Positions 1 to 64,000 of a DNA stretch of 64,000 bases are shown piece by piece. Numbering within the stretch: the stretch's first letter is position 1; each line of letters starts with the position of its first letter. The DNA is from an uncultured Candidatus Saccharibacteria bacterium (GTDB lineage Bacteria; Patescibacteriota; CALEFQ01), in contig OZ246404.1 in NCBI GenBank assembly GCA_965230955.1, forward strand, positions 582,410-646,409, in the 5' to 3' direction. The position numbers were made by a program, and so were the translations under genes. The notes beneath the pieces are model-generated. The model had not been told where the DNA came from, made no database searches, and saw nothing but the letters and a program-made list of their open reading frames with translations.

Positions 1-290
1 TGTATTCCGTTTCTTGCCGAGCTTTGAGCTGCTGGAGAAGTTCATTCGCTTCCAACCGCGCCCGTTCTTGTTCCTGAGCCGCTTGCTGCTTGGCCGCGGC
101 GACTTTTTTGTCGGCTTCCACCACCTGATCCAAACCGTCGGCGATTTTCTTCTTGCGCGCGGACAGCATTTTGGTCACCGGCTTATAAAGAAAAATCCAC
201 AAGGCGACAAAAACAATACCAAAATTAACCAGCTGGGCGATCAGATGCTTCCAATCAATGCCAAGTTTTGTGAAGAGGCTTAGATCCATG
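1..290 (-). CDS. atpF: F0F1 ATP synthase subunit b, N-terminal part; gene runs off the window start
   Basis: Minus-strand translation from ATG at 290 gives MDLSLFTKLGIDWKHLIAQLVNFGIVFVALWIF... followed by charged coiled-coil KKKIADGLDQVVEADKK. Third gene of an atpB-atpE-atpF order. Confidence 0.65.
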
Positions 291-302
291 GTAATTGTCT
301 AT

Positions 303-373
303 GGTCTTTAGTCTTTAGTCTTTTGTCTTTAGCAATATCGAAATCTAAAGACCAATGACTAAAGACCAAAGAC
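303..373. repeat. Palindromic tandem-heptamer element, GTCTTTG family: GTCTTTAG x4 then loop then inverted CTAAAGAC units; atpF-atpE intercistronic
   Basis: ggtctttagtctttagtcttttgtctttag ... ctaaagaccaatgactaaagaccaaagac; the two arms are reverse complements. Confidence 0.8.
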
Positions 374-377
374 TTTT

Positions 378-679
<302 letters not shown>

Positions 680-681
680 AT

Positions 682-1413
682 TTAGTGGCTCTCCACCGTC
701 GACATTTTGAGGAACACCAAGGTCAGCATGGCGAAAACAAAGGCCTGAATAAACCCGACAAATATTTCCAGGGCGATAAACGGGACCGGGACGATAAAAG
801 TCACCAGATAAGTCATCACGACCAGTAAAACTTCGCCGGCAAAAACATTACCGAACAAACGGAAGGAAAACGATACCAGCTTCGCCACCTCGCCCACCAA
901 CTCGAGAAGGCCGACGAAAAATTTCATCGGATTACTGAAATTGAGAAAACGCTTGGCGTATTTGAAAAATCCCAGCGACGCGATCCCGACCACCTGAACC
1001 GTGACCACGGTAATCGCCGCCAAGACTATCGTCAAGTTCAGATCGGCGGTAGCGGCCCGGAAAATAGGCACCACTTCCTCACTGCCCGGCTCCACTATTC
1101 CGATCGTCCCGAAGCCCGGCAATAAGCCGATCCAGTTGGCCATGATAATGTACAAGAAAAAAGAAGCTACCAGGGGAAAGAAAAATTTTGCTTGCTTGGC
1201 GTTTTCCGTGACGCCTTCCACCATATTCTGCAGTTTTTCAATCATCCATTCCACAAAATTCTGCAAACCGCGCGGACGTTCTTTCAGGCGCGAGCCGGCG
1301 ATAATAGCGAAAATAACAATAACACCCACCACGATCCAGCTGGTCAGCAAAGAATTTGTCACCGCAAACGAACCGATATGAAAAATTACTTCCGGAGTGA
1401 ATGAAATTGGCAT
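682..1413 (-). CDS. atpB: F0F1 ATP synthase subunit a
   Basis: 243 aa polytopic membrane protein with FRLFGNVFAGE and LLPGFG motifs typical of subunit a. Confidence 0.85.
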   Translation of the reverse strand: MPISFTPEVIFHIGSFAVTNSLLTSWIVVGVIVIFAIIAGSRLKERPRGLQNFVEWMIEKLQNMVEGVTENAKQAKFFFPLVASFFLYIIMANWIGLLPGFGTIGIVEPGSEEVVPIFRAATADLNLTIVLAAITVVTVQVVGIASLGFFKYAKRFLNFSNPMKFFVGLLELVGEVAKLVSFSFRLFGNVFAGEVLLVVMTYLVTFIVPVPFIALEIFVGFIQAFVFAMLTLVFLKMSTVESH

Positions 1414-1452
1414 AAAAAAACCATAAAGCGGCTGTTTAAATTTCAGCCGCCT
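1414..1452 (-). terminator. Rho-independent terminator downstream of the 1521..1901 gene
   Basis: Stem gcggctg/cagccgc followed on the minus strand by a T-run (plus strand aaaaaaacc). Confidence 0.4.
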
Positions 1453-1520
1453 TAAATATAGCAGTGATTTTTTTTTAAGTCAACAACCAAACGGCAAAAT
1501 TGTGCAAAACCATCGAAAGA

Positions 1521-1901
1521 TCAGGCGATTTGTTCCACTTCCCAGTGCTCATTGACCCAAAGAAGGTGAATCGGTACCGAAAAACCCCATTTTGCAACAT
1601 TTTCCGCCGCTTTTTGCAAATGAGCGAGGTGAATCTGCTTCTCCACCGGGTTTCCGGCGCAGTCATGATGCGCAACCAGGACTATGTTTTTGGAGCCATG
1701 CTTCTCGACCGAGATACGGACACGAGCCTTAATCGATTCTGCCAGCGGATTGCCCGCCTCCGCCAAAATTTTGTCCGGGCCGGGCTCGGTAATAGTATCG
1801 ACGAAATCGACGCCGAACTGCTTCCTGGCCCAAGTATTAACCGAAAGTTGGGTGCGACCGTCCATGCAATTGATGGCGGTAGCGAAAGTGCCGTGAGACA
1901 T
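1521..1901 (-). CDS. Small beta-carbonic-anhydrase-like protein (CxDxR ... HxxC motifs)
   Basis: NCMDGR and VAHHDCAGN spaced about 60 aa apart as in the beta-CA zinc site; only 126 aa, so assignment is tentative. Confidence 0.3.
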   Translation of the reverse strand: MSHGTFATAINCMDGRTQLSVNTWARKQFGVDFVDTITEPGPDKILAEAGNPLAESIKARVRISVEKHGSKNIVLVAHHDCAGNPVEKQIHLAHLQKAAENVAKWGFSVPIHLLWVNEHWEVEQIA

Positions 1902-2269
1902 AAGAGGAAATTTAAAGTTTAAAAAAAAAAATTCAAAAGAAATTGAAAAAGAAAAAATATAACGATTTAATCTCCGGCTTTAGATTGTTGCCGCATTTCG
2001 GCTAAAACTTCATCGTTCCCTGATGTTTTCTCGGGATTTGCCGGTAATTTTTAAACTTTAGCACGTTTTTTATCCGCAGTAAAATATCGGAAGATCTAAA
2101 GATTAAAGACATGGAATTCAAAAAAATTTAAGGGCGAAAGCCAAAAAATTATTTCGATTTTGAGCTTTAAATTTCTTTTAAGCTTTCTTGTTTTAATTTT
2201 TGACTTTTTGTGGATAACTACCGGTGACAGAAATATTTTAATTTGTTATACTCTCGCTTGCCTCTTTTT

Positions 2270-2390
2270 TTTCTGAGGCAAAAAGAAAAGGCGCTCCTGA
2301 TCGTTCGATATAAACGGAAATAGTGAGTTTCCGCTTCTATCGATATACCTGTTGAAGCAGGTAAAATGATCAGAGCGCCTTTGTGCGTTT
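2270..2390 (-). terminator. Long interrupted hairpin plus T-tract downstream of the 2429..3610 gene
   Basis: aaggcgctcctgatc ... gatcagagcgcctt arms with inner hairpins, followed on the minus strand by ttttctttttg. Confidence 0.3.
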
Positions 2391-2428
2391 TGAGAAAGAT
2401 GAGAAGTCTCCGAGGTCCGGAATGGTGG

Positions 2429-3610
2429 CTACTCATAGCCGAATTCCAGACAAGCGACAGGCCCGACCCAGCTATCATTATCCGTGATAGTCGTGGCCCA
2501 GAAGAGCAGACCGGAGGCGGAGCCGTCAACTTCAGGCCAGATGAAATCAAACACGGTTGTTTGTTCATCCAGGCCGTCAGTTACCAGAAGCGATTCGTAG
2601 GTGAATTCTGTAGTCCAGTTTGGTGCCCAGTAATAGGCCCCGTAGACATCCAGGAGCAGATACGCCGAAGTTGACTCGGAGGCCATGAAAGGCGGGTTCT
2701 GCGTTTTCACCATTCGGCTGGCGAGGACAAATCGGTCACCGGCATGAAACATGCGCGGCGGAAGGCTTTGTCGACGCGGGAGACCGATAGCGACAGCGTC
2801 TTTCGGGTCAGCCAGAAACTCTAACGTGTAAAGAATCTGACTGCGATAGACTCCCCCACGGTCAATGTTGGTGCCGTCGGGATCAGAATATCCCGGGTCA
2901 CCGCTATCGACGGCAAGAGATCCATAGCCGGGAGCGAAGGTGACAGGGTCCAGCATGGGGTCGGCAATGTTGACGATGTCGGTAGAATCCGGTTCGTAGT
3001 CGCCGTATCCCCGAGGATAGTCAACATTCCAGAAAAGGTTGAACGTCTCCGTTGCAGATCCGTAAATCCCATAAAAGAAATTTACGACGATGCAATTAGT
3101 GACAATCTTTTCGGAACTACCACTCACCCCCATTGAATCTTGACCACTGGTACCGATCAGTGTGCACTGTGACATAGTTCCGCTTGATCCAGAATCAAAC
3201 TTGACACCGTTTTCGTGCACGCCGGAAATAACAACAGAATCAATCAGGACATTACTGGCCTGTACAGGGATATACACCACTCTCTTTGAATTATTCGGAG
3301 CTACAATGTGAAGATTGAGAAGAGAACACCCCGAATGGAGAATAACCGCTGCATCAGTTTGCCCATAGCAAGAAGGCACAGCATATGTTACTGCTGATTC
3401 TTCGAGCCCATCAATCGTAACATTGTCTGGTGAATTCCAAAATCTTGGATCCGTGTAGCAGCCAGGCAAAATTACGACTTTGTCACCGGCGACTGAGGCC
3501 GCCAGTGCGTCAGAAACGTTGGGATAGTCCGTAGGGACTATCAGTTGAGCCGCCTCAACCGAGACGACCGCTGTCAGAATGACAAAGAACACTACTACTA
3601 TCCGTTTCAT
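2429..3610 (-). CDS. Secreted hypothetical protein, probable right-handed beta-helix / pectin-lyase-fold
   Basis: N-terminal signal peptide MKRIVVVFFVILTAVVSVEAA; Gly/Ser/Asn/Asp/Thr-rich repetitive beta-strand-like segments. Confidence 0.45.
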   Translation of the reverse strand: MKRIVVVFFVILTAVVSVEAAQLIVPTDYPNVSDALAASVAGDKVVILPGCYTDPRFWNSPDNVTIDGLEESAVTYAVPSCYGQTDAAVILHSGCSLLNLHIVAPNNSKRVVYIPVQASNVLIDSVVISGVHENGVKFDSGSSGTMSQCTLIGTSGQDSMGVSGSSEKIVTNCIVVNFFYGIYGSATETFNLFWNVDYPRGYGDYEPDSTDIVNIADPMLDPVTFAPGYGSLAVDSGDPGYSDPDGTNIDRGGVYRSQILYTLEFLADPKDAVAIGLPRRQSLPPRMFHAGDRFVLASRMVKTQNPPFMASESTSAYLLLDVYGAYYWAPNWTTEFTYESLLVTDGLDEQTTVFDFIWPEVDGSASGLLFWATTITDNDSWVGPVACLEFGYE

Positions 3611-3683
3611 CTTTTTTCCCTCCTTGGAAAAGACAGTTTATACTAGTTGACATGATACACCAATTCGCCCTTTTTGTCAATAC

Positions 3684-4256
3684 CTACTTGTAGATCGCGT
3701 TTTGGTCAGGATATATGACACCCTTCCCGTCCGGGCTATAGAGCACTAAATCCACCCCGATGGCACCGGCCTTGGTCTCCCATTTGGGAGTTTTTTGTGA
3801 CCAAGTATGACCGGATCCAAAAACACTGCCGGAAATCTCCGCCACGCCGTAACTATTCTGGCCATTGACGTTGTTTTCCAGCGGGATAATACCGTAAATA
3901 TCGTTGACAATAAAAGGATGAGGATTACCGTCCTGAATCGGAACAGCGTTGTAAAGTACTCCCCAGCCATTCTGGACGGCCTGATGGACACAATGCTGGG
4001 TTCCGGTACCGGTATCGACTTCCATTTTGTCGCAACCGCCGGTAGAAATAACGTAAACACCAAGATAAGAGCCGATATAATACTTGGCTCCGCCGGAAAT
4101 CTGAAAATAGACCCATTGTCCCAGAGCCAGGGACTGATTGGTACTGGCGGGCGGATCCATCGCCAAAGTCAATTTAAAGTAAGTACCGCCGACGCATAAT
4201 ACGATCCCCAGCAGAAGTAGCAAGGCGACAATTTGATATTTTAGTTTATGAACCAT
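3684..4256 (-). CDS. Secreted or membrane-anchored hypothetical protein
   Basis: N-terminal hydrophobic anchor; no recognisable catalytic motif. Confidence 0.4.
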   Translation of the reverse strand: MVHKLKYQIVALLLLLGIVLCVGGTYFKLTLAMDPPASTNQSLALGQWVYFQISGGAKYYIGSYLGVYVISTGGCDKMEVDTGTGTQHCVHQAVQNGWGVLYNAVPIQDGNPHPFIVNDIYGIIPLENNVNGQNSYGVAEISGSVFGSGHTWSQKTPKWETKAGAIGVDLVLYSPDGKGVIYPDQNAIYK

Positions 4257-4262
4257 AGCACT

Positions 4263-4973
4263 TTAATCCGGGGTTAAGCTCTCGGGCAAAACATAATCAT
4301 GCTCGAGTGAAACGCGCCCGCATAAATCACCGGGGACTTCCGAACCAGTGGAGCATCCGCCTCCCAAGTAGCCAGCCCAGGTATAAGTATAATTTCGATT
4401 ACCCGCCGCCGGATCACCCGGCTGACCGATGGCAGTTTCTACTTTTATATCCCAAACAGTCCAGAGCATTTCCTCCTCCCAATCATCAGGAACAACGGCA
4501 TTGGCATCGGCAGGAATATAATGTTGGTTTATCCGATTTTGTATGTCTGTACCTTTTAGTGGAAATAATACTACCAGCTTGCCGTTTGGTTTCCGGGCTA
4601 AGACACCAAAAGCCGAGACCAGAGTCCCGCCCGGCTCGACACATTTGACATAAGTATGACCGGCGATTTCCGGATCCACCAAAGGCGGAGCGGCGACGTA
4701 TGGAGCGGTCCAATCACTGCAATTGCGCCAAGATCCCATAAATCCCCCTAGATAAGTTCCGAATGGCTTGGGCGGTTCGCGGGTAAGTTGACATCCCTGA
4801 CCACATTCCTGATAAATATGCTGGTAAGCAATGGTGTGTTTTATTTGCAATGTATCCCCGGGAGTCCCCTGGGGCGGAACGGGAGCGGCAAAACCGAGCT
4901 GACCGAAAATCCCCATGCTTAAAAGCACAACGCCGCAAAAAAGTAAGATAAATGTTAGTTTCGGCTTGAACAT
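4263..4973 (-). CDS. Secreted hypothetical protein
   Basis: Signal peptide MFKPKLTFILLFCGVVLLSMGIFG; several Cys residues. Confidence 0.4.
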   Translation of the reverse strand: MFKPKLTFILLFCGVVLLSMGIFGQLGFAAPVPPQGTPGDTLQIKHTIAYQHIYQECGQGCQLTREPPKPFGTYLGGFMGSWRNCSDWTAPYVAAPPLVDPEIAGHTYVKCVEPGGTLVSAFGVLARKPNGKLVVLFPLKGTDIQNRINQHYIPADANAVVPDDWEEEMLWTVWDIKVETAIGQPGDPAAGNRNYTYTWAGYLGGGCSTGSEVPGDLCGRVSLEHDYVLPESLTPD

Positions 4974-5078
4974 AGCTTTTTATTTGTGATTTCAGTATAC
5001 ACTATCCGGCCCAATCGCGCAAAATTATTTGCCCCGTCCGGACTGATATGTTAAAATGGGCTAAATTAAGCTAAATAT

Positions 5079-5447
5079 ATGAAAAAAATATTTCCGGCAG
5101 TTTTACTGGCCATTATCCTGATCGCGCCATCGGCAACTATGGCGGAGGAAACTACTCCCCTGCCAACGGCTACCGAAGAAGCCGGCTCACTACCCGCCTC
5201 CGGATTACCGATCGATATGGAATCTTTAGGTGAAATTGAATTTGGTCCCGACGGCCAAGCGACATTGAGCCCGGACATAGCCGACAAGCTCAATCAAGCG
5301 CTAACCGAAAGAAATAAACCCGCCAATCCGTGGGATCCATATATTCGCATTGGAATTGATATTGCCATCGGTATCGGGGCGGGACTGATCGCCTTTTCGC
5401 TTTTCTGGGTAGTGAAAAATAAAAAAGCCCAAAACGTAAAATCATAA
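5079..5447 (+). CDS. Small secreted protein with C-terminal transmembrane anchor
   Basis: Signal peptide plus C-terminal hydrophobic IGIDIAIGIGAGLIAFSLFWVV. Confidence 0.4.
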   Translation: MKKIFPAVLLAIILIAPSATMAEETTPLPTATEEAGSLPASGLPIDMESLGEIEFGPDGQATLSPDIADKLNQALTERNKPANPWDPYIRIGIDIAIGIGAGLIAFSLFWVVKNKKAQNVKS

Positions 5448-5500
5448 AAAAAATTAGCACCGCTAAAATAAAATTCAAACCGCTATTCTTCTCCCTGCTA

Positions 5501-6214
5501 TTGGCCGGCGTTTTCGTTTTATCCTCCTGCACAGTTCGCCCGATCAGCGACGATACGATCACGAATACTTTGCCGACGCCAACGACTACCTCCGTCACTG
5601 GAACCGCGACACCATTACCCACCGCCGCCGGTTATACCCCGGCGCAATTCAAAGAATATTTCTTTGAAATCGCGCTCGGCACGGAGTTTTACAGTCAAGC
5701 CGATCGCATCCGCAAATGGAAAGAACCGATGACGCTGGAAATAGGAGGTTTCCCCACCGCCGAAGATATCGCCACCCTGAATAAAATCATCAATGAAATC
5801 AACCAAATCACCGACGGAAGAATGACAATCAATATCGTCACCAGCGGCGGAAATTCCAAAATTTGGTTCGCGCCCCTGGATCAGCTCTCCAACTACGAGC
5901 CGAATTATATCCCGGGCAATTGGGGATTTTTCTATGCCAGCTGGGACGGCAAATTCAATATTTACACTACCAATATCGTCATCGCCTCGGACGAGCCGAC
6001 CCAGACAGAGCGCACCCACCTGATCCGCGAGGAACTGACCCAATCGCTGGGGCTGATGCAGGATTCGTCCAAGTACCCCGACAGTATTTTCTACATCGAA
6101 TGGATTGACGGACAAAACTTTTCCGATCTGGACCGAGCCGTAATTGCCCAGCTCTACGATCCGGCAGTCCGAGCCGGGATGACGCAGGCGGAGCTCGAAA
6201 AAATTATAAAATAA
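5501..6214 (+). CDS. Putative lipoprotein of unknown function; start uncertain (TTG at 5501, or further upstream)
   Basis: Lipobox-like VLSSC near the N-terminus; the upstream in-frame stretch KISTAKIKFKPLFFSLLLAGVFVLSSC looks like a complete signal peptide. Confidence 0.4.
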   Translation: MAGVFVLSSCTVRPISDDTITNTLPTPTTTSVTGTATPLPTAAGYTPAQFKEYFFEIALGTEFYSQADRIRKWKEPMTLEIGGFPTAEDIATLNKIINEINQITDGRMTINIVTSGGNSKIWFAPLDQLSNYEPNYIPGNWGFFYASWDGKFNIYTTNIVIASDEPTQTERTHLIREELTQSLGLMQDSSKYPDSIFYIEWIDGQNFSDLDRAVIAQLYDPAVRAGMTQAELEKIIK

Positions 6215-6264
6215 AACTAATCCGCAAACAAACAGCGTGGAAAAAATTATACGATAAAACTAAA

Positions 6265-6292
6265 ACAGCGACGGCCTTAAGGCCGTCGCTGT
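6265..6292. terminator. Bidirectional hairpin between convergent genes
   Basis: Perfect palindrome acagcgacggcc ttaa ggccgtcgctgt. Confidence 0.5.
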
Positions 6293-6316
6293 TGATTGAT
6301 ATCGAAAATTATTTTC

Positions 6317-7294
6317 TCAGCAAATCCTCGGCACCAGCTTACCTTCAGGCATGGGCAAAACCCGCTTCCCGAATTTCGTTTCCAAAATCACTCCCCGCCC
6401 GCGCTCCACCCGCCCGATAATGGCGGGCTTTTGTTTTAATCGGCGCAGGGTTTCGAGAACTTTGACAATCTTGTTTTTGGGCACACCGGCAACGAATCTT
6501 CCCTCGCAAGCCATATCATAAACCGAAAAACCCAGGATATCGCACATGGCCCGGACTTCTTTGTGCACCGGGATTTGTTTTTCCAATAAAACAATCTTCA
6601 CCCGAGACTTTTGCGCCATTTCATTTAGCGTGGCGCTGATCCCCCCGCGGGTGGCATCCTTGCAAGCGGTCAAGGATTCCTTGATGGGCGCGATCAAACG
6701 CCAGAGCGGTTGGCAGTCACTTTTAAGTTTGGTCCGGTAATTAAATCGCTTGGCCAAAATCGCCAAAGCATGCTCCCCGATCCCGCCGGAAACAATGATC
6801 AAGTCGCCGACATTGAGTCCGGAGTTATCCACCGGGCAATCCGCGGCGCCTACGCCGCTGGTATTGATCACAACTCCTTTCACCCCGCCTTTTTCCACCA
6901 CTTTGGTGTCGCCGGTGACGACGGCAATTTTTTCCCGGCGCGAAACGGAAGCGATTGAACGCAATATTTTTTTCAGATCTTCTATCGCGAAACCTTCTTC
7001 GATAATAAGCGAAAGGGAAATCCCGAGCGGTTCAGCTCCCATCACCGCCAGATCATTGATCGTACCGCAAATTGCCAGCCGGCCAATATCACCGCCCGGG
7101 AAAAAGAGCGGGTCAACGATATATGAATCCGTCGTGAAAACCAATTTCGCGCCTGGCCAATTTCGATAAGCCGCGTCCTGATCCCGCCCGCGCCAATCAT
7201 TTGATTTCGGCAAAATTTTAAAAATATCACGCAGGAGTCCCTGCATTTCATTACCCCCGCCACCATGACTGAGTTTGACTTTATTATCTTTCAT
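6317..7294 (-). CDS. hypE: Hydrogenase maturation protein HypE (carbamoyl dehydratase, AIR-synthase-related)
   Basis: PurM-like fold; C-terminus ends in the HypE-signature PRIC. Confidence 0.85.
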   Translation of the reverse strand: MKDNKVKLSHGGGGNEMQGLLRDIFKILPKSNDWRGRDQDAAYRNWPGAKLVFTTDSYIVDPLFFPGGDIGRLAICGTINDLAVMGAEPLGISLSLIIEEGFAIEDLKKILRSIASVSRREKIAVVTGDTKVVEKGGVKGVVINTSGVGAADCPVDNSGLNVGDLIIVSGGIGEHALAILAKRFNYRTKLKSDCQPLWRLIAPIKESLTACKDATRGGISATLNEMAQKSRVKIVLLEKQIPVHKEVRAMCDILGFSVYDMACEGRFVAGVPKNKIVKVLETLRRLKQKPAIIGRVERGRGVILETKFGKRVLPMPEGKLVPRIC

Positions 7295-7404
7295 GAATTT
7301 AAGAGTTTACCCGCCAGCGCCTGATTGGACCGACAAATATTTAGCAAAATCGCGGCCCATATTTTTCACGGTCGTATCTAAAAAATCTAAATACGTAGGC
7401 GCAG

Positions 7405-8121
7405 TCAAAACAACACTCTGCTTGACCAAGCCTTGGCCGCGACCGCATCAACCTCGAGCTTGAGACGAATTTTTATCAGGGGCTGGATCGCTCCCGATAC
7501 CACTTTTTCCACCGAGATGTAGTCATCTGGCCGAAGAATCTTAAGAAATTTTTCCAAGGACTGGGCCACAAAATCTTGCGGCTCCGAAAAATATTCCGCC
7601 AGGCAAGAAATTACTTTCGGACGATCGTTTTTTGGAATAGCCGAACGGTACAAATCGAGAATCTCCGGCTGATTCCGAGCTAAGTTCAGATCAACACCGC
7701 CCTCGATGAAATTGTGAGCCAAAACAGCGCAGACCTCGTCCGGTTTCCGCTCGAGCAATTCAGCCACTCCCGGGACAAGTTTCAAGCCCAGTCGGTAAGC
7801 ATAACCAGACTGGTGGTTATCACTATAGAAATCAGCTCCGTGATTAACTTGACTATGCAACACCAAACCTAAAGCGAGGGGTAATAATTCTGGATATTTA
7901 TCCGCGACAAAAGAATAAAAACGATCGGGATTATTATGTAATAAATCTCGTGAAAGCTTCTCGCCCGAGGCGGTGGATATGTCCGGTAAAATACCGCCTA
8001 AAACTAAGTAGGGATTTTCACTTCCGGTAAGCTTATTGTTTATGTAAGTATGGGCAAGAGGAAGCATATGATAATTATTTACTATATTTATCTTCAATAA
8101 TATTTCGGTGATGCTGGGCAT
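7405..8121 (-). CDS. Hypothetical protein
   Basis: 238 aa, no recognisable motif; sits between hypE and hypD. Confidence 0.3.
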   Translation of the reverse strand: MPSITEILLKINIVNNYHMLPLAHTYINNKLTGSENPYLVLGGILPDISTASGEKLSRDLLHNNPDRFYSFVADKYPELLPLALGLVLHSQVNHGADFYSDNHQSGYAYRLGLKLVPGVAELLERKPDEVCAVLAHNFIEGGVDLNLARNQPEILDLYRSAIPKNDRPKVISCLAEYFSEPQDFVAQSLEKFLKILRPDDYISVEKVVSGAIQPLIKIRLKLEVDAVAAKAWSSRVLF

Positions 8122-8353
8122 TAGTGAAACCGAAGAGTTCCCTACTTTTTTGATCGCTTTTCTTTTTCATCTCCGGCGTCATCTCCTGCCAATTGGCCCA
8201 AATTCGTTCTTGCTCGGTCCTATCCGGTTCTTCGTGTATCAATTCAATCCCCGTCTCCGCCCGCCACCGATGCACCGGGTCATGTAACAAATAATTAGCT
8301 TTATCAGGATAATTCTTCCTTATCTCTTCTGTATTGTAAGGACGCTGATACAT
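8075..8353 (-). CDS. Small hypothetical protein
   Basis: 92 aa ORF, overlaps the next gene by 47 nt; coding status uncertain. Confidence 0.2.
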   Translation of the reverse strand: MYQRPYNTEEIRKNYPDKANYLLHDPVHRWRAETGIELIHEEPDRTEQERIWANWQEMTPEMKKKSDQKSRELFGFTNAQHHRNIIEDKYSK

Positions 8354-8371
8354 AATATTACTTTTGACTTT

Positions 8372-9418
8372 TTACTTATACTCATATTTTATCCGACACG
8401 CCCCCTCCCGCGACACCATACATGCCCCAATCGGTTTCTCCGGAGTGCAAGCGCACCTAAATAATTTACAATCCTCGGGGGCAATCAGCCCCTTGATCAC
8501 GTCGCCGCAACGGCAACCAGGGGTCTTTAGTCGTTGGTCTTTAGTCTTTAGCCGATAATTAGCAATAATCTTTTTGTACCGAACAGCGGCGTCGAATTTA
8601 GCGTACTTTTTCTTTATCTGCATCCCCGATTTCGGAATTTTTCCCAGTCCGCGCCATTCGCTATCGACCGGCTTGAAAACTTCCGCGATTAATTTCTTCG
8701 CCCGCCGATTACCGTTCGGTTTCACTAGCCGGCGGTATTCGTTTTCAACTTTTGACTCCCCGCAGGTAATCTGGCGCAAAAGCATAATAACCGCCAGTAA
8801 AATATCCGTCGGTTCAAAGCCCGCGATTACCTGCGGCTTTTTTATCACGCTGTATGGTTTGAGCCCGGTGATGGCCGAAACGTGGCCGGGATTGATGAAA
8901 CCGTCAATCTTGATCTGCTTATCTCGACTTAATGCCAGCATCGCCGGCGGGAAATACTTGTGGGCGGAATAAACCATGAGCCCGTGCTTGATCGCGGATG
9001 CCGTCATCGGCACCGTGGTCTCAAATCCTAGACCGAAAAAAACAACGGCCGGCTCGTCTTTTTTCCATTTCAGCGCTTCTTCGACGGAATAAACGGCTCT
9101 GACCTTGGCACCACTGGCTTTGACTTGCTCCAGACTCATTTCCGAGCCCGGTACGCGCAACACATCACCATAGCACGCGATCGGGATGCCGCTCAAGGCT
9201 AAACCAACCACGGCGTCAATATCGCTCAGCGGGGTGACGCAAACGGGACAGCCCGGGCCGGTCACGAGCTCAATTTTCTTTGGCAAAACCGCGCGCAGAC
9301 CGGAACGCGAAATCGCCTCGGTGTGCGTGCCGCAGACTTCCATGAGGCGGACTGGTTTACGAAGCGTTGCCGCTAATATTTCTATTTCGCGCGTAAGTTG
9401 TAGGGTGGATGATGGCAT
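8372..9418 (-). CDS. hypD: Hydrogenase maturation protein HypD
   Basis: CGTH, GPGCPVC, PGCRCGDV and CxxP...CMVS.EGAC motifs of HypD. Confidence 0.85.
   Translation of the reverse strand: MPSSTLQLTREIEILAATLRKPVRLMEVCGTHTEAISRSGLRAVLPKKIELVTGPGCPVCVTPLSDIDAVVGLALSGIPIACYGDVLRVPGSEMSLEQVKASGAKVRAVYSVEEALKWKKDEPAVVFFGLGFETTVPMTASAIKHGLMVYSAHKYFPPAMLALSRDKQIKIDGFINPGHVSAITGLKPYSVIKKPQVIAGFEPTDILLAVIMLLRQITCGESKVENEYRRLVKPNGNRRAKKLIAEVFKPVDSEWRGLGKIPKSGMQIKKKYAKFDAAVRYKKIIANYRLKTKDQRLKTPGCRCGDVIKGLIAPEDCKLFRCACTPEKPIGACMVSREGACRIKYEYK
8523..8553. repeat. Half-copy of the GTCTTTG-family element lying in-frame inside hypD
   Basis: gtctttagtcgttggtctttagtctttagcc reads on the coding strand as RLKTKDQRLKT, immediately before the conserved PGCRCGDV. 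Confidence 0.6.
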
Positions 9419-9492
9419 GGTCTTTGGTCTTTAGTCTTTGGTCTTTGGCCCAGAAAAAGCCGGCTAAAGACTAAAGACAAAAGACTAACGAC
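9419..9492. repeat. Palindromic tandem-heptamer element (GTCTTTG family), hypD-hypC junction
   Basis: ggtctttggtctttagtctttggtctttggcc ... ggctaaagactaaagacaaaagactaacgac; abuts the hypD ATG. Confidence 0.8.
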
Positions 9493-9697
9493 CCTTAGCA
9501 AAATCCGCCAACGCCGATTTCGCTTCCTTACTATCTAAAACCCCAATAGCAAACCCCGTATGCACCGTAACATAATCCCCGGCCTTGGCCTCCGGCACCA
9601 ATTCCAGGCTCACTTCTTTTTTTAAACCATTAAATGAAACGACCGCGTGGCGGTCGCGATGGAGTGAGATGATTTTACCGGGGATTGCTAAGCACAT
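9485..9697 (-). CDS. hypC: Hydrogenase maturation chaperone HypC
   Basis: Starts MCLAIPGKI, the HypC N-terminal signature; 70 aa. Confidence 0.8.
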   Translation of the reverse strand: MCLAIPGKIISLHRDRHAVVSFNGLKKEVSLELVPEAKAGDYVTVHTGFAIGVLDSKEAKSALADFAKGR

Positions 9698-9721
9698 GAG
9701 AGGTTGGAGCTATAGATTGCC

Positions 9722-9797
9722 AGTCTTTGGTCTTTAGTCTATAGTCTTTGGCCATAAAATATTCAGGCTAAAGACAAAAGACCAACGGCTAAAGACC
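9722..9797. repeat. Palindromic tandem-heptamer element (GTCTTTG family)
   Basis: agtctttggtctttagtctatagtctttggcc ... ggctaaagacaaaagaccaacggctaaagacc. Confidence 0.8.
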
Positions 9798-9800
9798 TTT

Positions 9801-10163
9801 TCAGCAAGTAGTATGAATTAAAGCATTAACTACTTTATTTTCCTTAACCAAATCATTGTACGTACGAACCGCCTGCGGAGTGATCTGGATAATCAAACGC
9901 GGCACGGCGCCTTCCAGTTTGAGGGAAACCTCTTCATCAACTTCCAGCACGCCTTCCTGTCCGGTACCGATCAAAATCACGTCCGGGTTTCCGCTTAGTA
10001 ATTTGGCCGTTTCCCAATCTCCGACCCGGTGGGTGGTCTTAAATAGTTCATGTAATTTTTTGGCGTCGCGCTCCTCCACCTTATCGCCAATAATCAAAAC
10101 CTGGCCGTATTTTTTGCCATTGACGGTGATCGAGCCGAATTCGCAGGAATCGATTATGGGCAT
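9801..10163 (-). CDS. Mth938-like domain protein; true start MPIIDS, the longer ORF N-terminus is repeat read-through
   Basis: About 120 aa, ends ...ALIHTTC as Mth938/DUF498 members do. ATG at 10161-10163 directly abuts the repeat. Confidence 0.45.
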   Translation of the reverse strand: MPIIDSCEFGSITVNGKKYGQVLIIGDKVEERDAKKLHELFKTTHRVGDWETAKLLSGNPDVILIGTGQEGVLEVDEEVSLKLEGAVPRLIIQITPQAVRTYNDLVKENKVVNALIHTTC

Positions 10164-10230
10164 GGTCTTTAGTCTTTGGTCTTTAGTCTTTGGCCACGCT
10201 TTCAGGCTAAAGACCAACGACGAAAGATCT
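10164..10230. repeat. Palindromic tandem-heptamer element (GTCTTTG family)
   Basis: ggtctttagtctttggtctttagtctttggcc ... ggctaaagaccaacgacgaaagatc. Confidence 0.8.
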
Positions 10231-10232
10231 TT

Positions 10233-11072
10233 TTACACCGCACCCTTAATATCCCTAATCTCCGCATACCGAAACACCGGTCCCTCGTCGCAAACCAATT
10301 TCGGCCCGATGCCGCAATGATGGCACTCGCCCACCCCGCACTGCATATGGCGCTCGAGTGAGATATAAATATCTTCGTCTTGAATATCATGTTTATGCAA
10401 GGCCTCGATCACAAATTTGCACATAACCGAAGGACCGACGATAAAAACCAACGGATGACCGACTAATTTCTTATTATCAACCAAGGCGGTGATCAACCCT
10501 TCATCGCAGACGACAGGGCCCTTTTCTCCGCAATGCTTGTCGACCGTCAGTTCAACTTTGATTTTTTTCCGCCACTCTACCAATTCAGTTTTGTATAATA
10601 AATCGGCTTCACTGCGCGCCCCGTAAAAAAGCTGAACTTCTTTAAAATTTTCCGGCCGAGCGATAGCATCCAAAACAATCGCTCGGAGCGGGACAATCCC
10701 TATCCCACCGGCAATAACGAGCAAATTACGATTTTTCAGCAATTTAGTCGGAAATGATCCTTTCCCGAGAGGCCCGCGGATACCGATCATATCACCGGGT
10801 TTTTTCTTGTGCAGTTCCGATGTCAACCGGCCAACCGCCCGCACCCCGATTTCAAAAGTGTCGGTTTTGAAAGAAGACGACGCGATTCCCACCGGCGCTT
10901 CGCCGTAGCCAGCGATTGAAAACATGACGAATTGACCGGGCAGAAAATAAAAATTATTCTGATCGGCCGGATCGGTAAATTGCAAAACAAAAGTCTTCAC
11001 CCGCGGCGCTTCGTCGCGGATTTGAGTTATTTTAGCCGGTTTTGGTTCGTAGTTATTGATCATTGCTTTCAA
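10233..11072 (-). CDS. FAD/NAD-binding plus C-terminal [2Fe-2S] oxidoreductase subunit, sulfhydrogenase gamma (HydG) / AsrB / PyrK-like
   Basis: Ferredoxin-reductase-type fold with C-terminal CGVGECHHCG...C cluster motif; start is TTG at 11072 or ATG at 11063. Confidence 0.65.
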   Translation of the reverse strand: MKAMINNYEPKPAKITQIRDEAPRVKTFVLQFTDPADQNNFYFLPGQFVMFSIAGYGEAPVGIASSSFKTDTFEIGVRAVGRLTSELHKKKPGDMIGIRGPLGKGSFPTKLLKNRNLLVIAGGIGIVPLRAIVLDAIARPENFKEVQLFYGARSEADLLYKTELVEWRKKIKVELTVDKHCGEKGPVVCDEGLITALVDNKKLVGHPLVFIVGPSVMCKFVIEALHKHDIQDEDIYISLERHMQCGVGECHHCGIGPKLVCDEGPVFRYAEIRDIKGAV

Positions 11073-11449
11073 GTAAGAGTCCTTGGTCTTTGGTCGTTAG
11101 TCTTTGGCCCGAGGAGAGATTTAATTAAAGAACTCAGCAAATTTCCAACTTGGTGACACCGGGCTAATTCGTCATCCACCTTCACTTGATACAATTTTTT
11201 CAGCAGATATAAGATAGTCACCGTCTCGTACAAAGATCCTCTGGATATTCTCAGATATCTGATAAATTCCTTGTCGCTATTACTACTTTGCCCCTCCGCG
11301 ACATTGAGCGAGACAGAAGTCACCGCCCGCCGCAATTGAGCTAACAAACCAAATTTCTCGATGGACGGGCACTTTTCCTGGAAGCGGTAGATCGACTCGG
11401 CCAAAAACATAGCCGCTTGCCAAACTCTTAAACGTTCAAACTTGTACAC
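11069..11449 (-). CDS. Four-helix-bundle protein (the family found in 23S rRNA intervening sequences)
   Basis: About 120 aa helical protein with the LRRA..S..LNIAEG and RGSL.E motifs of this family; C-terminal codons (GPKTNDQRPRT) are read from the repeat half-site. Confidence 0.6.
   Translation of the reverse strand: MYKFERLRVWQAAMFLAESIYRFQEKCPSIEKFGLLAQLRRAVTSVSLNVAEGQSSNSDKEFIRYLRISRGSLYETVTILYLLKKLYQVKVDDELARCHQVGNLLSSLIKSLLGPKTNDQRPRTLT
11082..11110. repeat. Left half-site of a GTCTTTG-family element, separated from its partner by the four-helix-bundle gene
   Basis: ggtctttggtcgttagtctttggcc with no adjacent inverted arm. Confidence 0.7.
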
Positions 11450-11471
11450 AATCCCTCCTCTATAATTAATT

Positions 11472-11496
11472 GGCTAAAGACCAAAGACTAAAGACC
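11472..11496. repeat. Right half-site, inverted partner of 11082..11110
   Basis: ggctaaagaccaaagactaaagacc; reverse complement matches the left half. Confidence 0.7.
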
Positions 11497-11507
11497 TTTT
11501 AAAAATA

Positions 11508-12485
11508 CTACTTCCCATCCTTTATCCTCTGAATATTCTTCATAATATCAATCCCCACCGGGCAAACTTTGATGCATCGGCCGCAGCGGACACAACCGGG
11601 GACTTTGTAGCGCGCCGGATCACGGACGAATTTGTGTTCGTACCAGTAGTAAATTCTCTTCTCGGTATCATCTAGAAAACGGTGATCGCCGGCAATTCGG
11701 GAAAAATCCGGAAAGAAACAAGCCGACCATTCCCGTTTGCGGCGCTGTTCGCCGCTTTTGACTTTCGATTGATCGTCGATATTGAAACAATAACAAGTCG
11801 GGCAGGCCAAGGTGCATTTCCCGCAGGCCAAACAGATTTTGCCCAGTTCCGCCCAAAGCGCCTGATTATAACCGCTCTCCATCTTGCCCTTGATCTCAAC
11901 CATCTCGCGATCCATTCCTTCCTCGGAAATCGGACCGGCATATTTGATATGATCATAATTACGATAACCGAATTTTTCCAACAACCGCTGGCCGTCCTCC
12001 GAGCCGGTATAGACCTTGAAATTCGTTCCGGATTTTTCCAGGAAAATATCGAATTCAAAATGCTCCAAAACATTTTCCCGAAAGCGATCCTGAAAAGCGC
12101 CGAATTCCCGCTGATCGGTCGGCGCCATCGATTGACCGATCACAATGGTTTGTCGTTTCCGCTCCTGGTAATAAACATCGGAGGCGAAAACCTGATTATA
12201 CAAATCCAGCGCGCGCAGATCCAAAACAGTCAGGCCAAACAGCACCTGGGGCTTGCCCACTTTTATTTTCTTGAAAACTTCGCCGTGAATATTGAACATC
12301 GTCTCGGTCGCCGGCAGGAAAAACTTGCGCCAGGGATAATACGTCAGTTGGCCGTTCAGCTTCAGCTCTTCCGGATCGCCGATTTTTTGCGCCAAAAAAC
12401 GCCCATCGCTCTCGACCGGGCCGTACACCAGATTGCCTTCTTTGATCAGGAAGGCGGTGAAGTTTTTTAGTTCGGGGATGGTCAT
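11508..12485 (-). CDS. Iron-sulfur subunit with 2x[4Fe-4S], sulfhydrogenase beta (HydB) / AsrA-like
   Basis: CLACGKCTLACPTC and CVRCGRCIKVCPVG ferredoxin-type motifs; 325 aa. Confidence 0.65.
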   Translation of the reverse strand: MTIPELKNFTAFLIKEGNLVYGPVESDGRFLAQKIGDPEELKLNGQLTYYPWRKFFLPATETMFNIHGEVFKKIKVGKPQVLFGLTVLDLRALDLYNQVFASDVYYQERKRQTIVIGQSMAPTDQREFGAFQDRFRENVLEHFEFDIFLEKSGTNFKVYTGSEDGQRLLEKFGYRNYDHIKYAGPISEEGMDREMVEIKGKMESGYNQALWAELGKICLACGKCTLACPTCYCFNIDDQSKVKSGEQRRKREWSACFFPDFSRIAGDHRFLDDTEKRIYYWYEHKFVRDPARYKVPGCVRCGRCIKVCPVGIDIMKNIQRIKDGK

Positions 12486-12488
12486 GAT

Positions 12489-12540
12489 AGTCTTTGGTCT
12501 TTAGTCTTTGGTCTTTGGCTAAAGACTAAAGACTAACGAC
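12489..12540. repeat. Palindromic tandem-heptamer element (GTCTTTG family) with almost no loop
   Basis: agtctttggtctttagtctttggtctttgg|ctaaagactaaagactaacgac; starts 3 nt from the 11508..12485 ATG. Confidence 0.8.
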
Positions 12541-12576
12541 AAAAGGCCTTTCGGGAAAGCGCCAAAACTTACACAT

Positions 12577-13716
12577 TTACGTCAGCAATAACCAAATCCC
12601 AAACCCCACCAACATACTACCCATCAACAGTTTCATCCATTTTTTCGACCGGTGCTCCCATTCTTTGACCATGGTGATTTTTTTACCGGAATAAACGATG
12701 AATAAAATCACCAGCAGGGGCAGGATAAACATCAGATTATAAATACCGAGATAGCCCACCGTCGTCAGCCGGCTCAGTCCCGAACGAGACAATATATCAA
12801 GTGTCCCGGCATAGAGCGGCAAGGAGCAAGGCATCTCAAAGATAGTCACCAAGGCACCCAAGACCACCGTGGCCGAGATAGTCGCCTTGGCGACCCAGCC
12901 CTGCAGGTACGGCCGAATATATTTGGGTATTTCCAAGCTGAAACCCCGGCCGGGCCAGAAAAAATCTTTCAGATTAATCGCGCCGGTTATTACCAGTATA
13001 GCCCCCAATACCAGGTGAATCAAATTAGAAACGACGGCGTACTGGGGAGTTTGGCTAAAAGTCAAAAGAACCTGATAAAAAAGCAAACCGATGACAAAAT
13101 AAGTGGCAAAAACCGTGATGATATAAATGATTCCGATATTGAGCACCCGTCCCGGCTGTTTGGCAAAAACAATCAGATAACCCAGTAAAAAAACCAGCAT
13201 GCCGATAGCGCAGGGATTTATGCCATCAGCCAATCCGACACCCAAGACGGCACTCAAAGCAATGGCATTGGTCGAAATACCGGAATCAGCTTTTCCTTCT
13301 TCCTGCCCCTGGACAATTTCATTGCCTGCTTTTTCCCAAGCGGGATAGCCGCCTTGCAACACCCGAACCCGGGTAAAACCGTCATCCATCATTTGCTCCG
13401 CCGCCTCCACGCTCGATTGGCATTCGGTCGCGCCGCAATAAGCCACAATACTATCGTCGTGCCGAGCGATTTCGCCGATCTTGTCAATTTGGCTGAGCGC
13501 CCAAAATTTAGCGCCGGGAAGATGGCCGTTGATATATTCCACTTCGCTCCGAACATCAAGCACCAATGGCGGATTACTTCCCGCCAACTCTCTCTGGAGC
13601 TGATCGGCCGTGAGATACTCCACGCCGCGGGCGGCTTGTCCGAAAATCGGCCACCCGGCACAGGCGCCGACCGCTAACATCGCGAGAAATATAAGAAATT
13701 TATTTGCCATCATCGT
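12577..13716 (-). CDS. Periplasmic rhodanese domain fused to a CcdA/DsbD-family thiol-disulfide transporter
   Basis: Rhodanese-like domain with active-site Cys (CGATECQ), followed by a multi-TM CcdA-like domain with a conserved Cys pair. Confidence 0.6.
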   Translation of the reverse strand, partial: TMMANKFLIFLAMLAVGACAGWPIFGQAARGVEYLTADQLQRELAGSNPPLVLDVRSEVEYINGHLPGAKFWALSQIDKIGEIARHDDSIVAYCGATECQSSVEAAEQMMDDGFTRVRVLQGGYPAWEKAGNEIVQGQEEGKADSGISTNAIALSAVLGVGLADGINPCAIGMLVFLLGYLIVFAKQPGRVLNIGIIYIITVFATYFVIGLLFYQVLLTFSQTPQYAVVSNLIHLVLGAILVITGAINLKDFFWPGRGFSLEIPKYIRPYLQGWVAKATISATVVLGALVTIFEMPCSLPLYAGTLDILSRSGLSRLTTVGYLGIYNLMFILPLLVILFIVYSGKKITMVKEWEHRSKKWMKLLMGSMLVGFGIWLLLT

Positions 13717-14509
13717 TTTTTTTCGACGGATCAAGAAAAAGTTCCCCGGCCGGACGACGCTTCCTAAGAAAAGCGAGAACAATAATACCAGCAATCACTA
13801 GCCCGATCCCGATATACTGAGAAATAGTCAAGCCAGCGAAGCGCGGATCGGAATTAGGCAGATCGGTCGCCCGCCAAAAATCAACCGCAAAGCGAGTGAT
13901 TCCTTCCCAAATCAAATAGATGTAAAATAGCGAACCGACCGGCAGTTTTTGTATTTTTCTCAGCCAGAACCAAAGAATCAGAAATATAACCAGATTCGAA
14001 AAAACCAAATACATCGCCGTTTCATGGCGTAACTGTCCGTTGACCATAATGCCCCAAGCCACATCAGTCAGCCGGCCGGGATGATCCTGAATCAAATGAC
14101 AGCCTATCCGACCGATGGCCGTGCCGAGAGCCAGTGCCGGCGCCGCCCAGTCGGACAGGCGCCAGATATTCATTTTCTGACGGCGGGCAAAAAAAATAAA
14201 AACCAAGATAGCGCCAATCAAACCGCCGTAAAAAACCATGCCCCCGTTCCAAATTTTGAGCGCATCAACCCAATGGCCGGCAAAATCCTGCCAGAAAAGT
14301 ATCACGTAAAAAAGACGAGAGCCGATCATCGAGGCGATAAAAACCCACAGGACAAGATCGAGAAGTTTGTCGGTTTTGTAGCCGGCTTGCTTGGCTTGCC
14401 ACAGAATCAAAAGAATCCCAACGATGAACCCCAAGGCGACCAGCACGCCCCACGACTGAATGGTCAAAGGACCTAAATGAAATTCAGTGATTGGCCCATA
14501 AGGAAGCAT
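13700..14509 (-). CDS. lgt: Prolipoprotein diacylglyceryl transferase
   Basis: GGMVFYGGLIG and the HP...R.Y motifs of Lgt. Confidence 0.85.
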   Translation of the reverse strand: MLPYGPITEFHLGPLTIQSWGVLVALGFIVGILLILWQAKQAGYKTDKLLDLVLWVFIASMIGSRLFYVILFWQDFAGHWVDALKIWNGGMVFYGGLIGAILVFIFFARRQKMNIWRLSDWAAPALALGTAIGRIGCHLIQDHPGRLTDVAWGIMVNGQLRHETAMYLVFSNLVIFLILWFWLRKIQKLPVGSLFYIYLIWEGITRFAVDFWRATDLPNSDPRFAGLTISQYIGIGLVIAGIIVLAFLRKRRPAGELFLDPSKKNDDGK

Positions 14510-14522
14510 ATAATTTTTTTAA

Positions 14523-15209
14523 TCAATTAACGTCTTTGATCGGCACGGATACCGTAGCGCAATCTTCCAAGGCGGTGATAATCGCCTCTTTGTCCATCGC
14601 GCCGGGAACCTGAGAACAAATAATTCCGTTTTTGATGAAAAAATTGGTTGGCGTCCCCTGAATTTTAAACAAACTGCTAACTTCGCCGGTAGCATCGACC
14701 AGAATATCGAAATCGATCTTTTGATTAGCCTTATATGTTTTTACCGTTTCCGGAGCCTCGTTCATATTGACCAAAAATACCTGGGATTTCCCGCCGGATT
14801 CTTTCTTCAACTGCTTCAACTCCGGCAACTGTTTCGCGCAATATTTGCACCAGGTATTCCAAAAAGCCAAAATCATCGTCCGGTCTTTATACTCGCTCAA
14901 GTCCACGCGATTTCCTTCGGTGTCCGAGAGGACAATGGCCGGCAGTTCCGAGCCGACATCCAGGCTGTATTTTTGCAGTTGCGCCGCCGCCTCGGCATTT
15001 AGATCCGAATCCGAAGTTGACGTTTGGGTAAAATTAAAAACCAAAACAATCGCCACCACGATCGCCACCACCACTGCGGCGGCAACCAAATTGCGATTTT
15101 CCTTATATCCCTTACGACGAAACCAATCATTGATCCCCCGGCGATAAGGAAAATAAATCACAGCAAAAAGCAGTACCGCGAAAACTATGATTACCAGAGG
15201 AATTATCAT
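14523..15209 (-). CDS. Membrane-anchored thioredoxin-fold thiol-disulfide oxidoreductase (TlpA/ResA-like)
   Basis: N-terminal TM segments plus WCKYC active site. Confidence 0.7.
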   Translation of the reverse strand: MIIPLVIIVFAVLLFAVIYFPYRRGINDWFRRKGYKENRNLVAAAVVVAIVVAIVLVFNFTQTSTSDSDLNAEAAAQLQKYSLDVGSELPAIVLSDTEGNRVDLSEYKDRTMILAFWNTWCKYCAKQLPELKQLKKESGGKSQVFLVNMNEAPETVKTYKANQKIDFDILVDATGEVSSLFKIQGTPTNFFIKNGIICSQVPGAMDKEAIITALEDCATVSVPIKDVN

Positions 15210-15231
15210 GCTTGTATTTTACTGTAACTGG

Positions 15232-15993
15232 CTATTTTTTTAAACTCTTTTCGAAAAAGAAGGCTCCCAGCATGACCATAGCCACGGCAAAACAAATCAG
15301 GAATACCACATCAAAAGCGACCGAAAATTCAGACATACCGATCAGCGCCCAACGGATACCGTCAACGCCATAGGTCAGAGGATTGATATAAGTCAACCAG
15401 CGCCAGGACTCGGGGAAGCCATCGAGCGGGAAAAAAGCGCCGCTGAGAAACATAATCGGAATCAAAATTATCGTCATCAACTGATTGTAGCTTTTGGCAT
15501 TTCGAAAAACGGAACTCAGCACGATACCGAAACCGGAAAACCCGAAAACGATCAGAAACATGAAACAAATGGTGAAAATGATCCCCCACGCTCCACGATC
15601 GGTCTTGGAAAAGAAGAAAACAATGATGATCACGGTCACCAGCAGGGTCAATAATTGCATCGTGATCTCGCTCAGGATTTTGCCGATCAGGATCGAATAG
15701 CGCGAGATGGGCACCACCAATAATTCTTTGATATAGCCACGCTTATCGCGAATGATGGAAAACCCGACAAATATCGCGGCTCCAATAGAAAGTACCGCGA
15801 TCCCCCCGGGACCGAAAAAATCCAGGTAATCGATTTCCAATCCCGGAATTTTGATGAAGCGATTGAGTCCAAAGCCGATAATCAAAATCGCCATCAGCGG
15901 AACAACGATGGAAGTGAAGATCATCCCCGGATCAGCGAAAAACTTTTTCAGTTCCCGCTGCCAGATAGCTGCAATTTCATACCAGTGGATCAT
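15232..15993 (-). CDS. ABC-2 family transporter permease
   Basis: Six-TM ABC-2 type, adjacent to and co-oriented with the ATPase. Confidence 0.6.
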   Translation of the reverse strand: MIHWYEIAAIWQRELKKFFADPGMIFTSIVVPLMAILIIGFGLNRFIKIPGLEIDYLDFFGPGGIAVLSIGAAIFVGFSIIRDKRGYIKELLVVPISRYSILIGKILSEITMQLLTLLVTVIIIVFFFSKTDRGAWGIIFTICFMFLIVFGFSGFGIVLSSVFRNAKSYNQLMTIILIPIMFLSGAFFPLDGFPESWRWLTYINPLTYGVDGIRWALIGMSEFSVAFDVVFLICFAVAMVMLGAFFFEKSLKK

Positions 15994-16935
15994 TTAGGTA
16001 TAGCTGTTAAAACGCTCGCCCGTGTAAGTCAGGAAAACATCCTCCAGCGTCGGCTCTTGTAAATTAAAAGACTTTATATCCAGCGACAATTCATGGATCA
16101 ATCTGATAAGTTCGGCGCCGTTCGCTTCGCCGTTGCTCACCACCAAGCTGATTTCTTTTTCTTTGCGAGTGACCTTTTTTACAAAAGGCAGCCGCTGCAT
16201 GCGCGGAAGCAGTGTTTCCGGCACTTCCGCCAGGCGAATTCGCACCAGGTCGCCGCCCAAGCCGTGCTTCAAATCCTTCGGCGTACCGGTGACCGCAATC
16301 TTCCCTTCATTCATCACCGCCACCCGACCGCAGAGATAATCGGCTTCTTCCAAATAATGAGTCGTCAGCAAAATAGTCAGATTGGTTTCGCGGCTGAGCT
16401 TTTTGATATAGTCCCAGATCAAACGGCGCGTTTTGGGATCCAGGCCGATCGTCGGCTCGTCCAAAAACAAAACTTTGGGCTGATGAATCAGTCCGCGGGC
16501 AATCTCCAAGCGGCGTTTCATGCCGCCGGAAAATGACGAGACTTTCGTCTTGGTTTCACCCTGCAAGCCCACCAGCGCCAGCAACTCATCCACGCGTGGC
16601 CGGCTGACAGCCGGCGGAACATGGTAAAGCCGGGCATGAATATCAAGATTGGAAAAAGCCGTCAGATCTTCGTCCAATATCGTCTCCTGGAAAACCAGCC
16701 CGATGGATCGGCGCGTATCCCGAGATTGTTTGACCACGTCAAAACCACAAACCCGAGCCCGACCGCCGGTCGGCAACAACAACGTCGTCAAAATGGAAAT
16801 AATCGTACTCTTACCGGCGCCGTTAGGACCCAAGAGCCCAAAAACTTCTCCCTGATTAATATGAAAAGACACGCCGTTCACCGCGGTCTTTTGCTTAAAT
16901 TTCTTGACCAAGTTTTCAACTTCTACCGCTGGCAT
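15994..16935 (-). CDS. ABC transporter ATP-binding protein
   Basis: Walker A GPNGAGKST, signature LSGGMKRR, Walker B LFLDEPT. Confidence 0.85.
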   Translation of the reverse strand: MPAVEVENLVKKFKQKTAVNGVSFHINQGEVFGLLGPNGAGKSTIISILTTLLLPTGGRARVCGFDVVKQSRDTRRSIGLVFQETILDEDLTAFSNLDIHARLYHVPPAVSRPRVDELLALVGLQGETKTKVSSFSGGMKRRLEIARGLIHQPKVLFLDEPTIGLDPKTRRLIWDYIKKLSRETNLTILLTTHYLEEADYLCGRVAVMNEGKIAVTGTPKDLKHGLGGDLVRIRLAEVPETLLPRMQRLPFVKKVTRKEKEISLVVSNGEANGAELIRLIHELSLDIKSFNLQEPTLEDVFLTYTGERFNSYT

Positions 16936-17058
16936 TTGGGATTATTGAAAGCTTACCCCGCACTGATTAGTACGGGGAGAAAAAACACTAGGCTAAAATT
17001 TATAAATCCGAAACAATATTAATATTTGAAATACAAATTAAGAGTTTAATATTCGGGC

Positions 17059-17343
17059 TTATGATTTAGAATCCGCTTCGAATTTCTTTTTTTTCGCCTC
17101 TGGTTTTTCAGCGACTGATTTCTCGGCCGGCCGATCGGCTATTTTTTGCAATTCGGCGACCAGTTCGGGAATTTTGTCCTCGCCGAGACCATGGCTTAAC
17201 ACGCCCATTTCCAACGTTTCAAAAGCCGCCGCTCCGCAGGCGAGACAGCCCGGCCCGAAATATCGGCCTAAAATTTCAAACGCCTCATTTCCCAGCATCA
17301 ACGATTCTTGAATAGTCGTGTCCTTGGTTATTTTATTAGCCAT
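17059..17343 (-). CDS. DUF1858-type redox-disulfide protein (hybrid-cluster-protein-associated family)
   Basis: About 90 aa with GCLACG motif and acidic/lysine-rich tail. Confidence 0.45.
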   Translation of the reverse strand: MANKITKDTTIQESLMLGNEAFEILGRYFGPGCLACGAAAFETLEMGVLSHGLGEDKIPELVAELQKIADRPAEKSVAEKPEAKKKKFEADSKS

Positions 17344-17806
17344 TGTTTTCCTTGTTTTTATCTTTCGATATCCCGTTTAAACGGGATGCCGGAAGGGCTT
17401 CGCGGATTAAATCCATGATCGTGGTATTTTCCAGCATGGCATTCAGTTTGCCTTGGATGCGCTGCCAGACGGTGATCAAAGATAAAGAATCGCCCAGTCC
17501 ACTGATTTCCCCATCTTGCTTCTTCCAGTCCCCGGGCGACAGATTTATCGGACCATCAAGTGTTTCGATGATTTTACGGAGAGTGATTTGTCCCGGCTCT
17601 TTGGCCAAATAAAAACCGCCTCCGCAACCGCGCGTCGAGCGCAGGACACCCGCCTTGGCCAATTTCTGAAAAATTTTATTCAAGAAACTGGGCGGAATAT
17701 TTTCCGCGGCAGAAACCTCAGCGGTAAGGACTTTTTTGTGTTCCTGCTGATTAGCCAAATACAGTAAACCACGCAAGCCATATTCGCATTTTCTGGTCAG
17801 TTTCAT
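17336..17806 (-). CDS. Rrf2-family transcriptional regulator
   Basis: MKLTRKCEYGLRGLLYLA helix-turn-helix N-terminus plus GCGGGFYL motif; start called at MKLTRK. Confidence 0.7.
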   Translation of the reverse strand: MKLTRKCEYGLRGLLYLANQQEHKKVLTAEVSAAENIPPSFLNKIFQKLAKAGVLRSTRGCGGGFYLAKEPGQITLRKIIETLDGPINLSPGDWKKQDGEISGLGDSLSLITVWQRIQGKLNAMLENTTIMDLIREALPASRLNGISKDKNKENNG

Positions 17807-17943
17807 ATAATTAAAGAGTCTTTTAGTCCGCTTAAAGTATAGTGAGAACCGGCCCAAAAAGCAAGAAGGAGTATCCACACGCCATGGCAGAAAATTCATC
17901 GCAAAGCTAGACACACGCTAATTACTGTGCCATCATAAATTAA

Positions 17944-19440
17944 ATGAATCACAATATCTGGTTTTACAACCTGACCGCCCTTATTTCCGGCATGGCGATT
18001 ATGGCCGTCGAGATGACCGCCACCAGAATGATGAGCCCTTATTTCGGGACTTCTATTTTCGTTTGGACAAACGTGCTGGGCATAATTATGGCCGCCCTGG
18101 CTCTGGGCTATTGGCTGGGCGGTAAAACCGCCGATCGTTTCCCTACCGCCAAAGTGTTTTTTACCATCGTGGTAATAGCTTCGCTGGTCGTCTTGATTTT
18201 ACCATTTGCCGGACCGGTGACGCTCAAAGGCATCAGCCAATTAATTATTGTCGATGCCAATGCCCTGGTTTCCGCTTCACTGCTGGGGACTATTTTACTC
18301 TTTTTCCCGCCGTTTCTATTCCTGGGACTGATCAGTCCCTATTTGGTTCGCCTGATCAATCAGCGTGTCGAAAAAACCGGGCATACCGCCGGCAATGTCT
18401 TTGCCATGTCCACCATCGGCAGTATCATCGGGACCTTTATTCCTACCTTTGTGACGGTACCGTTGATTGGAGTCAAGCGGACGATTATCGTTTTCGGAGC
18501 GGCACTCTGCCTGCTCGGCGCGATCGGCCTGGGTCGCAAGGCGACCTACGCGCTTGTGCCGGTTTTTGCCGCGGCGCTGATATTTTCTGGGCCTTTCCTG
18601 CTGACCGGCGATCAGATTATCGCGCAAACGGAAAGCCCTTACAGTTACATTGAAGTGTCGGAAGATGACGGCGGAATAAGATATTTAGCTTTCAGCGAAG
18701 CCTACGCCATACAATCGCGCTTTGATCCCAAAAATGTACTAAACGGCGGACTCTACTGGGATTACTATTCTATCTTTCCCCCGCTTTTTTCCGGACAGGA
18801 AGTAAAAACCGCTATTATCGGAAATGCCGGCGGAACCATTCCCCGAATTCTCGATAAATACTATCCCGATATCAAAATAGACGGCGTAGAGCTGGATCCG
18901 GCGGTCAGCCGAGTGGCGCAAGAAAATTTCGCGCCCTTCCCCGAATCACTGACCCTGCATCACACCGATGGGCGTATTTTTCTCGAGCAAGCGGAAGAAC
19001 AGTACCAAATCATCATCATCGATGCCTATAAGGAACTGGCGATCCCGTCCCATTTAAGCAGCCGAGAATTTTTCTCGCTGGTCAAAAAACGACTGACTAG
19101 CGACGGTCTGGTCGCGCTCAATATCAACATCACCAACGAAGACAGTGAAATATACCAGCGCTTGCTGGTCACGCTGCAAAGCATATACGAACAAGTCTAC
19201 GATCTGCCGATTCCTCAGTCTTATAATCGGCTGATTGTCGCGACTGATCGGCAATCAAGCCTGAACGACGATCTCGGCGCCATCGATCCTTCCGCCGGAC
19301 TGGTAAAATACTTCGACTATACCGCTCGCGAGATACGGCGCCCGGACCAGATCTCGGCGCGCCAGATTACCGACGATCAACCGCTGACGGAAATAATCTA
19401 CGACACCATGATTTTGCAGGAACTGATGCGAATAAAATAA
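17944..19440 (+). CDS. Membrane-bound spermidine/spermine synthase-like protein (N-terminal multi-TM domain fused to aminopropyltransferase domain)
   Basis: 8-9 TM segments followed by GNAGG / DGVELDP / IIIDAY SAM-fold motifs. Confidence 0.6.
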   Translation: MNHNIWFYNLTALISGMAIMAVEMTATRMMSPYFGTSIFVWTNVLGIIMAALALGYWLGGKTADRFPTAKVFFTIVVIASLVVLILPFAGPVTLKGISQLIIVDANALVSASLLGTILLFFPPFLFLGLISPYLVRLINQRVEKTGHTAGNVFAMSTIGSIIGTFIPTFVTVPLIGVKRTIIVFGAALCLLGAIGLGRKATYALVPVFAAALIFSGPFLLTGDQIIAQTESPYSYIEVSEDDGGIRYLAFSEAYAIQSRFDPKNVLNGGLYWDYYSIFPPLFSGQEVKTAIIGNAGGTIPRILDKYYPDIKIDGVELDPAVSRVAQENFAPFPESLTLHHTDGRIFLEQAEEQYQIIIIDAYKELAIPSHLSSREFFSLVKKRLTSDGLVALNINITNEDSEIYQRLLVTLQSIYEQVYDLPIPQSYNRLIVATDRQSSLNDDLGAIDPSAGLVKYFDYTAREIRRPDQISARQITDDQPLTEIIYDTMILQELMRIK

Positions 19441-19455
19441 CCGAAGCTGAAAAAT

Positions 19456-19488
19456 AAAAATAGCTAAGAACCTCTTAGCTATTTTTTT
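19456..19488. terminator. Bidirectional rho-independent terminator between convergent genes
   Basis: aaaaatagctaag aacc tcttagctattttttt. Confidence 0.5.
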
Positions 19489-19494
19489 ATAACT

Positions 19495-19878
19495 TCAGGA
19501 TTTTCTCATCATCTGGCCCCAGACAACAAAAAACCACCAGCCGAATCCCCCGCAGAGCGCCGATGACGCCCAAGCGACAAACATCAATTCCGACAGCATA
19601 TTAAACAGCGGGACCAAAAATATAATCAAGCCTAAAAATATAAACATCCAAACCAGTGACCGGCCGGCGTTTTTCCCGGTGGCCGCCGCCGCGATCACCT
19701 TTCGATCGCGCCAATCAGTAAACCAACAGATAATCGCGCCGATCGGCAAACCGGCGACGGTGCCGATCAACAACAAAGGCTGATATCCGATTCCCCACCA
19801 CATACTCAAGAGATAATAAGCAAACCAAGCCAGGCCGGCCAGGCTGATCACCATTTGTATAATAAATTTTAGTTTCAT
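19495..19878 (-). CDS. Hypothetical membrane protein
   Basis: Four hydrophobic helices; start called at MKLKFII. Confidence 0.3.
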   Translation of the reverse strand: MKLKFIIQMVISLAGLAWFAYYLLSMWWGIGYQPLLLIGTVAGLPIGAIICWFTDWRDRKVIAAAATGKNAGRSLVWMFIFLGLIIFLVPLFNMLSELMFVAWASSALCGGFGWWFFVVWGQMMRKS

Positions 19879-19882
19879 GGAA

Positions 19883-20542
19883 TTAGGGTAATTTTTTTGA
19901 CACAGCCTCATCAATCGCGTCCAAATTCAAACGGCCTTCGTATTTTTCGCCATTGATATATAGCGTCGGCGTGGCATTGACTCCGGAACGCAGGCCGCCA
20001 TCTTTCTGGCTCGCGACCAAATCCTTATATTTGCCGCTATTCAATTCGTCTTTGAATTTATTCATATCAAGACCCAGCGACTGGGCCAGTTCATTTAGCT
20101 TTTCTGCGGTCAGCGTGTCCTGATTGGCAAAGACTTTCTGAACCATCTCCCAGAACTTTCCCTGGGCGCCGGCGGCTTCGGTCGCCTCGGCGGCTTTTTG
20201 GGCCAGTGGATGGCCGGCAATCGGAAACTGGCGAAAAACAAAACGAACATCGTCCGGATGTTTTTCCAGAAGCTGATCCACGGTTTTCAATTCAAATTGG
20301 GCGCAAGCCGGGCACTGGAAGTCACTGTAAACCACCAAGGTCACGCGGGGATCAGAGGCGCCGCGCGCATGATCCTGATCGCTGATCGGCTCGGCCAAGG
20401 CATTGTCATAACTCGGCTGAATATTCTCACCGGTCGTGTCCGCCGGGCCGCTGGAAAAATAAATTCCCAGCCAAACAACCGCGACAATGGCGGCAATGAC
20501 GAGGACGGGAATGATTATTAATTTTGGTTCTGGTTTGGACAT
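19883..20542 (-). CDS. DsbA-family thiol:disulfide interchange protein
   Basis: N-terminal anchor plus CPAC active site in a thioredoxin fold. Confidence 0.75.
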   Translation of the reverse strand: MSKPEPKLIIIPVLVIAAIVAVVWLGIYFSSGPADTTGENIQPSYDNALAEPISDQDHARGASDPRVTLVVYSDFQCPACAQFELKTVDQLLEKHPDDVRFVFRQFPIAGHPLAQKAAEATEAAGAQGKFWEMVQKVFANQDTLTAEKLNELAQSLGLDMNKFKDELNSGKYKDLVASQKDGGLRSGVNATPTLYINGEKYEGRLNLDAIDEAVSKKLP

Positions 20543-20551
20543 AATTTTTCA

Positions 20552-20604
20552 AGTCTTTGGTCTTTAGCTGTTGGTCTTTGGCTAAAAACCAAAGACTAAA
20601 GACT
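20552..20604. repeat. Palindromic tandem-heptamer element (GTCTTTG family)
   Basis: agtctttggtctttagctgttggtctttgg ctaaaaaccaaagactaaagact; lies about 10 nt from the 19883..20542 ATG. Confidence 0.8.
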
Positions 20605-20842
20605 ATTTTAGAGCTTTATCAATCTCATCTTTATTAAATCCCAAGATCATCTTGGCGCTTTCGCCCTCGCCGATATAAATGACCGGCACCCCCATCTGCC
20701 CGCTGCGCTGGACGGCTTCTTCGGCGTTTTTAGGATCGCTGACGTCTTTTTCTTCGTATTTGGCGCCGATCTGGCTGAAATACTGCTTGGCCATAGTGCA
20801 ATAACCGCACGACGGCGAAGTGTAAATAAGAATCTTTTTCAT
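20603..20842 (-). CDS. Glutaredoxin-like protein
   Basis: 79 aa with CGYC active site near the N-terminus. Confidence 0.7.
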   Translation of the reverse strand: MKKILIYTSPSCGYCTMAKQYFSQIGAKYEEKDVSDPKNAEEAVQRSGQMGVPVIYIGEGESAKMILGFNKDEIDKALK

Positions 20843-20848
20843 GAAATT

Positions 20849-21145
20849 TTATTTAACGAATAAACTGCCGATAGGATAAAAAATATAACTCAGAGGAGTC
20901 GAGACGGCTCGGTCCCAAAATCGAGCCAGTCCCGAATCGCGTTTCGAGGCGTGATAGAAACACTTCTCTCCGCAACAATCCTTTTGATCACCGGACGATA
21001 ATTCGCCGGACTGATTGAATTTACATTTCAAGTAAATCAAGCGTTCGCTATAATTGACGTGAAAAACACTGACATCAAGGCTAACCAAAAAACAAATTAC
21101 AATTAATGCGATAATAAAGATTTCACTGATGACATTACGCCACAT
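20849..21145 (-). CDS. Small membrane/Cys-rich hypothetical protein
   Basis: N-terminal TM segment plus CCGEKC. Confidence 0.25.
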   Translation of the reverse strand: MWRNVISEIFIIALIVICFLVSLDVSVFHVNYSERLIYLKCKFNQSGELSSGDQKDCCGEKCFYHASKRDSGLARFWDRAVSTPLSYIFYPIGSLFVK

Positions 21146-21223
21146 AGAGTCACTTGTTGATTTTAGCCTTTTTCTTAAGCACTTTCAAGGGGGAACTAAT
21201 CACCCAGGTGTTGATAACATCGG

Positions 21224-21490
21224 TCATGACTTCTTTTTATCGCGATAGACAAACCCCGGACCATTGGAATCTACATCTCCATCCGCTTCCTCTGGCTGAC
21301 GTAGCTTTTTGTCAGGAAAGTTGTCGGGATGCACATCGCCCTCAAACTGGACATTATCTTCTTCCGCGCCGGCAGAATCGGTCGGCTTCTTTTTTTCCGG
21401 ATCCTGGAAAACATCTCCCAATCTCATCATTTCCTGATCTTCCGCCGTGAGCCCCAAGTCTTTGGGACTGACTTCACGATGTTGTGGCAT
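21224..21490 (-). CDS. Acidic hypothetical protein
   Basis: 88 aa, highly acidic, low complexity. Confidence 0.25.
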   Translation of the reverse strand: MPQHREVSPKDLGLTAEDQEMMRLGDVFQDPEKKKPTDSAGAEEDNVQFEGDVHPDNFPDKKLRQPEEADGDVDSNGPGFVYRDKKKS

Positions 21491-21496
21491 AAATTT

Positions 21497-21555
21497 AAGT
21501 TAAAAGGTAAAAGGCAAAAAGCAAAAACAATTTTTACCTTTTACCTTTTGCCTTA
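21497..21555. repeat. Palindromic tandem-heptamer element, AAAAGGT variant
   Basis: aagttaaaaggtaaaaggcaaaaagcaaaaa caa tttttaccttttaccttttgcctta. Confidence 0.7.
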
Positions 21556-21912
21556 GGGATGATCAAGTACTCTCGGCTTTGTTGATTTTATTTTTTCACC
21601 AATCAAAACCAAAATCGCCGCGACCATGAAAGGCACGCCGGTCAACAATGCCGGTAAAAACTCATCGCCCAGCGCCTTGGAACCGTTGTAAGTAGACAGC
21701 ATGATGCCGACAAAAGCCAGCCAAATCGGCATGGGCTCTGGTTTAAACCAAGTAAAGATGGAGACTGAAACCATTCCTAGCAAAAGCGCCAGAAAAAGGA
21801 ACGGTAGTGTTCCCTGTCCGCCGAGAAATTCCCGGCCGGCCAGGTAGACATAGAAAACCGTTGCCAGCGCAGATATCAACGCGCCGATAATTGTCAGAAC
21901 GTGTAATTTCAT
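21553..21912 (-). CDS. Hypothetical membrane protein
   Basis: Four predicted TM helices. Confidence 0.3.
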   Translation of the reverse strand: MKLHVLTIIGALISALATVFYVYLAGREFLGGQGTLPFLFLALLLGMVSVSIFTWFKPEPMPIWLAFVGIMLSTYNGSKALGDEFLPALLTGVPFMVAAILVLIGEKIKSTKPRVLDHP

Positions 21913-21916
21913 ATTT

Positions 21917-22735
21917 TTATACTTTGGCTTTCATGAGGGGGCTAAAAAGCCAGCACAATAAAAAACTGACAAACCCGATCAAAACAATCGTCGCGCCCGA
22001 CGGCCAATCCAGCAGATAAGACGCGATCAAACCGACCACGACCACCGCCAGCGCCAAAATAACAGCATTGCGCTTCATCCCCTTAAAGGTGCGACTAATC
22101 AGCTTAGCCGAAGCCGCCGGAACAATCAACAGCGAGCTAACCAGTATGACTCCAACCAGCTTAACTCCCAAAACGACCGCCACCGCCAAAGAGACATAGA
22201 GAAAAATCGTCAGCCAGGAGGTTTTCAAGCCTTGCAATTCCGCTTGCTGGCGATCTAGTGACAGCAAACCCAGTTTTCGTCCCCAGAGACTTAGCAAGAT
22301 CAATAAAACTGCGGCCACGATTGTGATAATCAACGATTCGTCCAAAGTAACCGCTAGAATGTTGCCAAATAAATAACTGAGTAAATCCGGTTGGTAGCCC
22401 GGTATGACATTGATTACAATCACGCCCAGGGCTAAACTGGCCGTGAAAAAAATCCCAATCAGAGCATCGGAGCTGAGCCCTGTTTTGTGTTCAAATAAAT
22501 ACATCAGGAGAGCGATGCCGATCGCCCAAAGAACGGCCACCCACAAAGGCTGCCAACCAAGCAAAAGACCAAAAGCTATACCGGCCAGCGAAGCATGCGC
22601 CAGTCCGTCGCCAAAAAATGCCATACGTTTGATGGAAACATAAATGCCCAGCACGGCCAAAAGCGCGCCCAAAAAAAGTCCGGCAATTAAGGCCCGTTGC
22701 ATAAACGGAAATTGGAATATCTCAAGCAGAATCAT
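21917..22735 (-). CDS. Metal (Zn/Mn-type) ABC transporter permease
   Basis: ZnuB/TroC-like polytopic permease; overlaps the upstream ATPase by 14 nt. Confidence 0.7.
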   Translation of the reverse strand: MILLEIFQFPFMQRALIAGLFLGALLAVLGIYVSIKRMAFFGDGLAHASLAGIAFGLLLGWQPLWVAVLWAIGIALLMYLFEHKTGLSSDALIGIFFTASLALGVIVINVIPGYQPDLLSYLFGNILAVTLDESLIITIVAAVLLILLSLWGRKLGLLSLDRQQAELQGLKTSWLTIFLYVSLAVAVVLGVKLVGVILVSSLLIVPAASAKLISRTFKGMKRNAVILALAVVVVGLIASYLLDWPSGATIVLIGFVSFLLCWLFSPLMKAKV

Positions 22736-23471
22736 GGTGGTGAGAATAAGTGACCGAATTTTTGCCGTACATCGCCTGCAGGGCGGATTCATTTAAAACT
22801 TGGCCCGGACTGCCATTGCACAGAAGCTTTTGATTCAGACATAAAACTTGCGAAGCATAGCGATAAACAACTTCAAATTCATGGGAAACCAATACCACCG
22901 TCGTCCGGTGTTCTCGGCTGACGTGCTGGATCACCTGATAAAGCGTCTCTTGACCGCCGGTATCAATGCCGCTGGCCGGTTCGTCCAAAAAAAGAATTTG
23001 CGGCTGATCCAATAAAGCCCGCGCCACCAACACCCGCTGAAATTGCCCGCCCGACAATTCTCGCAACAACCTTTTCTGCATCTTGGTCACGCCCAGCCTC
23101 TCGTATAAATCCGTGTGCAGGCATCGCCGAGAAAAACACTCCGGCGAGGATAACTGCAAAAACTCGCCGACGGTAATCGGCAAAGTGCGATCGATTTCCA
23201 AACGCTGGGGTACATAGCCGATTTTTCCTCGAGAAGCTGCCGGCGGCCGGCCAAACAAATTAATTTTTCCCCGGTAGGGAATAAAGCCCGCCAGCGCCCG
23301 CAACAAAGTCGTTTTGCCGGAACCGTTCGGGCCAATAATCGCCGCCACCGCGCCGGCCGGTATCTCAAAACTAACATCAGTCACCACGGGCTGGGGGCCG
23401 AAAGAGACAGTTACATTTTTTACTTGAACCGCGGTTGGCATCTGTTTTTTCAGGGGTAGCCTTAAGGCCAC
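22722..23471 (-). CDS. Metal ABC transporter ATP-binding protein
   Basis: GPNGSGKTTLLRALAG Walker A; about 250 aa, ZnuC-like size. Confidence 0.8.
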   Translation of the reverse strand: MALRLPLKKQMPTAVQVKNVTVSFGPQPVVTDVSFEIPAGAVAAIIGPNGSGKTTLLRALAGFIPYRGKINLFGRPPAASRGKIGYVPQRLEIDRTLPITVGEFLQLSSPECFSRRCLHTDLYERLGVTKMQKRLLRELSGGQFQRVLVARALLDQPQILFLDEPASGIDTGGQETLYQVIQHVSREHRTTVVLVSHEFEVVYRYASQVLCLNQKLLCNGSPGQVLNESALQAMYGKNSVTYSHHHDSA

Positions 23472-23477
23472 CCCTAG

Positions 23478-24518
23478 TTAGGCCGCCGAAATTTCGGCCG
23501 GATCATGTATGCCGGTCTCGGTAATTATCTTTGTGATATATTTGGACGGAGTTACGTCAAAAGCCTGATTTAGAATGGGCAGAGCCGAGTCGATGAATTC
23601 AGGGTTGAGATAGCGCCAGAAATCCGCCGCCGGTCGAGTCTCGATCGGTATCGCCTCGCCCGTCGGCATCGCGCGATCGATCGTCGCCTCCACTGCCGCC
23701 ACGTAAAAAGGAATCTTGTTTTCCCGGGCTAAAACCGCCAGCGGATAAGTCCCGATTTTGTTGGCGACATCGCCATTGGTTGCGATTCGATCCGCTCCCA
23801 CCAAAACCGCCGATATCCGCCCCGCTCTCATAAGCGATCCCGCGGCGTCATCGGCAATCACGTGAAAATCAATCCCCGCTTGTTTCATCTCCCAAGCCGT
23901 CAAGCGCGATCCCTGAAGTTGTGGGCGGGTCTCATCGACGATAACCGTGAAATTTTTACCTTTTTCTTGGGCGGCATAGAGCGGAGCGGTAGCCGTGCCG
24001 TACCAAATGGCCGAAAGCGAGCCGGCATTGCAGTGCGTCAGTATCGTCATTTCGGAAGTTATCAGCTCTTGACCATACTGGCCCAGCCGGAGATTATTGC
24101 TCACTTCCGCTTGGAGAATTTGACTAGCCTCGGTATATAAAACTTCTTTTATCGGCTGATCTTTTGCTCGGGCGGCAGCCGACAGCATTTTATCGACGCC
24201 CCAGGCCAGATTAACCGCGGTTGGGCGGGTTTCGCGCGTCAAACGGTAAGCTACGACCTGCAAATTCTGCATCACTCTTGAATGATCACCGTGATCCGAT
24301 ACCGCCGCCAAATACATTCCCCCGATCCCCGCCGCGCCGATCGCCTGCGCCCCGCGCACTCGCATTGTTTTGATCGCGGCTATGACATCATCCACCGTCA
24401 GCAAATCCAGCCGGACTAATTTTTTCGGCAAGAGCGATTGGTCGATGATTCTGACGCGATCAGGAAAAATCTCGACCGTGTGAGGCAATTTGTTCTTTAA
24501 CTTTTCCGAACTGGTCAT
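23478..24518 (-). CDS. eIF-2B alpha/beta/delta-family isomerase (S-methyl-5-thioribose-1-phosphate isomerase MtnA or ribose-1,5-bisphosphate isomerase)
   Basis: MtnA/e2b2 family hallmarks across the length (RGAQAIG..., catalytic Cys in HCNAGSLS, GADRIAANGD-like GADRIATNGD). Confidence 0.75.
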   Translation of the reverse strand: MTSSEKLKNKLPHTVEIFPDRVRIIDQSLLPKKLVRLDLLTVDDVIAAIKTMRVRGAQAIGAAGIGGMYLAAVSDHGDHSRVMQNLQVVAYRLTRETRPTAVNLAWGVDKMLSAAARAKDQPIKEVLYTEASQILQAEVSNNLRLGQYGQELITSEMTILTHCNAGSLSAIWYGTATAPLYAAQEKGKNFTVIVDETRPQLQGSRLTAWEMKQAGIDFHVIADDAAGSLMRAGRISAVLVGADRIATNGDVANKIGTYPLAVLARENKIPFYVAAVEATIDRAMPTGEAIPIETRPAADFWRYLNPEFIDSALPILNQAFDVTPSKYITKIITETGIHDPAEISAA

Positions 24519-25071
24519 AAAAAAGTCCCAGCTTATTAAGAGCGGCTTCGAATGTTTCTCCAGCGATAAAAATACCGTGATTTTTAAGCAAAACAACTTG
24601 ATTATGGCCGATATTGCCGGCGACTTGCTCCGCCAAGTCCAGCGTGCCGTAAGGCTGATCGGGCAATAAGCAATTCGGTCCGGCCAGCGCCTCGTAATCG
24701 GTAAAACCGGACAAATGCGCGTGAAAAATAAAATTATACTTCGGGCATTTCTGATAACTCAAAAAATGCGACCGGCATTCCGAACTGGGCGGATACTCTC
24801 CCCGGTAGTAAACGGTATCGCCGTCGGCTTTCAGCACTTTGGAAAAATCGGTCGGTTGCAAATTATCGATATAGGCGCCGGTCCGCTTGATGATACAGCC
24901 GTCAGCCGTCCGTCCGCTGAAATTTCCGCCGTTCAAATCCAGGAAACCCCATTTCTGATAAAAGTCTTTCAGGCTAAAAAGCTGCTGGATAATTTGCTTT
25001 TCGTGTTTATCCGGATGCCAATCGCCTTTCTTGACCGCTTTGAATTTTACGCCGTGATAATCTTCACTCAT
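24460..25071 (-). CDS. Class II aldolase/adducin-family protein (MtnB-like dehydratase or fuculose-phosphate-aldolase-like)
   Basis: Class II aldolase fold with metal-binding His residues (HAHLSG..., KNHG). Confidence 0.6.
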   Translation of the reverse strand: MSEDYHGVKFKAVKKGDWHPDKHEKQIIQQLFSLKDFYQKWGFLDLNGGNFSGRTADGCIIKRTGAYIDNLQPTDFSKVLKADGDTVYYRGEYPPSSECRSHFLSYQKCPKYNFIFHAHLSGFTDYEALAGPNCLLPDQPYGTLDLAEQVAGNIGHNQVVLLKNHGIFIAGETFEAALNKLGLFYDQFGKVKEQIASHGRDFS

Positions 25072-25810
25072 TGGTTTTGATTAAGGCGGTCAACGCAATT
25101 TCAGCCGCTTTTGTTTCTTGATCGACCAAATTGCCTTTCTTGGCCAACGCTTGTTCGGCGTATTTCAAAATGCCGTCTTGGATATCTTTGGCGCCGGAGC
25201 GATTGACGACCAAAAAGACGCAGCCGGCTTTGGCTCCGCGGAGCCGCGAGACCAGCAAGACCGTCGAGCCTTCCATTTCCTGAGCCAAGACTCCCATCTG
25301 CCCCAGCTTTTCTTTACGCTCGAACAGATTGGGCGCGTAAAGTCCGTCCACGGAAACGGTGGTTCCGGTATGAAAAGGCGTCCCGGCCTCAACCGCCGCG
25401 CGCCGCAATTCTTGAAACAAATCAAAATCAGCTACCGCCGGCAAACTTGCCGGAGCGTAAGCAAATGTCGTCCCGTCGCCCCGCACGATGCTATCGGGAA
25501 TGACTAATTGTCCGATCTTAACCGCAGGAAGCAAACTTCCGCAAGACCCGACTCGAACGATTATTTTCACGCCGGTACGAATCATTTCTTCCACCGCAAT
25601 CGCCGCCGATGGCCCGCCGATCCCCGTCGAAACAATGGCCACCGGTTTGCCCCGGTAAATACCGCGCCAACTGACAAATTCCCGGTTCTGAGCCACTTTA
25701 ACCGGACTGTCCAACAATCGAGCTAAGCGAGACACCCTAGCCGGATCGCCGACAACGATAGCGCGCTCGGCTAGATCACCGGTATCACATAATAAATGGG
25801 GTTGTTTCAT
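25064..25810 (-). CDS. PNP/UDP-family nucleoside phosphorylase (purine-nucleoside or MTA phosphorylase type)
   Basis: VVGDPARV phosphate-binding motif and EMEG motif of DeoD-type phosphorylases. Confidence 0.6.
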   Translation of the reverse strand: MKQPHLLCDTGDLAERAIVVGDPARVSRLARLLDSPVKVAQNREFVSWRGIYRGKPVAIVSTGIGGPSAAIAVEEMIRTGVKIIVRVGSCGSLLPAVKIGQLVIPDSIVRGDGTTFAYAPASLPAVADFDLFQELRRAAVEAGTPFHTGTTVSVDGLYAPNLFERKEKLGQMGVLAQEMEGSTVLLVSRLRGAKAGCVFLVVNRSGAKDIQDGILKYAEQALAKKGNLVDQETKAAEIALTALIKTNE

Positions 25811-25814
25811 GATT

Positions 25815-25873
25815 GGTCTTTAGTCTTTGGTCTTTAGTCTTTGGCTAACGACAAACGACCAAAGACAAAAGAC
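25815..25873. repeat. Palindromic tandem-heptamer element (GTCTTTG family)
   Basis: ggtctttagtctttggtctttagtctttgg ctaacgacaaacgaccaaagacaaaagac; starts 4 nt from the 25064..25810 ATG. Confidence 0.8.
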
Positions 25874-25934
25874 GATACTTAGACTTTCTTTTTATCTGCG
25901 TGTATTATATCATTAGAAGCTAACAGAGCCAAAT

Positions 25935-26924
25935 ATGATCAATGGAACCAAAATCAAGGCGGAAATGAAGAAACTAGGCCAGCCGGACTATCGGCTGACC
26001 CAGGTTTTTCAAGCAATTTACAACCACGGAGCGGCTTCTTTCGATGATATCCGCCAATTTCCGGCCGATCTGCGCGCTCAACTGAAAGACTTCCCGATAG
26101 TCAATCTCCAGCGGGCGGAAGCGGAAAAGCGTCCCGAGGCGACAAAACTGTCACTGAAAACAGTTGACGGTTTTTTGATCGAAGCGGTCGTCATTCGCAT
26201 GCGCGATTATTATACCGTTTGCTTGAGCACCCAGATCGGCTGCCCGATGCAATGCGCTTTCTGTAAAAGCGGATCGATCCCCTTTCAGCGCAACCTGACC
26301 GCGGAAGAAATTGTCGATCAATTTCAACTTCTGTTTAACACCGTCAAACAAAAACCGCGCAACGTGGTCCTGATGGGTATGGGAGAACCTTTACTGAATT
26401 TCGATAATTCCTTGAAAGCGTTGGAGCTGCTTCATGATCCCCAACGCTGGAATATCGGCCAGCGGCAGATGACAATTTCCACCGTGGGAGTCAAAGGCAT
26501 GATCAGTAAATTGGTCCGCGCCAATATCCATCCCCGCCTAGCGATCAGCCTGCACGCGCCCAACCAGAAAATTCGCGCCCAAATAATTCCGGCCGCCAAG
26601 ACATTTCATCTGGCCGACCTGCTATCGGAAATCAAGGAATACGAACAAGCTTCCAAGCATCAAACGACTTATGAATACGTCATGCTGAATGGAATTAATG
26701 ACCAGCTCTATCACGCCGAGGAATTGGCAAAATTGTTTGATCCGAAAGACAGTATGATTAATTTAATTCCCTATAACTCGGTCTTTGCCAAATACCGATC
26801 CTCCTCGCCCGAGCAAATAAAAAAATTCGCCGGCATACTCCGTAAAACCTTCCGCCGAGTCACCATCCGCCAAAGCGCCGGGGAAAAGATTGCGGCGGCT
26901 TGTGGGCAATTAGCGTATAAATAA
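25935..26924 (+). CDS. rlmN: 23S rRNA (adenine2503-C2)-methyltransferase, radical SAM
   Basis: CPMQCAFC radical-SAM motif plus RlmN/Cfr family pattern (GMGEP, C-terminal Cys). Confidence 0.85.
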   Translation: MINGTKIKAEMKKLGQPDYRLTQVFQAIYNHGAASFDDIRQFPADLRAQLKDFPIVNLQRAEAEKRPEATKLSLKTVDGFLIEAVVIRMRDYYTVCLSTQIGCPMQCAFCKSGSIPFQRNLTAEEIVDQFQLLFNTVKQKPRNVVLMGMGEPLLNFDNSLKALELLHDPQRWNIGQRQMTISTVGVKGMISKLVRANIHPRLAISLHAPNQKIRAQIIPAAKTFHLADLLSEIKEYEQASKHQTTYEYVMLNGINDQLYHAEELAKLFDPKDSMINLIPYNSVFAKYRSSSPEQIKKFAGILRKTFRRVTIRQSAGEKIAAACGQLAYK

Positions 26925-26968
26925 ATGTAGGGGCGACCCCGCGTGGCCGCCCCTACAACCACACTCAC

Positions 26969-27466
26969 ATGAACCCAATCTCTGCTTTTAACAAAATCCG
27001 CGACATCCCCTACCAGATACCACTTTCTTCAAAAGAAAAGGACTGTTGTTGTGGCGGGAAACATCGCCAGCTAAAAGACCTTCTCGCCAAGTGCAATTAT
27101 GAGAGCCGCTATCGCATTTGCACTTTTCGTTGGAGCCAGCTGTCATTACCACCTGAATTATTGGCGGTACAACACGAGGACTTATGCACGCATGTTTTTC
27201 TAGAAGTGAGACTGCACGGCCAGCTGATCATGGTTGATGCCACTTGGGATCCGGGATTAAGAAAAATTCTGCCAGTTAATGACTGGAACGGGAGCTCCAA
27301 CACTACGCTCGCGGTACCTCCGATCGAAATTTTCACCCCAGAAAAAAGTGCGGCACTAATGGTTCACACCACTGACAATGACATTCTAAACGAAAAAGAT
27401 CTGAAGACAAACGGCAGATTCTACCAAGCGTTTAACGAATGGCTTGAGAAAAATCGCCAGCATTAG
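26969..27466 (+). CDS. Hypothetical protein, possibly transglutaminase-like Cys/His/Asp fold
   Basis: Cys-rich N-terminus (CCCGG), then His and Asp spaced as in transglutaminase-like cores; weak. Confidence 0.25.
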   Translation: MNPISAFNKIRDIPYQIPLSSKEKDCCCGGKHRQLKDLLAKCNYESRYRICTFRWSQLSLPPELLAVQHEDLCTHVFLEVRLHGQLIMVDATWDPGLRKILPVNDWNGSSNTTLAVPPIEIFTPEKSAALMVHTTDNDILNEKDLKTNGRFYQAFNEWLEKNRQH

Positions 27467-27515
27467 CAAACTACAATAGCCCAATTGCTCTGAGGCTTTT
27501 TTTGTTTAGAAAAGG

Positions 27516-27543
27516 TTGACTTTTTCGGCAGTTATGGTATAGT
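27516..27543 (+). promoter_or_regulatory. Sigma-70-like promoter for the 27587 gene
   Basis: TTGACT - 16 nt - TATAGT, followed by a strong AGGAGG Shine-Dalgarno sequence about 11 nt before the ATG. Confidence 0.45.
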
Positions 27544-27586
27544 TGTCAGTCGTAAAATTTCAACCTGAAAGGAGGATAAACAGGTT

Positions 27587-28426
27587 ATGAATCAAGAAAA
27601 TAGGGTGACTCGTGAAAGTATTTTCGAAAGTGCAGTCATGTTCGCGTGTATACAAGTAGCAATTCTGGGATGTGCCGGCTGGTTGTTCCAGCGTTACTTT
27701 CCACTTAATGAGGCACACATCATTCCCTTTGCCTGGAGTTGCCTGATCGGATTGTGGATTCTTTCCCTGGTCATGTGCTTTCTCTTTGTATCCTTTCGTG
27801 TCCGCGCAGTCCAACGGGAAAACGATACGGCCAATGAAATCTTGGCGAAGCAACGCGCGGAGCAAGATAAAAGGACTCAAGCACAACACGAACGCGATCT
27901 GAAAGCAGTTGATCGAATCAGTTTTGAGCAAGGAGAAGCCGCCGCACATATCAGCTACTTACTGCCAGAAATCTCATTTCACCTTTCGATACTCTGCTAT
28001 CGTTTCATTTTACAGCCTCTTCCCCGCTCAAGTGAATCGAATCAAGAAGTGTTCTTCTGGGATAATCAGGAAAAGAGCACGGTCGAAATCAGTATTCAAG
28101 ATAACGAGAGTTCCCAGCAATCTTGCGCTTTCGTCACTCTGAGAAAGGATCGACTGCGGGTTATTCATGATCCCAAAGTGACAGTCCCGCAAATAACCCG
28201 CATCCAGATGATCGAGGAAGCAAACGAGTCAAATCTGAATCACGAGAATTCCCCTTATCACAATCTGGACGTATCACACCTGCGTCGAGTGCGTGACAAA
28301 ATTAGCGACATAGTTGATCACCCTCTCGGTGCCTACCCAGACCATTTATTCAAACAGATTCTGGAAAATGCTTTTCTGGTCACCATCACTGCCCCGCCCG
28401 AACCAGCCGAGACATCTGCCGATTGA
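27587..28426 (+). CDS. Hypothetical membrane protein with coiled-coil segment
   Basis: Two N-terminal TM helices then a charged predicted helix; single-gene unit with its own promoter and terminator. Confidence 0.4.
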   Translation: MNQENRVTRESIFESAVMFACIQVAILGCAGWLFQRYFPLNEAHIIPFAWSCLIGLWILSLVMCFLFVSFRVRAVQRENDTANEILAKQRAEQDKRTQAQHERDLKAVDRISFEQGEAAAHISYLLPEISFHLSILCYRFILQPLPRSSESNQEVFFWDNQEKSTVEISIQDNESSQQSCAFVTLRKDRLRVIHDPKVTVPQITRIQMIEEANESNLNHENSPYHNLDVSHLRRVRDKISDIVDHPLGAYPDHLFKQILENAFLVTITAPPEPAETSAD

Positions 28427-28443
28427 ATTTTACGACCAATGAC

Positions 28444-28517
28444 AACTCTCCCCTCCGTCGCACTGACCGAGGGGAGTTTAATTATCTAAAAAACAGCCCG
28501 AGATCGGACTGTTTTTT
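28444..28517. terminator. Two consecutive hairpins (bidirectional terminators)
   Basis: ctcccctc...gaggggag hairpin, then aaaaaacagcccga...tcggactgtttttt. Confidence 0.5.
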
Positions 28518-28535
28518 CGTTGTGCAGATTTATTA

Positions 28536-28685
28536 CTAGTTCGTCGTCGCATTCGGCACTACACCCATATTTATCAGCGCACTCTCAATCCCCAAATATT
28601 TGTAACCGACAAAAGCCGTGATTCCGGCGACAATAATGATCGCGATAATAATAATCAAAAGGATTCGCCTGCCTCGCGTCGTCAT
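28536..28685 (-). CDS. Small predicted membrane peptide (49 aa)
   Basis: Hand-translated: MTTRGRRILLIIIIAIIIVAGITAFVGYKYLG...; single TM helix; not in the 60-aa ORF track. Confidence 0.2.
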   Translation of the reverse strand: MTTRGRRILLIIIIAIIIVAGITAFVGYKYLGIESALINMGVVPNATTN

Positions 28686-28718
28686 GAATTTTCATTTAAT
28701 TGATAATCCAACCATCGA

Positions 28719-28865
28719 CTATTTCGTCATGAACTTATTGCATCCGCCTTGCGGAATCACATCGTGCCCGAAACATTTGCCTGATTTATCGTCGACTTTT
28801 TCATAAAATTTGCACTCGGCGCAAGTTTTACCTTGCGGCGCTTTAGGCGTGTACTGAACGTCCAT
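28719..28865 (-). CDS. Small Cys-rich protein (48 aa) with HiPIP-like Cys spacing
   Basis: Hand-translated: MDVQYTPKAPQGKTCAECKFYEKVDDKSGKCFGHDVIPQGGCNKFMTK. CxxC-x12-C-x10-C with CAECKFY and GKCFG resembling the high-potential iron-sulfur protein signature; no signal peptide. Confidence 0.3.
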   Translation of the reverse strand: MDVQYTPKAPQGKTCAECKFYEKVDDKSGKCFGHDVIPQGGCNKFMTK

Positions 28866-28973
28866 GGGATTTTATTTATTATAAATTATAACTAACGGAT
28901 TTTATACCAGCCACCGATCTCCGCTGATGACTTGTGAATAAATGAAAATAAATCGTTCGCCGATAAAAACCAA

Positions 28974-29858
28974 TCAGCGTAATTTTCGGCGCCTTTCCGC
29001 CGGAAAAACCTCACCGCGCCATCTCTTCAGCTCCTCCAAGTAATCTGAACTGGCACCGCGCGCTTCCGACAAAGAAAAAACTTCCGCCCAAGCCTTGTTT
29101 ATATATAAAAGCTCGGCCTCGCTTAAAACCCGGGCCTTTTCATTTTCCAAAAAAGACAACAACTCATTCGAGGCATCTGCGTTTGATTCTGGATTATTTT
29201 GGGGATGTATTTCTTGCCGCAGTTCATAATTTGTGGTAGCTCGGCGATATAGCTTAATCTTTTCAAATTGACCGGAACGTTCAATCGCCAAAATGCTATC
29301 CCCAAAAGACTGACTAGCCTCACGGTGCATATCCGGCTTGGTGAAACGCGCCACCCCGATCAATTTTTTTTGGAGTTCATATCTTAAAAAAATATCCGCC
29401 AAACTTACTTCAGGGGCTGTTAAAATAACATGGGCTGTCACGCCATATTCCTTTCGGTTCAGGAACGACGCTGTTCCGATTGGTACCTCTGGACGACGCA
29501 TTGTTCCTTCGATAATCATATCACCATGTTGCTCGGCAATTTTTTTGATGCAGCGCTCTACCCAAAAATTAACATCAGACTGAGTTAGATCGGCCGCATC
29601 TCTTTCATTACTCTCGAGAAATTGAGAATAAAATGGGTGATACCCTCTCAAATCGTCGGCATTAACCACCGAGGCCGGCCGGTCAGACAAAGTACTTTGC
29701 AACACCCTGATAAAATGACTCTTACCGGCGCCAGGCTGTCCTCCTAAAATATGAGCCTGGGGTTGATCTTGTCGAATTAGACCATATTCAAATCGGGGCC
29801 AAATTAAATCAGAAAATATTTCGTCTCTTTCTCGGACAGATAAAATATTTTTATCCAT
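28974..29858 (-). CDS. Zeta-toxin family P-loop kinase (PezT / zeta-like toxin)
   Basis: GGQPGAGKS Walker A near the N-terminus, about 290 aa, zeta-toxin topology. Confidence 0.7.
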   Translation of the reverse strand: MDKNILSVRERDEIFSDLIWPRFEYGLIRQDQPQAHILGGQPGAGKSHFIRVLQSTLSDRPASVVNADDLRGYHPFYSQFLESNERDAADLTQSDVNFWVERCIKKIAEQHGDMIIEGTMRRPEVPIGTASFLNRKEYGVTAHVILTAPEVSLADIFLRYELQKKLIGVARFTKPDMHREASQSFGDSILAIERSGQFEKIKLYRRATTNYELRQEIHPQNNPESNADASNELLSFLENEKARVLSEAELLYINKAWAEVFSLSEARGASSDYLEELKRWRGEVFPAERRRKLR

Positions 29859-29868
29859 TCATGAAAAT

Positions 29869-30102
29869 TTATTTCCTGTTCACTATGCGCACAATCTCGT
29901 CAAAATCCTCGTCAGTTATCGCCGCCTTATGATAAAAATCATCCAGAGATTCCTCCAATTTTCGCAATTCAGCTTCTTGTTGGGTAATAAATAACTGCCG
30001 AGGATGTTTTTCTCTTTTTTCGTGATGAATATTAAAACTCACTAGGGATTTGGCCCTGGCAATTAGACCGATAATTACTTCCGACTTCATTAACTGATCC
30101 AT
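29869..30102 (-). CDS. Putative antitoxin of the zeta-toxin module
   Basis: 77 aa acidic helical protein immediately upstream of and co-oriented with the toxin; assignment by position. Confidence 0.35.
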   Translation of the reverse strand: MDQLMKSEVIIGLIARAKSLVSFNIHHEKREKHPRQLFITQQEAELRKLEESLDDFYHKAAITDEDFDEIVRIVNRK

Positions 30103-30214
30103 AATTTTGCGATTTCAGGCTGGAATTTTGTAATGTATATATCTTAACTACTAAATACCTGATCAGCCCGGTTTCAGAAGCTCGATAAGCCCCCAGCCTT
30201 ATTTTGATAAGAAA

Positions 30215-30478
30215 CTAGCTGAAATTATATTTCTTCTTGATCGCCTCGCTGATTTTCCAGGTGCAATCAAGTCCCTGCGGGAAAACCACCCGGTCACCGG
30301 CACCGAAACTAACCGTTTGCCCGTCCGCCGTCTTGACCGAAGCCCGGCCGGACAATATATGGCAAGTTTCCGTCTGGTCATAGTGATAAGGAAACTCTGA
30401 GGGTTCTTTACTCCACTCGGGCCAAGATTCAGCTAGCTTGATTTGATCGGGAGTGGGTTTTGAAATAATTATTGGCAT
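30215..30478 (-). CDS. Small cupin-domain protein
   Basis: 87 aa with the beta-barrel signature of single-domain cupins (DUF861-like). Confidence 0.4.
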   Translation of the reverse strand: MPIIISKPTPDQIKLAESWPEWSKEPSEFPYHYDQTETCHILSGRASVKTADGQTVSFGAGDRVVFPQGLDCTWKISEAIKKKYNFS

Positions 30479-30485
30479 ATTTTTT

Positions 30486-31256
30486 CTAATACGAATAACT
30501 ATCTACGAGAGCCCCTGTTCCGGCTTTAAGATATGCGGTATCACCAGTGTTATTCCAAATAGCTTTGTCACTGCCAAAACTATAAGTTCCCGTATTTGTA
30601 TATACTCTTATCGATTTCCCCGCACCTAAATTTAAGGCTGGAAATGTAAATTTGTGCTTATCTTTATCTTCCAGAGTCCATCCACCCAAACTCTGAGCCA
30701 TTTTCCCATTATTTTTTATTTCAACATATTCATCGGACTCTTTACTACCACTTCCATTATAGAAAATATTTGTAATTATAACATTGGGAGCTATTCGATA
30801 AATGGTATCGTTCGAAGCCCCCTTCCCCAAACTGCGCATTATGCGAAACGCATCGGCCGGCCGATTTAGAAAGTATCTTCTAAGATTATCTGGATTGATA
30901 TACCACGCCTCGCCATGCGCCTGAACCTGAAGCAGTATTCGCCCAAGATATCTACGAGAGAAAGAGGTATCTCCAGATTGAGTGTCAGTCGGTATCCTCT
31001 TTAGTGAATCATTATTTATGCCTAACCCCAATAACCTCATGATCGCGAAAGCGTCATTCGGTCGCCCAAGATAGTACCTAAAACCATCAACCGGGTTTAT
31101 ATACCAAGCCTCACCATTACCCTGGACCTGCAACAATATGTATCCAGTAAGAGAATCAGAGGCGGGACCATCAGCTTTGGCAAAATTTACCCCTAATATC
31201 ATAGTTACTGCCATAATAACGCCAACTGCAAGAACCAAAAAAAAGTTCTTTTTCAT
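30486..31256 (-). CDS. Secreted protein with two internal about 50-aa repeats and a C-terminal lamin-tail-like (LTD) domain
   Basis: Signal peptide; duplicated ILLQVQ(G/A)xGEAWYINP..RY(Y/F)L.RP.DAF.IMR.LG; C-terminal YVEIKNNG...GWTLED...FTFP pattern. Confidence 0.45.
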   Translation of the reverse strand: MKKNFFLVLAVGVIMAVTMILGVNFAKADGPASDSLTGYILLQVQGNGEAWYINPVDGFRYYLGRPNDAFAIMRLLGLGINNDSLKRIPTDTQSGDTSFSRRYLGRILLQVQAHGEAWYINPDNLRRYFLNRPADAFRIMRSLGKGASNDTIYRIAPNVIITNIFYNGSGSKESDEYVEIKNNGKMAQSLGGWTLEDKDKHKFTFPALNLGAGKSIRVYTNTGTYSFGSDKAIWNNTGDTAYLKAGTGALVDSYSY

Positions 31257-31306
31257 ATTTTCCTAAAAATACAGGTGTGTCCTTAGAACACATCTGCTTT
31301 TAATCA

Positions 31307-32101
31307 TCATTCCGGTGCCACATGAATGACCCGACCGCTGCCGGCAATATTTTGGCGCACTTCCGGTATACCTTTGTATAAAACCTCGCCGCTCCCACTG
31401 ATTTTTACATCTAAGAGGCTTCTAACATCCAAAGCCACCCGCCCCGAGCCGCTGATATCCACCCGAGCTTCCTGGCTGATCAAATCCCGGGCGTGATACT
31501 CGCCCGAGCCGTCGATTTTGATCGACTGGCGCTCGGCCTGGCCGGTAAGCGAAAAACGTCCCGAGCCAAAAACTTCACTGGATATCTCCTTGACCCGGAG
31601 GCGCATCTCGGCTTGGGCGCTGCCCGAAATATTCAAATCCAATTTATCGAGCACCAATTCGGTATCCGGCGTATAAATTTGCGCGGAACCGGAAATTTTT
31701 ATTTGCTGCAAATCCTTGACCTGCAAATCAATCTCCAAATCGGACAAAGGCATAAATAGGATCCAAATCACCGGATCTTTTTGATTGATTTTAAGAACAC
31801 CATCCCGCACTTCGGTTTCCACATTGGCGATCATCTGGCTATCCCCTTTCAGAACCAATCTCTCCGTCTCGCCCTGTGTCACATTGATTTTAGCCGAACC
31901 GCTATAATCCAATTTACTGAAATCACCGACACCGCGCTCTTCTTCGACAATCTCCGACTCGCCCCGCAAATAACGATAACTCCCGTAGACAGCCGTAATC
32001 GCCACCACCGAAAGAATGATCGCGATCACGCTCAAGGTCATGGCCGCAGTAGTTTTGCCGGAAGAGACCGGCTGGTCGTTGGTATTATTGTTTGTTTCCA
32101 T
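31307..32101 (-). CDS. Membrane-anchored DUF2807 / GIN-domain (adhesin head-like) protein
   Basis: N-terminal TM segment; repeated ISGSG... beta-solenoid-like units typical of the putative auto-transporter adhesin head GIN domain. Confidence 0.45.
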   Translation of the reverse strand: METNNNTNDQPVSSGKTTAAMTLSVIAIILSVVAITAVYGSYRYLRGESEIVEEERGVGDFSKLDYSGSAKINVTQGETERLVLKGDSQMIANVETEVRDGVLKINQKDPVIWILFMPLSDLEIDLQVKDLQQIKISGSAQIYTPDTELVLDKLDLNISGSAQAEMRLRVKEISSEVFGSGRFSLTGQAERQSIKIDGSGEYHARDLISQEARVDISGSGRVALDVRSLLDVKISGSGEVLYKGIPEVRQNIAGSGRVIHVAPE

Positions 32102-32211
32102 TTTGGAGATTTAATGATTACTACTATATTCTAGACAAAAATCAAATTCCCGTCAAAAAAACGGGGCTTATCATAAGCACCCGCACGTTCAGTCAAAGTA
32201 CCAACTCTGGA

Positions 32212-33123
32212 TCAATCAAGTTTACCGGCCGGACTAAATTCAGTCGGTAAAGGCGCATCCATTTTCAAAATCTTGCCTGTTCGCGGATGCTTGAACTCCA
32301 AAGATAAAGCGTGAAGCATTAGACGAGAAGCACCTTTCTTACGGCCATAGCGATCATCGCCCACTATCGGAAACCCGAGCTTGGCCAATTGCGCCCGCAA
32401 TTGATGCTTGCGCCCGGTATGGGGAAACATTTGCAACAGCGCCGTTTTCACTCCCCGGTTTTTGACCAATACCTTTGTCTCGGCCATGACTCCGCCGGGT
32501 ACTTTTTGGTCGGCCGGATGAACGATCACACGACCGCCCTGAAATTCAAAGATATTTTGCAATACTTTTTCATCCCATGACGGCACACCTTGAACTACCG
32601 CCCAATATTCCTTGGTTACTCCACGCTGTTGAAATTGTTCCGCCAGATCGTGAGCGATATCACGCCTCTTAGCGATAACCATAACACCGGAAGTCCCTTT
32701 ATCCAAACGATGAACCAACGCCGGCTGAGCAAAAGGATCGGCGGATGGATACGCCTGCAACATAGCGTCAATGACCGAACGGCTGCCAACCTGGCCCGAT
32801 TGCACCGCTATTCCCGCCGGCTTGTTTATGACGATCAAATCATCGTCCTCGTATAGTATCGGCCAGGGAATAGCCCGCGTTTCCCCCGGACAAACTTCTG
32901 TTCTTTTGATACCAATTTGAATTTCTTGCGGTTCCCAAATCTCGATTACATCTCCGGCTTTGATCTTAGTCGTGCCGACGGTCGACACACGGCCATTCAG
33001 CTTTATTTTTCTCTTACGGATTAATTTCAAAATCAACGTTTTGGGAACGTCGGAATACCACTTAGATAAGCCGCGCTGCAATGTCAGTCCGGCGGCGGTT
33101 ACAGGCACAACTATTTTTTTCAT
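32212..33123 (-). CDS. RluA-family 23S rRNA pseudouridine synthase (RluD-like)
   Basis: S4-like N-terminus and HRLDKGTSGVMV catalytic-Asp motif. Confidence 0.8.
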   Translation of the reverse strand: MKKIVVPVTAAGLTLQRGLSKWYSDVPKTLILKLIRKRKIKLNGRVSTVGTTKIKAGDVIEIWEPQEIQIGIKRTEVCPGETRAIPWPILYEDDDLIVINKPAGIAVQSGQVGSRSVIDAMLQAYPSADPFAQPALVHRLDKGTSGVMVIAKRRDIAHDLAEQFQQRGVTKEYWAVVQGVPSWDEKVLQNIFEFQGGRVIVHPADQKVPGGVMAETKVLVKNRGVKTALLQMFPHTGRKHQLRAQLAKLGFPIVGDDRYGRKKGASRLMLHALSLEFKHPRTGKILKMDAPLPTEFSPAGKLD

Positions 33124-33304
33124 ATAACTTATGCCTATTTTGACACCAAATACATTTTGTGGCAACCTGCTTGCCGGTAGACAGGGATATTATTGGACAC
33201 GGCACTGATATTATGTTATGTTGTTGTTGCCTGTTAATATCCTTTTAAACGAGTGAAAAAAAGGTCGTATTGACAGCTTTATTCAATCAGTGAGTACAAA
33301 TTCA

Positions 33305-33610
33305 ATGAACGCAAAACTTTATGTTGGCGGAGTCTCCTTCAGCTCGACAGACGATTCTCTGAAGCAATTCTTCGCTAGCGCCGGCACGGTGAAAGACGCT
33401 AAAATCATCACCGACCGAGAAACAGGCCGCTCTCGCGGATTCGGCTTCGTCGAAATGAGCACGGATGAAGAAGCCCAAAAAGCGATTGAGACCCTGAACG
33501 GTCAAGAGCTCGATGGCCGCAAACTGCGCATCGACATTGCCCGCCCGCAAGCCCCTCGTGGGGATCGCGGCGGCGACCGTGGTGGCCGCTTCGGTAATCG
33601 CGATCGTTAA
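33305..33610 (+). CDS. RRM-type RNA-binding protein with Gly/Arg-rich tail
   Basis: RNP2 KLYVGG and RNP1 RGFGFVEM motifs; C-terminal RGDRGGDRGGRFGNRDR. Confidence 0.75.
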   Translation: MNAKLYVGGVSFSSTDDSLKQFFASAGTVKDAKIITDRETGRSRGFGFVEMSTDEEAQKAIETLNGQELDGRKLRIDIARPQAPRGDRGGDRGGRFGNRDR

Positions 33611-33683
33611 TTCTTTCGAGATATCCGAAAAAGCTCCGCCTGAGAAGACGGGGCTTTTGTTTTCAGCGAATATTTCTGAAATT

Positions 33684-34766
33684 TTATTCGTCAGATAACC
33701 TGAATTTATAGGCGGCAATGGTCAGCGCCACGGCGATCCAGCCGCAAACAATTATCATATTTCGCGGATCGGTGAAGGGTGAGCCGTTCTCAAGCGCGAT
33801 CGTTCGAACCATGCGCAAAAGAGGCGCCAGCGGCAAAAATTCCACCACCGAAAACAGCCAGCGCGGCAGCTGATCAATCGGGAAAAACACTCCGGCCAAG
33901 AACATCATCGGGATAGTAATGGCCGTCGCCATTCCCTGGGCGGCATCAGTGGTTTTGGAAAGCGCAGCGACCACAAATCCAATCGATTGGAACAGGACGG
34001 CGCCAAGCAGAGAAAAAGCATACAACAACCACAGTGGGCCGATAATATGGGCGCCAAAAACAAGAATCCCCACCAATAAAATAATCGTGATCTGAATAAC
34101 ATTCAGCACCAAGCGGGAAAAAACTTCCGACAACACAAAACGCCAAGACTTGAGCGGTGTCGTCGTCAATCGTTTGAGGATCTTATCTTCGCGATAATTG
34201 GCCAAGCTGATACCCACGCCCTGTACGGAAGAGTTCATCATGGACATACCGATCAAACCGACCAAGACAAAATCAAAATAAGTCAGGTCGTTGGTATTGG
34301 TTTTTTCTTCTTCGATGCCAAACAAAATCTGCGTCTGCTGAATTTCCAAGCTGACCTGGGTTAAAAATTTATCCACAAAACCAAGGACAACGCCGTTAGT
34401 CTGGACGTTGGCCGGATCATAAATTACTTTTACCTTGGTGGGCGAATCCGGTTGTCCCGACCCGAAGGCTTCCGGAATCTGGACAATCGCCGTAATCTGC
34501 CCTTTTTTCAGTAAATCTCTGGCTTCATCCACCGACAAATCTTTTTGTAATTTTAAAACATCGCTTTCTTCCATGGCGGTCTGTAAAGACTGCGCCACCG
34601 CCGAATCAGAGTCATTAATCATGGCAATCGTGCCGGAACTATCGCTGCCACTCCCGAAAAACGCGCCAAAAACAAAAGTAAAAGCCAAAGGGAAAACCAA
34701 ACCCCACACCAGCGATTGGCGGTTGCGAAACATCATTTTAAGATTGGCCCAGAAAAGTTCAAGCAT
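33684..34766 (-). CDS. ABC-2 family transporter permease
   Basis: N-terminal TM segment, large extracytoplasmic loop, five C-terminal TM segments; paired with the ATPase. Confidence 0.6.
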   Translation of the reverse strand: MLELFWANLKMMFRNRQSLVWGLVFPLAFTFVFGAFFGSGSDSSGTIAMINDSDSAVAQSLQTAMEESDVLKLQKDLSVDEARDLLKKGQITAIVQIPEAFGSGQPDSPTKVKVIYDPANVQTNGVVLGFVDKFLTQVSLEIQQTQILFGIEEEKTNTNDLTYFDFVLVGLIGMSMMNSSVQGVGISLANYREDKILKRLTTTPLKSWRFVLSEVFSRLVLNVIQITIILLVGILVFGAHIIGPLWLLYAFSLLGAVLFQSIGFVVAALSKTTDAAQGMATAITIPMMFLAGVFFPIDQLPRWLFSVVEFLPLAPLLRMVRTIALENGSPFTDPRNMIIVCGWIAVALTIAAYKFRLSDE

Positions 34767-34768
34767 GC

Positions 34769-35683
34769 TTATTCCTCAATACTCTTACCGGTAATTTCGA
34801 TAAATAAATCCTCTAACGTCGCCTGCCGGATAACCAGACTTTCCGGCTCCAATTTATGGATCCAGGGCAGGGCTTGATTCACTTTTTCCTGAGAAACCAA
34901 ACGGATTTCAAAATGCTTCTCTTTGCCGGCCACGGTACTGACTTGCCCCAATTGTTGCAATTCCCGCATTGACCCATCACCCAGCATTTTAGAAAAGAAA
35001 GTAATTTTGAAAGGATACTTAGTTCGCTTGACCAGTTGATGGGTTTCATCCATGGCAATGATTTTACCCTCGTCCATGATCGCCACCCGATCACAGAGAA
35101 TTTCCGCTTCATCCATATAATGCGTCGTCAAAACTATCGTCTTGCCTTTCAGCTTTATTTTTTCGATCAATTTCCAAAGATTGCGCCGAGCCAGCGGATC
35201 CAAGCCAGTAGTCGGCTCATCCAGAAAAACAATCTCCGGATCGTTGACCAGGCTGGCCACGATCGAAAAACGCTGTTTCTGGCCGCCGGATAATTTATTT
35301 ACGAAAACCCTCCGCTTGCTCTGTAGATTAACCATATCGAGCAATTCGGAAGCCGGCAGGCGCTGGGGATAAAAACCGCCGAAAAGATTCAGGATTTCTT
35401 CCAGGGTCAAGAAATTAAAATAGGCGGAAGATTGCAACTGCACGCCGACTTTTGATTTGATCGCATCAAGATCGCGACAGACATCGTGCCCGAGAACCTC
35501 GACGCGCCCGCCGTTTGGTTTTCGCAAGCCCTCAATAATTTCCATGGTCGTAGTCTTCCCCGCTCCATTTTCCCCGAGCAAGCCGAAAACTTCTCCGCGT
35601 TTAACGCTAAAAGACACGCCGTTGACGGCGGTTAATTTTTTGTATTTTTTTACCAAATTGTCGACTCGAATAACCTCATCCAT
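34769..35683 (-). CDS. ABC transporter ATP-binding protein
   Basis: GENGAGKTT Walker A, LSGGQKQR signature, FLDEPT Walker B; start called at MDEVIRV. Confidence 0.85.
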   Translation of the reverse strand: MDEVIRVDNLVKKYKKLTAVNGVSFSVKRGEVFGLLGENGAGKTTTMEIIEGLRKPNGGRVEVLGHDVCRDLDAIKSKVGVQLQSSAYFNFLTLEEILNLFGGFYPQRLPASELLDMVNLQSKRRVFVNKLSGGQKQRFSIVASLVNDPEIVFLDEPTTGLDPLARRNLWKLIEKIKLKGKTIVLTTHYMDEAEILCDRVAIMDEGKIIAMDETHQLVKRTKYPFKITFFSKMLGDGSMRELQQLGQVSTVAGKEKHFEIRLVSQEKVNQALPWIHKLEPESLVIRQATLEDLFIEITGKSIEE

Positions 35684-35755
35684 GATAAAGTACTTAAGCA
35701 ACAATAATCTACCAGATAAGCCAAAACTTGGCAACCCGGGACCGAAGCGCCAAAT

Positions 35756-36031
35756 CTATTCCTCATCGACTTCCTTTTTCCCCGCCGCTAATTCCGCGAC
35801 TTGTTCCGGATCGCGTTCCAGTAACAACGCCTGAAACTCGCCGATGTGAGTTTTTTCTTCTTTGGCAATATCCAGCAGCATCTCTTTTAATTTTGGATCC
35901 GTGGCGACTTCGGCCATTTGGAGATAAAGATTGACCGCATCCAGCTCGGCAATTAATCCCACCCTAGCGATTTCGGCATCTTTTTTCTCGGGCGGAACCT
36001 GGCTCAAGTCGACTGGTAATTGTGACATCAT
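35756..36031 (-). CDS. Small ferritin-like / rubrerythrin-like diiron-domain protein
   Basis: About 90 aa helical protein with E...Y and EEKTH (ExxH) motifs. Confidence 0.35.
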   Translation of the reverse strand: MMSQLPVDLSQVPPEKKDAEIARVGLIAELDAVNLYLQMAEVATDPKLKEMLLDIAKEEKTHIGEFQALLLERDPEQVAELAAGKKEVDEE

Positions 36032-36036
36032 AAAAT

Positions 36037-38571
36037 TTATTTTATTTTCGGCTGACGATGAAGATTGAAAAATTTAAAGAGTTCAAACCATAAAACACTG
36101 ATCAAACCGGCGCCGGCACACACCAGTATATCCCAAATATTCAAAGCTTCAAAATAAAACAGCTTTTGCAACCACGGTACATAAATCACCAAGGCCAAAC
36201 AACCGACCGCCAAGGAAATGATCAACCACAGGAAACGATTCGGCATTTTCAAACTACTCAGAGCCGTGCGCGACCAAGACCGATTAATCATAATCAAACC
36301 CAGATTTCCCACGATCAGTGTGGTAAAAGTCAAGGCACGAATTTTACCCTCAGGCAAATTCAACAATTGAGCGCTGATAAAAACAGCCATGACAAAAAGG
36401 GAAACCACCAGCCCCTGAGAAAAACTGATAAGGCCGACCCGGCGGCTGAAAAGCGGCTGGCGCTGATCGCGGGGCGGCCGGCGCATCACGTCCAATTCAC
36501 CTCGTTCCGCCTCAAAAATCAGAGAACAGGCCGGATCGATTACCAGTTCCAAAAAAGCGATATGCACCGGGAAAAGAACCAGCGGCCAGTTAAAAAACAC
36601 CGGTAGTAACGACACGGCAATAATTGGAATGTGCACCGAAAAAATATACGCCATCGCTTTCTTGAGGTTGTCAAAAATTTTCCGTCCCAGCCTGACACCG
36701 GCCACAATCGACGTAAAATTATCGTCGAGCAGGATGATCGAGGCCGATTCCTTGGCCACATCTGTTCCCCGCTGTCCCATCGCTACCCCGATATGCGCTG
36801 ATTTTAGCGCCGGGGCATCATTCACTCCGTCACCGGTCATCGCCACAATTTCGCCGCCGGCTTTTAGGGCTTGAACTATTTTCCACTTTTGCTCCGGCAT
36901 GATCCTGGCAAAGACACTGATATTTTTTATTCTTTTTTGTAATTCAGGAACGGACATTTCACTCAAGGCCGGGCCGGTAATGACTGTTTGTGGATTTTGC
37001 AGGCCGATTTGGCCGGCAATATTAATGGCGGTTTGGGGATAATCACCGGTAATCATGACCACTCTGATACCGGCCCGATAGCATTCCTGCACGGCCGCCG
37101 GTACGTTTTCGCGGATCGGATCAGCCAAACCAATCAAACCGAGAAATTTAAAGGGAAAATCATGCTGCTGTTGGGGTAAAATTTCTTGGCTGAACGTCGC
37201 TTCCGCCACACCCAAAACGCGCAATCCCTGTCCGGCCATATTTTCAACGGCAAGCATCGCCTTGTCCTTTTCCTCCGTACCCAAATGGCACAAATCGATG
37301 ATTGCTTCCGGCGATCCCTTCGCGGCAATCAAATATTGATCACGGCTCGTCGATTTCCAGACATGCGACACCGACAGCAAGCTCCTGGAGAGCGGATATT
37401 GTTTGACGAGAGTCTCACCGTTATGCCAATGATCGGTCTTGACCAGATGATGATGGCCAAAGTCCCTGATAGCTTTCTCTGTCGGATCATATGGCTTGGG
37501 CTGTCCGGCCAGAACGGCATATTCGGCCAACCGATGAAAATATTCCGGCAACTCCCCTCGATCTTCATGATACCGGCCAGCCGCATAAATTTTCGCGACC
37601 GCCATCTTGTTTTGCGTCACCGTTCCGGTTTTATCAACGGCCAAAACAGTCGTTTCTCCCAGCGACTCGATGGCGGAAATACGCCGAGTTAAAACCTGCT
37701 TTTTAGACAAACGCCAAGCGCCCAGCGCCAAAAAAACGGTCATCACTACCGGAAATTCTTCCGGCAGAACCGACATGCTCATGGCAATACCGCCAAGCAG
37801 AGCTCCGAGAAAATCTCCCCGAGTCAGCCAATAAACCAGCACAAACAGCAAGCAAAAACCGGCCCCGGCGATAGTAAAAGTGATTACCAATTTTCTGGTT
37901 TCCCGCTGTACCGGAGCGGTTTCCGACTTGATCGTCTTGACCGCCTGGCCAATTTTGCCTATTTCAGTCTCGATACCTATTTTCCGCACCAGCGCCCGAG
38001 CTTGTCCGGCCACCACCAAAGTACCGGAATAAACCCACTCCGGCTGAACTTCTTTTTTTTCATCGGCTCTGTGATCGGACCGTTTGTGGACAGGCAAAGA
38101 TTCGCCGGTCAGCAAAGATTCGTCGACGGTCAGATTGTCAGACGCAATAATTACCGAGTCGGCGGGAACTCGGTCACCCTCTTTAATTACAATCAAATCC
38201 CCGGGAACCAATTCTCGACCCGGTATCTGTCGCTCTACTCCATCGCGAACAACCGTGGCATGCGGCGCCGACAACTCGCGCAAAGCGGCCAGCGCTTTTT
38301 CTGTTTTTTTCTCTTGATAATAAGTAATCCAAATGACTACCGTCACAAATACTAGTAAAATCAGAGCTTCCGACAGAGAGCCCAAGGCCAAATAAAGCGC
38401 CCCGGCCGCTAACAGCAGTATAAACATCGGCTCGCGCAGCACTTCCAAAAATATTTTCCACCCCCGATTGGCTTTCTGCGACGGCAACTCATTCCAACCA
38501 AATTTACCCTGCAGTTCACGAGCCCGGGCCTCGGTCAATCCTTCTTTTTTTTCTATCGTCTCCTGGCTCAT
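36037..38571 (-). CDS. Cation-transporting P-type ATPase (type II, Ca2+/Mg2+-like)
   Basis: DKTGTVTQN phosphorylation site, MITGD, GDGVNDAPALK, ten TM segments; 844 aa. Confidence 0.85.
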   Translation of the reverse strand: MSQETIEKKEGLTEARARELQGKFGWNELPSQKANRGWKIFLEVLREPMFILLLAAGALYLALGSLSEALILLVFVTVVIWITYYQEKKTEKALAALRELSAPHATVVRDGVERQIPGRELVPGDLIVIKEGDRVPADSVIIASDNLTVDESLLTGESLPVHKRSDHRADEKKEVQPEWVYSGTLVVAGQARALVRKIGIETEIGKIGQAVKTIKSETAPVQRETRKLVITFTIAGAGFCLLFVLVYWLTRGDFLGALLGGIAMSMSVLPEEFPVVMTVFLALGAWRLSKKQVLTRRISAIESLGETTVLAVDKTGTVTQNKMAVAKIYAAGRYHEDRGELPEYFHRLAEYAVLAGQPKPYDPTEKAIRDFGHHHLVKTDHWHNGETLVKQYPLSRSLLSVSHVWKSTSRDQYLIAAKGSPEAIIDLCHLGTEEKDKAMLAVENMAGQGLRVLGVAEATFSQEILPQQQHDFPFKFLGLIGLADPIRENVPAAVQECYRAGIRVVMITGDYPQTAINIAGQIGLQNPQTVITGPALSEMSVPELQKRIKNISVFARIMPEQKWKIVQALKAGGEIVAMTGDGVNDAPALKSAHIGVAMGQRGTDVAKESASIILLDDNFTSIVAGVRLGRKIFDNLKKAMAYIFSVHIPIIAVSLLPVFFNWPLVLFPVHIAFLELVIDPACSLIFEAERGELDVMRRPPRDQRQPLFSRRVGLISFSQGLVVSLFVMAVFISAQLLNLPEGKIRALTFTTLIVGNLGLIMINRSWSRTALSSLKMPNRFLWLIISLAVGCLALVIYVPWLQKLFYFEALNIWDILVCAGAGLISVLWFELFKFFNLHRQPKIK

Positions 38572-38583
38572 AGCCTGATTTAC

Positions 38584-39498
38584 CTATTTTAGAGACTCGG
38601 AAATAATTTTGGCATTTTGGGTTAAGGTTTCGAGATAACCCTGCCCCTCTTGGCCCGCCCCCAGCGGATCCAACACCTGAACCCGGATGCCGAGATCGGT
38701 CAAAAAAGCATCCAAGGCGGCAGTCGATAACTGCGGTTCACTGAAAATAGTTTTGACCTGGTAGCGCCGGACGGTTTCTTGCAATTCTTTCAGATACTGC
38801 GGCGTCGGTTCTTTGCCGGCCGATGGTTCAAAAGTGGCCGCGACTACCAAGTCCATTTCGGCCGCAAAATACTCCCAGGCGTCATGGAATGTTATAATTT
38901 TATCAGTTTTTATGCCGGCAAATTCTTGGCGGCTGGCTTCCTTGGCCAGCATCGCCTCTTGATTAAATTTTTCTAAGTTGGCCGCGTAGAATTCGGCGTT
39001 CGCCGGATCGATTGTTTGAAGTTTCGCTGTTATGTTGCGGGCTATTTGGCCGGCATTATCAAACGAGAGCCAGTAATGCGGATCATCCGGACCGGCCTCA
39101 TCGCTATCTTTATTGGCTCGTAGTGCGATACCATTATCCACCGTGACCAGTGTCGCCGGATCAGCCACCATTTCGCCGGCCCAATCATCCAAACCGTGGC
39201 CAATAGTGAAAACCGCCGCCGCTCCTTGTAATTTGGTCAATTCGGAAATGGTCGGTTCGAAAGTGTGTGGACTGGCCCCGGGAGGCAATAAAACCACGGC
39301 CGTAACTTTATCTCCGCCGATACTTTTGACAATCGATTGAAGCGGCGGGATCGAAACCGCCACTTTGACACCCGTATCAATCGGCGGTGATTGGAGCTGA
39401 GTCATTTTCGTCGGTGTCGAAGAACTGACCAAAAGCCACAAAGCGGCCAGGGTAATCGCCGTGACAACCAATATGAAGCTGAGCTGTGACCAGCGCAT
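38584..39498 (-). CDS. Metal ABC transporter substrate-binding protein (ZnuA/TroA family)
   Basis: Signal peptide, DPHYWL motif, cluster-9 SBP architecture. Confidence 0.7.
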   Translation of the reverse strand: MRWSQLSFILVVTAITLAALWLLVSSSTPTKMTQLQSPPIDTGVKVAVSIPPLQSIVKSIGGDKVTAVVLLPPGASPHTFEPTISELTKLQGAAAVFTIGHGLDDWAGEMVADPATLVTVDNGIALRANKDSDEAGPDDPHYWLSFDNAGQIARNITAKLQTIDPANAEFYAANLEKFNQEAMLAKEASRQEFAGIKTDKIITFHDAWEYFAAEMDLVVAATFEPSAGKEPTPQYLKELQETVRRYQVKTIFSEPQLSTAALDAFLTDLGIRVQVLDPLGAGQEGQGYLETLTQNAKIISESLK

Positions 39499-39603
39499 AA
39501 TTTGAAAATTATTCGATAATAGCTAAATTATACCTGATTGTGAGCCAAAAACAAATGGCTGATCTTTTTAGACCAGCCACTCTCTACATTCTCCCTCCTC
39601 AAT

Positions 39604-39948
39604 TTAATCCCCGGAAGATCTGATCGCCGCTTCCAACAAACCTTCAGTCAACTCATAAACATCAAGCACCAGCGCCAGAACAGGTTCTGAAAGATCCTCC
39701 CAAACCTCAATCCGATCACCGGTCTGCCACCTGACGATGTGCTTTGATTCTTTCACGGGCATCATCAAGTCCATACGCACCCATTCAACGGCATCTTCCT
39801 GGGAAGGAAATCGGAGCTTGATCGCCAAGGGCTCAAGCAGATACCCGCCCAGCCCCTGTTCGTCTTCACGAGAAAATACCACCGTCTTTTTTTCTGGCAC
39901 CCATAGAGCCATCCCGTCAACACCGATAAAGTGCTTTATAATGAACAC
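39604..39948 (-). CDS. Hypothetical protein
   Basis: 114 aa, no motif. Confidence 0.25.
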   Translation of the reverse strand: MFIIKHFIGVDGMALWVPEKKTVVFSREDEQGLGGYLLEPLAIKLRFPSQEDAVEWVRMDLMMPVKESKHIVRWQTGDRIEVWEDLSEPVLALVLDVYELTEGLLEAAIRSSGD

Positions 39949-40114
39949 AAAACCTCCTCTCTGGCTTGAAGTTGAGCCGCAATATCACCGTCTGATGGTG
40001 ACAGTATAATTGTAATTCAAAAAAAATCAAGGGGCGGAAGAGAAAAATCAGGTTCGAATAATAAATAAGAAAAAACTGCCCGGCGAAAGTATCGCGAGGC
40101 AGCAGCTGGAAAAA

Positions 40115-40462
40115 CTAGGGATTGTAATGTCCCGGCCGACGCGCCCATTCGGCTCGAAGCGCGTCAAAGCTTTTCGGAATTTTTTGGGCATGAAGCAGTG
40201 AGCACAAGTCGGGATAGCCCAGACAACGCACCCAATCAAGATTCACGCCGAGAAATCGACATGTATCGCCTCGGTGCGGACACCCCCGTTTCTGACACTT
40301 CACTTCGTCCCATTGCCGGCAAGATTGATCAATGGCGCGCTGCTCAGACAAAGAAATTTCTTGCCCGAAATAAACTTTCCGCAACACGCTCTCGATCGTG
40401 TCGAACAAATGATTGACCGGCGATTCGCAAGTACTGAACATACCTCCTGACATAATCGACAC
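40115..40462 (-). CDS. Cys-rich hypothetical protein
   Basis: Seven Cys including CQKRGCPHRGDTC. Confidence 0.25.
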   Translation of the reverse strand: MSIMSGGMFSTCESPVNHLFDTIESVLRKVYFGQEISLSEQRAIDQSCRQWDEVKCQKRGCPHRGDTCRFLGVNLDWVRCLGYPDLCSLLHAQKIPKSFDALRAEWARRPGHYNP

Positions 40463-40508
40463 CTCCTTCTGCTTTTCTATCGGTTAGTATCCAAATATTG
40501 CTAAAGAC

Positions 40509-41861
40509 TTATTTAGTCGTCAAATCCTCCGCCGGCGTTCCGTCTACCGGGATTTCTTCCGGTAGCGGGAAAACCTCTTGTTCCGGGAAATAATAATGCA
40601 GCTGCTTGTAATTTTCCCGTTCCAAAAAATGGATCGCCCCCGGCGCGGTCTCGCCCAGGCGCTTAAGCTTATCCGCCATCAAGCCGTCGCGCTTGGCCAG
40701 ATCAGTCGCAGTGAAAAATTCATGGCCGCTCAAGAAACCGCTGGCGTTATAAATCATCAAGGCGACAGTCAAAGCCGAGAGAAAAACATAGCCGGCCACT
40801 CGACCGATCTTGGGCCAAACCACCCTCATTTCATCAGAAAACCAGATCAGCCCCCAGGCCAGAACCAGGATCAGCGCCGGTATAAATGAGAGCAGGTACC
40901 CCCGCTCGCCGATATGGATAAAAATATAAAATAGAATCGGCGGGATCGCCCACAGTCCCAGAGTTGCCAGGCGCGGATCGTTTTTTATTTTCCGAGGCGA
41001 GATCAAGTAACCGGCAAAGAAAATCACGAGCGATGTGCCTTTCAGCGAATCGGTTAAAAATTGCATGAATAAATTATAATTAGCGCGGAGCCCTCCCGCT
41101 CCCTGCTCGGCCACCGAGAAACTGCCGACATAGCCGACCTGGGAAAACATCGCCTGGAAAAAGCTGCCGAATCCGCCGGTCCAGAAAATTGTCCCCAATA
41201 GCCAAGCGGAACAGACAGCGATCACGATTCCCCAGGCTTTCCAAAAATACGGCCGGCCGAATTTGAGCGTGACATATAGCCAAAACGGGATCAGAAAGAG
41301 CAAAACATCTTGACGGAAGCCGCCGACAAAAGCGAGAGTAAAACTACCCCAATAAAGATATTTTATATTATTTGGATTCTTGATGAATTTGTAGCCGATC
41401 AGAACGACCACCATCATCAAAAAACACAACAGAGTATAGCTCATGGCGATTTCCGAATTGGCCCAGAAAACCTTACCAAAAATCAGAATCAGCGCCGCGA
41501 TCAAACCGACACGGCGATTAACCATTTCTTTGCCCAGTAAATACAAAACCACTACCGCCCCGGCTGACGCGATAATACTGATCCAAACCAAGGAGGCATT
41601 AACGTCACTGGTGAGCCAGGTCAGTATTTTAGCCGTCAACACATAAAGCACATATCCGGGCGGATGCGGCTCATGCGCCAGCATATCGAAATTCTGCGTC
41701 CCCAGCGCTACCGTACCCGAATCCCAGGCAAACAGATAGTGCGTCATATACGGCAGGCGAGAAACGATCGTAACCACCGCCAAAACCGCGGCAATCAAAA
41801 AATCAACCCCGGGCAGGGATTGCCAGATAGATGGCTTTGTGGTCTTAAATATTCCTGACAT
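40509..41861 (-). CDS. Polytopic GT-C-type glycosyltransferase (PMT/ArnT-like)
   Basis: About 12 TM segments with a conserved acidic motif in the first loop; 450 aa. Confidence 0.45.
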   Translation of the reverse strand: MSGIFKTTKPSIWQSLPGVDFLIAAVLAVVTIVSRLPYMTHYLFAWDSGTVALGTQNFDMLAHEPHPPGYVLYVLTAKILTWLTSDVNASLVWISIIASAGAVVVLYLLGKEMVNRRVGLIAALILIFGKVFWANSEIAMSYTLLCFLMMVVVLIGYKFIKNPNNIKYLYWGSFTLAFVGGFRQDVLLFLIPFWLYVTLKFGRPYFWKAWGIVIAVCSAWLLGTIFWTGGFGSFFQAMFSQVGYVGSFSVAEQGAGGLRANYNLFMQFLTDSLKGTSLVIFFAGYLISPRKIKNDPRLATLGLWAIPPILFYIFIHIGERGYLLSFIPALILVLAWGLIWFSDEMRVVWPKIGRVAGYVFLSALTVALMIYNASGFLSGHEFFTATDLAKRDGLMADKLKRLGETAPGAIHFLERENYKQLHYYFPEQEVFPLPEEIPVDGTPAEDLTTK

Positions 41862-41969
41862 ATTATTAGAAAAGTTTACTGAATTTAGTCAACTTTGTAA
41901 ATGAATAATCCGGCAACAATTTAAAATAAAAAAGGGCTCACGACATTCCATGAGCCCGAAACCATTCTC

Positions 41970-42437
41970 TTAAGCAACCGGCGCATTCTCCGAATCCGGA
42001 GATTGAGATTGCTTCTTCGTGTCAAAGTACGACGCACACGAAGAACATTCTTTCAATGCAATATGATACATTGCATCTTCCAACGCAGCGGCGGAGTCGA
42101 CAAATGAAGGACGGTGCATACCATCTTCCAGCTTTGGGGAACAGCCAACAAATCTTTGATCTGTTTCCGGAGCATTCGACCGATAATTCCAGTAGGCAAA
42201 AAATTGATCGATCTTCATCATGGCTTCCTTGCAACTTCCAGATTTGCTCGAGAATAACGTCATATGCAATACCAGAAAAAGACCAGTGATTAGACTTCCG
42301 TAAATGAACAAGGGATATATGACTGAAATTACCGTTGGCAAATCCGAACCATCTTTGGCACTGCCGTACATAGTAAGCAAACCGAGCCAAAGAAATACAA
42401 TTGCCACTGACTGCCACAAACTAAATCGATGCTTCAT
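41970..42437 (-). CDS. Hypothetical membrane protein
   Basis: Two or three TM segments then a Cys-containing soluble tail. Confidence 0.3.
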   Translation of the reverse strand: MKHRFSLWQSVAIVFLWLGLLTMYGSAKDGSDLPTVISVIYPLFIYGSLITGLFLVLHMTLFSSKSGSCKEAMMKIDQFFAYWNYRSNAPETDQRFVGCSPKLEDGMHRPSFVDSAAALEDAMYHIALKECSSCASYFDTKKQSQSPDSENAPVA

Positions 42438-42634
42438 CGAAACCTCCTATATCTGAGACGATGTCTCGGCGCGAGATGATGTTCTATCTATACTACAATA
42501 AACAAAGTTTGTCAATGACCGATGATAATGTGTACGATAGATTGCCATATAATAAACTACTACCACCAGATTACTGCAAACAAAAAAGCCCGTGGTTCTC
42601 AATGAGTCCACTGACGGCTTATGAAGCTAAAGAA

Positions 42635-42964
42635 TTATACCAAGCCTGATTCCTTAGCGAATTCGGCAAATGCCGGATCGGTAACCGGAATGAGATCTCC
42701 TACCTGGACAAAAAAAATGATTCGAGGATTAGTGTCTGCCGTGGCCGATTCCAGTTCGCTCTCCGAACACGCGATAACAGCGGACTTAGGATGACCTTTG
42801 CCGATCAGAATGACCGGCAAAAAACCTTCGGGCACACACGACCACGGAAATCCTGAATTTGATGGCGCTATTAGGCCCACTCGATACAGAAAGACTTCAT
42901 TGTTTTCATTCTTTGGGTTTACAAAATACCCCATTTTGACCTCCTCTTGAGTTGTCGGCGACAA
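42635..42964 (-). CDS. Hypothetical protein
   Basis: 109 aa, no motif. Confidence 0.25.
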   Translation of the reverse strand: MSPTTQEEVKMGYFVNPKNENNEVFLYRVGLIAPSNSGFPWSCVPEGFLPVILIGKGHPKSAVIACSESELESATADTNPRIIFFVQVGDLIPVTDPAFAEFAKESGLV

Positions 42965-43030
42965 AAAACATCACCGATTTACCAGTGATGCTATCACAAA
43001 TATAGTTTTTGTCAACTGATAAACAAATGC

Positions 43031-43927
43031 TCAATTCCCCACCAGCTCCGCCGGGAAAAAGCGGTCAAACGCCAGCCAGGAAGCGACGTCAAAATGTTTT
43101 AGGGCATAGGCGAAAACAGGGACGACACAGCCGCAAGTATTGCACTTAACACCAGCGCCAATCGTGCAGGGCTTTTTTATATTCAGATTGGCATCAAAAG
43201 CAATGAAACTTCGGCCCGTGAAATAGCAATTTTTATGATATTTCTTCTCGCGCCAAGATTTGATCATATAAGGAGTGATCAAAACGATATCTTTGTTTTG
43301 GCGGTAAAGTTCCAGGAGCTTATTTATCGTCCAATCCAATTTTTCTGCCTGTAGCAGCAGAGGATCTTCCTCGCCTCGATGCGAAGTATAGGTGCTGAAA
43401 GTGATTCCGGCCACACCGCTCTCTCGAGCAATACGAACCAAATCCTCGACATAACGATAATTATTCGTCGTCAAGGTTGGGGCAAGTATCACCCGCTTAT
43501 CGTTTTTGACATTGGCCATTACTTTCCGGAAAACATCCGCTCCCCTTATCTTGTTATGGACCGCTTCCGGCCCGTCGATACTGACCGCAATCCGCCGCCT
43601 GATTTTTGGATCCACTTTTATGACTCCGTTTGATACCAGCATCATCGATGGAAATATTTTGTCCGCCGCCTCGATTAAACGCGGGCGCAACGTCGGTTCC
43701 CCGCCGGTGAGATAAGCGGTATTCGCACCTTTCGCCCGGTGGTCTTTAAATACCTGTATCCAAGTCTCGTCCGACAATTCTTTGGAAGAATTGTAAGTTT
43801 TTTTCCAATAACAATGCTCGCACTCGAGATTACAGCGCGAGGTGATATCGTAATTGACAACGCGGGGAAAATCTTGTTTTTTCAGCGCTGCCGATGCAAA
43901 TTGGGCAAAACGAGTTAATTTCGACAT
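43031..43927 (-). CDS. Radical SAM protein with C-terminal Cys-rich (SPASM-like) region
   Basis: CNLECEHC radical-SAM motif; C-terminal CTIGAGVKCNTCGC. Confidence 0.65.
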   Translation of the reverse strand: MSKLTRFAQFASAALKKQDFPRVVNYDITSRCNLECEHCYWKKTYNSSKELSDETWIQVFKDHRAKGANTAYLTGGEPTLRPRLIEAADKIFPSMMLVSNGVIKVDPKIRRRIAVSIDGPEAVHNKIRGADVFRKVMANVKNDKRVILAPTLTTNNYRYVEDLVRIARESGVAGITFSTYTSHRGEEDPLLLQAEKLDWTINKLLELYRQNKDIVLITPYMIKSWREKKYHKNCYFTGRSFIAFDANLNIKKPCTIGAGVKCNTCGCVVPVFAYALKHFDVASWLAFDRFFPAELVGN

Positions 43928-44022
43928 AGTTTTAGAGGACCCGTCTATTATACACGGGGAGGCATAAAAAGACAGGTAAATAGAAGAGTGGTCGTTAATT
44001 CCCCGCTGATTTGGATGAAAAA

Positions 44023-44679
44023 TTAAAAGAAAAATTTCACGCCACGGAAGAGTAACAACACGGCAAACCCGATGAATATAATGGAAACGATATACTTGCC
44101 GCACTTTACCATAAACCGATTAACTTTGTTCAAGAGAAGAGTGGCAGTATGAGGGAAAATCAGCGTCAGTAGAAGCGGGAGTAACACCGGCGCGGTGAAG
44201 CAAATCATACTGAAAGCTATCAAAAAAATATTGCCCCCACCCGAAAGATTGGCGACACTGATCTCTTTGGCACCGGCAAAAATTAGAAATAGAGCGTCAA
44301 TATTGAGAATATTAAGAACAAAACCCAGCATCAAACTGCGCCAGACAAGGTGAGATGTCTGAGATTGATCCCCCTTAGCTCTTTCGCCCTTGGAGCGCAG
44401 GGCTTTGATGGCGAAGAAGACAAACAGCATTCCCAGTGCCAAATCAATAATGGCCGAGACGACAGAGGGACCGCTCTCAGGGACGGTCACTTGCCCGACA
44501 AAAAATCCGGCAATCGCCACCGGGATTCCCAGTACCAGCATCCCCAACATAAAAGCCAGGGTCCGTAATTTCGGGCGCAGTGACGAACTCAGATAAAAAA
44601 TCGCCAGCACCAAAAACATTGGACTGGCAAAAAGCAAGGCGACATCAAGCGGGATAATTTTGGCGAGAAATTCGTACAT
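44023..44679 (-). CDS. Hypothetical membrane protein
   Basis: Six TM segments. Confidence 0.3.
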   Translation of the reverse strand: MYEFLAKIIPLDVALLFASPMFLVLAIFYLSSSLRPKLRTLAFMLGMLVLGIPVAIAGFFVGQVTVPESGPSVVSAIIDLALGMLFVFFAIKALRSKGERAKGDQSQTSHLVWRSLMLGFVLNILNIDALFLIFAGAKEISVANLSGGGNIFLIAFSMICFTAPVLLPLLLTLIFPHTATLLLNKVNRFMVKCGKYIVSIIFIGFAVLLLFRGVKFFF

Positions 44680-44882
44680 AAATTAACTAAGACGGGATTT
44701 AGGTCCCCTATATACGGGTACTGGCTCCAGTATAACTCTTTTCCGGACATCTTTCCAGAAACACTTTGATACGTCTTGGGCAGAATACGCCAAGACGGTC
44801 GGCGGCTTATTTCCGTATTTTAACTTGATAACATCCTACGCGGTCATATGGCATCAGACAGTTTCAACTGCAATCTTCATCA

Positions 44883-44923
44883 AAAAAAGCCCGGCAGTGA
44901 AAACACTGTCGGGCAAAAATTTG
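44883..44923 (-). terminator. Rho-independent terminator of argS
   Basis: gcccgacagtg tttt cactgccgggc followed by a T-run on the minus strand. Confidence 0.55.
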
Positions 44924-44927
44924 AACA

Positions 44928-46736
44928 TCACATTTTATCCGGAACGGGAATCGAAAGCAATTTTAGTGCGTTGGTCATGGTGATCAGAGTCGCTTTCAGT
45001 AGACCAACTCTGGCCGCTTGCAAAGCCGGCTCTGATCGAACCACCGAATGTTTGTGGTAAAAGGTGTTGACCAGCTTTGACAACCCGAGAACATAACGAG
45101 GAATCAGCGCGGTATCATAATGAGTAGCTGCTGTGATCACCGTATGGGGGAAATCCGCGATTGTCCGTAGAAGCGCTTTTTCTTCGCCCGAATCCAACTT
45201 TCCGTAATCCAAGACAGGATTAGAATCCTCGGTTGTGATTTTAGCTAGGATGCTTCCGATCCTGGTCACCGTATACTGAATATATGGCCCGGTATCACCT
45301 TGAAGATTGAGCGACTTGGCGGGATCAAACGTCATTCCGATTCGCGGAGTCACCAAGAGGATATAGAAATTGATTGCGCCAATAGCTACTTGATGCGCAA
45401 TCTGTTTTGCTTCCGCTTCTGGCAGGGACTCCTCTCTCTGACCGATCTTTTCCAGCACCATCTGCTCGATATCCTTCAGTAAGTCATCAGCGTCCACCAC
45501 CTTTCCTTCACGAGATTTCATCCGACCTTCCGGCAGTGATACCATCCCATAGGAAAAGTGATATAAGCCTTTGGCCCAGGGATAACCAAGCATTTCCATG
45601 ATTTTGAAAAGGCACTGGAAATGATGATTCTGCTCTTCCGCCACCACGTAAATCGATCGCGCCAGAGAAAATTCTTCCTGCTTAAGTACCGCGGTTCCGA
45701 TATCCTGGGTCGTGTAGAGAGCCGTACCATCGGCGCGCAACAAAGCCTTTTTGCCCAGATCTTTAAGATCAACCTGGACCGAGCCATCAGTGTCGTGAGT
45801 GAATATTCCGCGTTCGATTCCTTTGGCAACAATATCGCGTCCAAGACCGGAGGTCTTGGATTCATAGTACCATTTGTCAAACCCGACGCCATAAGCGAGG
45901 TAAGTTTCCCGAAAACCCGAAAGTACCCATTCGTTCATTTGCTGCCACAATTCCCGGACTGCTGGAACTCCTGCTTCCCATTGTCGCAACATCGTTCGCG
46001 CGGCAGTGCCGAATTCCGAATCAGGCAAGTTGAAAAATTTTTCTTTCTCTTTGCCCTCGGGAGGCTGTTTGGGATCAAACCCTTGTTGCTTGGCCCAGGA
46101 AATGTATTCCGCGTGAAAGTGTTTTTCGAACATGACGTAGTAATTGCCCACAAAATGATCACCTTTTTGGTTCTCACTTTGCGGAGTTTTACCGTCACCG
46201 AATTTCTGGTACGCTACCATGGACTTGCAGATATGGATACCGCGGTCGTTTACCAGGATCGCCGCCACGACATCAAACCCGGCGGCTCGCAGTAATTGGA
46301 TAAGAGACCAGCCCAAGGTGTTATTGCGGACGTGACCGAGATGCAGAGGCTTGTTGGTGTTCGGGGAGGAATATTCAACCATGACTCTCTCGCTCGTCTT
46401 TGATGCCTGCCCGTAGGCCGGGCCTTCTGACATGACCTGTTCGATCACCAGTTTGGCAAAAAAAGCCGAGTCCAAGGTAACATTGACGAAGGGGCCTGCA
46501 GCTTCCGCTGTGCCGACATAATCTTTGGCCGCTAGAAAACTAGCCAACGCTGTCGCTAATGACTTAGAATCGCGCTTGACCGGTTTGGCAAAACGGAAAC
46601 ACGGAATGGAAATATCGGCCGCGACGTGAGCGGGAGGTGCCTGTATTTCGACTGGCACATCAGCAGGAAGTTTTAGGGCATCATGGACATCAGCTCGAAC
46701 TTGATCGCGCAGTTTTTGGACGGTTGTTGTTTTCAT
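44928..46736 (-). CDS. argS: Arginine--tRNA ligase
   Basis: Class I HIGH (PNTNKPLHLGHVRN), KMSK-like motif, DALR anticodon-binding C-terminus; 602 aa. Confidence 0.9.
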   Translation of the reverse strand: MKTTTVQKLRDQVRADVHDALKLPADVPVEIQAPPAHVAADISIPCFRFAKPVKRDSKSLATALASFLAAKDYVGTAEAAGPFVNVTLDSAFFAKLVIEQVMSEGPAYGQASKTSERVMVEYSSPNTNKPLHLGHVRNNTLGWSLIQLLRAAGFDVVAAILVNDRGIHICKSMVAYQKFGDGKTPQSENQKGDHFVGNYYVMFEKHFHAEYISWAKQQGFDPKQPPEGKEKEKFFNLPDSEFGTAARTMLRQWEAGVPAVRELWQQMNEWVLSGFRETYLAYGVGFDKWYYESKTSGLGRDIVAKGIERGIFTHDTDGSVQVDLKDLGKKALLRADGTALYTTQDIGTAVLKQEEFSLARSIYVVAEEQNHHFQCLFKIMEMLGYPWAKGLYHFSYGMVSLPEGRMKSREGKVVDADDLLKDIEQMVLEKIGQREESLPEAEAKQIAHQVAIGAINFYILLVTPRIGMTFDPAKSLNLQGDTGPYIQYTVTRIGSILAKITTEDSNPVLDYGKLDSGEEKALLRTIADFPHTVITAATHYDTALIPRYVLGLSKLVNTFYHKHSVVRSEPALQAARVGLLKATLITMTNALKLLSIPVPDKM

Positions 46737-48001
46737 GGATTCTTCCCTTCAATAGAATTTCGCTGCCAAGGTTGGGTCATGCAGTGAAAACCGCCATGTC
46801 CCAGTAACAACTGGGGACACGGAACGGCCACCACATAGCGCTGTTTATCCCGGATTTCAAATGTCGGATCGATAAACCGATCCGCCTGGACAAACTCATA
46901 ACCTACCCGACAAAGCTCTTCTATCGTAGCATAATTGCAGTCTGGAATCAAGGTGAGCCCGGGTCGCAAAGTGAAAAGATTTGAACCTTCCCACCGCTGC
47001 TCGCGGTCTTGGATGAGACGATCATGGCCGCCACAGGATATCAGATTGTTGACAGGAACTTTGTAATGGTCGAACGCGGTCAGGAGACTGGGAAATTCCC
47101 CGATCTTCACCGATCCATTTTCTGACAAGGTCAACGCCAGCACCTTGACACCCACTTGCCCATTAGACGGCTCAATCAGCGGTTTGTAAACCACGAAGTC
47201 CCCATCATTGATCTGGGAGTAAATCGTATCGAGGTGCATACACATGCGATCGCGTGGCATGCTGACCGCCAGAATGTTTCTGATACCGAGGTCAAATAAG
47301 GAAGTGCGACACAAGGAGAGGATTGTTTCGAGTTTGGTCCGCTCGCTAACCCCGACCATCAACAGATCTTCACGCAGGGGGAAAACGTCTCCCCCTTCCA
47401 TGTTGTAAGGTTCCTGCGGCAGAATCAAATGATCCTTTGAAAGCGAATAAACGGGATGATATTGTAATATCGCTTTCATGACAATCGCTTCGCGCATTCG
47501 AGGCACTTTGGCGAAAAGAGACAAGAAAATCTTATCCCCTACTACCGCCGCCATGTCACGTGTAAACATGGAATTTGGAATAGGATTAGCGATGACCCGG
47601 CCATCCAGTTTGCCTGAGAAAACACAATTGACGAAGTCGGTAGTCGAAAGAGCTTCGGGATCACCCATCTCTTGGTGAATTCCGATATCGAGAGCCAAGA
47701 TCTTTTTGAGATGCGAACAAGCATCAATCGTTTCCCCAAAAAGTGCCTCTAAAAACAGAACTCCAGAGGGACCGGTCACTTTTTGCATGCAGGCGACCAA
47801 AACACCGAATTCTGATCTTGCCCGAGGGACATCGAGAATGTCGTCAAACAACAGCTGCTGAGCTTGTTCTGGTGAGACTGCTTCCAAGGCAGTCTCAGGA
47901 AAATTGACGACGACCTGGCGCAATAGCCCGTTCTCATTTCGTACACACAAATTTGACACACCAGCACCACATTGACGGTTGCTTTCGCTTATTTCCTGCA
48001 T
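46733..48001 (-). CDS. Arginine deiminase-family protein (amidinotransferase superfamily)
   Basis: C-terminal catalytic GHGGFHCMTQP motif and overall ADI length (422 aa). Confidence 0.7.
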   Translation of the reverse strand: MQEISESNRQCGAGVSNLCVRNENGLLRQVVVNFPETALEAVSPEQAQQLLFDDILDVPRARSEFGVLVACMQKVTGPSGVLFLEALFGETIDACSHLKKILALDIGIHQEMGDPEALSTTDFVNCVFSGKLDGRVIANPIPNSMFTRDMAAVVGDKIFLSLFAKVPRMREAIVMKAILQYHPVYSLSKDHLILPQEPYNMEGGDVFPLREDLLMVGVSERTKLETILSLCRTSLFDLGIRNILAVSMPRDRMCMHLDTIYSQINDGDFVVYKPLIEPSNGQVGVKVLALTLSENGSVKIGEFPSLLTAFDHYKVPVNNLISCGGHDRLIQDREQRWEGSNLFTLRPGLTLIPDCNYATIEELCRVGYEFVQADRFIDPTFEIRDKQRYVVAVPCPQLLLGHGGFHCMTQPWQRNSIEGKNP

Positions 48002-48120
48002 AAATACCTCCTATGGTTGCAGGGTTAATGTAAAGTTCCTACCACCCTACCAACTTTCTAAAAGGTTGTCAATCGAGGCAAACTGTGGTATTTTAAAGAA
48101 TACAATTCACTTGAAAACAT

Positions 48121-49218
48121 ATGCCAAAAATAAACCCGACCAAGGTCGCCTCAAAAATATATCGCGAAGTATTAGCCATACAAAGGAACGAAAGAGTCCT
48201 CATTGTCGCAGATTTTCGTCCCGCAAATTACCAAGTCGCAACTATTTTAGGAAAAACGATTTCCTCCCAGGGTAATCACTTTAATATTGTTTTTCAAAAA
48301 CCTCGAGCCAAAGGACAGCCCATGGACATGACTGTGTACTCCGCTCTATTACAAAAACCAAACGTCCTAATTTCCCTCGGCCGGATTGGCAATGATCCTT
48401 TTATGGGCAAGAAAGTATATCGACATAACGGACGCACCTTTGAAAATTATTTTTACTATTTAATTGATGGGGGCATTTCCCGCGGAGCCTATGGTTTTAC
48501 CGACACCGCTGAGGAATACTGGAATTTGATTGACCTTGATTATAGCAAAATGCATCGACTGGCCAATATTTTAAAAAAGCATTTAGATAAAGCTGAAGCC
48601 GTCATAATAAAAGATCCGCCCACCGGGACTGAATGTCATTTTGAAATTCGCCGTCATCGCGCCTGGCTAGATGATGCTTTTTATCATCAGCCGGGACACT
48701 CCGGCAACCTGCCGGCCGGAGAAGTTTTCATCACTCCCGATCGGCATACCGGAGAAGGAACTATCTTTGTGCGGGGCAGCGGCCAGCTAATAAAACTTAC
48801 TCGTCGGCTGGCAACCCCCATGAAACTACGCGTGAAAAATAATCTAGCCGTAGATTTCGTTGGTCCAACCGCCCATCAGTTAGAACGAGATCTCGCCGGG
48901 ATAGCCAATGATATGGTAAAGAAAACACGTACCGGGAAACTTTCGAAACAAAAAATGTCTGAATACCAGCACAATATTTACCATGTGGGCGAAATCGGTT
49001 TTGGTCTGAATCCCAAAGCCAGGATTGGCGGCAAAAATATGCTAATTGACGAAAAGACGTATGGCACGGTACACATTGCTCTCGGAGACGACTACGATGG
49101 AGATTCTCCGGCCCCGATTCATTTGGATCAGATGATCGGCTATCCGGAAGTATATCTGATAACCAACGGTAAAAGGCAGCTGATTTTGCGCAACAAGGAA
49201 TATTTATTCGACCTTTAA
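48121..49218 (+). CDS. Aminopeptidase, M29 (AmpS/PepS thermophilic metalloprotease) family
   Basis: Conserved Glu/His/Asp metal-binding positions of M29 (e.g. HVGEIGFG, HIALG), 365 aa. Confidence 0.65.
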   Translation: MPKINPTKVASKIYREVLAIQRNERVLIVADFRPANYQVATILGKTISSQGNHFNIVFQKPRAKGQPMDMTVYSALLQKPNVLISLGRIGNDPFMGKKVYRHNGRTFENYFYYLIDGGISRGAYGFTDTAEEYWNLIDLDYSKMHRLANILKKHLDKAEAVIIKDPPTGTECHFEIRRHRAWLDDAFYHQPGHSGNLPAGEVFITPDRHTGEGTIFVRGSGQLIKLTRRLATPMKLRVKNNLAVDFVGPTAHQLERDLAGIANDMVKKTRTGKLSKQKMSEYQHNIYHVGEIGFGLNPKARIGGKNMLIDEKTYGTVHIALGDDYDGDSPAPIHLDQMIGYPEVYLITNGKRQLILRNKEYLFDL

Positions 49219-49251
49219 ATTGGCGAGGATAATTTTTTCCGCCACTAGTCC

Positions 49252-49280
49252 TTGACACCGCAGTCAAGAATTGATAGAGT
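49252..49280 (+). promoter_or_regulatory. Putative promoter of the tRNA-Arg array, with a CTTGAC-N6-GTCAAG palindrome over the -35
   Basis: TTGACA - 17 nt - TAGAGT, 19 nt upstream of the first tRNA. Confidence 0.35.
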
Positions 49281-49299
49281 GCTCGGATCTTGTTTCTTC

Positions 49300-49373
49300 G
49301 CGCCTATAGCTCAATTGGATAGAGCACCGGACTACGAATCCGTCGGTCAGGGGTTCGAATCCCCTTAGGCGCA
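49300..49373 (+). tRNA. tRNA-Arg (anticodon ACG)
   Basis: Cloverleaf folded by hand: acceptor gcgccta/taggcgc, anticodon loop cuACGaa, T-loop ttcgaat; CCA not encoded. Confidence 0.85.
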
Positions 49374-49379
49374 TGAAGA

Positions 49380-49453
49380 GCGGCTATAGCTCAATTGGAT
49401 AGAGCGCTGGACTTCGAATCCAGAGGTCGGGAGTTCGATCCTCCCTAGCCGCA
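49380..49453 (+). tRNA. tRNA-Arg (anticodon TCG)
   Basis: Acceptor gcggcta/tagccgc, anticodon stem ctgga/tccag, loop cuUCGaa. Confidence 0.85.
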
Positions 49454-49461
49454 AACGGAGC

Positions 49462-49535
49462 GCACCTGTAGCTCAGTTGGATAGAGCAGTGGACTTCTAA
49501 TCCACCGGTCGCGGGTTCGAGCCCCGCCAGGTGCA
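49462..49535 (+). tRNA. tRNA-Arg (anticodon TCT)
   Basis: Acceptor gcacctg/caggtgc, anticodon stem gtgga/tccac, loop cuUCUaa. Confidence 0.85.
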
Positions 49536-49544
49536 TGCTACAAC

Positions 49545-49618
49545 GCGGCAGTAGCTCAGTTGGATAGAGTATCAGACTCCGAATCTGAAGGCCGGGGGTT
49601 CAAATCCCCTCTGCCGCA
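49545..49618 (+). tRNA. tRNA-Arg (anticodon CCG)
   Basis: Acceptor gcggcag/ctgccgc, anticodon stem tcaga/tctga, loop cuCCGaa. Confidence 0.85.
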
Positions 49619-49623
49619 TTATC

Positions 49624-49697
49624 GGGCCAGTAGCTCAGATGGATAGAGCACGGGACTCCTAATCCTGAGGCCACGGGTTCGAATCCCGTCTGGCTCA
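49624..49697 (+). tRNA. tRNA-Arg (anticodon CCT)
   Basis: Acceptor gggccag/ctggctc, anticodon stem cggga/tcctg, loop cuCCUaa. Confidence 0.85.
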
Positions 49698-49705
49698 TGC
49701 CTTAA

Positions 49706-49747
49706 CCGACAGACCTTGCAGAAATGCACTAGGCTGTCGGTTTTTTC
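49706..49747 (+). terminator. Rho-independent terminator of the tRNA-Arg array
   Basis: ccgacag ... ctgtcgg followed by tttttt. Confidence 0.55.
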
Positions 49748-49825
49748 TTGCAAAAAAAAACACCGGCCAATCGTCGATGTTTTTGATCAAATAGTCTCGC
49801 ACAGCAAATCAAGGATCTGGGATTA

Positions 49826-51214
49826 TCACCATCCGAACTGACGCCCCACGTCTTCAGAAGTTTCACGCCTACGGGCAACCGTAAGAATTCCGTTTTGGGC
49901 AATAATTTTTGCTGGCGAGGACAACAAGCAATGATGTGAACTCAAGGCATCTTGATAAGCCCCAGTATCTAAAATACCGAGATATTGTTCAGGCATTTCT
50001 TTATCCGCCGCTGGGCTAATTACCGGTAAAGACAAATAGCCATTACCTGTGTATTTATCATCAGAATCACACGAAGAACCGGCCAGCCAAACACGCGCCA
50101 ATGATTGGCTAGTCAAATTATTGACCGGCACAACCTGCCATTTCTGTTGAACCGCCCAAGTATCACACAAGTCATTCATAAAACTACCGTCCAGAACATA
50201 CCATTTACGAGCTACCGCTTTCTCAATATCTTTTTGGTGTATGACTTTAAAAACTGAGATCTGCGCCGGTGCCACCAAATGTCTCCCCCACTCGACAATA
50301 ATATCTGGGGATACCTGATACTTGGATTGAAAGGTAGCCAACACCTCAACAATACCACGCACCGTTCGATCAATTGAATAAGATTTATTTTTTTCGTAAG
50401 TAACAGGAAATCCGCCCCCCATATCAATTGCATTCAGACCGGGATTGAGTTTTTTTAGAAAAACAAAAACCTTCATAGCTTCACGTAATAATTTGACCAG
50501 ATCATCCGGATTTTCTACCTGTGATCCGATATGATAATGAAGCAATTTCAGATTCTTGATGTGTCCTATTTTCTTAATTTCGTCCGTTGACATACCAAAT
50601 CGATTCACTTTCTTATCCCAATGAGACTGAACTTTTACATCAATATCTATTCTGACCCCGACATCCGCATTTACACGCCATTTATGACTGTTAAAATACT
50701 CCAACTCGTCAGTATCTTCGATGACTGGAATTACTTTTAGCCCTCTAGTCTTAAGATCGGTAATTAGCCCTAAATACTGATTCGTTTTAGGGCCGTTACA
50801 TATGATCTTAATTCTATCATTGAATCTATCCTGTTCCCACAGTTTTTTAACCAGCCAAAGTTCGTTAGCTGAACTCACTTCCAAATTACCATCCTCACTA
50901 ATGACCGGCAGAACATATTCTTTGTTCTGATTGACTTTCATTGGATAATGATAAAAAAACTTTCCCTTATAGTGAAAGTTTTTTATGTGCCGCGAAAAAG
51001 AATCAATCAAAAAATTTAGACGTTGTTCAATCACAAAAGGAAACACGATTTCCAACGGCGTTCCAAATTTCTTGATAATATCAGGAAGATTATACTGATA
51101 ATTCCCTTCGTTAACTACCAATTCTCCTTCCTTGTTTATATCATAAAAATCGGTGTCGAGTTCTTTTTTGCCCAGCTTCCAAATCTTTTTATAATCAGGA
51201 TTATGATTGCCCAT
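49826..51214 (-). CDS. PLP-dependent decarboxylase of the Orn/DAP/Arg fold-III family, SpeA-like biosynthetic arginine decarboxylase
   Basis: LLHYHIGSQ, YPMKVNQ, ICNGPK, MGGGFPVTY and SSCDSDD align with the SpeA motifs HFHLGSQ, YPIKVNQ, VCNGYK, VGGGLGVDY and TCDSDG; 462 aa; AT-rich codon usage. Confidence 0.65.
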   Translation of the reverse strand: MGNHNPDYKKIWKLGKKELDTDFYDINKEGELVVNEGNYQYNLPDIIKKFGTPLEIVFPFVIEQRLNFLIDSFSRHIKNFHYKGKFFYHYPMKVNQNKEYVLPVISEDGNLEVSSANELWLVKKLWEQDRFNDRIKIICNGPKTNQYLGLITDLKTRGLKVIPVIEDTDELEYFNSHKWRVNADVGVRIDIDVKVQSHWDKKVNRFGMSTDEIKKIGHIKNLKLLHYHIGSQVENPDDLVKLLREAMKVFVFLKKLNPGLNAIDMGGGFPVTYEKNKSYSIDRTVRGIVEVLATFQSKYQVSPDIIVEWGRHLVAPAQISVFKVIHQKDIEKAVARKWYVLDGSFMNDLCDTWAVQQKWQVVPVNNLTSQSLARVWLAGSSCDSDDKYTGNGYLSLPVISPAADKEMPEQYLGILDTGAYQDALSSHHCLLSSPAKIIAQNGILTVARRRETSEDVGRQFGW

Positions 51215-51313
51215 TGCTATTTTTAATTTTTAATTTTTAATCCCCAATTTAAAGATCTATAATAATTCGTAATTAGAAGTGTATCATATCCAGGCATCTT
51301 GTAAATATTCGCA

Positions 51314-52114
51314 CTAGAAAACCTTTCTTGTGTTTAACCAATTCAAACCATCCCGGACGGCCTTTTGAGCAGTGGCGGTATCGTGCCCGCCGCGTTGGTA
51401 AAATTTCCACTCAAACTGACCTTTCGGAAGCTTTCTCGATATTAATCTCCCGTAGCGTAAAGACTTAGTGAAACTAACGCACCGGTCTTGTTTTCCATGG
51501 CCAATAAACATTTTTGCCCGAGATAAATACCCAATATTTGACATCGGCGATAAATCGTCAAGATTTTCCAAATGACGCTTCCACTGAGATTTCAAGATAC
51601 CCCGATACAGATGAGAATACCCGTCTTCTTTCATACTTTCCAAAAAGCGCTTATTTGTTTCTTCTCCAGGAACACTACCACACGAACCACTATCAACCAC
51701 CGGGAAAATCAAAATTAATTCCTTAATCAATGGATTGAAACGAGGCAAAAGAGGGATATAGGTACCCCCGAAACTCCGGCCGACAAAAACCACTCGTTGG
51801 TATTTAAAACGGCGCTTGTCATTAAGTAAGGCATTCTTCCCAACACAACCATTGGTAAAATACTTATACAAATCCAGGAAGGTCTTAATACAGTTTTTGG
51901 GGGTGAAAACCCCATCACTGCGTCCGTAACCAAGATAATCAGGCACAAATAAGTCAAAGCCCGCTTGATTGATTATATCGGCTCCTGGCAGTGTTCCGTT
52001 ATCTGGCGGCAGAGGTGCGCCAATTCCATATACAACAACCTGCTTAACGGGATGACTACAAGGATAGTACATGCCAGCAATTTTTTTGAATTTATATAGT
52101 TGACTTCTGGCCAT
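51314..52114 (-). CDS. Alpha/beta-hydrolase-fold protein
   Basis: GRSFGG nucleophile elbow (GxSxG) plus a downstream His; start called at MARSQLYKF. Confidence 0.5.
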   Translation of the reverse strand: MARSQLYKFKKIAGMYYPCSHPVKQVVVYGIGAPLPPDNGTLPGADIINQAGFDLFVPDYLGYGRSDGVFTPKNCIKTFLDLYKYFTNGCVGKNALLNDKRRFKYQRVVFVGRSFGGTYIPLLPRFNPLIKELILIFPVVDSGSCGSVPGEETNKRFLESMKEDGYSHLYRGILKSQWKRHLENLDDLSPMSNIGYLSRAKMFIGHGKQDRCVSFTKSLRYGRLISRKLPKGQFEWKFYQRGGHDTATAQKAVRDGLNWLNTRKVF

Positions 52115-52174
52115 TTTTGAAATGTTTAAATAGGGCCGGGGGAAACTTACTGTTTCTCCCAGCCCCAAACTACC

Positions 52175-52978
52175 TCAGATTCCGATTTCAATTGTCGGGG
52201 TAGCTGCCTGCCAACTGTGCAGGTCAAAGCGAGCAACTTCGAATAAAGGGCTACGCTTACGTTCGATGTTCACCATCAAGGTTCCCAATTTCGAAAGTGC
52301 CTGATCCGGTGCCAAGTAACTATACAGACACCCAACCGTCAGCGATTCCCCGAAACTATTTACCAATTCAGGAATCAAGGCAAGATTCTTGCGCGTGAAT
52401 GACAGATTAGAAATTTGGAGTTTCCGCTTAGCCCATTCGATAACTCGTTTCTCCAATGGAAATCCTGTCAAATCATCTGGGCAAGGTTCTTTTGTTGAAA
52501 TTGTCAGGTCGCATTTTACCGACAGCTCACGGTACGTAGAATACCTGAACTGTATTCGGTCGTACAGTTGTCGCACTTCCTCAACGGCTTGCGAATAGAT
52601 CAGAGAGTGCCGATCAAGAATCCTAGATATTTCACCGTTTTCGGCATCTGTCGATATAACTCCCAGGTCGGCAAACACCACTGCCACCGAAACATTGATG
52701 TTGGTACAGTATTCAGTAACAACATCCAGCAGGCGCCTTACGGCAAGCCATTTACCGCTCACCCTGCTCCCTTCGATACTTGTGGCCTCCGCCAGCAAGC
52801 GCGACTCATTGATTGGCCCTTCTTGGTACAGGGGACAGACCGGAATCACAAAATGTAATCCGTGCCGAGGAATCAACATATCCCAATTCTGGCAATGGAT
52901 ATCCATATCCCGATCTTTTCCCCTGATACTACGAAGTTTCTTCTCGAAACTACTTCGAAATTCGCTATCAGGTACCAT
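52175..52978 (-). CDS. Hypothetical protein; start MVPDSEF preceded by a GGGAGGGGAAA Shine-Dalgarno sequence
   Basis: About 267 aa, no recognisable motif; co-oriented with the decarboxylase and hydrolase in the AT-rich block. Confidence 0.35.
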   Translation of the reverse strand: MVPDSEFRSSFEKKLRSIRGKDRDMDIHCQNWDMLIPRHGLHFVIPVCPLYQEGPINESRLLAEATSIEGSRVSGKWLAVRRLLDVVTEYCTNINVSVAVVFADLGVISTDAENGEISRILDRHSLIYSQAVEEVRQLYDRIQFRYSTYRELSVKCDLTISTKEPCPDDLTGFPLEKRVIEWAKRKLQISNLSFTRKNLALIPELVNSFGESLTVGCLYSYLAPDQALSKLGTLMVNIERKRSPLFEVARFDLHSWQAATPTIEIGI

Positions 52979-53128
52979 TTTCCCCTCCCTTCTGAAAGAC
53001 AAAAACAGAAAATAGATGATTTCAATTTTAGCAATAACCGCAAAAAAGTCAAGCGGAAAACAAAAGCCTGTAATTCACCACTACACTTTTTATTCCCCCC
53101 CCCTATATCCCCTGTTACCCTAAAAGTC

Positions 53129-53160
53129 AAAAACCGCCCGCCGAGTCGGCGGGCGGTTTT
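53129..53160. terminator. Bidirectional rho-independent terminator
   Basis: aaaaaccgcccgcc gagt cggcgggcggtttt. Confidence 0.5.
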
Positions 53161-53214
53161 GTTATAATCGAGCAGTTATCCGGCCCACCCAGGTCACTCG
53201 ATACTATTTTTCTG

Positions 53215-53289
53215 TGGCTGGGGAGATAGGATTCGAACCTATGTATGGCGCCTCCAGAGGGCGCTGCCTTACCGCTTGGCTACTCCCCA
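53215..53289 (-). tRNA. tRNA-Gln (anticodon CTG), CCA encoded
   Basis: Minus-strand cloverleaf: acceptor tggggag/ctcccca (U1-A72), anticodon stem gcgcc/ggcgc, loop cuCUGga, T-arm atagg ttcgaat cctat, then g + cca. Confidence 0.75.
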
Positions 53290-53292
53290 ATA

Positions 53293-53367
53293 AAGTCAAA
53301 AGTCAAAAATCAAAAGTAAAAAGTTGGAATATCGAACTTTAGACTTTTGACTTTTGACTTTTTACTT
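53293..53367. repeat. Palindromic tandem-heptamer element, GTCAAAAG variant (tRNA-Gln / ftsX junction)
   Basis: aagtcaaaagtcaaaaatcaaaagtaaaaag ... ctttagacttttgacttttgactttttactt. Confidence 0.75.
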
Positions 53368-54273
53368 CCTCAAGTATCGCCCAACGGCGATTGATGAACT
53401 AATGATCCCCAACAGCACTCCCAGGGCCACCATGCCGCCGGCAATCCAAAGCATATTCTGGGTGAAAAAATGCACCATGTCAAGGCTTTCCCCTTCGAAG
53501 AAGGCTGTGATTTTAGGATTGGCGGCATTGAGAATCGGATAAAGCAAAACCAATGTAACCACCGCGCCAATAATGCCATAGATGACACCTTCCAGTAAAA
53601 ATGGCCCGCGAATAAACCAATTAGTCGCGCCGACCAGTTTCATGATTCCGATCTCCTCTTTGTGGGTATATATAGCCAGACGAACGGTATTGAAAACCAC
53701 TAAAATCGCAATTATCACGAAAGCTCCACCGACGGCGATACCGCCCTTCCGGATAGTACTGGCGATCCGCACCAGCCGGTCAATCACGTCTTTATTTTCC
53801 TGAAAATCAACTTTTAGAATTACGTCGGAGAAACGATCGCTTGATAAATAATCGGATATTCCCTCATAATCCTCAGTCTGAATCGCCTTGATCACCAGTG
53901 AGGCTTCCAGTGGATTCTCCTGGAGTTCTTCCAACGATTTCAGGATCAAATCGTCGTCTTTATGAGCTTGCTTGAATTGATTCAGCGCTTCTTCCTTGCT
54001 GATGAATTTTGTCGTCTCCACATTGTTCAAGTTTTGAACCTGCGCTCGCACCTCTAAAATTCGATCCTCCTGAGCCGCGGTTTTGAAATAAACCGTCAGG
54101 TCGACCTTCTTTTGGACCTGATCTACCGCCGCGTTGGCCAGCAAGTTCAAGATGACGATCGTAGTAATGATAAAAAGCGTCACGACCATAATAACAGTGG
54201 TCGCCACACTTAACCAAATATTGCGCCAAAAATTATCCAGACCGAATTTTACGACTCTAAGGAAACCAGACAT
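53362..54273 (-). CDS. ftsX: Cell division permease FtsX
   Basis: Four TM segments with a large periplasmic loop, paired with ftsE; the ORF N-terminus (MTFDLWLSL) is read from the repeat, so start is called at MSGFLRV. Confidence 0.7.
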   Translation of the reverse strand: MSGFLRVVKFGLDNFWRNIWLSVATTVIMVVTLFIITTIVILNLLANAAVDQVQKKVDLTVYFKTAAQEDRILEVRAQVQNLNNVETTKFISKEEALNQFKQAHKDDDLILKSLEELQENPLEASLVIKAIQTEDYEGISDYLSSDRFSDVILKVDFQENKDVIDRLVRIASTIRKGGIAVGGAFVIIAILVVFNTVRLAIYTHKEEIGIMKLVGATNWFIRGPFLLEGVIYGIIGAVVTLVLLYPILNAANPKITAFFEGESLDMVHFFTQNMLWIAGGMVALGVLLGIISSSIAVGRYLRK

Positions 54274-54280
54274 AAGGGAA

Positions 54281-54352
54281 AGCCAAAGGTCAAAAGTCAA
54301 AGGTCAAAAATTGATGAACAACTTTTTACTTTTGACTTTTTACTTTTGACTT
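54281..54352. repeat. Palindromic tandem-heptamer element, GTCAAAAG variant (ftsE-ftsX junction)
   Basis: agccaaaggtcaaaagtcaaaggtcaaaaa ... ctttttacttttgactttttacttttgactt. Confidence 0.75.
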
Positions 54353-55034
54353 AGAGTATGTACTTCCCCGTATCTTGATTGCGGACTAATTTGCCTTCGT
54401 CCATCGTAATGACTCGGCGCTTGATCGCATTCACAATTTCACGATTATGACTAACCATCACCACCGTCGTGCCCAGCTCGTTTATTTTCAGGAGTAACTG
54501 AACGATTTCCCAGGCATTGAGTGAATCCAAATTCCCGGTCGGCTCATCGGCCACCAGCAGCTTCGGCTTATGAATCAAAGCGCGTGCTATCGCTACTCGC
54601 TGTTTTTCTCCGCCGGAAAGCTGATGTGGGAAAAGATTCGCCCGCTTGCTCAAATTAACGATATCAAGAATTTTGGGAACTTGTTCTTTTATTTCGCGCC
54701 GTGAACGTCCGCAAACTTCCATGGCAAAAGAAACATTCTCCGCCGCCGTCTTTTTTTCCAATAATTTGAAATCTTGGAAGACGACGCCAATCTGACGACG
54801 AAACATCGGTATATGCTTTTTTTTGATCAAACCGACGTCCCAGTTATTGACTACGATGCGTCCCTTGTCCGGCTTCTCTTCGGCAATCAACAAACGAACC
54901 AGTGTCGATTTACCGGCACCGCTCTGCCCCACAATCGTCACAAATTCACCATCAGCCACATTAAAACTGACGTCTTCCAACGCGACGACCTTTTGTTTGG
55001 CATAATCTTTACTAACGCCTTCGACCTCAATCAT
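54351..55034 (-). CDS. ftsE: Cell division ATP-binding protein FtsE
   Basis: GQSGAGKSTL Walker A, LSGGEKQR, LVADEPTGNLD; 227 aa. Confidence 0.85.
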   Translation of the reverse strand: MIEVEGVSKDYAKQKVVALEDVSFNVADGEFVTIVGQSGAGKSTLVRLLIAEEKPDKGRIVVNNWDVGLIKKKHIPMFRRQIGVVFQDFKLLEKKTAAENVSFAMEVCGRSRREIKEQVPKILDIVNLSKRANLFPHQLSGGEKQRVAIARALIHKPKLLVADEPTGNLDSLNAWEIVQLLLKINELGTTVVMVSHNREIVNAIKRRVITMDEGKLVRNQDTGKYIL

Positions 55035-55170
55035 AGTTCAACCTTAAAATGACGGCTCCGACCAGCGCTGAGGCTGGTCTTTTTTTTCTCCCGCATGGAT
55101 GCTGGAGTGAACCGTAAATATATTTTATCACACTTGAATTAACGCCGCAAGCGGCAAAAGCCCCTGATTC

Positions 55171-56278
55171 TTAGGCATTTTTACGGCCAACTTGCCATTT
55201 CAAGAAGCTTTCCACAAAACCTGTCAATTCTCCGCCCAAAACACGATCAGGCGCCTTTTCCTCATATTCAGTCCGGTGATCTTTTACCATTTTATACGGG
55301 TGAAGGACGTACGAGCGAATCTGGTTTCCCCAACCCGCTGAAACATGCTGTCCGCGCGCTTTCAAGCGTTCCTCTTCCGCCTGGCGCTGTTGCAAGGCCA
55401 GTATCTTGGCTTGCAAAATTTTCAGCGCGGTCTCTTTGTTTTGATACTGAGAACGTTCGGTCTGACACTCCACCACCAATTTAGACGGAATATGGGTCAG
55501 ACGCACTGCGGAACTTGTTTTGTTTACTTTTTGACCACCGGCACCGGAAGAACGAAAGGTATCCACGCGCAAATCCTCGGGATCAACGGCAATTTCTTTG
55601 GGATCCTCGATTTCCGGAATAACTTCCACCAGGGCAAATGAAGTTTGGCGCAGAGCATCGGAATTGAACGGCGATTGTCGTACCAGCCGGTGGACGCCGC
55701 CCTCCGACTGTAACATCCCGTAAGCGTAGCGTCCGATCACTCGAAAGGTCGAGCTCTTGATCCCGGCTTCTTCACCTCGGCTTTCGGCAACCATTTCAAC
55801 ATTGAATTCTTTTTTTTCGCAGTAGCGTAAAATCATTCGGCGCAACATCTCGGCCCAATCCTGGGCGTCAACTCCGCCCGCTCCGGCATGAATAGAAACG
55901 ATCGCATTACGTTCGTCGTATTGACCGCTCAGCAGAACTTGGAATTCATGTTTTTCAAAAAGAGTCGCCAGGTCTTTGGCTTTCTGGCGTAATTCCGGAT
56001 AAATCGCTTCCGCTCGTTCCTTTTCCGCCTCACGCGACATCTCCAGCGCTTCCCGCGTCTCGCGCTCCAGGCCTTCCCATAATTCCACTTGCTGTTTGAG
56101 CGATCCCAGCCGCTGCATTATTTCTCTGGCGCGCTGATTATTTTTCCAAAACTCCGGCTCTTCACTCAGAGCCGTCAGTTGGATTATTTTTTGTTTTTTA
56201 CCCGAGATGTCAAAGAGAGTCCAATGTCTTTTGGATTCGCTGAATCAAATCTTCGAGACGGGTAATGGTTTCTTTCAT
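55171..56278 (-). CDS. prfB: Peptide chain release factor 2 with programmed +1 frameshift (frame 0 MKETITRLEDLIQRIQKTLDSL-UGA, then +1 from L-D-I-S-G-K...)
   Basis: GGQ motif (SSGAGGQKVNKTSSAVRLTHIP) in the long ORF. Upstream short ORF ends at the canonical CUU UGA C shift site (plus-strand gtcaaag at 56209..56215). Confidence 0.85.
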
Positions 56279-56291
56279 ATAAAAATTATAA

Positions 56292-58040
56292 TTACTTCCA
56301 GGTGAATGATCCGGCCGCCAGTTTGATGCCCCCATTCAAGTTCACAGCGATATCAAGATCGCCCAATTCCGCGGTGGTATACATCCTAACCTGGCGATCA
56401 TCTAAAAATTTACGCAATTCCGGCGATGCCTGCTCCTGAAATTCCGACCAACTGGCGGATTTTATAACCAGACGCGGATTAACAGCCTCGATGAAAGACT
56501 GCTCGTTCGCGTCGAAACCGTCATTACCGTGATGAGGCAAAATCATAACCGCAGAAGATAAATCCGCCTCAGCCGCCAGCAATTCCTCCATACTGGATCC
56601 ATAGATATCGCCCGGCATGAGAATCGCCGTCTCGCCAAAAATCAGCCGCGCCACCAGGGAATTATTATTTACCGCCTCGTCGTTTTCACTGATCCCCGAT
56701 AAAGTTTTTTCCGGATGCAAAATTTCCAGCCGTACATTGTCTTCCAATTCCACAACCTCGCCGCGCGCCACCAGCTTGACCCGGTCGGTCACCTGCCCCA
56801 AGGACTTGGCCAGTTCCGCGTAAGTATCAAAAGGATAGCCTTCACCGTTGATGTAAATCCGGCCGACATCAAAATTGTTCAAAATTTCCGACGCCCCGCC
56901 AATATGATCCCAATGCGGGTGACTTAAAAACAGGTAATCAATTTGGCTTATTCCGCGCCGGCGCAGAGCCTCAATTACCACATTGGCGCGACTCGGGTGA
57001 GCCGTATCAAAAACCAAAACTTTTCCGGATGGCGTTCGCGCGATGTAACAATCGCCGTGCTCGGTCGCCACCGCCGTAAAATTTAAATCATCCGCCGAAG
57101 CAAAATCCGGCCCCGCCGCCACTCGCGGAGCAGCGGACTTAACACCGACATCTTTGCCGGCGGACAGATCCATCGCCAGCGCCGGGATACCGGATGTATC
57201 GAGATTTTCGAATTCCGGTTTCAGCTCTATCGTTTGCTGTTTAAAATCATTGGGGATTTGGAGCGCAAAAGTAAAAGTTCCTTCTTGACCCGGCCCAACT
57301 TCCGACTGGTCCAGCCAAGCAACCCGCCGATCATCAACCCACCGGTTAGCCGCCTTGAAATGATTAGCCGCTTCAGCATCGGTCAACGACAAAGCCAGAG
57401 GATTGGCACCAAAGTTTTTCCAAACGGTGTTGCCGGTATTTTTATAGCGCGCCCAAGCGGTCACGGTACTTCCCGGCTTGACGGCCGGCGGCAACGAATG
57501 ATCAATCAATTCCAGGCCGTATTTCGGATCCTCCACGGTCAGCCGCCACTCGATCGGTTCCAGACCCTTAAGCGGTTTTAAATTCGTATCAACCACATTG
57601 AATCTGGCCGTGTATTTGCCCGGATCTTGATCAGTATCAATAGTAAAGAAAAAATGACCTCTCTGTCCGACCGCGACCTCATCCTCCCAAAGTTCAACTT
57701 TATTTTGAGACATCCAAGTAGAGTGATCCGTATACCACGGATCACTGATTAGCTTGGCCGACTCCAATAAAACCGAGTCCGGTCCATCGTGCGTCCAGCG
57801 ATCCGGACCGGTATTTTCGATCTCCAGCCAGAGATTACTCTTTTGGCCGGGAATCAACTTGGGATTTTCCGACTGGGCAATAAAAGTTGCCGATTGCGTC
57901 GACTTGCCGGCAAATATCTCCGACAAACTAAAAGTCCCCGTGGCCAAGCGCGCCAGAAGCGCGATGACAATAACCGGGATAACGCAGATGGCTATTTCTT
58001 TATAGGCGGTACGGAGAAGAGGCATACGACAATTATACAA
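56292..58040 (-). CDS. Membrane-anchored metallo-beta-lactamase-fold hydrolase (ComEC/Rec2-related MBL domain) with N-terminal Ig/CARDB-like repeats
   Basis: LSHPHWDHIGG metal-binding motif in the C-terminal half; N-terminal TM segment and three similar beta-rich modules. Confidence 0.55.
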   Translation of the reverse strand: MYNCRMPLLRTAYKEIAICVIPVIVIALLARLATGTFSLSEIFAGKSTQSATFIAQSENPKLIPGQKSNLWLEIENTGPDRWTHDGPDSVLLESAKLISDPWYTDHSTWMSQNKVELWEDEVAVGQRGHFFFTIDTDQDPGKYTARFNVVDTNLKPLKGLEPIEWRLTVEDPKYGLELIDHSLPPAVKPGSTVTAWARYKNTGNTVWKNFGANPLALSLTDAEAANHFKAANRWVDDRRVAWLDQSEVGPGQEGTFTFALQIPNDFKQQTIELKPEFENLDTSGIPALAMDLSAGKDVGVKSAAPRVAAGPDFASADDLNFTAVATEHGDCYIARTPSGKVLVFDTAHPSRANVVIEALRRRGISQIDYLFLSHPHWDHIGGASEILNNFDVGRIYINGEGYPFDTYAELAKSLGQVTDRVKLVARGEVVELEDNVRLEILHPEKTLSGISENDEAVNNNSLVARLIFGETAILMPGDIYGSSMEELLAAEADLSSAVMILPHHGNDGFDANEQSFIEAVNPRLVIKSASWSEFQEQASPELRKFLDDRQVRMYTTAELGDLDIAVNLNGGIKLAAGSFTWK

Positions 58041-58064
58041 GATTGGTCCCAGACTTCAACCCAA

Positions 58065-58180
58065 GTAATATCAAATCACAAATAACCAATATCAAATAAA
58101 TGATCAAGTCTCAATTACAAATGTTTATAATTGGAGCTTGAATTTTATTGGATATTGGTTATTTGTTATTGGATATTACT
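58065..58180. repeat. Palindromic tandem-repeat element, ATATCAAAT/CACAAAT variant
   Basis: agtaatatcaaatcacaaataaccaatatcaaataa ... ttattggatattggttatttgttattggatattact; arms are near-perfect reverse complements. Confidence 0.65.
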
Positions 58181-59057
58181 TCAGCAGTTTTACAATCTCA
58201 CTCGGCAACTCCGCCACTTTTACTCCCGCCGCCTCGAGCGCCTCTTGCTTGGATTGCGCCGTGCCCGCTTTGCCGGAAACGATCGCGCCGGCGTGCCCCA
58301 TGGTCTTGCCCGGCGGCGCCGTCCGTCCGGCAATATAGGCCACCACCGGTTTGGTCACGTGATCTTTGATATATTCGGCCGCGGCTTCTTCCAAATTGCC
58401 GCCGATCTCGCCGATCAAAACAATCTTATCCGTCTCCGGATCTTTTTCAAACAATTCCAAAACATCGATATAATTACTGCCAACAATCGGATCGCCGCCG
58501 ATCCCGACACAAGTACTTTGACCAATCTTGTTTTTCGACAAATGATTAACGATTTCGTAAGTCAGCGTCCCGGATTTGGAAACAACACCGACCCGCCCGT
58601 GCTGAAAAATCTTGGCCGGCATAATTCCAGCCTTGGCTTCGCCCGGCGTGATCACTCCCGGACAATTCGGCCCGATAACGTGCAAGCCTTTTTCGCGCGC
58701 GAAATTCACAATCGCCAGTGCGTCATGGACCGGCACATGCTCGGTAATGATTATCAGATTCAAACCCGCCGCCAGATCTTCTAAGGCCGATTTCTTCACA
58801 AACGGCGCCGGGACAAAATGTATCGCCCAATTTTTATCGGTTGTGCGGGCGGCCGGCTGGCCGCCCCTACCGGACAACGCTTCGGAGATCGTGTTAAATA
58901 CCGGCACCCCTTCGATTGTCTGTCCCCCTTTCTTCGGAGTGACCCCGGCCACGATATTCGTCCCGTATTCCAGCATCATTTTGGTATGAAAAGAACCTTG
59001 ACCGCCGGTAATCCCACGAACGATGAAACGAGAGTTTTTGTTGATTAGGATTGACAT
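58176..59057 (-). CDS. sucD: Succinate--CoA ligase subunit alpha
   Basis: CoA-binding Rossmann N-terminus, phosphohistidine loop MGHAGAI; 293 aa. Confidence 0.9.
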   Translation of the reverse strand: MSILINKNSRFIVRGITGGQGSFHTKMMLEYGTNIVAGVTPKKGGQTIEGVPVFNTISEALSGRGGQPAARTTDKNWAIHFVPAPFVKKSALEDLAAGLNLIIITEHVPVHDALAIVNFAREKGLHVIGPNCPGVITPGEAKAGIMPAKIFQHGRVGVVSKSGTLTYEIVNHLSKNKIGQSTCVGIGGDPIVGSNYIDVLELFEKDPETDKIVLIGEIGGNLEEAAAEYIKDHVTKPVVAYIAGRTAPPGKTMGHAGAIVSGKAGTAQSKQEALEAAGVKVAELPSEIVKLLK

Positions 59058-59173
59058 GGAATAATTCAGAATTCAAAATGAAAAAGGCAAAATCATTGTA
59101 ATTATACTTATTCCTGCTATTATGTACAGACGCTTTGGAGGCATAATCATATTCACGAAAGGAGGATAAAATC

Positions 59174-59617
59174 GTGAACGCAAAGCATTGGGGATTCTAT
59201 TTGACATTCAAAATTTTGGCATTGGCTTTAGCCGCGGTTTTTGTGACCGGATGGATCGGCAACGCGACGCCCCAAACAATCATATCACATGGGGTTATCG
59301 CTGTATCCCTGAACACTATCGGTGCAGTTTTTGTCGTCGCCCTCACTATATTTGCCGCGTTGTTGGACTATTATTGCACTTGGCTACTATTGGATTGGCA
59401 TCGGCCAAAAGAATGGTACGGCGGGAGTAACTTTTTCTTGCCTCTTTGTGCTATTGGCCCGCTCCTCGGATTACTGGTTACTGTCATCATGGGTCGAATC
59501 CAAACATACGAACATTTATGGCTCTACCTGATCATCGTCAGTTGTTCTCTACCCACCATGATCATCCCAACAATTATCCTGCTTCGTTCACCCGAACCAC
59601 CGAAGTTTCCGAGTTAA
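59174..59617 (+). CDS. Hypothetical membrane protein
   Basis: Four TM segments. Confidence 0.3.
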   Translation: MNAKHWGFYLTFKILALALAAVFVTGWIGNATPQTIISHGVIAVSLNTIGAVFVVALTIFAALLDYYCTWLLLDWHRPKEWYGGSNFFLPLCAIGPLLGLLVTVIMGRIQTYEHLWLYLIIVSCSLPTMIIPTIILLRSPEPPKFPS

Positions 59618-59795
59618 GCCCCTACCACTATTCCCCGACCTGCTGCCGACAGCAGGTTTTTTCTTTATCCGCGCAGGCGCCATCTATCACTCAGGACATA
59701 ATACCTTAATTTCTATTGACGAAGCTAGACTGGATAGTTAGAATGCAACGATAGTCACAAATCATTCAACTGTTTTCATGAAAAGGAGGATGATC

Positions 59796-60392
59796 ATGAC
59801 AACAATTGCAAGAAGAGCTCTATTAAGCGTGTGGGACAAGACAGATATCGTGATGTTCGCACAAGGATTAAACCAACGCGGGTTCGAAATCATCTCGACT
59901 GGTGGCACAGCGAAGGTGTTAACCGATGCCGGAATTTCTGTCACCACTGTCGAACAAGTAACCAGTTTCCCGGAATGCTTCGGCGGAAGATTAAAGACTC
60001 TTCATCCCAGAATAATGGGCGGCATACTGCGACGACGCGACAACATCACAGACAATGAATCAGCTATTTTGCTGGGCATTGCCGATATCGACCTGGTGGT
60101 TGTCAACTTATACCCCTTCCAAACGGTCACGAGCCAGCCAGACTGCACATTCGAGGAAGCGATTGAAAATATCGACATCGGCGGTCCAAGTATGATCCGA
60201 GCAGCCGCCAAGAATCATGAGTCCGTGGTAGTTGTGGTTGATCCGCGCGATTATCGCAAAATTTTGCGGGAACTTGCGCCAGGTTATACCTGGATCAGTC
60301 CGCAACTGAAATTCCAGTTGGCAGTAAAAGTTTTTAAACTTACTGCTAAATACGACCGGGCAATCTATAATTACTTAAAAAACAGATATTAG
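59796..60392 (+). CDS. IMP cyclohydrolase domain protein (PurH N-terminal MGS-like domain only)
   Basis: Near-collinear match to PurH residues 1-200 (SVSDKTG..., LSTGGTA, KTLHP, GGIL, NLYPF, DIGGPSMIRAAAKNH). ORF stops where the AICAR transformylase domain would begin; AGGAGG Shine-Dalgarno sequence 6 nt upstream. Confidence 0.7.
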   Translation: MTTIARRALLSVWDKTDIVMFAQGLNQRGFEIISTGGTAKVLTDAGISVTTVEQVTSFPECFGGRLKTLHPRIMGGILRRRDNITDNESAILLGIADIDLVVVNLYPFQTVTSQPDCTFEEAIENIDIGGPSMIRAAAKNHESVVVVVDPRDYRKILRELAPGYTWISPQLKFQLAVKVFKLTAKYDRAIYNYLKNRY

Positions 60393-60424
60393 ACAAAATC
60401 GTCAACGTGACTATCATATCGATC

Positions 60425-60459
60425 CAGCCTATCCATTAGAGATAGGCTGTTTCTTTTTT
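60425..60459. terminator. Rho-independent terminator
   Basis: cagcctatc cattaga gataggctg then tttctttttt. Confidence 0.5.
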
Positions 60460-60647
60460 CGGCAACAGAGCAAATAGATAATGGGCAAAATGCCGGCCGT
60501 ATTCAGAATCAAAATCAGGACAAACCAGACCGGCTGATTGTTTCGTCCGGCGCGCCAGAGGCCAAAGCCCTTCCAGACCATTTCCCAGATCATTAAGGGA
60601 ATTAGCCAGATTAGCCATGGGCTTAAATCGATGGTTTCGAGAATCAT
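60429..60647 (-). CDS. Small membrane protein
   Basis: 72 aa, two TM segments. Confidence 0.25.
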   Translation of the reverse strand: MILETIDLSPWLIWLIPLMIWEMVWKGFGLWRAGRNNQPVWFVLILILNTAGILPIIYLLCCRKKKQPISNG

Positions 60648-60760
60648 AAAGTTTCACTAATTAATCTCATTGTAATCATTCTTATTGACAGTTGTTTTTT
60701 TTCGTGAAAGAATGGCAACAGAGAAACAAATCAATGTCATTTCCAGATAGGAGGGACGAT

Positions 60761-61147
60761 ATGAATGACATAACAAAGTTATGGATTAGAATTGGCAGTA
60801 GCGATCTTGCCGCCGCGATCTGTGTGTTAATAATCCTGGGGACATTCGATGCCAAGTCGACAGAGGTAATCAAGACTTTTATAGCTATCCTGGCTTTAGT
60901 CGGCTGGTTTTTTACCACCATGATTCACTCCTGTTGTATCGCGAATCTCGTTTATCCAGGCAAGACTGGAGATAAAAAGTTTTTCTTAGGGGCCCCTGTA
61001 ATTTTGATTGGGACGTTGATAATAACAGTATCCGGATCTCTTCAGTACAATTGCGCCGCTTCCTTTCCCTATCTATTTTCCCTAGGCATAGCCGCCAAAA
61101 TCATGTGGTATCACTGGCTAACTTTCTATCCAAAACCACAAGAATGA
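60761..61147 (+). CDS. Hypothetical membrane protein
   Basis: Four TM segments; AGGAGGGA Shine-Dalgarno sequence upstream of MNDITK. Confidence 0.3.
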   Translation: MNDITKLWIRIGSSDLAAAICVLIILGTFDAKSTEVIKTFIAILALVGWFFTTMIHSCCIANLVYPGKTGDKKFFLGAPVILIGTLIITVSGSLQYNCAASFPYLFSLGIAAKIMWYHWLTFYPKPQE

Positions 61148-61167
61148 ATGGTTATGATTCGACTCTC

Positions 61168-61199
61168 AAACCTGTTGGCACGACGCTAACAGGTTTTTT
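61168..61199. terminator. Bidirectional terminator between convergent genes
   Basis: aaacctgtt ggcacgacgcta aacaggtttttt. Confidence 0.45.
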
Positions 61200-61232
61200 A
61201 TTTGGAAAACACTTACCTGCACCAATAAATTA

Positions 61233-62336
61233 TTAATTCCGGATTGCCACAATCTCCCGCGCCGCTTTTTCCATTTCGTCTTCAAACTTTATTCCCGCCT
61301 TCAGCAAAATCGCCTTCGCTTCTTTTTCTCTAGTGCCGACCACGCGCAAGACAACGGGAATACTTAAACCTTTTTCTTTCACGAAATCAACCAGCCCCTG
61401 CGCGATCTCGTCCGCCCGTGTGATTCCGCCGAATATATTGATAAAAATCTTTTTCACCCCCGGCTTTTTGAGCGCGATCGTCAGCGCTTTTTTCATTTGC
61501 TCGGACGTCGCTCCGCCGCCGACATCAAGAAAATTCGCCACTCGGCCGCCGAAGTGCGCCAGCGTGTCCAGCGTCGCCATCACCAGCCCGGCGCCATTGC
61601 CAATCACCGCGATATCGCCGTCAAGCTCGACATAAGACATACTTTCCACGTTCGCCTCTTTTTCCAACGCGGTATAATCGTCCGTTTTATACTTCGCCAG
61701 TTCGGGATGACGAAAAAGCGCGTTGTCATCGATAACCACTTTCGCATCCAGCGCCATCAATTCGCCTGATTTTAACCGTACCAGTGGATTGATCTCAACC
61801 AAGGTCCCATCTTTTTCCACAAACAAGCGATACAGTTTTTGGATGATATCAATCACTTCGGCGGAAATACCGACTTGAGATTTTATATTTTGAATTTCCT
61901 TTGAATTTTGGATTTTAAATTTTTTGATTTTATCGGGGTTCTCCGCCGCAATCGTTTCCACATCAACACTTCCCTCTTCACAAAAAACGACCATCGGACA
62001 TTTGGCTACTCGATCAATCGTGATAGACAAATACATCTCAGCGCTCACGTCGAGAAAGCCGTAAATCAGGATTTCCTCGACCTTGAGCCCGCTAATCGTC
62101 ATATCAAAAATGCGTGCCACTTCACGCTCCACAATCTCTGGTTTGTTATCGACAAAAACTATACCGCCAGCCTTCTTGCGCTTGCCTTTAGCCACCTGCG
62201 CCTTGATCGAAACTTTGGGCCCCATTTTGTATACTTCCGCCGGTACAGCTTCGCCTTTTCTAATTAAAACGCCGCCGGGAGTACGGATCCCGTATTGCTC
62301 GAAAATTTCTTTGCCTTGGTATTCTTTTAAATTCAT
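61233..62336 (-). CDS. sucC: Succinate--CoA ligase (ADP-forming) subunit beta
   Basis: ATP-grasp N-terminus MNLKEYQGKEIF..., CoA-ligase C-terminal domain; 367 aa. Confidence 0.9.
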   Translation of the reverse strand: MNLKEYQGKEIFEQYGIRTPGGVLIRKGEAVPAEVYKMGPKVSIKAQVAKGKRKKAGGIVFVDNKPEIVEREVARIFDMTISGLKVEEILIYGFLDVSAEMYLSITIDRVAKCPMVVFCEEGSVDVETIAAENPDKIKKFKIQNSKEIQNIKSQVGISAEVIDIIQKLYRLFVEKDGTLVEINPLVRLKSGELMALDAKVVIDDNALFRHPELAKYKTDDYTALEKEANVESMSYVELDGDIAVIGNGAGLVMATLDTLAHFGGRVANFLDVGGGATSEQMKKALTIALKKPGVKKIFINIFGGITRADEIAQGLVDFVKEKGLSIPVVLRVVGTREKEAKAILLKAGIKFEDEMEKAAREIVAIRN

Positions 62337-62344
62337 AAATTAAG

Positions 62345-62426
62345 TATCAGGTAACAATTAACAAGTAACAAATAAGAAAATTCCCTTCCAATTTGTCACT
62401 TGTTACCTGTTACTTGATACCTGATA
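62345..62426. repeat. Palindromic tandem-heptamer element, GTAACAA variant; overlaps the last codons of the 62403..62966 gene
   Basis: tatcaggtaacaattaacaagtaacaa ... ttgtcacttgttacctgttacttgatacctgata. Confidence 0.65.
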
Positions 62427-62966
62427 TCCCGTTTCCACCGCCTTTACATTATCATCCGGTAATTTTTTCGGAATCGCCCGGCGCAAATTTACTTTCGATA
62501 AATCAATCTCCAGGTAAGCCAAGAGAGAACCCAGCGCGATTGTGCTGCCATAAATCGGCTTGCCGAATTTTTCTCGCCCCAGGCCAAAAAAATCATGAAC
62601 ATCGCCGTCGGTCCGCACTCCTTTTTGGGCAATGATATTGCGCCCGGTGAATTTCTTGCCGGTCACCCCAAGTTCGAGCAGAAAATCAGCTTGATCGACG
62701 ACTGGATTTACCACCTTTTTTTTATCAAACGCGATATAAGCCACACTGGCTCCGCCGCGCGAGGCCGCGTCGTAATCATTAAGGACGGTAACGTCAACAT
62801 CGAGCTGCATTAAAATCTCGCCCAAAATCGCCGCCAGCATTTTGACGCCTTGTCCGCCCGTCCCGGCCACAATAATTTTCGCGTGGTTTAACATATCCTT
62901 AATTTCCGGGCGAGCGCCCTCCTTCGCTAAAGCTACGGAGGATGAACCGCTCGCCCCTACTAACAT
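62403..62966 (-). CDS. 2-oxoacid:ferredoxin oxidoreductase gamma subunit
   Basis: IIVAGTGGQGV nucleotide-binding-like motif and size (187 aa) typical of PorG/KorC. Confidence 0.75.
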   Translation of the reverse strand: MLVGASGSSSVALAKEGARPEIKDMLNHAKIIVAGTGGQGVKMLAAILGEILMQLDVDVTVLNDYDAASRGGASVAYIAFDKKKVVNPVVDQADFLLELGVTGKKFTGRNIIAQKGVRTDGDVHDFFGLGREKFGKPIYGSTIALGSLLAYLEIDLSKVNLRRAIPKKLPDDNVKAVETGYQVSSNR

Positions 62967-62995
62967 CTCTTAATATCTTAATATTCTTAATATCT
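62967..62995. repeat. One-armed tandem heptamer run (TCTTAAT x4) directly upstream of the 62403..62966 start codon
   Basis: ctcttaatatcttaatattcttaatatct; no inverted partner nearby. Confidence 0.5.
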
Positions 62996-62999
62996 TTTT

Positions 63000-63740
63000 T
63001 TAATCTTTTTTCACAATCCCAATCTCGCCATCCGCTAACAAACCAACAGGTTTCGGATTTATTTTGAACTGCTCCTTGTACGCCAGAATCATCTCCGCCG
63101 GACTTTTTACTTTGTTCATCTTACCCCAGCGCTCGGGACAATCGGATTTGATATCAACCAGCGCGAAACCCGGCCAAGCCAGCGCTTCGGCCAAACATTT
63201 TTTCAGATGCGGCACATGAAAAACAGTCGAACGAGCGTAAAAATACCGGCGATTGGAAGTGATTATTCCCTGAATATTTATCGGATTGGCTTCCGATCCT
63301 TGAGGAGTGGTAAGAGTGACGCTCCCCGGCCGTGTCGTCGGCGCACTTTGTCCGCCGGTCATACCGTATATTTCATTATTAACCAGAACGACTGTAACAT
63401 TGGCATCGCGCCGGCTGGTGTGGAGCAAATGATTTCCGCCGATACTGGTCAAATCGCCGTCACCGGAAGCCACGACAACTTTTAAGTCCGGCCGATAGGC
63501 CGCGATTGCTTCCGCCACTGGCAGAGCCCGCCCGTGCGTGGTATGAAGAGAATCCATCTTGAAATATCCCGCCATCCGTCCGGTACAGCCGATCCCGGAA
63601 ACCACGGTGGCATTTTTGCTATTTAATCCCGCCGCCGCCATGACACCCGCCAGCTGGTGAAAAATAATACCAATGCCACAACCGGCACACCATAGTGTCG
63701 GCATTCGTTCTTGTTTAATTAAGTCTTTAGCTTCGGCCAT
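63000..63740 (-). CDS. 2-oxoacid (2-oxoglutarate/pyruvate-type):ferredoxin oxidoreductase beta subunit, TPP-binding
   Basis: WCAGCGIG Cys motif and GDGD TPP-binding motif. Confidence 0.85.
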   Translation of the reverse strand: MAEAKDLIKQERMPTLWCAGCGIGIIFHQLAGVMAAAGLNSKNATVVSGIGCTGRMAGYFKMDSLHTTHGRALPVAEAIAAYRPDLKVVVASGDGDLTSIGGNHLLHTSRRDANVTVVLVNNEIYGMTGGQSAPTTRPGSVTLTTPQGSEANPINIQGIITSNRRYFYARSTVFHVPHLKKCLAEALAWPGFALVDIKSDCPERWGKMNKVKSPAEMILAYKEQFKINPKPVGLLADGEIGIVKKD

Positions 63741-63755
63741 AAAATATTCTTATCC

Positions 63756-63824
63756 GTAAAATGAATATTTTTTCGCGCCTAGAGCCGCCTTCGGCTAAAC
63801 GGCGCTCAAAAACATTCATTTTAC
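63756..63824. ncRNA. Compound stem-loop element in the korA-korB intergenic region (function unknown)
   Basis: Outer 17-bp stem gtaaaatgaatattttt / aaaaacattcattttac enclosing a gcgcc...ggcgc stem and an agccg-cctt-cggct hairpin. Confidence 0.3.
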
Positions 63825-64000
63825 AGATATACTTTCTAATTGTTTTAATACCGGCGTCAATTTAATCTCGCCGCCGAGTAGCGCTATCCGCCTCACCTCG
63901 CGCTTTAACACGCGTTCGATCTCGCCGGCGTACTGGCCGTCATTGGCTTCAACTACCACGATTTTTTTATAATCTTTGGCCGCGTCCTTTAGTTCTTTCT
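63816..64000 (-). CDS. 2-oxoacid:ferredoxin oxidoreductase alpha subunit, C-terminal fragment; gene continues beyond the window
   Basis: Minus-strand translation ...KELKDAAKDYKKIVVVEANDGQYAGEIERVLKREVRRIALLGGEIKLTPVLKQLESISVK-stop resembles KorA/PorA C-termini; sits in alpha-beta-gamma operon order. Confidence 0.55.
   Translation of the reverse strand, partial: KELKDAAKDYKKIVVVEANDGQYAGEIERVLKREVRRIALLGGEIKLTPVLKQLESISVK

Follow-up and report, generated by a model that had tools for sequence, protein, structure and literature searches.

Four arginine-related items, namely an arginyl-tRNA synthetase gene, an arginine-deiminase (ADI)-family gene, an array of five tRNA-Arg genes, and an arginine decarboxylase gene, lie within 6.3 kb of a Patescibacteria (CPR) contig of ~1.1 Mb (1,136,458 bp, NCBI). 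Do they form a functional arginine module, or do they merely share a neighbourhood? To answer this, we analyzed a 64-kb stretch of the contig (the window); other copies of the locus are 6-8 kb contigs, 100% identical to the window. By our own arithmetic, such clustering is very unlikely by chance (~1e-3 to 1e-5, before allowing for a search over many windows), which speaks against the second possibility. Altogether, our results indicate that the locus is probably one housekeeping tRNA operon in a lineage-specific neighbourhood produced by rearrangement, not a conserved, co-regulated module.

The tRNA-Arg array

Both ARAGORN and Rfam found five tRNA genes at 49300-49697 on the plus strand, with exactly the anticodons that an earlier note on this DNA had read from the sequence: ACG (49300-49373; 70.3 bits on the Rfam tRNA model), TCG (49380-49453; 75 bits), TCT (49462-49535; 73 bits), CCG (49545-49618; 73.4 bits), and CCT (49624-49697; 69.9 bits). 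The gathering score of 29 is thus far exceeded by all five (70-75 bits). The genes are separated by spacers of 5-9 nt, and none of the five encodes a 3' CCA, as the note had also stated. In the cloverleaf alignment, 99% of cells pair, with compensatory changes in 11 of the 21 pairs. Given this pairing and pairwise identities of 69-84%, the array consists of five distinct, intact genes, which are neither recent copies nor pseudogenes.

The claim that the array covers all six Arg codons was likewise correct. All six are in use in the window genes, where Arg accounts for 759 of 15,304 codons, with individual codons making up from 5% (AGG) to 30% (CGC) of the Arg total. By standard wobble decoding, ACG (as ICG) would read CGU/C/A, UCG would read CGA/G, CCG would read CGG, UCU would read AGA/G, and CCU would read AGG. 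We assume that these five genes are the sole tRNA-Arg set of the genome, in which case the array would supply every arginine decoder of a reduced Patescibacteria genome. If ~45 single-copy tRNA genes stood in random order, the probability of five named genes being consecutive would be approximately 3e-5 (our own arithmetic).

Signals on both sides of the array are consistent with a single operon. A putative sigma-70-type promoter with an extended -10, TTGACA-17 nt-TG-n-TAGAGT (49252-49280, plus strand; 10 of 12 consensus matches, with the TG), ends 19 nt upstream of the first tRNA. Downstream, RNA folding identified an intrinsic terminator at 49704-49750 (plus strand), a hairpin AACCGACAG...CTGTCGGTT followed by TTTTTCTT; its stability of -22.8 kcal/mol (z = -4.5) was equaled by none of 200 shuffles. 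Based on these elements, we infer that the five genes are co-transcribed: the promoter would yield a single precursor of ~450 nt ending at the terminator, from which RNase P and 3'-end nucleases would free the five tRNAs. CCA would be added after transcription, since none is encoded. With one promoter and one precursor, the supply of every Arg decoder would therefore be set together.

Genes flanking the array

The gene at 44928-46736 (minus strand; 602 aa) is a true argS, scoring 393 bits on TIGR00456 (cut-off 262) and carrying the Pfam domains Arg_tRNA_synt_N, tRNA-synt_1d, and DALR_1. Its nearest homologues are from Patescibacteria (52-56% identity). The adjoining gene (46733-48001, minus strand; 422 aa) was correctly read as a member of the arginine deiminase family: it matches Pfam ADI (4.8e-46) and the PDB arginine deiminases 4bof, 1lxy, and 1rxx (1e-31 to 1e-24), and it keeps all catalytic motifs (FTRD, EGGD, MHLDT, and GG-HCMT). 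The protein falls below the arcA equivalog cut-off (204 vs. 489). Its stop codon overlaps the start of argS (ATGA), which makes argS the second gene of a pair that is probably co-transcribed and translationally coupled.

A 119-bp divergent intergenic region (48002-48120) separates this pair from the gene upstream of the array, and includes promoter-like sites in both directions: TTGTCA-17-TATTTT (plus strand, 48066-48094) and TTTTCA-16-TAAAAT (minus strand, 48117-48090). Neither an ARG box nor an Rfam element was found within 48002-48120. The upstream gene itself (48121-49218, plus strand; 365 aa) encodes an M29 aminopeptidase/NicX-fold metalloenzyme with 33 bits on Pfam Peptidase_M29. Its family profile matches NicX 7cn3 at 8.7e-16, as well as AmpS/PepS/AmpT, and its AF2 model (pLDDT 97) aligns in Foldseek with NicX at TM 0.69-0.75 and with PepS/AmpT at TM 0.6-0.69.

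Beyond the terminator, and convergent with the array, lies a short SpeA-like PLP-dependent arginine decarboxylase gene (ADC; 49826-51214, minus strand; 462 aa), identified by Pfam Orn_Arg_deC_N. SpeA is its top match in both NCBIfam and the PDB, although the scores stay below the equivalog cut-offs. Among its 1398 homologues (55-67% identity), those with a named source are mostly from Patescibacteria. Because orthologues adjoin agmatine deiminase and CN_hydrolase genes (L007) or an Arginase-family agmatinase gene (L009), we agree with the earlier identification as an arginine decarboxylase. The gene is the last of three on the same strand (52175-53002, 51314-52168, and 49826-51214), which we read as one transcription unit.

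Organization and conservation of the neighbourhood

Gene orientation and the ATGA overlap divide the locus into four transcription units across both strands: the array, the ADI-argS pair, the divergent M29/NicX-like gene, and the convergent decarboxylase. A single functional "arginine-centred locus" was thus not supported, and neither was conserved synteny. In the nearest ArgS relatives (L161-L164; 52-56% identity), the gene order is leuS-argS-trmB or another arrangement, and no tRNA-Arg gene occurs within 10 kb of argS. Relatives of the decarboxylase (L004, L007, and L009; 59-67% identity) share the context HPF-ADC-agmatine deiminase/agmatinase-SecA, with no tRNA within 10 kb. Since the nearest available relatives are distant, the same arrangement might exist in closer ones. 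The neighbourhood most likely originated by rearrangement, possibly with an acquired pair made up of the orphan ADI and M29-like genes, and we infer that the array and the arginine genes are not under common regulation.

The array is nonetheless unusual. Two scans, one covering 185,579 species genomes and the other 241 million metagenome contigs, returned only homo-ACG arrays and three hetero-arrays; within these collections, arrays that combine at least three distinct Arg isoacceptors are rare. Two loci from one low-GC lineage, unrelated to that of the window, resemble it: L113 (Ga0066639_10015578) has Arg ACG-CCT-CCG-TCT and then argS, and L179 (SRR8797411) has Arg ACG-CCT-CCG and then argS. 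Like the window array, these are stand-alone units of three to four different Arg isoacceptors that adjoin argS and have their own promoter and terminator. They differ in order (ACG, CCT, CCG, TCT), lack TCG, encode CCA, and share a strand with argS, which they immediately precede; the ArgS proteins of these loci show just ~40-45% identity to that of the window. The layout is real and rare, and the closest known relatives of the window genome are without it.

Alternative explanations

Could the clustering be adaptive, having arisen convergently in auxotrophic, host-dependent bacteria? Such bacteria would profit from having the Arg tRNA set, its charging enzyme, and the enzymes that consume arginine near one another on the chromosome, whether through shared dosage, a common local transcription domain, or a regulator that responds to arginine and escaped detection. 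The arrays of L113 and L179 recur before argS although the two ArgS proteins are only 49% identical to each other, and their position directly upstream means that argS and tRNA-Arg genes may be linked in some way, by selection or by mechanism. In L178, a relative of this lineage, argA-argG-argB and a pyruvoyl arginine decarboxylase precede argS, so a non-homologous decarboxylase keeps the same company. Together, the L113, L179, and L178 cases hint at recurrent selection for such neighbourhoods. In addition, ornithine carbamoyltransferase lies 2.2 kb from a Pro-Arg-Arg-Arg-Lys cluster in L126, and the arginine-regulated argS-lysA cluster of Brevibacterium, as presented in PMC7923171, shows that argS can be tied to amino-acid status. 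However, these cases are few and were spotted after the fact, the layout is not kept in this genome's nearest relatives, and the genes belong to separate units on both strands. Searches of the locus yielded no ARG box above chance, no T-box, riboswitch, or other Rfam element, and no motif common to its transcription units, and no regulator gene adjoins it. On balance, we regard a selected module as unlikely. The sole regulator gene found in the window is an Rrf2-family gene at 17336-17914, ~30 kb from the locus.

It is less plausible still that the locus is a horizontally acquired island, in which the ADI-family and M29-like genes, perhaps along with the CCA-less array, arrived together beside a resident argS. 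The closest homologues of the ADI-family and M29-like proteins anywhere are 34% and 35% identical, respectively (the latter among 1.8 billion representatives searched), so neither exceeds 35%, and the top-matching relatives of the ADI-family protein belong to Bacteroidota and Rhodothermota, not to Patescibacteria. CCA is absent from the five Arg tRNAs, whereas it is encoded in the window's tRNA-Gln and in seven of eight related-locus tRNAs, and the anticodon-arm core GA-CU-NNN-AA-UC is identical in all five. Joint acquisition is improbable, however, as neither direct repeats nor genes for an integrase or other mobile-element functions flank the locus, GC content over 44-50 kb is unremarkable, the ADI-family gene is translationally coupled to an argS of vertical inheritance, and no colinear array was found in the phage, plasmid, and viral collections searched.

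Finally, the palindrome CTTGAC-ACCGCA-GTCAAG (49251-49268), which overlaps the TTGACA hexamer at 49252-57, is present as the earlier note described, but its suggested operator role was not supported. It is highly improbable that a dimeric regulator binds CTTGAC-N6-GTCAAG over the -35 to tune tRNA-Arg supply: while the palindrome is perfect (6+6) and falls exactly over the -35 hexamer, and only ~2% of the window's TTGAC sites (4 of 195) have GTCAA within 12 nt, the -35 consensus alone accounts for half of it, no second exact copy was found in the window, 26 equally good perfect 6-N6-6 inverted repeats arise there by chance, and its surroundings contain no regulator gene. The palindrome is within what would be expected by chance.

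Comparison with known systems

Our preferred reading, a housekeeping tRNA operon in a rearranged neighbourhood, can be set against known systems. Descriptions of the arginine deiminase system generally include arcB and arcC as well; the window, unlike that system, has only a very divergent ADI-family gene, and neither OTC nor carbamate kinase was found in the 64 kb. Saccharibacteria are reported to possess an arginine deiminase system (Tian et al. 2022, PMC8764695), and the window resembles this in having an ADI-family enzyme in a member of the Patescibacteria. The argS-lysA cluster of Brevibacterium/Corynebacterium, arginine-regulated according to Oguiza et al. 1993 as cited in PMC7923171, similarly connects argS with a PLP decarboxylase of fold type III from the Orn/DAP/Arg family. 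There, as that source describes it, argS directly adjoins lysA, the decarboxylase gene in this case, and the pair is expressed as a cluster; in the window, the ADC lies ~3 kb off, beyond two other transcription units, and is convergent with the array.

The "tRNA array units" of phage and Firmicutes (Tran et al. 2016, PMC4758250) are large and mixed; they comprise at least 20 genes, serve many amino acids, and provide redundancy. As in the window, genes for isoacceptors of a single amino acid often lie side by side in such arrays; a jumbo-phage contig (L172), for example, carries Arg TCT, TCT, ACG, ACG, TCG. The window array, in contrast, has five genes for a single amino acid, no anticodon twice, and a normal chromosomal context.

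The window array also resembles ordinary bacterial polycistronic tRNA operons, of which the E. coli serV-argVYZQ cluster is an example. Like serV-argVYZQ and the homo-ACG arrays L053, L064, and L096, it strings together several tRNA-Arg genes on a single strand, separated by short spacers and served by one promoter and one terminator. While those operons repeat one anticodon (ACG), raising dosage, the window array carries five different Arg anticodons once each and no other tRNA.

A probable compact operon of five tRNA-Arg genes

ARAGORN finds six tRNA genes in the 64-kb window. Five are tRNA-Arg genes at 49300–49697 (+) with the anticodons ACG, TCG, TCT, CCG, and CCT, and the sixth is tRNA-Gln(CTG) at 53215–53289. 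These are the Arg anticodons that an earlier note had read from the sequence, and the Rfam tRNA model scores each of the five at 70–75 bits (gathering score 29). Its description of gaps of 5–9 nt and of no encoded CCA after any of the five genes is likewise borne out by the array sequence. The cloverleaf is paired in 99% of cells, compensatory changes occur in 11 of 21 pairs, and the tRNAs share 69–84% pairwise identity; this indicates that they are old, distinct, and intact genes rather than recent copies or pseudogenes. The anticodon-arm core, G-A-CU-NNN-AA-U-C, is identical across all five.

A predicted sigma-70-type promoter (TTGACA-17-TG-n-TAGAGT; 49252–49280, +) stops 19 nt short of the first tRNA, and a hairpin with a T-run (49704–49750, +; −22.8 kcal/mol, z = −4.5, 0 of 200 shuffles as stable) forms a putative terminator. 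There are no promoter- or terminator-like sites within 49300–49697. By these sequence signals, the array has the makeup of a polycistronic tRNA operon: a single strand, short spacers, a promoter upstream, and a terminator downstream. It looks like a self-contained single operon whose members are probably co-transcribed.

Arginine accounts for 759 of the 15,304 codons in 47 window ORFs, and all six Arg codons are used (CGT 18%, CGC 30%, CGA 14%, CGG 24.5%, AGA 8%, AGG 5%). Unlike the array, the window's tRNA-Gln encodes CCA, as do seven of eight tRNAs of related Patescibacteria loci (L161, L162, and L180); the only CCA-less tRNA among those eight is also a tRNA-Arg (TCG, L180).

Enzymes encoded beside the array

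The argS gene (44928–46736, −) is correctly named: its product scores 393 bits to TIGR00456, above the equivalog cut-off of 262, and has the N-terminal, catalytic, and DALR domains (three Pfam domains). Its start is overlapped, by ATGA, by an arginine deiminase (ADI)-family gene (46733–48001, −). The ADI-family protein conserves the motifs FTRD, EGGD, MHLDT, and GG-HCMT in an alignment with seven homologues, as expected of a guanidino-modifying fold with its catalytic Cys-His-Asp/Glu set, and matches solved PDB arginine deiminases at 1e-31 to 1e-24. The family assignment proposed earlier therefore stands on motifs and PDB matches, but the protein is not an arcA equivalog, falling below both cut-offs (TIGR01078, 204 vs 489 bits; NF002381, 202 vs 414). 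Agmatine deiminase is ruled out, as the protein is a member of PF02274 rather than PAD_porph. R168 and R221 are invariant in the alignment; we take them to be possible counterparts of the substrate-carboxylate-binding arginines of known ADIs. The closest homologue in 5.8 billion clusters, from a Rhodothermales/Balneolaceae/Bacteroidota source, is 34% identical. Neither arcB (OTC) nor arcC (carbamate kinase) was found among the scanned ORFs of the 64-kb window.

Divergent from the ADI-family gene is a gene at 48121–49218 (+), whose product scores 33 bits to Pfam M29 (cut-off 27). Its family profile matches NicX (PDB 7cn3) at 8.7e-16, and its AF2 model (pLDDT 97) aligns by Foldseek with NicX at TM 0.69–0.75 and with PepS/AmpT at 0.6–0.69. 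Profile and predicted fold together place it in the M29 aminopeptidase/NicX superfamily. The closest homologue of this M29/NicX-like protein is 35% identical. The ADI-family and M29/NicX-like genes form a divergent orphan pair with apparently intact active-site motifs or folds; among the billions of proteins searched, no homologue of either exceeds 35% identity.

On the other side of the array lies a decarboxylase gene (49826–51214, −). Its product has fold-type-III PLP decarboxylase domains (Orn_Arg_deC_N, 1.2e-25), and its top PDB matches are SpeA structures (3n2o, 3nzq, and 3nzp). It is not a full-length SpeA, having 462 aa vs ~630 aa and scoring below the equivalog cut-offs (NF003763, 217 vs 369; TIGR01273, 208 vs 624). 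It belongs to a family of shorter SpeA-like proteins (450–470 aa) found widely among Patescibacteria and anammox bacteria. An orthologue in L007 adjoins agmatine deiminase (PAD_porph) and N-carbamoylputrescine amidase (CN_hydrolase) genes, and one in L009 adjoins an Arginase-family agmatinase; such agmatine enzymes are present in the orthologue loci and absent beside the decarboxylase in the window itself. These orthologue neighbors support a probable arginine decarboxylase (ADC) activity. The label "arginine-decarboxylase-like" is thus upheld by SpeA-like domains and agmatine-linked orthologues, but not by SpeA length or equivalog scores. LysA was considered and ruled out on the TIGR01048 score (146 vs a cut-off of 298) and the agmatine enzymes alongside the orthologues.

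Elsewhere, the window encodes a polyamine/methionine-salvage set: a fused MFS/spermidine synthase (17944–19440), MtnA (23478–24596), and a nucleoside phosphorylase (25064–25810). This set is consistent with polyamine synthesis and with arginine decarboxylase.

Transcription units and control

The genes make up four transcription units: ADI and argS form one (−), the M29-like gene another (+), and the tRNA array a third (+); the fourth (−) converges on the array and has the ADC gene as its last member. The nearest relatives reached, which are distant, do not conserve this arrangement. ADC orthologues with 59–67% identity (L004, L007, and L009) sit in mur cluster–HPF–ADC–SecA neighborhoods, where the surrounding 10 kb is free of tRNA genes. 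ArgS orthologues with 52–56% identity (L161–L164) lie in the order leuS–argS–trmB or in other settings, and none has a tRNA-Arg closer than 10 kb; in L180, where ArgS is 46% identical, a single Arg-TCG beside Lys-CTT lies 4.8 kb off. With four units on both strands and no conserved synteny in these relatives, the earlier picture of a single arginine-centered locus is not supported.

A repeat search of 44.6–53.4 kb revealed no motif shared between promoter regions. ARG boxes matched 30 times at three mismatches, vs 22 ± 6 expected, which is at the level of chance, and none fell at predicted promoter hexamers; no ArgR was found among the scanned ORFs of the window. The intergenic region ahead of ADI-argS is only 119 bp. 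No T-box or other Rfam element was detected on argS, the sole gathering-score matches being tRNA, with nothing credible at E ≤ 1.

Occurrence of tRNA-Arg arrays elsewhere

We scanned one genome per species (185,579 species) with three repeats of the array's own anticodon-arm pattern, GACTHCKAAT. The scan gave 86 matches, nearly all by chance, and the only true arrays were homo-ACG; because this narrow pattern is tied to the A31-U39 arm of this lineage, it informs little on arrays in general. A broader pattern, which combined D-loop and anticodon-loop blocks, was run on 241 million metagenome contigs and gave 64 loci, only three of which are true arrays of different Arg isoacceptors: L113 (Arg ACG, CCT, CCG, TCT) and L114 and L126 (both Pro, Arg-TCT, Arg-CCT, Arg-TCG, Lys). 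This pattern demanded an exact TGGATAGAG, which lowers sensitivity; the CCT member of L179, with the D-arm GGATAGAAC, would escape it. In phage tRNA clusters, neighboring Arg isoacceptors occur within large mixed arrays, and viral scans and phage and plasmid blastn recovered no colinear five-Arg unit from phage, plasmid, or viral contigs. Within the limited sensitivity of exact-pattern scans, a pure, complete, non-redundant five-member Arg operon is rare.

Most of the 64 metagenome matches are not arrays but a single tRNA-Arg behind two truncated 5' copies. In L097 (1002–1228) and about 50 others among L097–L160, a tRNA-Arg, mostly CCT or CCG, is preceded by two copies of its own 5' half (D-arm and anticodon arm). 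Repeated integration or excision at the tRNA gene may have left these copies as scars.

Parallel loci with argS and arginine enzymes

In L113, argS lies 198 nt downstream of the four-member array on the same strand and encodes an ArgS 40% identical to that of the window; array and argS carry separate signals, a terminator and a promoter-like site, respectively. In L179, whose ArgS is 49% identical to that of L113, argS directly follows Arg ACG, CCT, and CCG, which stand in the L113 order; a TTGACA-17-TAGGAT promoter and a terminator again separate array and argS. A third locus, L178 (205–6787; ArgS 54% identical to that of L113), is tRNA-free and has argA, argG, argB, and a pyruvoyl-dependent arginine decarboxylase gene directly upstream of argS. 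In L126, an ornithine carbamoyltransferase gene lies 2.2 kb from the Arg tRNAs. These loci differ from the window in having CCA on most tRNAs, ~38% GC (measured for L113), and another anticodon order, and thus are independent of it. The surroundings of the L179 array (1731–7231) also include argA-like and proB-like kinase genes and an AdoMet decarboxylase gene.

The parallels of L113, L179, L178, and L126, though few and spotted post hoc, are what speaks for a selected arginine module at the window locus. We nevertheless consider such a module unlikely, given that the nearest relatives reached lack this synteny and that the units share no motif, ARG box, or T-box/Rfam element. Arrays of tRNA-Arg genes, argS, and arginine enzymes may still be drawn together repeatedly. 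The broader proposal, that complete single-copy tRNA-Arg operons beside argS, often accompanied by enzymes that consume or make arginine, are a recurrent convergent architecture of uncultured bacteria, represented here by a Patescibacterium and by the unrelated low-GC lineage of L113, L179, and L178, and selected to couple Arg decoding with arginine supply, is in our judgment decidedly doubtful.

Genomic setting

An NCBI contig of 1,136,458 bp has records of exactly these decarboxylase and ArgS proteins, whose source-named homologues are mostly labeled Patescibacteria. Three Logan contigs (L001–L003) are 100% identical to the window. The genes around the locus are ordinary chromosomal ones (ftsX, ftsE, prfB, succinyl-CoA ligase, oxoacid:ferredoxin oxidoreductase, HypD/HypE, and ATP synthase subunit a). 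No integrase or phage genes were found in the window, which argues that the region is not a mobile element. This result also weighs against an acquired island consisting of both orphan enzymes, possibly with the CCA-less array, a reading to which we give little credence. Least credible is control of the array by an operator at CTTGAC-N6-GTCAAG (49251–49268), as the earlier note had suggested: the palindrome is present in a single copy, with no further copies in the window even when mismatches are allowed, half of it is the −35 consensus, and the window holds 26 perfect 6-N6-6 palindromes, each as good.

Several other features of the window were recorded. It encodes HypE-like/HypD, succinyl-CoA ligase alpha and beta, 2-oxoacid:ferredoxin oxidoreductase, and a zeta toxin (6317–9418, 58176–63740, 28974–29858), a metabolic repertoire richer than we would expect for Patescibacteria on a ~1.1-Mb contig. 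At 53292–53367, the gap from the ftsX stop codon to the 5' end of tRNA-Gln(CTG) (−) is entirely taken up by a 36-nt AT-rich inverted repeat made up of (A)AAGTCAAA units. With no promoter evident for this tRNA itself, the hairpin could act as a processing site parting the tRNA from the ftsEX mRNA. Just after tRNA-Gln, a perfect 15-nt palindrome (AAAACCGCCCGCCGA / TCGGCGGGCGGTTTT; 53130–53160) looks like a bidirectional intrinsic terminator. The prfB (RF2) gene (55171–56278, −) has the classical programmed +1 frameshift site CTT TGA C near 56209–56215, after 22 codons, which explains why the listed ORF begins 30 positions into the PCRF domain.

Interpretation and comparison with known systems

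Altogether, the array is probably a housekeeping tRNA operon of a reduced genome, set in a lineage-specific, arginine-flavored neighborhood in which no sign of common control was found. One promoter would then supply all Arg decoders. Rare and tidy though it is, the layout would be ordinary in mechanism unless the link to argS proves recurrent across genomes. If it is lineage-specific only, it is a neat case of a reduced genome placing a whole isoacceptor family behind one promoter, with little wider consequence. Should the association of array, argS, and arginine enzymes prove general, it would stand as one of few instances in which tRNA genes share a functional gene neighborhood with both their synthetase and the metabolism of their own amino acid, and would offer a handle on how host-dependent amino-acid auxotrophs tune decoding capacity to the amino acids available. 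Two very divergent enzymes at the locus that lack close relatives, the ADI-family and M29/NicX-fold proteins, could also be characterized.

With five genes in the unit and six in the 64-kb window, the array falls outside the definition of a tRNA array unit, which calls for 20 or more tRNA genes packed at 2 or more per kb (Tran et al. 2016, PMC4758250). Among the things closest to it are ordinary tRNA operons, including homo-isoacceptor Arg arrays. For the locus as a whole, the closest known things include the array-argS arrangement of L113/L179, the arginine deiminase system of Saccharibacteria (PMC8764695), and the argS-lysA cluster of Brevibacterium, which is described as arginine-regulated in PMC7923171 (citing Oguiza 1993).

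Follow-up and report, generated by a model that had tools for sequence, protein, structure and literature searches.

Three co-directional genes lie between an array of tRNA-Arg genes and a tRNA-Gln gene in a stretch of 64,000 nucleotides (the window) from an uncultured Candidatus Saccharibacteria bacterium, and the question raised by this locus is whether they are horizontally acquired DNA, as was originally predicted from their AT-richness and their flanks, or belong with the arginine genes that surround them. The three reading frames, the tRNA genes on both sides and both terminators were found at the positions claimed (Table 1), and the domain calls held as well: a SpeA-like PLP decarboxylase, an alpha/beta hydrolase and a third protein, of 267 aa, without a database match. 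From a promoter-like site the minus strand reads the CDPS-fold protein (for cyclodipeptide synthase, see below), then the hydrolase, then the decarboxylase, and the hairpin at the upstream border is predicted to insulate this unit from tRNA-Gln transcription. The opposing tRNA-Arg array, which converges on the unit, carries all five arginine anticodons, and past it follow the M29-like peptidase gene, the arginine deiminase-like gene and argS. The product of the deiminase-family gene scores under the arcA equivalog cut-off; the gene overlaps argS by 4 nt, and the same order of deiminase and ArgRS is also present in locus L007. The M29-like gene is itself placed amid arginine genes. Farther away, the spermidine synthase homologue predicted at 17944-19440 is present, as a gene fused to an MFS transporter.

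Table 1. Features of the three-gene unit and its surroundings (window positions)
Feature	Position	Strand	Remarks
argS (arginine-tRNA ligase)	44928..46736	-	TIGR00456 at 393 bits, above cut-off
Arginine deiminase-family gene	46733..48001	-	PF02274 at 4.8e-46
M29 (aminopeptidase T)-like gene	48121..49218	+	PF02073 at 3.6e-08
Five tRNA-Arg genes (ACG, UCG, UCU, CCG, CCU)	49300..49697	+	
tRNA-Arg array terminator, hairpin + U-run	49706..49747	+	dG about -23 kcal/mol
Minimal SpeA-type arginine decarboxylase gene	49826..51214	-	462 aa ORF
Alpha/beta-hydrolase (S9/S33-like) gene	51314..52168	-	284 aa ORF
CDPS-fold protein gene (predicted fold)	52175..52978, or 53002 with alternative start	-	267/275 aa ORF
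Promoter-like site TTGACT, 16 nt, TG-TAAAAT	53025..53052	-	upstream of three-gene unit
Intrinsic terminator, perfect 14-bp GC-rich hairpin + U-run	53130..53160	-	ends tRNA-Gln transcription
tRNA-Gln (CUG)	53215..53289	-	

The base composition, on which the island hypothesis was partly built, does not treat the three genes alike. The 1-kb bins across 50001-52000 are indeed the minimum of the window (GC 0.393 and 0.389 vs 0.474 overall), and the decarboxylase gene lies beyond the normal range (39.2% GC, z -2.8, the lowest among 53 genes; GC3 0.371, z -2.6). The hydrolase gene is only mildly low (42.8%, z -1.7) and the gene for the 267-aa protein is normal (47.1%, z -0.3), so that the supposed AT-rich block of three genes shrinks to a dip of one and a half. 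The low GC of the hydrolase is, moreover, a trait of its family, as homologs at 15 loci lie on average 4.2 points below their host locus and the present gene 4.6 points below. The decarboxylase is offset by -8.3 points from its own genome, and its homologs in four other genomes by +3.3, -1.3, -0.1 and -2.9 (mean about -0.3). Codon usage deviates for all six genes from argS through the 267-aa protein gene (z -2.0 to -3.6), and a normalised codon-usage score did not set the three genes apart from argS, a housekeeping neighbour. Elsewhere in the window, the gene at 30486-31256 is nearly as AT-rich as the decarboxylase (40.9% GC, GC3 0.358).

The decarboxylase matches PF02784 (1.2e-25) and also has the PF00278 domain. 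It retains the PLP lysine (K93) and the GGGF, EWGRH, CDSDD and GAYQ motifs, and its best matches are SpeA models and the SpeA structures 3n2o, 3nzq and 3nzp. It shares both domains, the PLP lysine and the substrate-binding motifs with SpeA, but has 462 aa vs about 630-660 aa, lacking the N-terminal extension and a helical insert of roughly 100 aa (the alignment jumps from query 326/330 to SpeA 361/460), and it falls under the SpeA equivalog cut-offs (217 vs 369 bits). Its sequence thereby shows a minimal SpeA-type arginine decarboxylase that is predicted to be catalytically intact. Its homologs, which have about 455-460 aa, number more than 1398, with the closest 67% identical, and in all four that were examined the order is MurB-Prs-HPF, then the decarboxylase, then agmatinase or AguA/AguB, then SecA; as with SpeA, the decarboxylase thus precedes an agmatinase, or an agmatine deiminase with an N-carbamoylputrescine amidase. 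The gene in the window lies away from this usual site, which follows the gene for the ribosome hibernation factor and precedes that for agmatinase or agmatine deiminase, and it was probably acquired within the phylum. A lateral origin, claimed for all three genes, is plausible for the decarboxylase alone, given its GC anomaly and its unusual place, and not for the pair of genes upstream of it.

This pair behaves as a unit of its own. In 37 of the 46 dereplicated loci that were informative, the 267-aa family gene lies directly upstream of the hydrolase gene and in the same orientation, which shows a conserved two-gene module that is widespread in Patescibacteria. In the window the two genes are separated by 6 nt, with a GAGG just upstream of the TTG start of the hydrolase at 52168, and are probably translationally coupled. 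An aminoacyl-tRNA synthetase gene, most of all that of ArgRS, is the commonest to follow the module: within two genes downstream of the pair, 12 loci have ArgRS, three class I LysRS, and one each class II LysRS, TrpRS and TyrRS (with one further TrpRS at a greater distance), i.e., a synthetase in 18 of about 44 loci vs roughly 4-5% expected by chance. A large part of the adjacency to ArgRS could have been inherited as synteny within a single clade; divergent subgroups of the 267-aa family track different synthetase types. Other downstream genes encode PheRS-beta, stand-alone tRNA_bind proteins (Trbp111-like), NYN nucleases and a protein with a B3_4 domain, and tRNA-Arg genes lie on both sides of the pair in locus L031 and near it in L019 and L028. 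The decarboxylase adjoins the pair in one of about 50 loci, namely in this genome. Of the undescribed arginine-related cassette that had been proposed, the hydrolase and the 267-aa protein therefore stand and the decarboxylase drops out; the conserved unit is the pair together with an aminoacyl-tRNA synthetase or tRNA gene.

The hydrolase has weak Pfam matches to Hydrolase_4 and Peptidase_S9, a G-R-S132-F-G-G motif and a triad (S132-D228-H262) that is invariant in the family alignment (A4). Its homologs number more than 140 in Patescibacteria, at 45-61% identity. The protein is strongly basic (pI 9.8, net charge about +21; family median pI 9.2), and neither it nor the 267-aa protein has a transmembrane segment (maximal Kyte-Doolittle mean over 19 residues below 1.6). 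A hydrolase subtype without the CDPS-fold partner occurs in the order M20 deacylase, hydrolase, GNAT, MBL (five groups).

The 267-aa protein, whose ATG at 52978 is preceded by a Shine-Dalgarno-like AAGGGAGGGG, gave no sequence match in Pfam, NCBIfam or the PDB and, judged by sequence, belongs to an undescribed family of 92 representative clusters, in which it falls into a rare subgroup and has only two close relatives. Its AlphaFold2 model (pLDDT 95.3, pTM 0.92) was compared with the PDB using Foldseek, one of the remote-homology searches suggested for this gene, and matched the CDPSs YvmC, Rv2275, AlbC and three others at probabilities of 0.87-0.99; the TM scores of 0.37-0.49 are borderline, and the fold may be a generic HUP-class Rossmann fold. 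TyrRS followed at 0.75, and a universal stress protein was also matched at 0.9. In an independent library, BFVD, the high-probability matches were a TyrRS at 0.97 and a cyclodileucine synthase at 0.96, which leaves CDPSs and TyrRS as the sole coherent high-probability matches in the two libraries. The predicted fold thus looks like that of the CDPSs and class-Ic aminoacyl-tRNA synthetases. Comparison of the family with CDPSs and with TrpRS/TyrRS using hhalign gave no sequence similarity (probability 0.1 in both tests), and PF16715 had no match in the protein. Alignment A3 provided the conserved residues, of which C48 (in VCPLY), S71-R72-x3-K76, D104, H124, Y128, Y221-x3-D225 and E239-R240 are candidate catalytic residues; C48, D104, E239/R240 and S71/R72/K76 are invariant or near-invariant and sit at strand C-termini or helix N-termini of the model.

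The closest known parallel is provided by the CDPSs (AlbC, YvmC, Rv2275; PF16715), which consist of one domain, are of comparable length (about 230-290 aa) and have a class-I-synthetase-like Rossmann fold that lacks HIGH and KMSKS, neither motif being present in any of 62 members of the 267-aa family. The family is likewise tied by its genomic context to the supply of charged tRNA. On topological grounds only, Cys48 may be the equivalent of CDPS Ser37, a nucleophile-type residue right after the first strand, and a crystallised S37C variant of AlbC (4q24) sets a precedent for a cysteine in this role. Y221-x3-D225 would parallel the Tyr-x3-acid motif on a later helix of the CDPSs, Y178-x3-E182 in AlbC (checked against its sequence). 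In contrast to the CDPSs, the 267-aa family has no sequence or profile similarity to them, a Cys in place of the Ser, a 25-residue insert (residues 49-73) bearing S71-R72-K76, and E239-R240 where the CDPSs have Y202-H/P203. It is mildly acidic (pI 5.8), and the helix that matches the long basic tRNA-binding helix of AlbC is without basic character. Its partner is an alpha/beta-hydrolase rather than a cyclodipeptide oxidase, P450 or methyltransferase, and it is found in Patescibacteria beside ArgRS or LysRS, Arg and Lys being unusual for CDPSs. MprF/aaPGS, the aminoacyl-phosphatidylglycerol synthase, is an aminoacyl-tRNA-dependent transferase (for Lys, Arg or Ala) that is encoded beside an aminoacyl-PG hydrolase reversing the modification. 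The amino-acid spectrum of that system fits the Arg/Lys bias of the pair's loci; however, MprF combines a GNAT-type catalytic fold with a membrane flippase domain, the pair is without transmembrane segments, and neither of its proteins matched the MprF family. By analogy only, the 267-aa family recalls the fungal arginine-containing cyclodipeptide synthases (RCDPS; AnkA, AvaA), which were formerly annotated as hypothetical proteins without a recognised domain, are tRNA-dependent users of Arg-tRNA and require a cysteine, C193 in AvaA (PMC11610942), although the fungal enzymes exceed 500 aa and carry a DDXXE motif.

The reading that we favor, tentatively and at a little short of even confidence, combines a native arginine neighbourhood, a candidate aminoacyl-tRNA-dependent enzyme pair and a secondarily recruited decarboxylase. 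As we infer the biochemistry of the pair, the 267-aa protein would take the aminoacyl group off an aminoacyl-tRNA, in this genome Arg-tRNA(Arg), onto Cys48, which would end the first Rossmann strand at the site of the CDPS catalytic serine and of the class I synthetase HIGH motif, and would then hand this group on to a second substrate, which would be a further aminoacyl-tRNA or else a small acceptor. The basic Ser-Asp-His hydrolase would take the same species, tRNA-bound or aminoacylated, as its substrate, e.g., for product release or recycling. The decarboxylase, probably transferred from a lower-GC Patescibacterium, would have joined them secondarily as a third arginine consumer next to ArgRS and the deiminase.

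The synteny with synthetases could also stem from amino-acid supply and not from the use of charged tRNA. The hydrolase would then be a peptidase or esterase freeing Arg, Lys and Orn from peptides or acylated precursors, with the 267-aa protein as an accessory or regulatory partner, and would feed free amino acids to the synthetases, arginine deiminase, arginase and decarboxylase of an auxotroph. This is unlikely, if the strongest of the alternatives, and is consistent with the weak S9/S33 peptidase-family matches, with the fusion of the L030 hydrolase to an ArgD/ornithine-aminotransferase-like domain, with an arginase-family gene that follows the hydrolase in L009 with a 4-nt overlap, with the ArgE/DapE-type M20 deacylases that precede the partner-less subtype near ArgG, OAT and ADI, and with the M29 aminopeptidase-like gene in the window's cluster. 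It leaves unexplained why the only confident fold matches of the 267-aa protein are CDPSs and TyrRS, why stand-alone tRNA-binding, B3_4 and NYN proteins and tRNA genes are interleaved with the pair, and why the hydrolase is so basic, and the TrpRS- and TyrRS-linked subgroups are ill-suited to a peptidase for basic amino acids. That same basicity, the synteny with synthetases and tRNA genes (including B3_4 editing-type domains beside or fused with neighbours) and a class-I-synthetase-like partner fold without ATP motifs would suit quality control in trans, in which the hydrolase deacylates aminoacyl- or peptidyl-tRNA that is mischarged or unwanted, e.g., ornithyl- or canavanyl-tRNA(Arg), and the partner recognizes the amino acid or tRNA, in analogy to the free-standing editing factors that synthetase genes often have nearby. 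We regard this as quite improbable: neither fold combination occurs in any known editing factor, the near-invariant Cys and the Tyr, Asp, Glu and Arg of the partner suggest catalysis beyond recognition, and this reading does not account for the links to arginase, decarboxylase and aminotransferase.

An old, decayed island comprising the whole block and inserted between tRNA genes, which is the original prediction, is the least probable explanation and very doubtful. The block does resemble tRNA-flanked islands in its bordering tRNA genes and terminators and in containing the 2 kb that are poorest in GC in the window, and its decarboxylase is a compositional outlier off its usual locus and its 267-aa protein comes from a rare subgroup. 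Unlike such islands, it has no integrase or other mobility gene nearby (none between 43 and 58 kb), and neither an att-like direct repeat nor a copy of any tRNA end is present. PHROG and PADLOC gave no phage or defence matches, and each of the three proteins has its nearest relatives among those of Patescibacteria. GC is normal in the third gene, the hydrolase shares its low GC with its family, and codon usage does not differ from that of the adjacent argS. Many Patescibacteria keep the pair next to argS or tRNA-Arg, so that for two of the three genes the conservation in relatives that had been named as evidence against an island was found.

The best reading of the region is thus a native, arginine-centred neighbourhood of a Patescibacteria (candidate phyla radiation) genome of roughly 1.1 Mb, with no integrated island, and the tRNA-Arg genes seem to be a functional part of this neighbourhood. 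Within it, the undescribed family with a predicted CDPS/TyrRS-like fold would constitute, together with its hydrolase, a new candidate aminoacyl-tRNA-dependent enzyme pair.

The three minus-strand genes of the block (see table) hold a previously undescribed family with the predicted fold of the cyclodipeptide synthases (CDPSs), paired with a basic alpha/beta-hydrolase and tied to aminoacyl-tRNA synthetase and tRNA genes. The block looks like a transcription unit of its own, since a promoter-like site and a Shine-Dalgarno-like sequence precede the gene for the 267-aa protein, the hydrolase gene starts 6 nt past the stop of that gene, and the two terminators proposed in the original prediction are genuine hairpin-plus-U-run structures. 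The tRNA genes that had been placed on both sides of the block are also there, the tRNA-Arg array on one side and tRNA-Gln on the other. A long hairpin made of AAAGTC/AAAAGTC-like repeats, for which an Rfam match was not found, separates tRNA-Gln from the ftsX stop codon.

Positions of the block genes and of other features of the window
Feature	Position	Strand	Remark
267-aa protein gene	52978-52175	-	ORF call
Alpha/beta-hydrolase gene, 284 aa	52168-51314	-	ORF call
Decarboxylase gene, 462 aa	51214-49826	-	ORF call
Promoter-like site upstream of the first gene	53052-53025		TTGACT, 16 nt, TG-TAAAAT
tRNA-Gln	53215-53289	-
Long hairpin	53292-53367		36-nt arms, 86% complementary, dG about -34 kcal/mol
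Five-gene tRNA-Arg array	49300-49697	+
Promoter-like site of the tRNA-Arg array	49252-49280
argS and ADI-family gene	44928-48001		4-nt overlap at 46733-46736
Fused MFS/spermidine synthase gene	17944-19440		NF037959, 229 bits

The 267-aa protein had been described as free of any recognisable motif, and for sequence comparison this held: NCBIfam and PDB phmmer searches with the protein returned nothing, none of the 62 family members matched Pfam (E<=0.1), and a 62-sequence profile had no match among the PDB sequences. The family as a whole has conserved residues and a predicted fold resembling CDPSs and TyrRS. A word-indexed homolog search gave a single relative, and an exhaustive HMMER search of representatives gave 92 clusters, mostly of 260-295 aa; the extra part of the N-terminally extended members (358-790 aa) contains no recognisable domain. 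Near-invariant residues are C48 (within a CPLY motif), S71-R72-x3-K76, A103-D/N104-x-G106, H124, Y128, Y221-x3-D225 and E239-R240. An AlphaFold2 model built from the 62-sequence alignment reached a pLDDT of 95.3 and a pTM of 0.92, compared with a pLDDT of 51.6 for a two-sequence run. When this model was searched against the PDB with Foldseek, the only coherent high-probability matches were six different CDPS structures (probability 0.87-0.99, with borderline TM-scores of 0.37-0.49), followed by TyrRS (0.75), and BFVD, an independent library, gave two matches of high probability, to a TyrRS (0.97) and to a cyclodileucine synthase (0.96). The model thus shows a Rossmann fold like that of the class Ic aminoacyl-tRNA synthetases, at borderline TM-scores.

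In the model, C48 is found where the first Rossmann strand ends, S71, R72 and K76 at the N-terminus of the next helix, and D104 and E239/R240 where later strands end, so that these residues would line the canonical active-site edge of the fold. In CDPSs this edge bears Ser37 and Tyr202, and in class I synthetases the HIGH and KMSKS motifs. Both motifs are absent from all 62 family members, as they are from CDPSs. The Y221-x3-D225 motif recalls Y178-x3-E182 of the CDPS AlbC, to which it may be equivalent, and together with E239-R240 it appears to occupy places topologically similar to those of Y178, E182 and Y202 in AlbC. In contrast, the catalytic Ser37 of AlbC has no conserved serine as its counterpart in the family, which has Cys48 after strand 1. 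Membership of the CDPS family by sequence was rejected: the Pfam model PF16715 gave no match, and hhalign comparison of the family with an alignment of AlbC, Rv2275, YvmC and BtCDPS gave a probability of 0.1, as did comparison with TrpRS/TyrRS. The family is placed with the synthetase-like enzymes that depend on tRNA, and expressly outside the CDPSs. A literature search on CDPS-like enzymes in Patescibacteria found no relevant work.

The partner gene encodes a GxSxG alpha/beta-hydrolase, as predicted, with the nucleophile elbow carrying S132 followed by D228 and H262 in that order, and this triad (G130-R-S132-F-G-G, D228 in HGKxD, H262) is invariant across 31 sequences. More than 140 homologs are found in Patescibacteria at 45-61% identity. 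The protein resembles characterised hydrolases only weakly and in a generic way, and a profile search of the PDB turned up nothing but weak, generic matches to esterases and S33 proteins. The family is strikingly basic, with a median pI of 9.2 and a net charge of about +21 for the protein of the window.

The association of the two genes was followed through about 50 dereplicated loci, obtained by hydrolase-anchored scans of genome and metagenome collections and by contig look-ups. A member of the 267-aa protein family lies immediately upstream of the hydrolase, on the same strand, in 37 of the 46 loci with upstream sequence, and an M20 deacylase of the ArgE/DapE type takes its place in five. 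Within two genes downstream of the hydrolase, ArgRS was found at 12 loci, class I LysRS at three, and class II LysRS, TrpRS and TyrRS at one each, with a further TrpRS four genes away at another locus. A synthetase thus stands within two genes at 18 of about 44 informative loci, which is roughly ten times the expectation when, by our own estimate, about 2% of genes code for synthetases. The downstream neighbours also include stand-alone tRNA_bind proteins at three loci, a B3_4 protein, NYN nucleases and, at a distance of three genes, PheRS-beta. The synthetase type differs between the divergent subgroups of the family: ArgRS accompanies the core, class I LysRS a second subgroup, TyrRS or PheRS-beta the members with an N-terminal extension, and TrpRS the most divergent ones. 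When residues that might determine specificity were compared with the type of neighbouring synthetase, subgroups could be made out, but no clean switch in charge or hydrophobicity. In one locus (L031) tRNA-Arg(CCG) and tRNA-Arg(UCG) bracket the pair, and in two more (L019, L028) tRNA-Arg genes lie 2-8 kb from it. Two of the pairs (L022 and L029) belong to the same metagenome-assembled genome. Part of this synteny may be inherited rather than selected.

Several of the loci have features of their own. In L006 (8019-10319), and also in L015 and L037, the gene directly downstream of the pair encodes a class I (archaeal-type) LysRS of 766 aa whose C-terminal B3_4 domain is of a kind that serves in editing. 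L030 has the hydrolase fused to a class-III (ArgD/ornithine-aminotransferase-like) aminotransferase (10004-11968) with TrpRS directly next, and its upstream 295-aa protein is a very remote relative of the 267-aa family (hhalign 41%). The family gene is split into two ORFs of 62 and 189 aa in L009 (around 7150-7984), L010 and L012, and to judge from this arrangement is probably a pseudogene there; in the L009 genome an arginase-family gene, which overlaps the hydrolase stop, takes the place of a synthetase after the hydrolase. A 97-nt 'tRNA-Tyr' with anticodon AUA called by ARAGORN in L029 (12857-12953) is odd and may be intron-containing or spurious. Several metagenome-assembled genomes with this Patescibacteria-type pair (L012, L016, L018, L022, L025, L028-L031) are labelled Gammaproteobacteria or Micrarchaeota, which suggests misbinning or mislabelling.

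The usual order elsewhere is 267-aa protein, hydrolase, argS, and in the window the order is 267-aa protein, hydrolase, decarboxylase, the convergent tRNA-Arg array, an M29-like peptidase, an ADI-like (arginine deiminase-like) gene and argS. The array, which has its own promoter-like site and terminator, lies among arginine-metabolism genes, 2.6 kb from argS, and its five genes cover all five arginine anticodons (ACG, UCG, UCU, CCG and CCU), a complete arginine-decoding set in a single array. The overlap of argS with the ADI-family gene makes it probable that the two are co-translated, and the adjacency of ADI and then ArgRS is seen again in L007, from a different Patescibacteria genome. The ADI-like protein of the window falls well short of the arcA equivalog cut-off, and its N-terminal ~130 aa have no match. 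With arginine genes around the array, and with the recurring orders of pair and argS and of ADI and ArgRS, it is more reasonable to count the flanking tRNA-Arg genes as members of a functional arginine neighbourhood than to regard them as sites of integration.

The third gene encodes the SpeA-like PLP decarboxylase that had been predicted (Pfam PF02784 at 1.2e-25, PF00278 at 5e-4), with its best matches among SpeA models and SpeA crystal structures. The PLP lysine K93 lies in YPMKVNQ, aligned with YPIKVNQ of SpeA, and the active-site motifs GGGF, E-x-GR, CDSDD and GAYQ are intact. It shares with SpeA the alanine-racemase-fold PLP domain, the catalytic Lys and the C-terminal beta-sandwich, whereas the ~100-residue helical insert of SpeA has no counterpart (326/330 of the query aligns to 361/460 of SpeA), and its scores are under the SpeA equivalog cut-offs (216.7 bits against 369 for NF003763, 208.5 against 624 for TIGR01273). 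Its family is large (455-460 aa, 55-67% identical) and extends across Patescibacteria and anammox Planctomycetes. In all four genomes inspected the homolog directly follows the gene for the ribosome hibernation factor HPF, in the usual order MurC, MurB, Prs, HPF, decarboxylase ... SecA, and in three of them it is followed by an agmatinase-type ureohydrolase (the arginase-family gene of L075 and L076) or by agmatine deiminase and N-carbamoylputrescine amidase (the PAD_porph and CN_hydrolase genes of L034). These agmatine-consuming neighbours support arginine decarboxylase function, and the protein is identified by sequence and context as a minimal SpeA-type arginine decarboxylase. Agmatinase, agmatine deiminase and SAM decarboxylase were all missing from the ~20 of 53 window ORFs scanned against protein-family libraries; the only polyamine-pathway context in the window is the predicted spermidine synthase homologue, which proved to be a fused MFS/spermidine synthase. 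A literature search on this decarboxylase in Patescibacteria found no relevant work.

The original prediction took the block for an AT-rich, horizontally acquired island, and in composition this was partly borne out. The window has a GC content of 47.4%, and the 1-kb bins at 50-52 kb are its two lowest. The decarboxylase gene (GC 39.2%, GC3 0.371, z -2.8) is the lowest among 53 genes and the hydrolase gene is mildly low (42.8%, z -1.7), but the gene of the 267-aa protein is normal (47.1%, z -0.3). Compared with its surroundings, the hydrolase gene deviates by a mean of -4.2 GC points in 15 other loci and by -4.6 in the window, and the gene of the 267-aa family by -0.6 elsewhere and -0.3 here; the decarboxylase homologs of four other genomes deviate from their own loci by +3.3, -1.3, -0.1 and -2.9, against -8.3 in the window. 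By these family-specific offsets, the decarboxylase is the one gene that departs from the norm of its family. Codon usage was scored as a z normalised for amino-acid composition, which replaced a crude codon log-likelihood that was misleading because it depends on that composition. All six genes from argS through the gene of the 267-aa protein have a score in the range of -2.0 to -3.6 (window mean -0.2, sd 2.6), and the three block genes are not set apart from the adjoining essential argS. Elsewhere in the window, a lamin-tail-domain gene (30486-31256; GC 40.9%, GC3 0.358) is nearly as AT-rich as the decarboxylase, and several other genes (28974-29858, 2429-3610, 26969-28426 and 59778-61147) are stronger codon-usage outliers than any in the block.

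As the original prediction had already stated, there is no integrase and no attachment-site direct repeat. The ORFs between ~43 and 58 kb are all assigned (radical SAM, SfLAP, argS, ADI, M29, decarboxylase, hydrolase, 267-aa protein, ftsX, ftsE, prfB and MBL, a metallo-beta-lactamase-fold protein) and include no integrase, recombinase or other mobility gene. A repeat search of 49200-53400 found no att-like repeat and no duplicated tRNA 3' end, only the tRNA array itself, short chance matches and a 16-nt inverted match that merely reflects T-arm similarity between tRNAs. Scans for phage families (PHROG) and defence families (PADLOC) gave zero matches. All three proteins have relatives in Patescibacteria, where the best matches of the hydrolase and the decarboxylase are found, the 1,136,458-bp contig is of typical size for that group, and dozens of loci in Patescibacteria keep the pair beside argS, lysS or tRNA-Arg. 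Integration of the whole block at a tRNA gene was therefore rejected, except possibly for the decarboxylase alone, the only one of the three genes that looks laterally acquired. Its non-canonical position relative to the four inspected genomes and its deficit in GC and GC3 make acquisition from a lower-GC Patescibacterium plausible, with as much to be said for it as against it. The polyamine- or arginine-modifying cassette suggested for the three genes may hold for the pair, with its conservation and its arginine and synthetase links, and not for the decarboxylase, which follows the pair only in the window genome among ~50 loci. Taken as a whole, the original prediction was partly confirmed. 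Flanking tRNA genes and a high AT content do not by themselves make a block an island: here one gene family is AT-rich by nature, one gene is normal and only the decarboxylase looks laterally acquired.

A mechanism can be proposed for the pair, in which Cys48 of the 267-aa protein would accept the arginyl group of Arg-tRNA(Arg) and hand it on to another substrate, the basic hydrolase would act on the same tRNA-bound or aminoacylated species, and the decarboxylase would be a later recruit to the neighbourhood. A cysteine nucleophile in tRNA-dependent peptide-bond formation has precedents in the crystallised S37C variant of AlbC (4q24) and in the fungal arginine-containing cyclodipeptide synthases (RCDPSs), which need C193 (PMC11610942). 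For the CDPS reaction itself, in which two aminoacyl-tRNAs yield a 2,5-diketopiperazine, the evidence is indirect and consists of the synthetase and tRNA synteny. It is tentatively suggested, at rather less than an even chance, that the 267-aa protein represents a third lineage of CDPS-like enzymes dependent on aminoacyl-tRNA, one that diverged independently, with a Cys nucleophile, a dedicated basic alpha/beta-hydrolase and subfamilies for Arg-, Lys-, Trp- and Tyr-tRNA, each beside the matching synthetase.

Two other roles of the pair have to be weighed against this third lineage. The hydrolase also occurs in a second context without the CDPS-fold partner, in the order M20 deacylase (ArgE/DapE-like), hydrolase, (GNAT) and metallo-beta-lactamase-fold protein, and there (L007, L017, L044-L046) it lies near genes for argininosuccinate synthase (ArgG), ornithine aminotransferase, DDAH/ADI-like proteins and ArgRS. 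A role in amino-acid salvage is considered unlikely for the pair, and trans-editing, i.e., the deacylation of charged tRNA, is held to be less probable still.

For a family without database annotation, the CDPS-like structure, the highly basic hydrolase partner and the synthetase and tRNA neighbours together point to a new extra-ribosomal use of charged tRNA. To our knowledge, tRNA-dependent chemistry of this sort comprises so far the bacterial CDPSs, the fungal RCDPSs, MprF and the Fem and L/F transferases. Patescibacteria have tiny genomes with many conserved genes of unknown function, so any conserved module is likely to be important for their host-dependent lifestyle. The analysis documents a minimal SpeA-type arginine decarboxylase as common in this group. 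If the 267-aa family does form a third lineage, non-ribosomal use of charged tRNA would be widespread in these minimal genomes, and the Arg-tRNA would here be drawn from a dedicated array of five tRNAs. This would widen the range of tRNA-dependent chemistry and give a testable function to a gene pair specific to the candidate phyla radiation.
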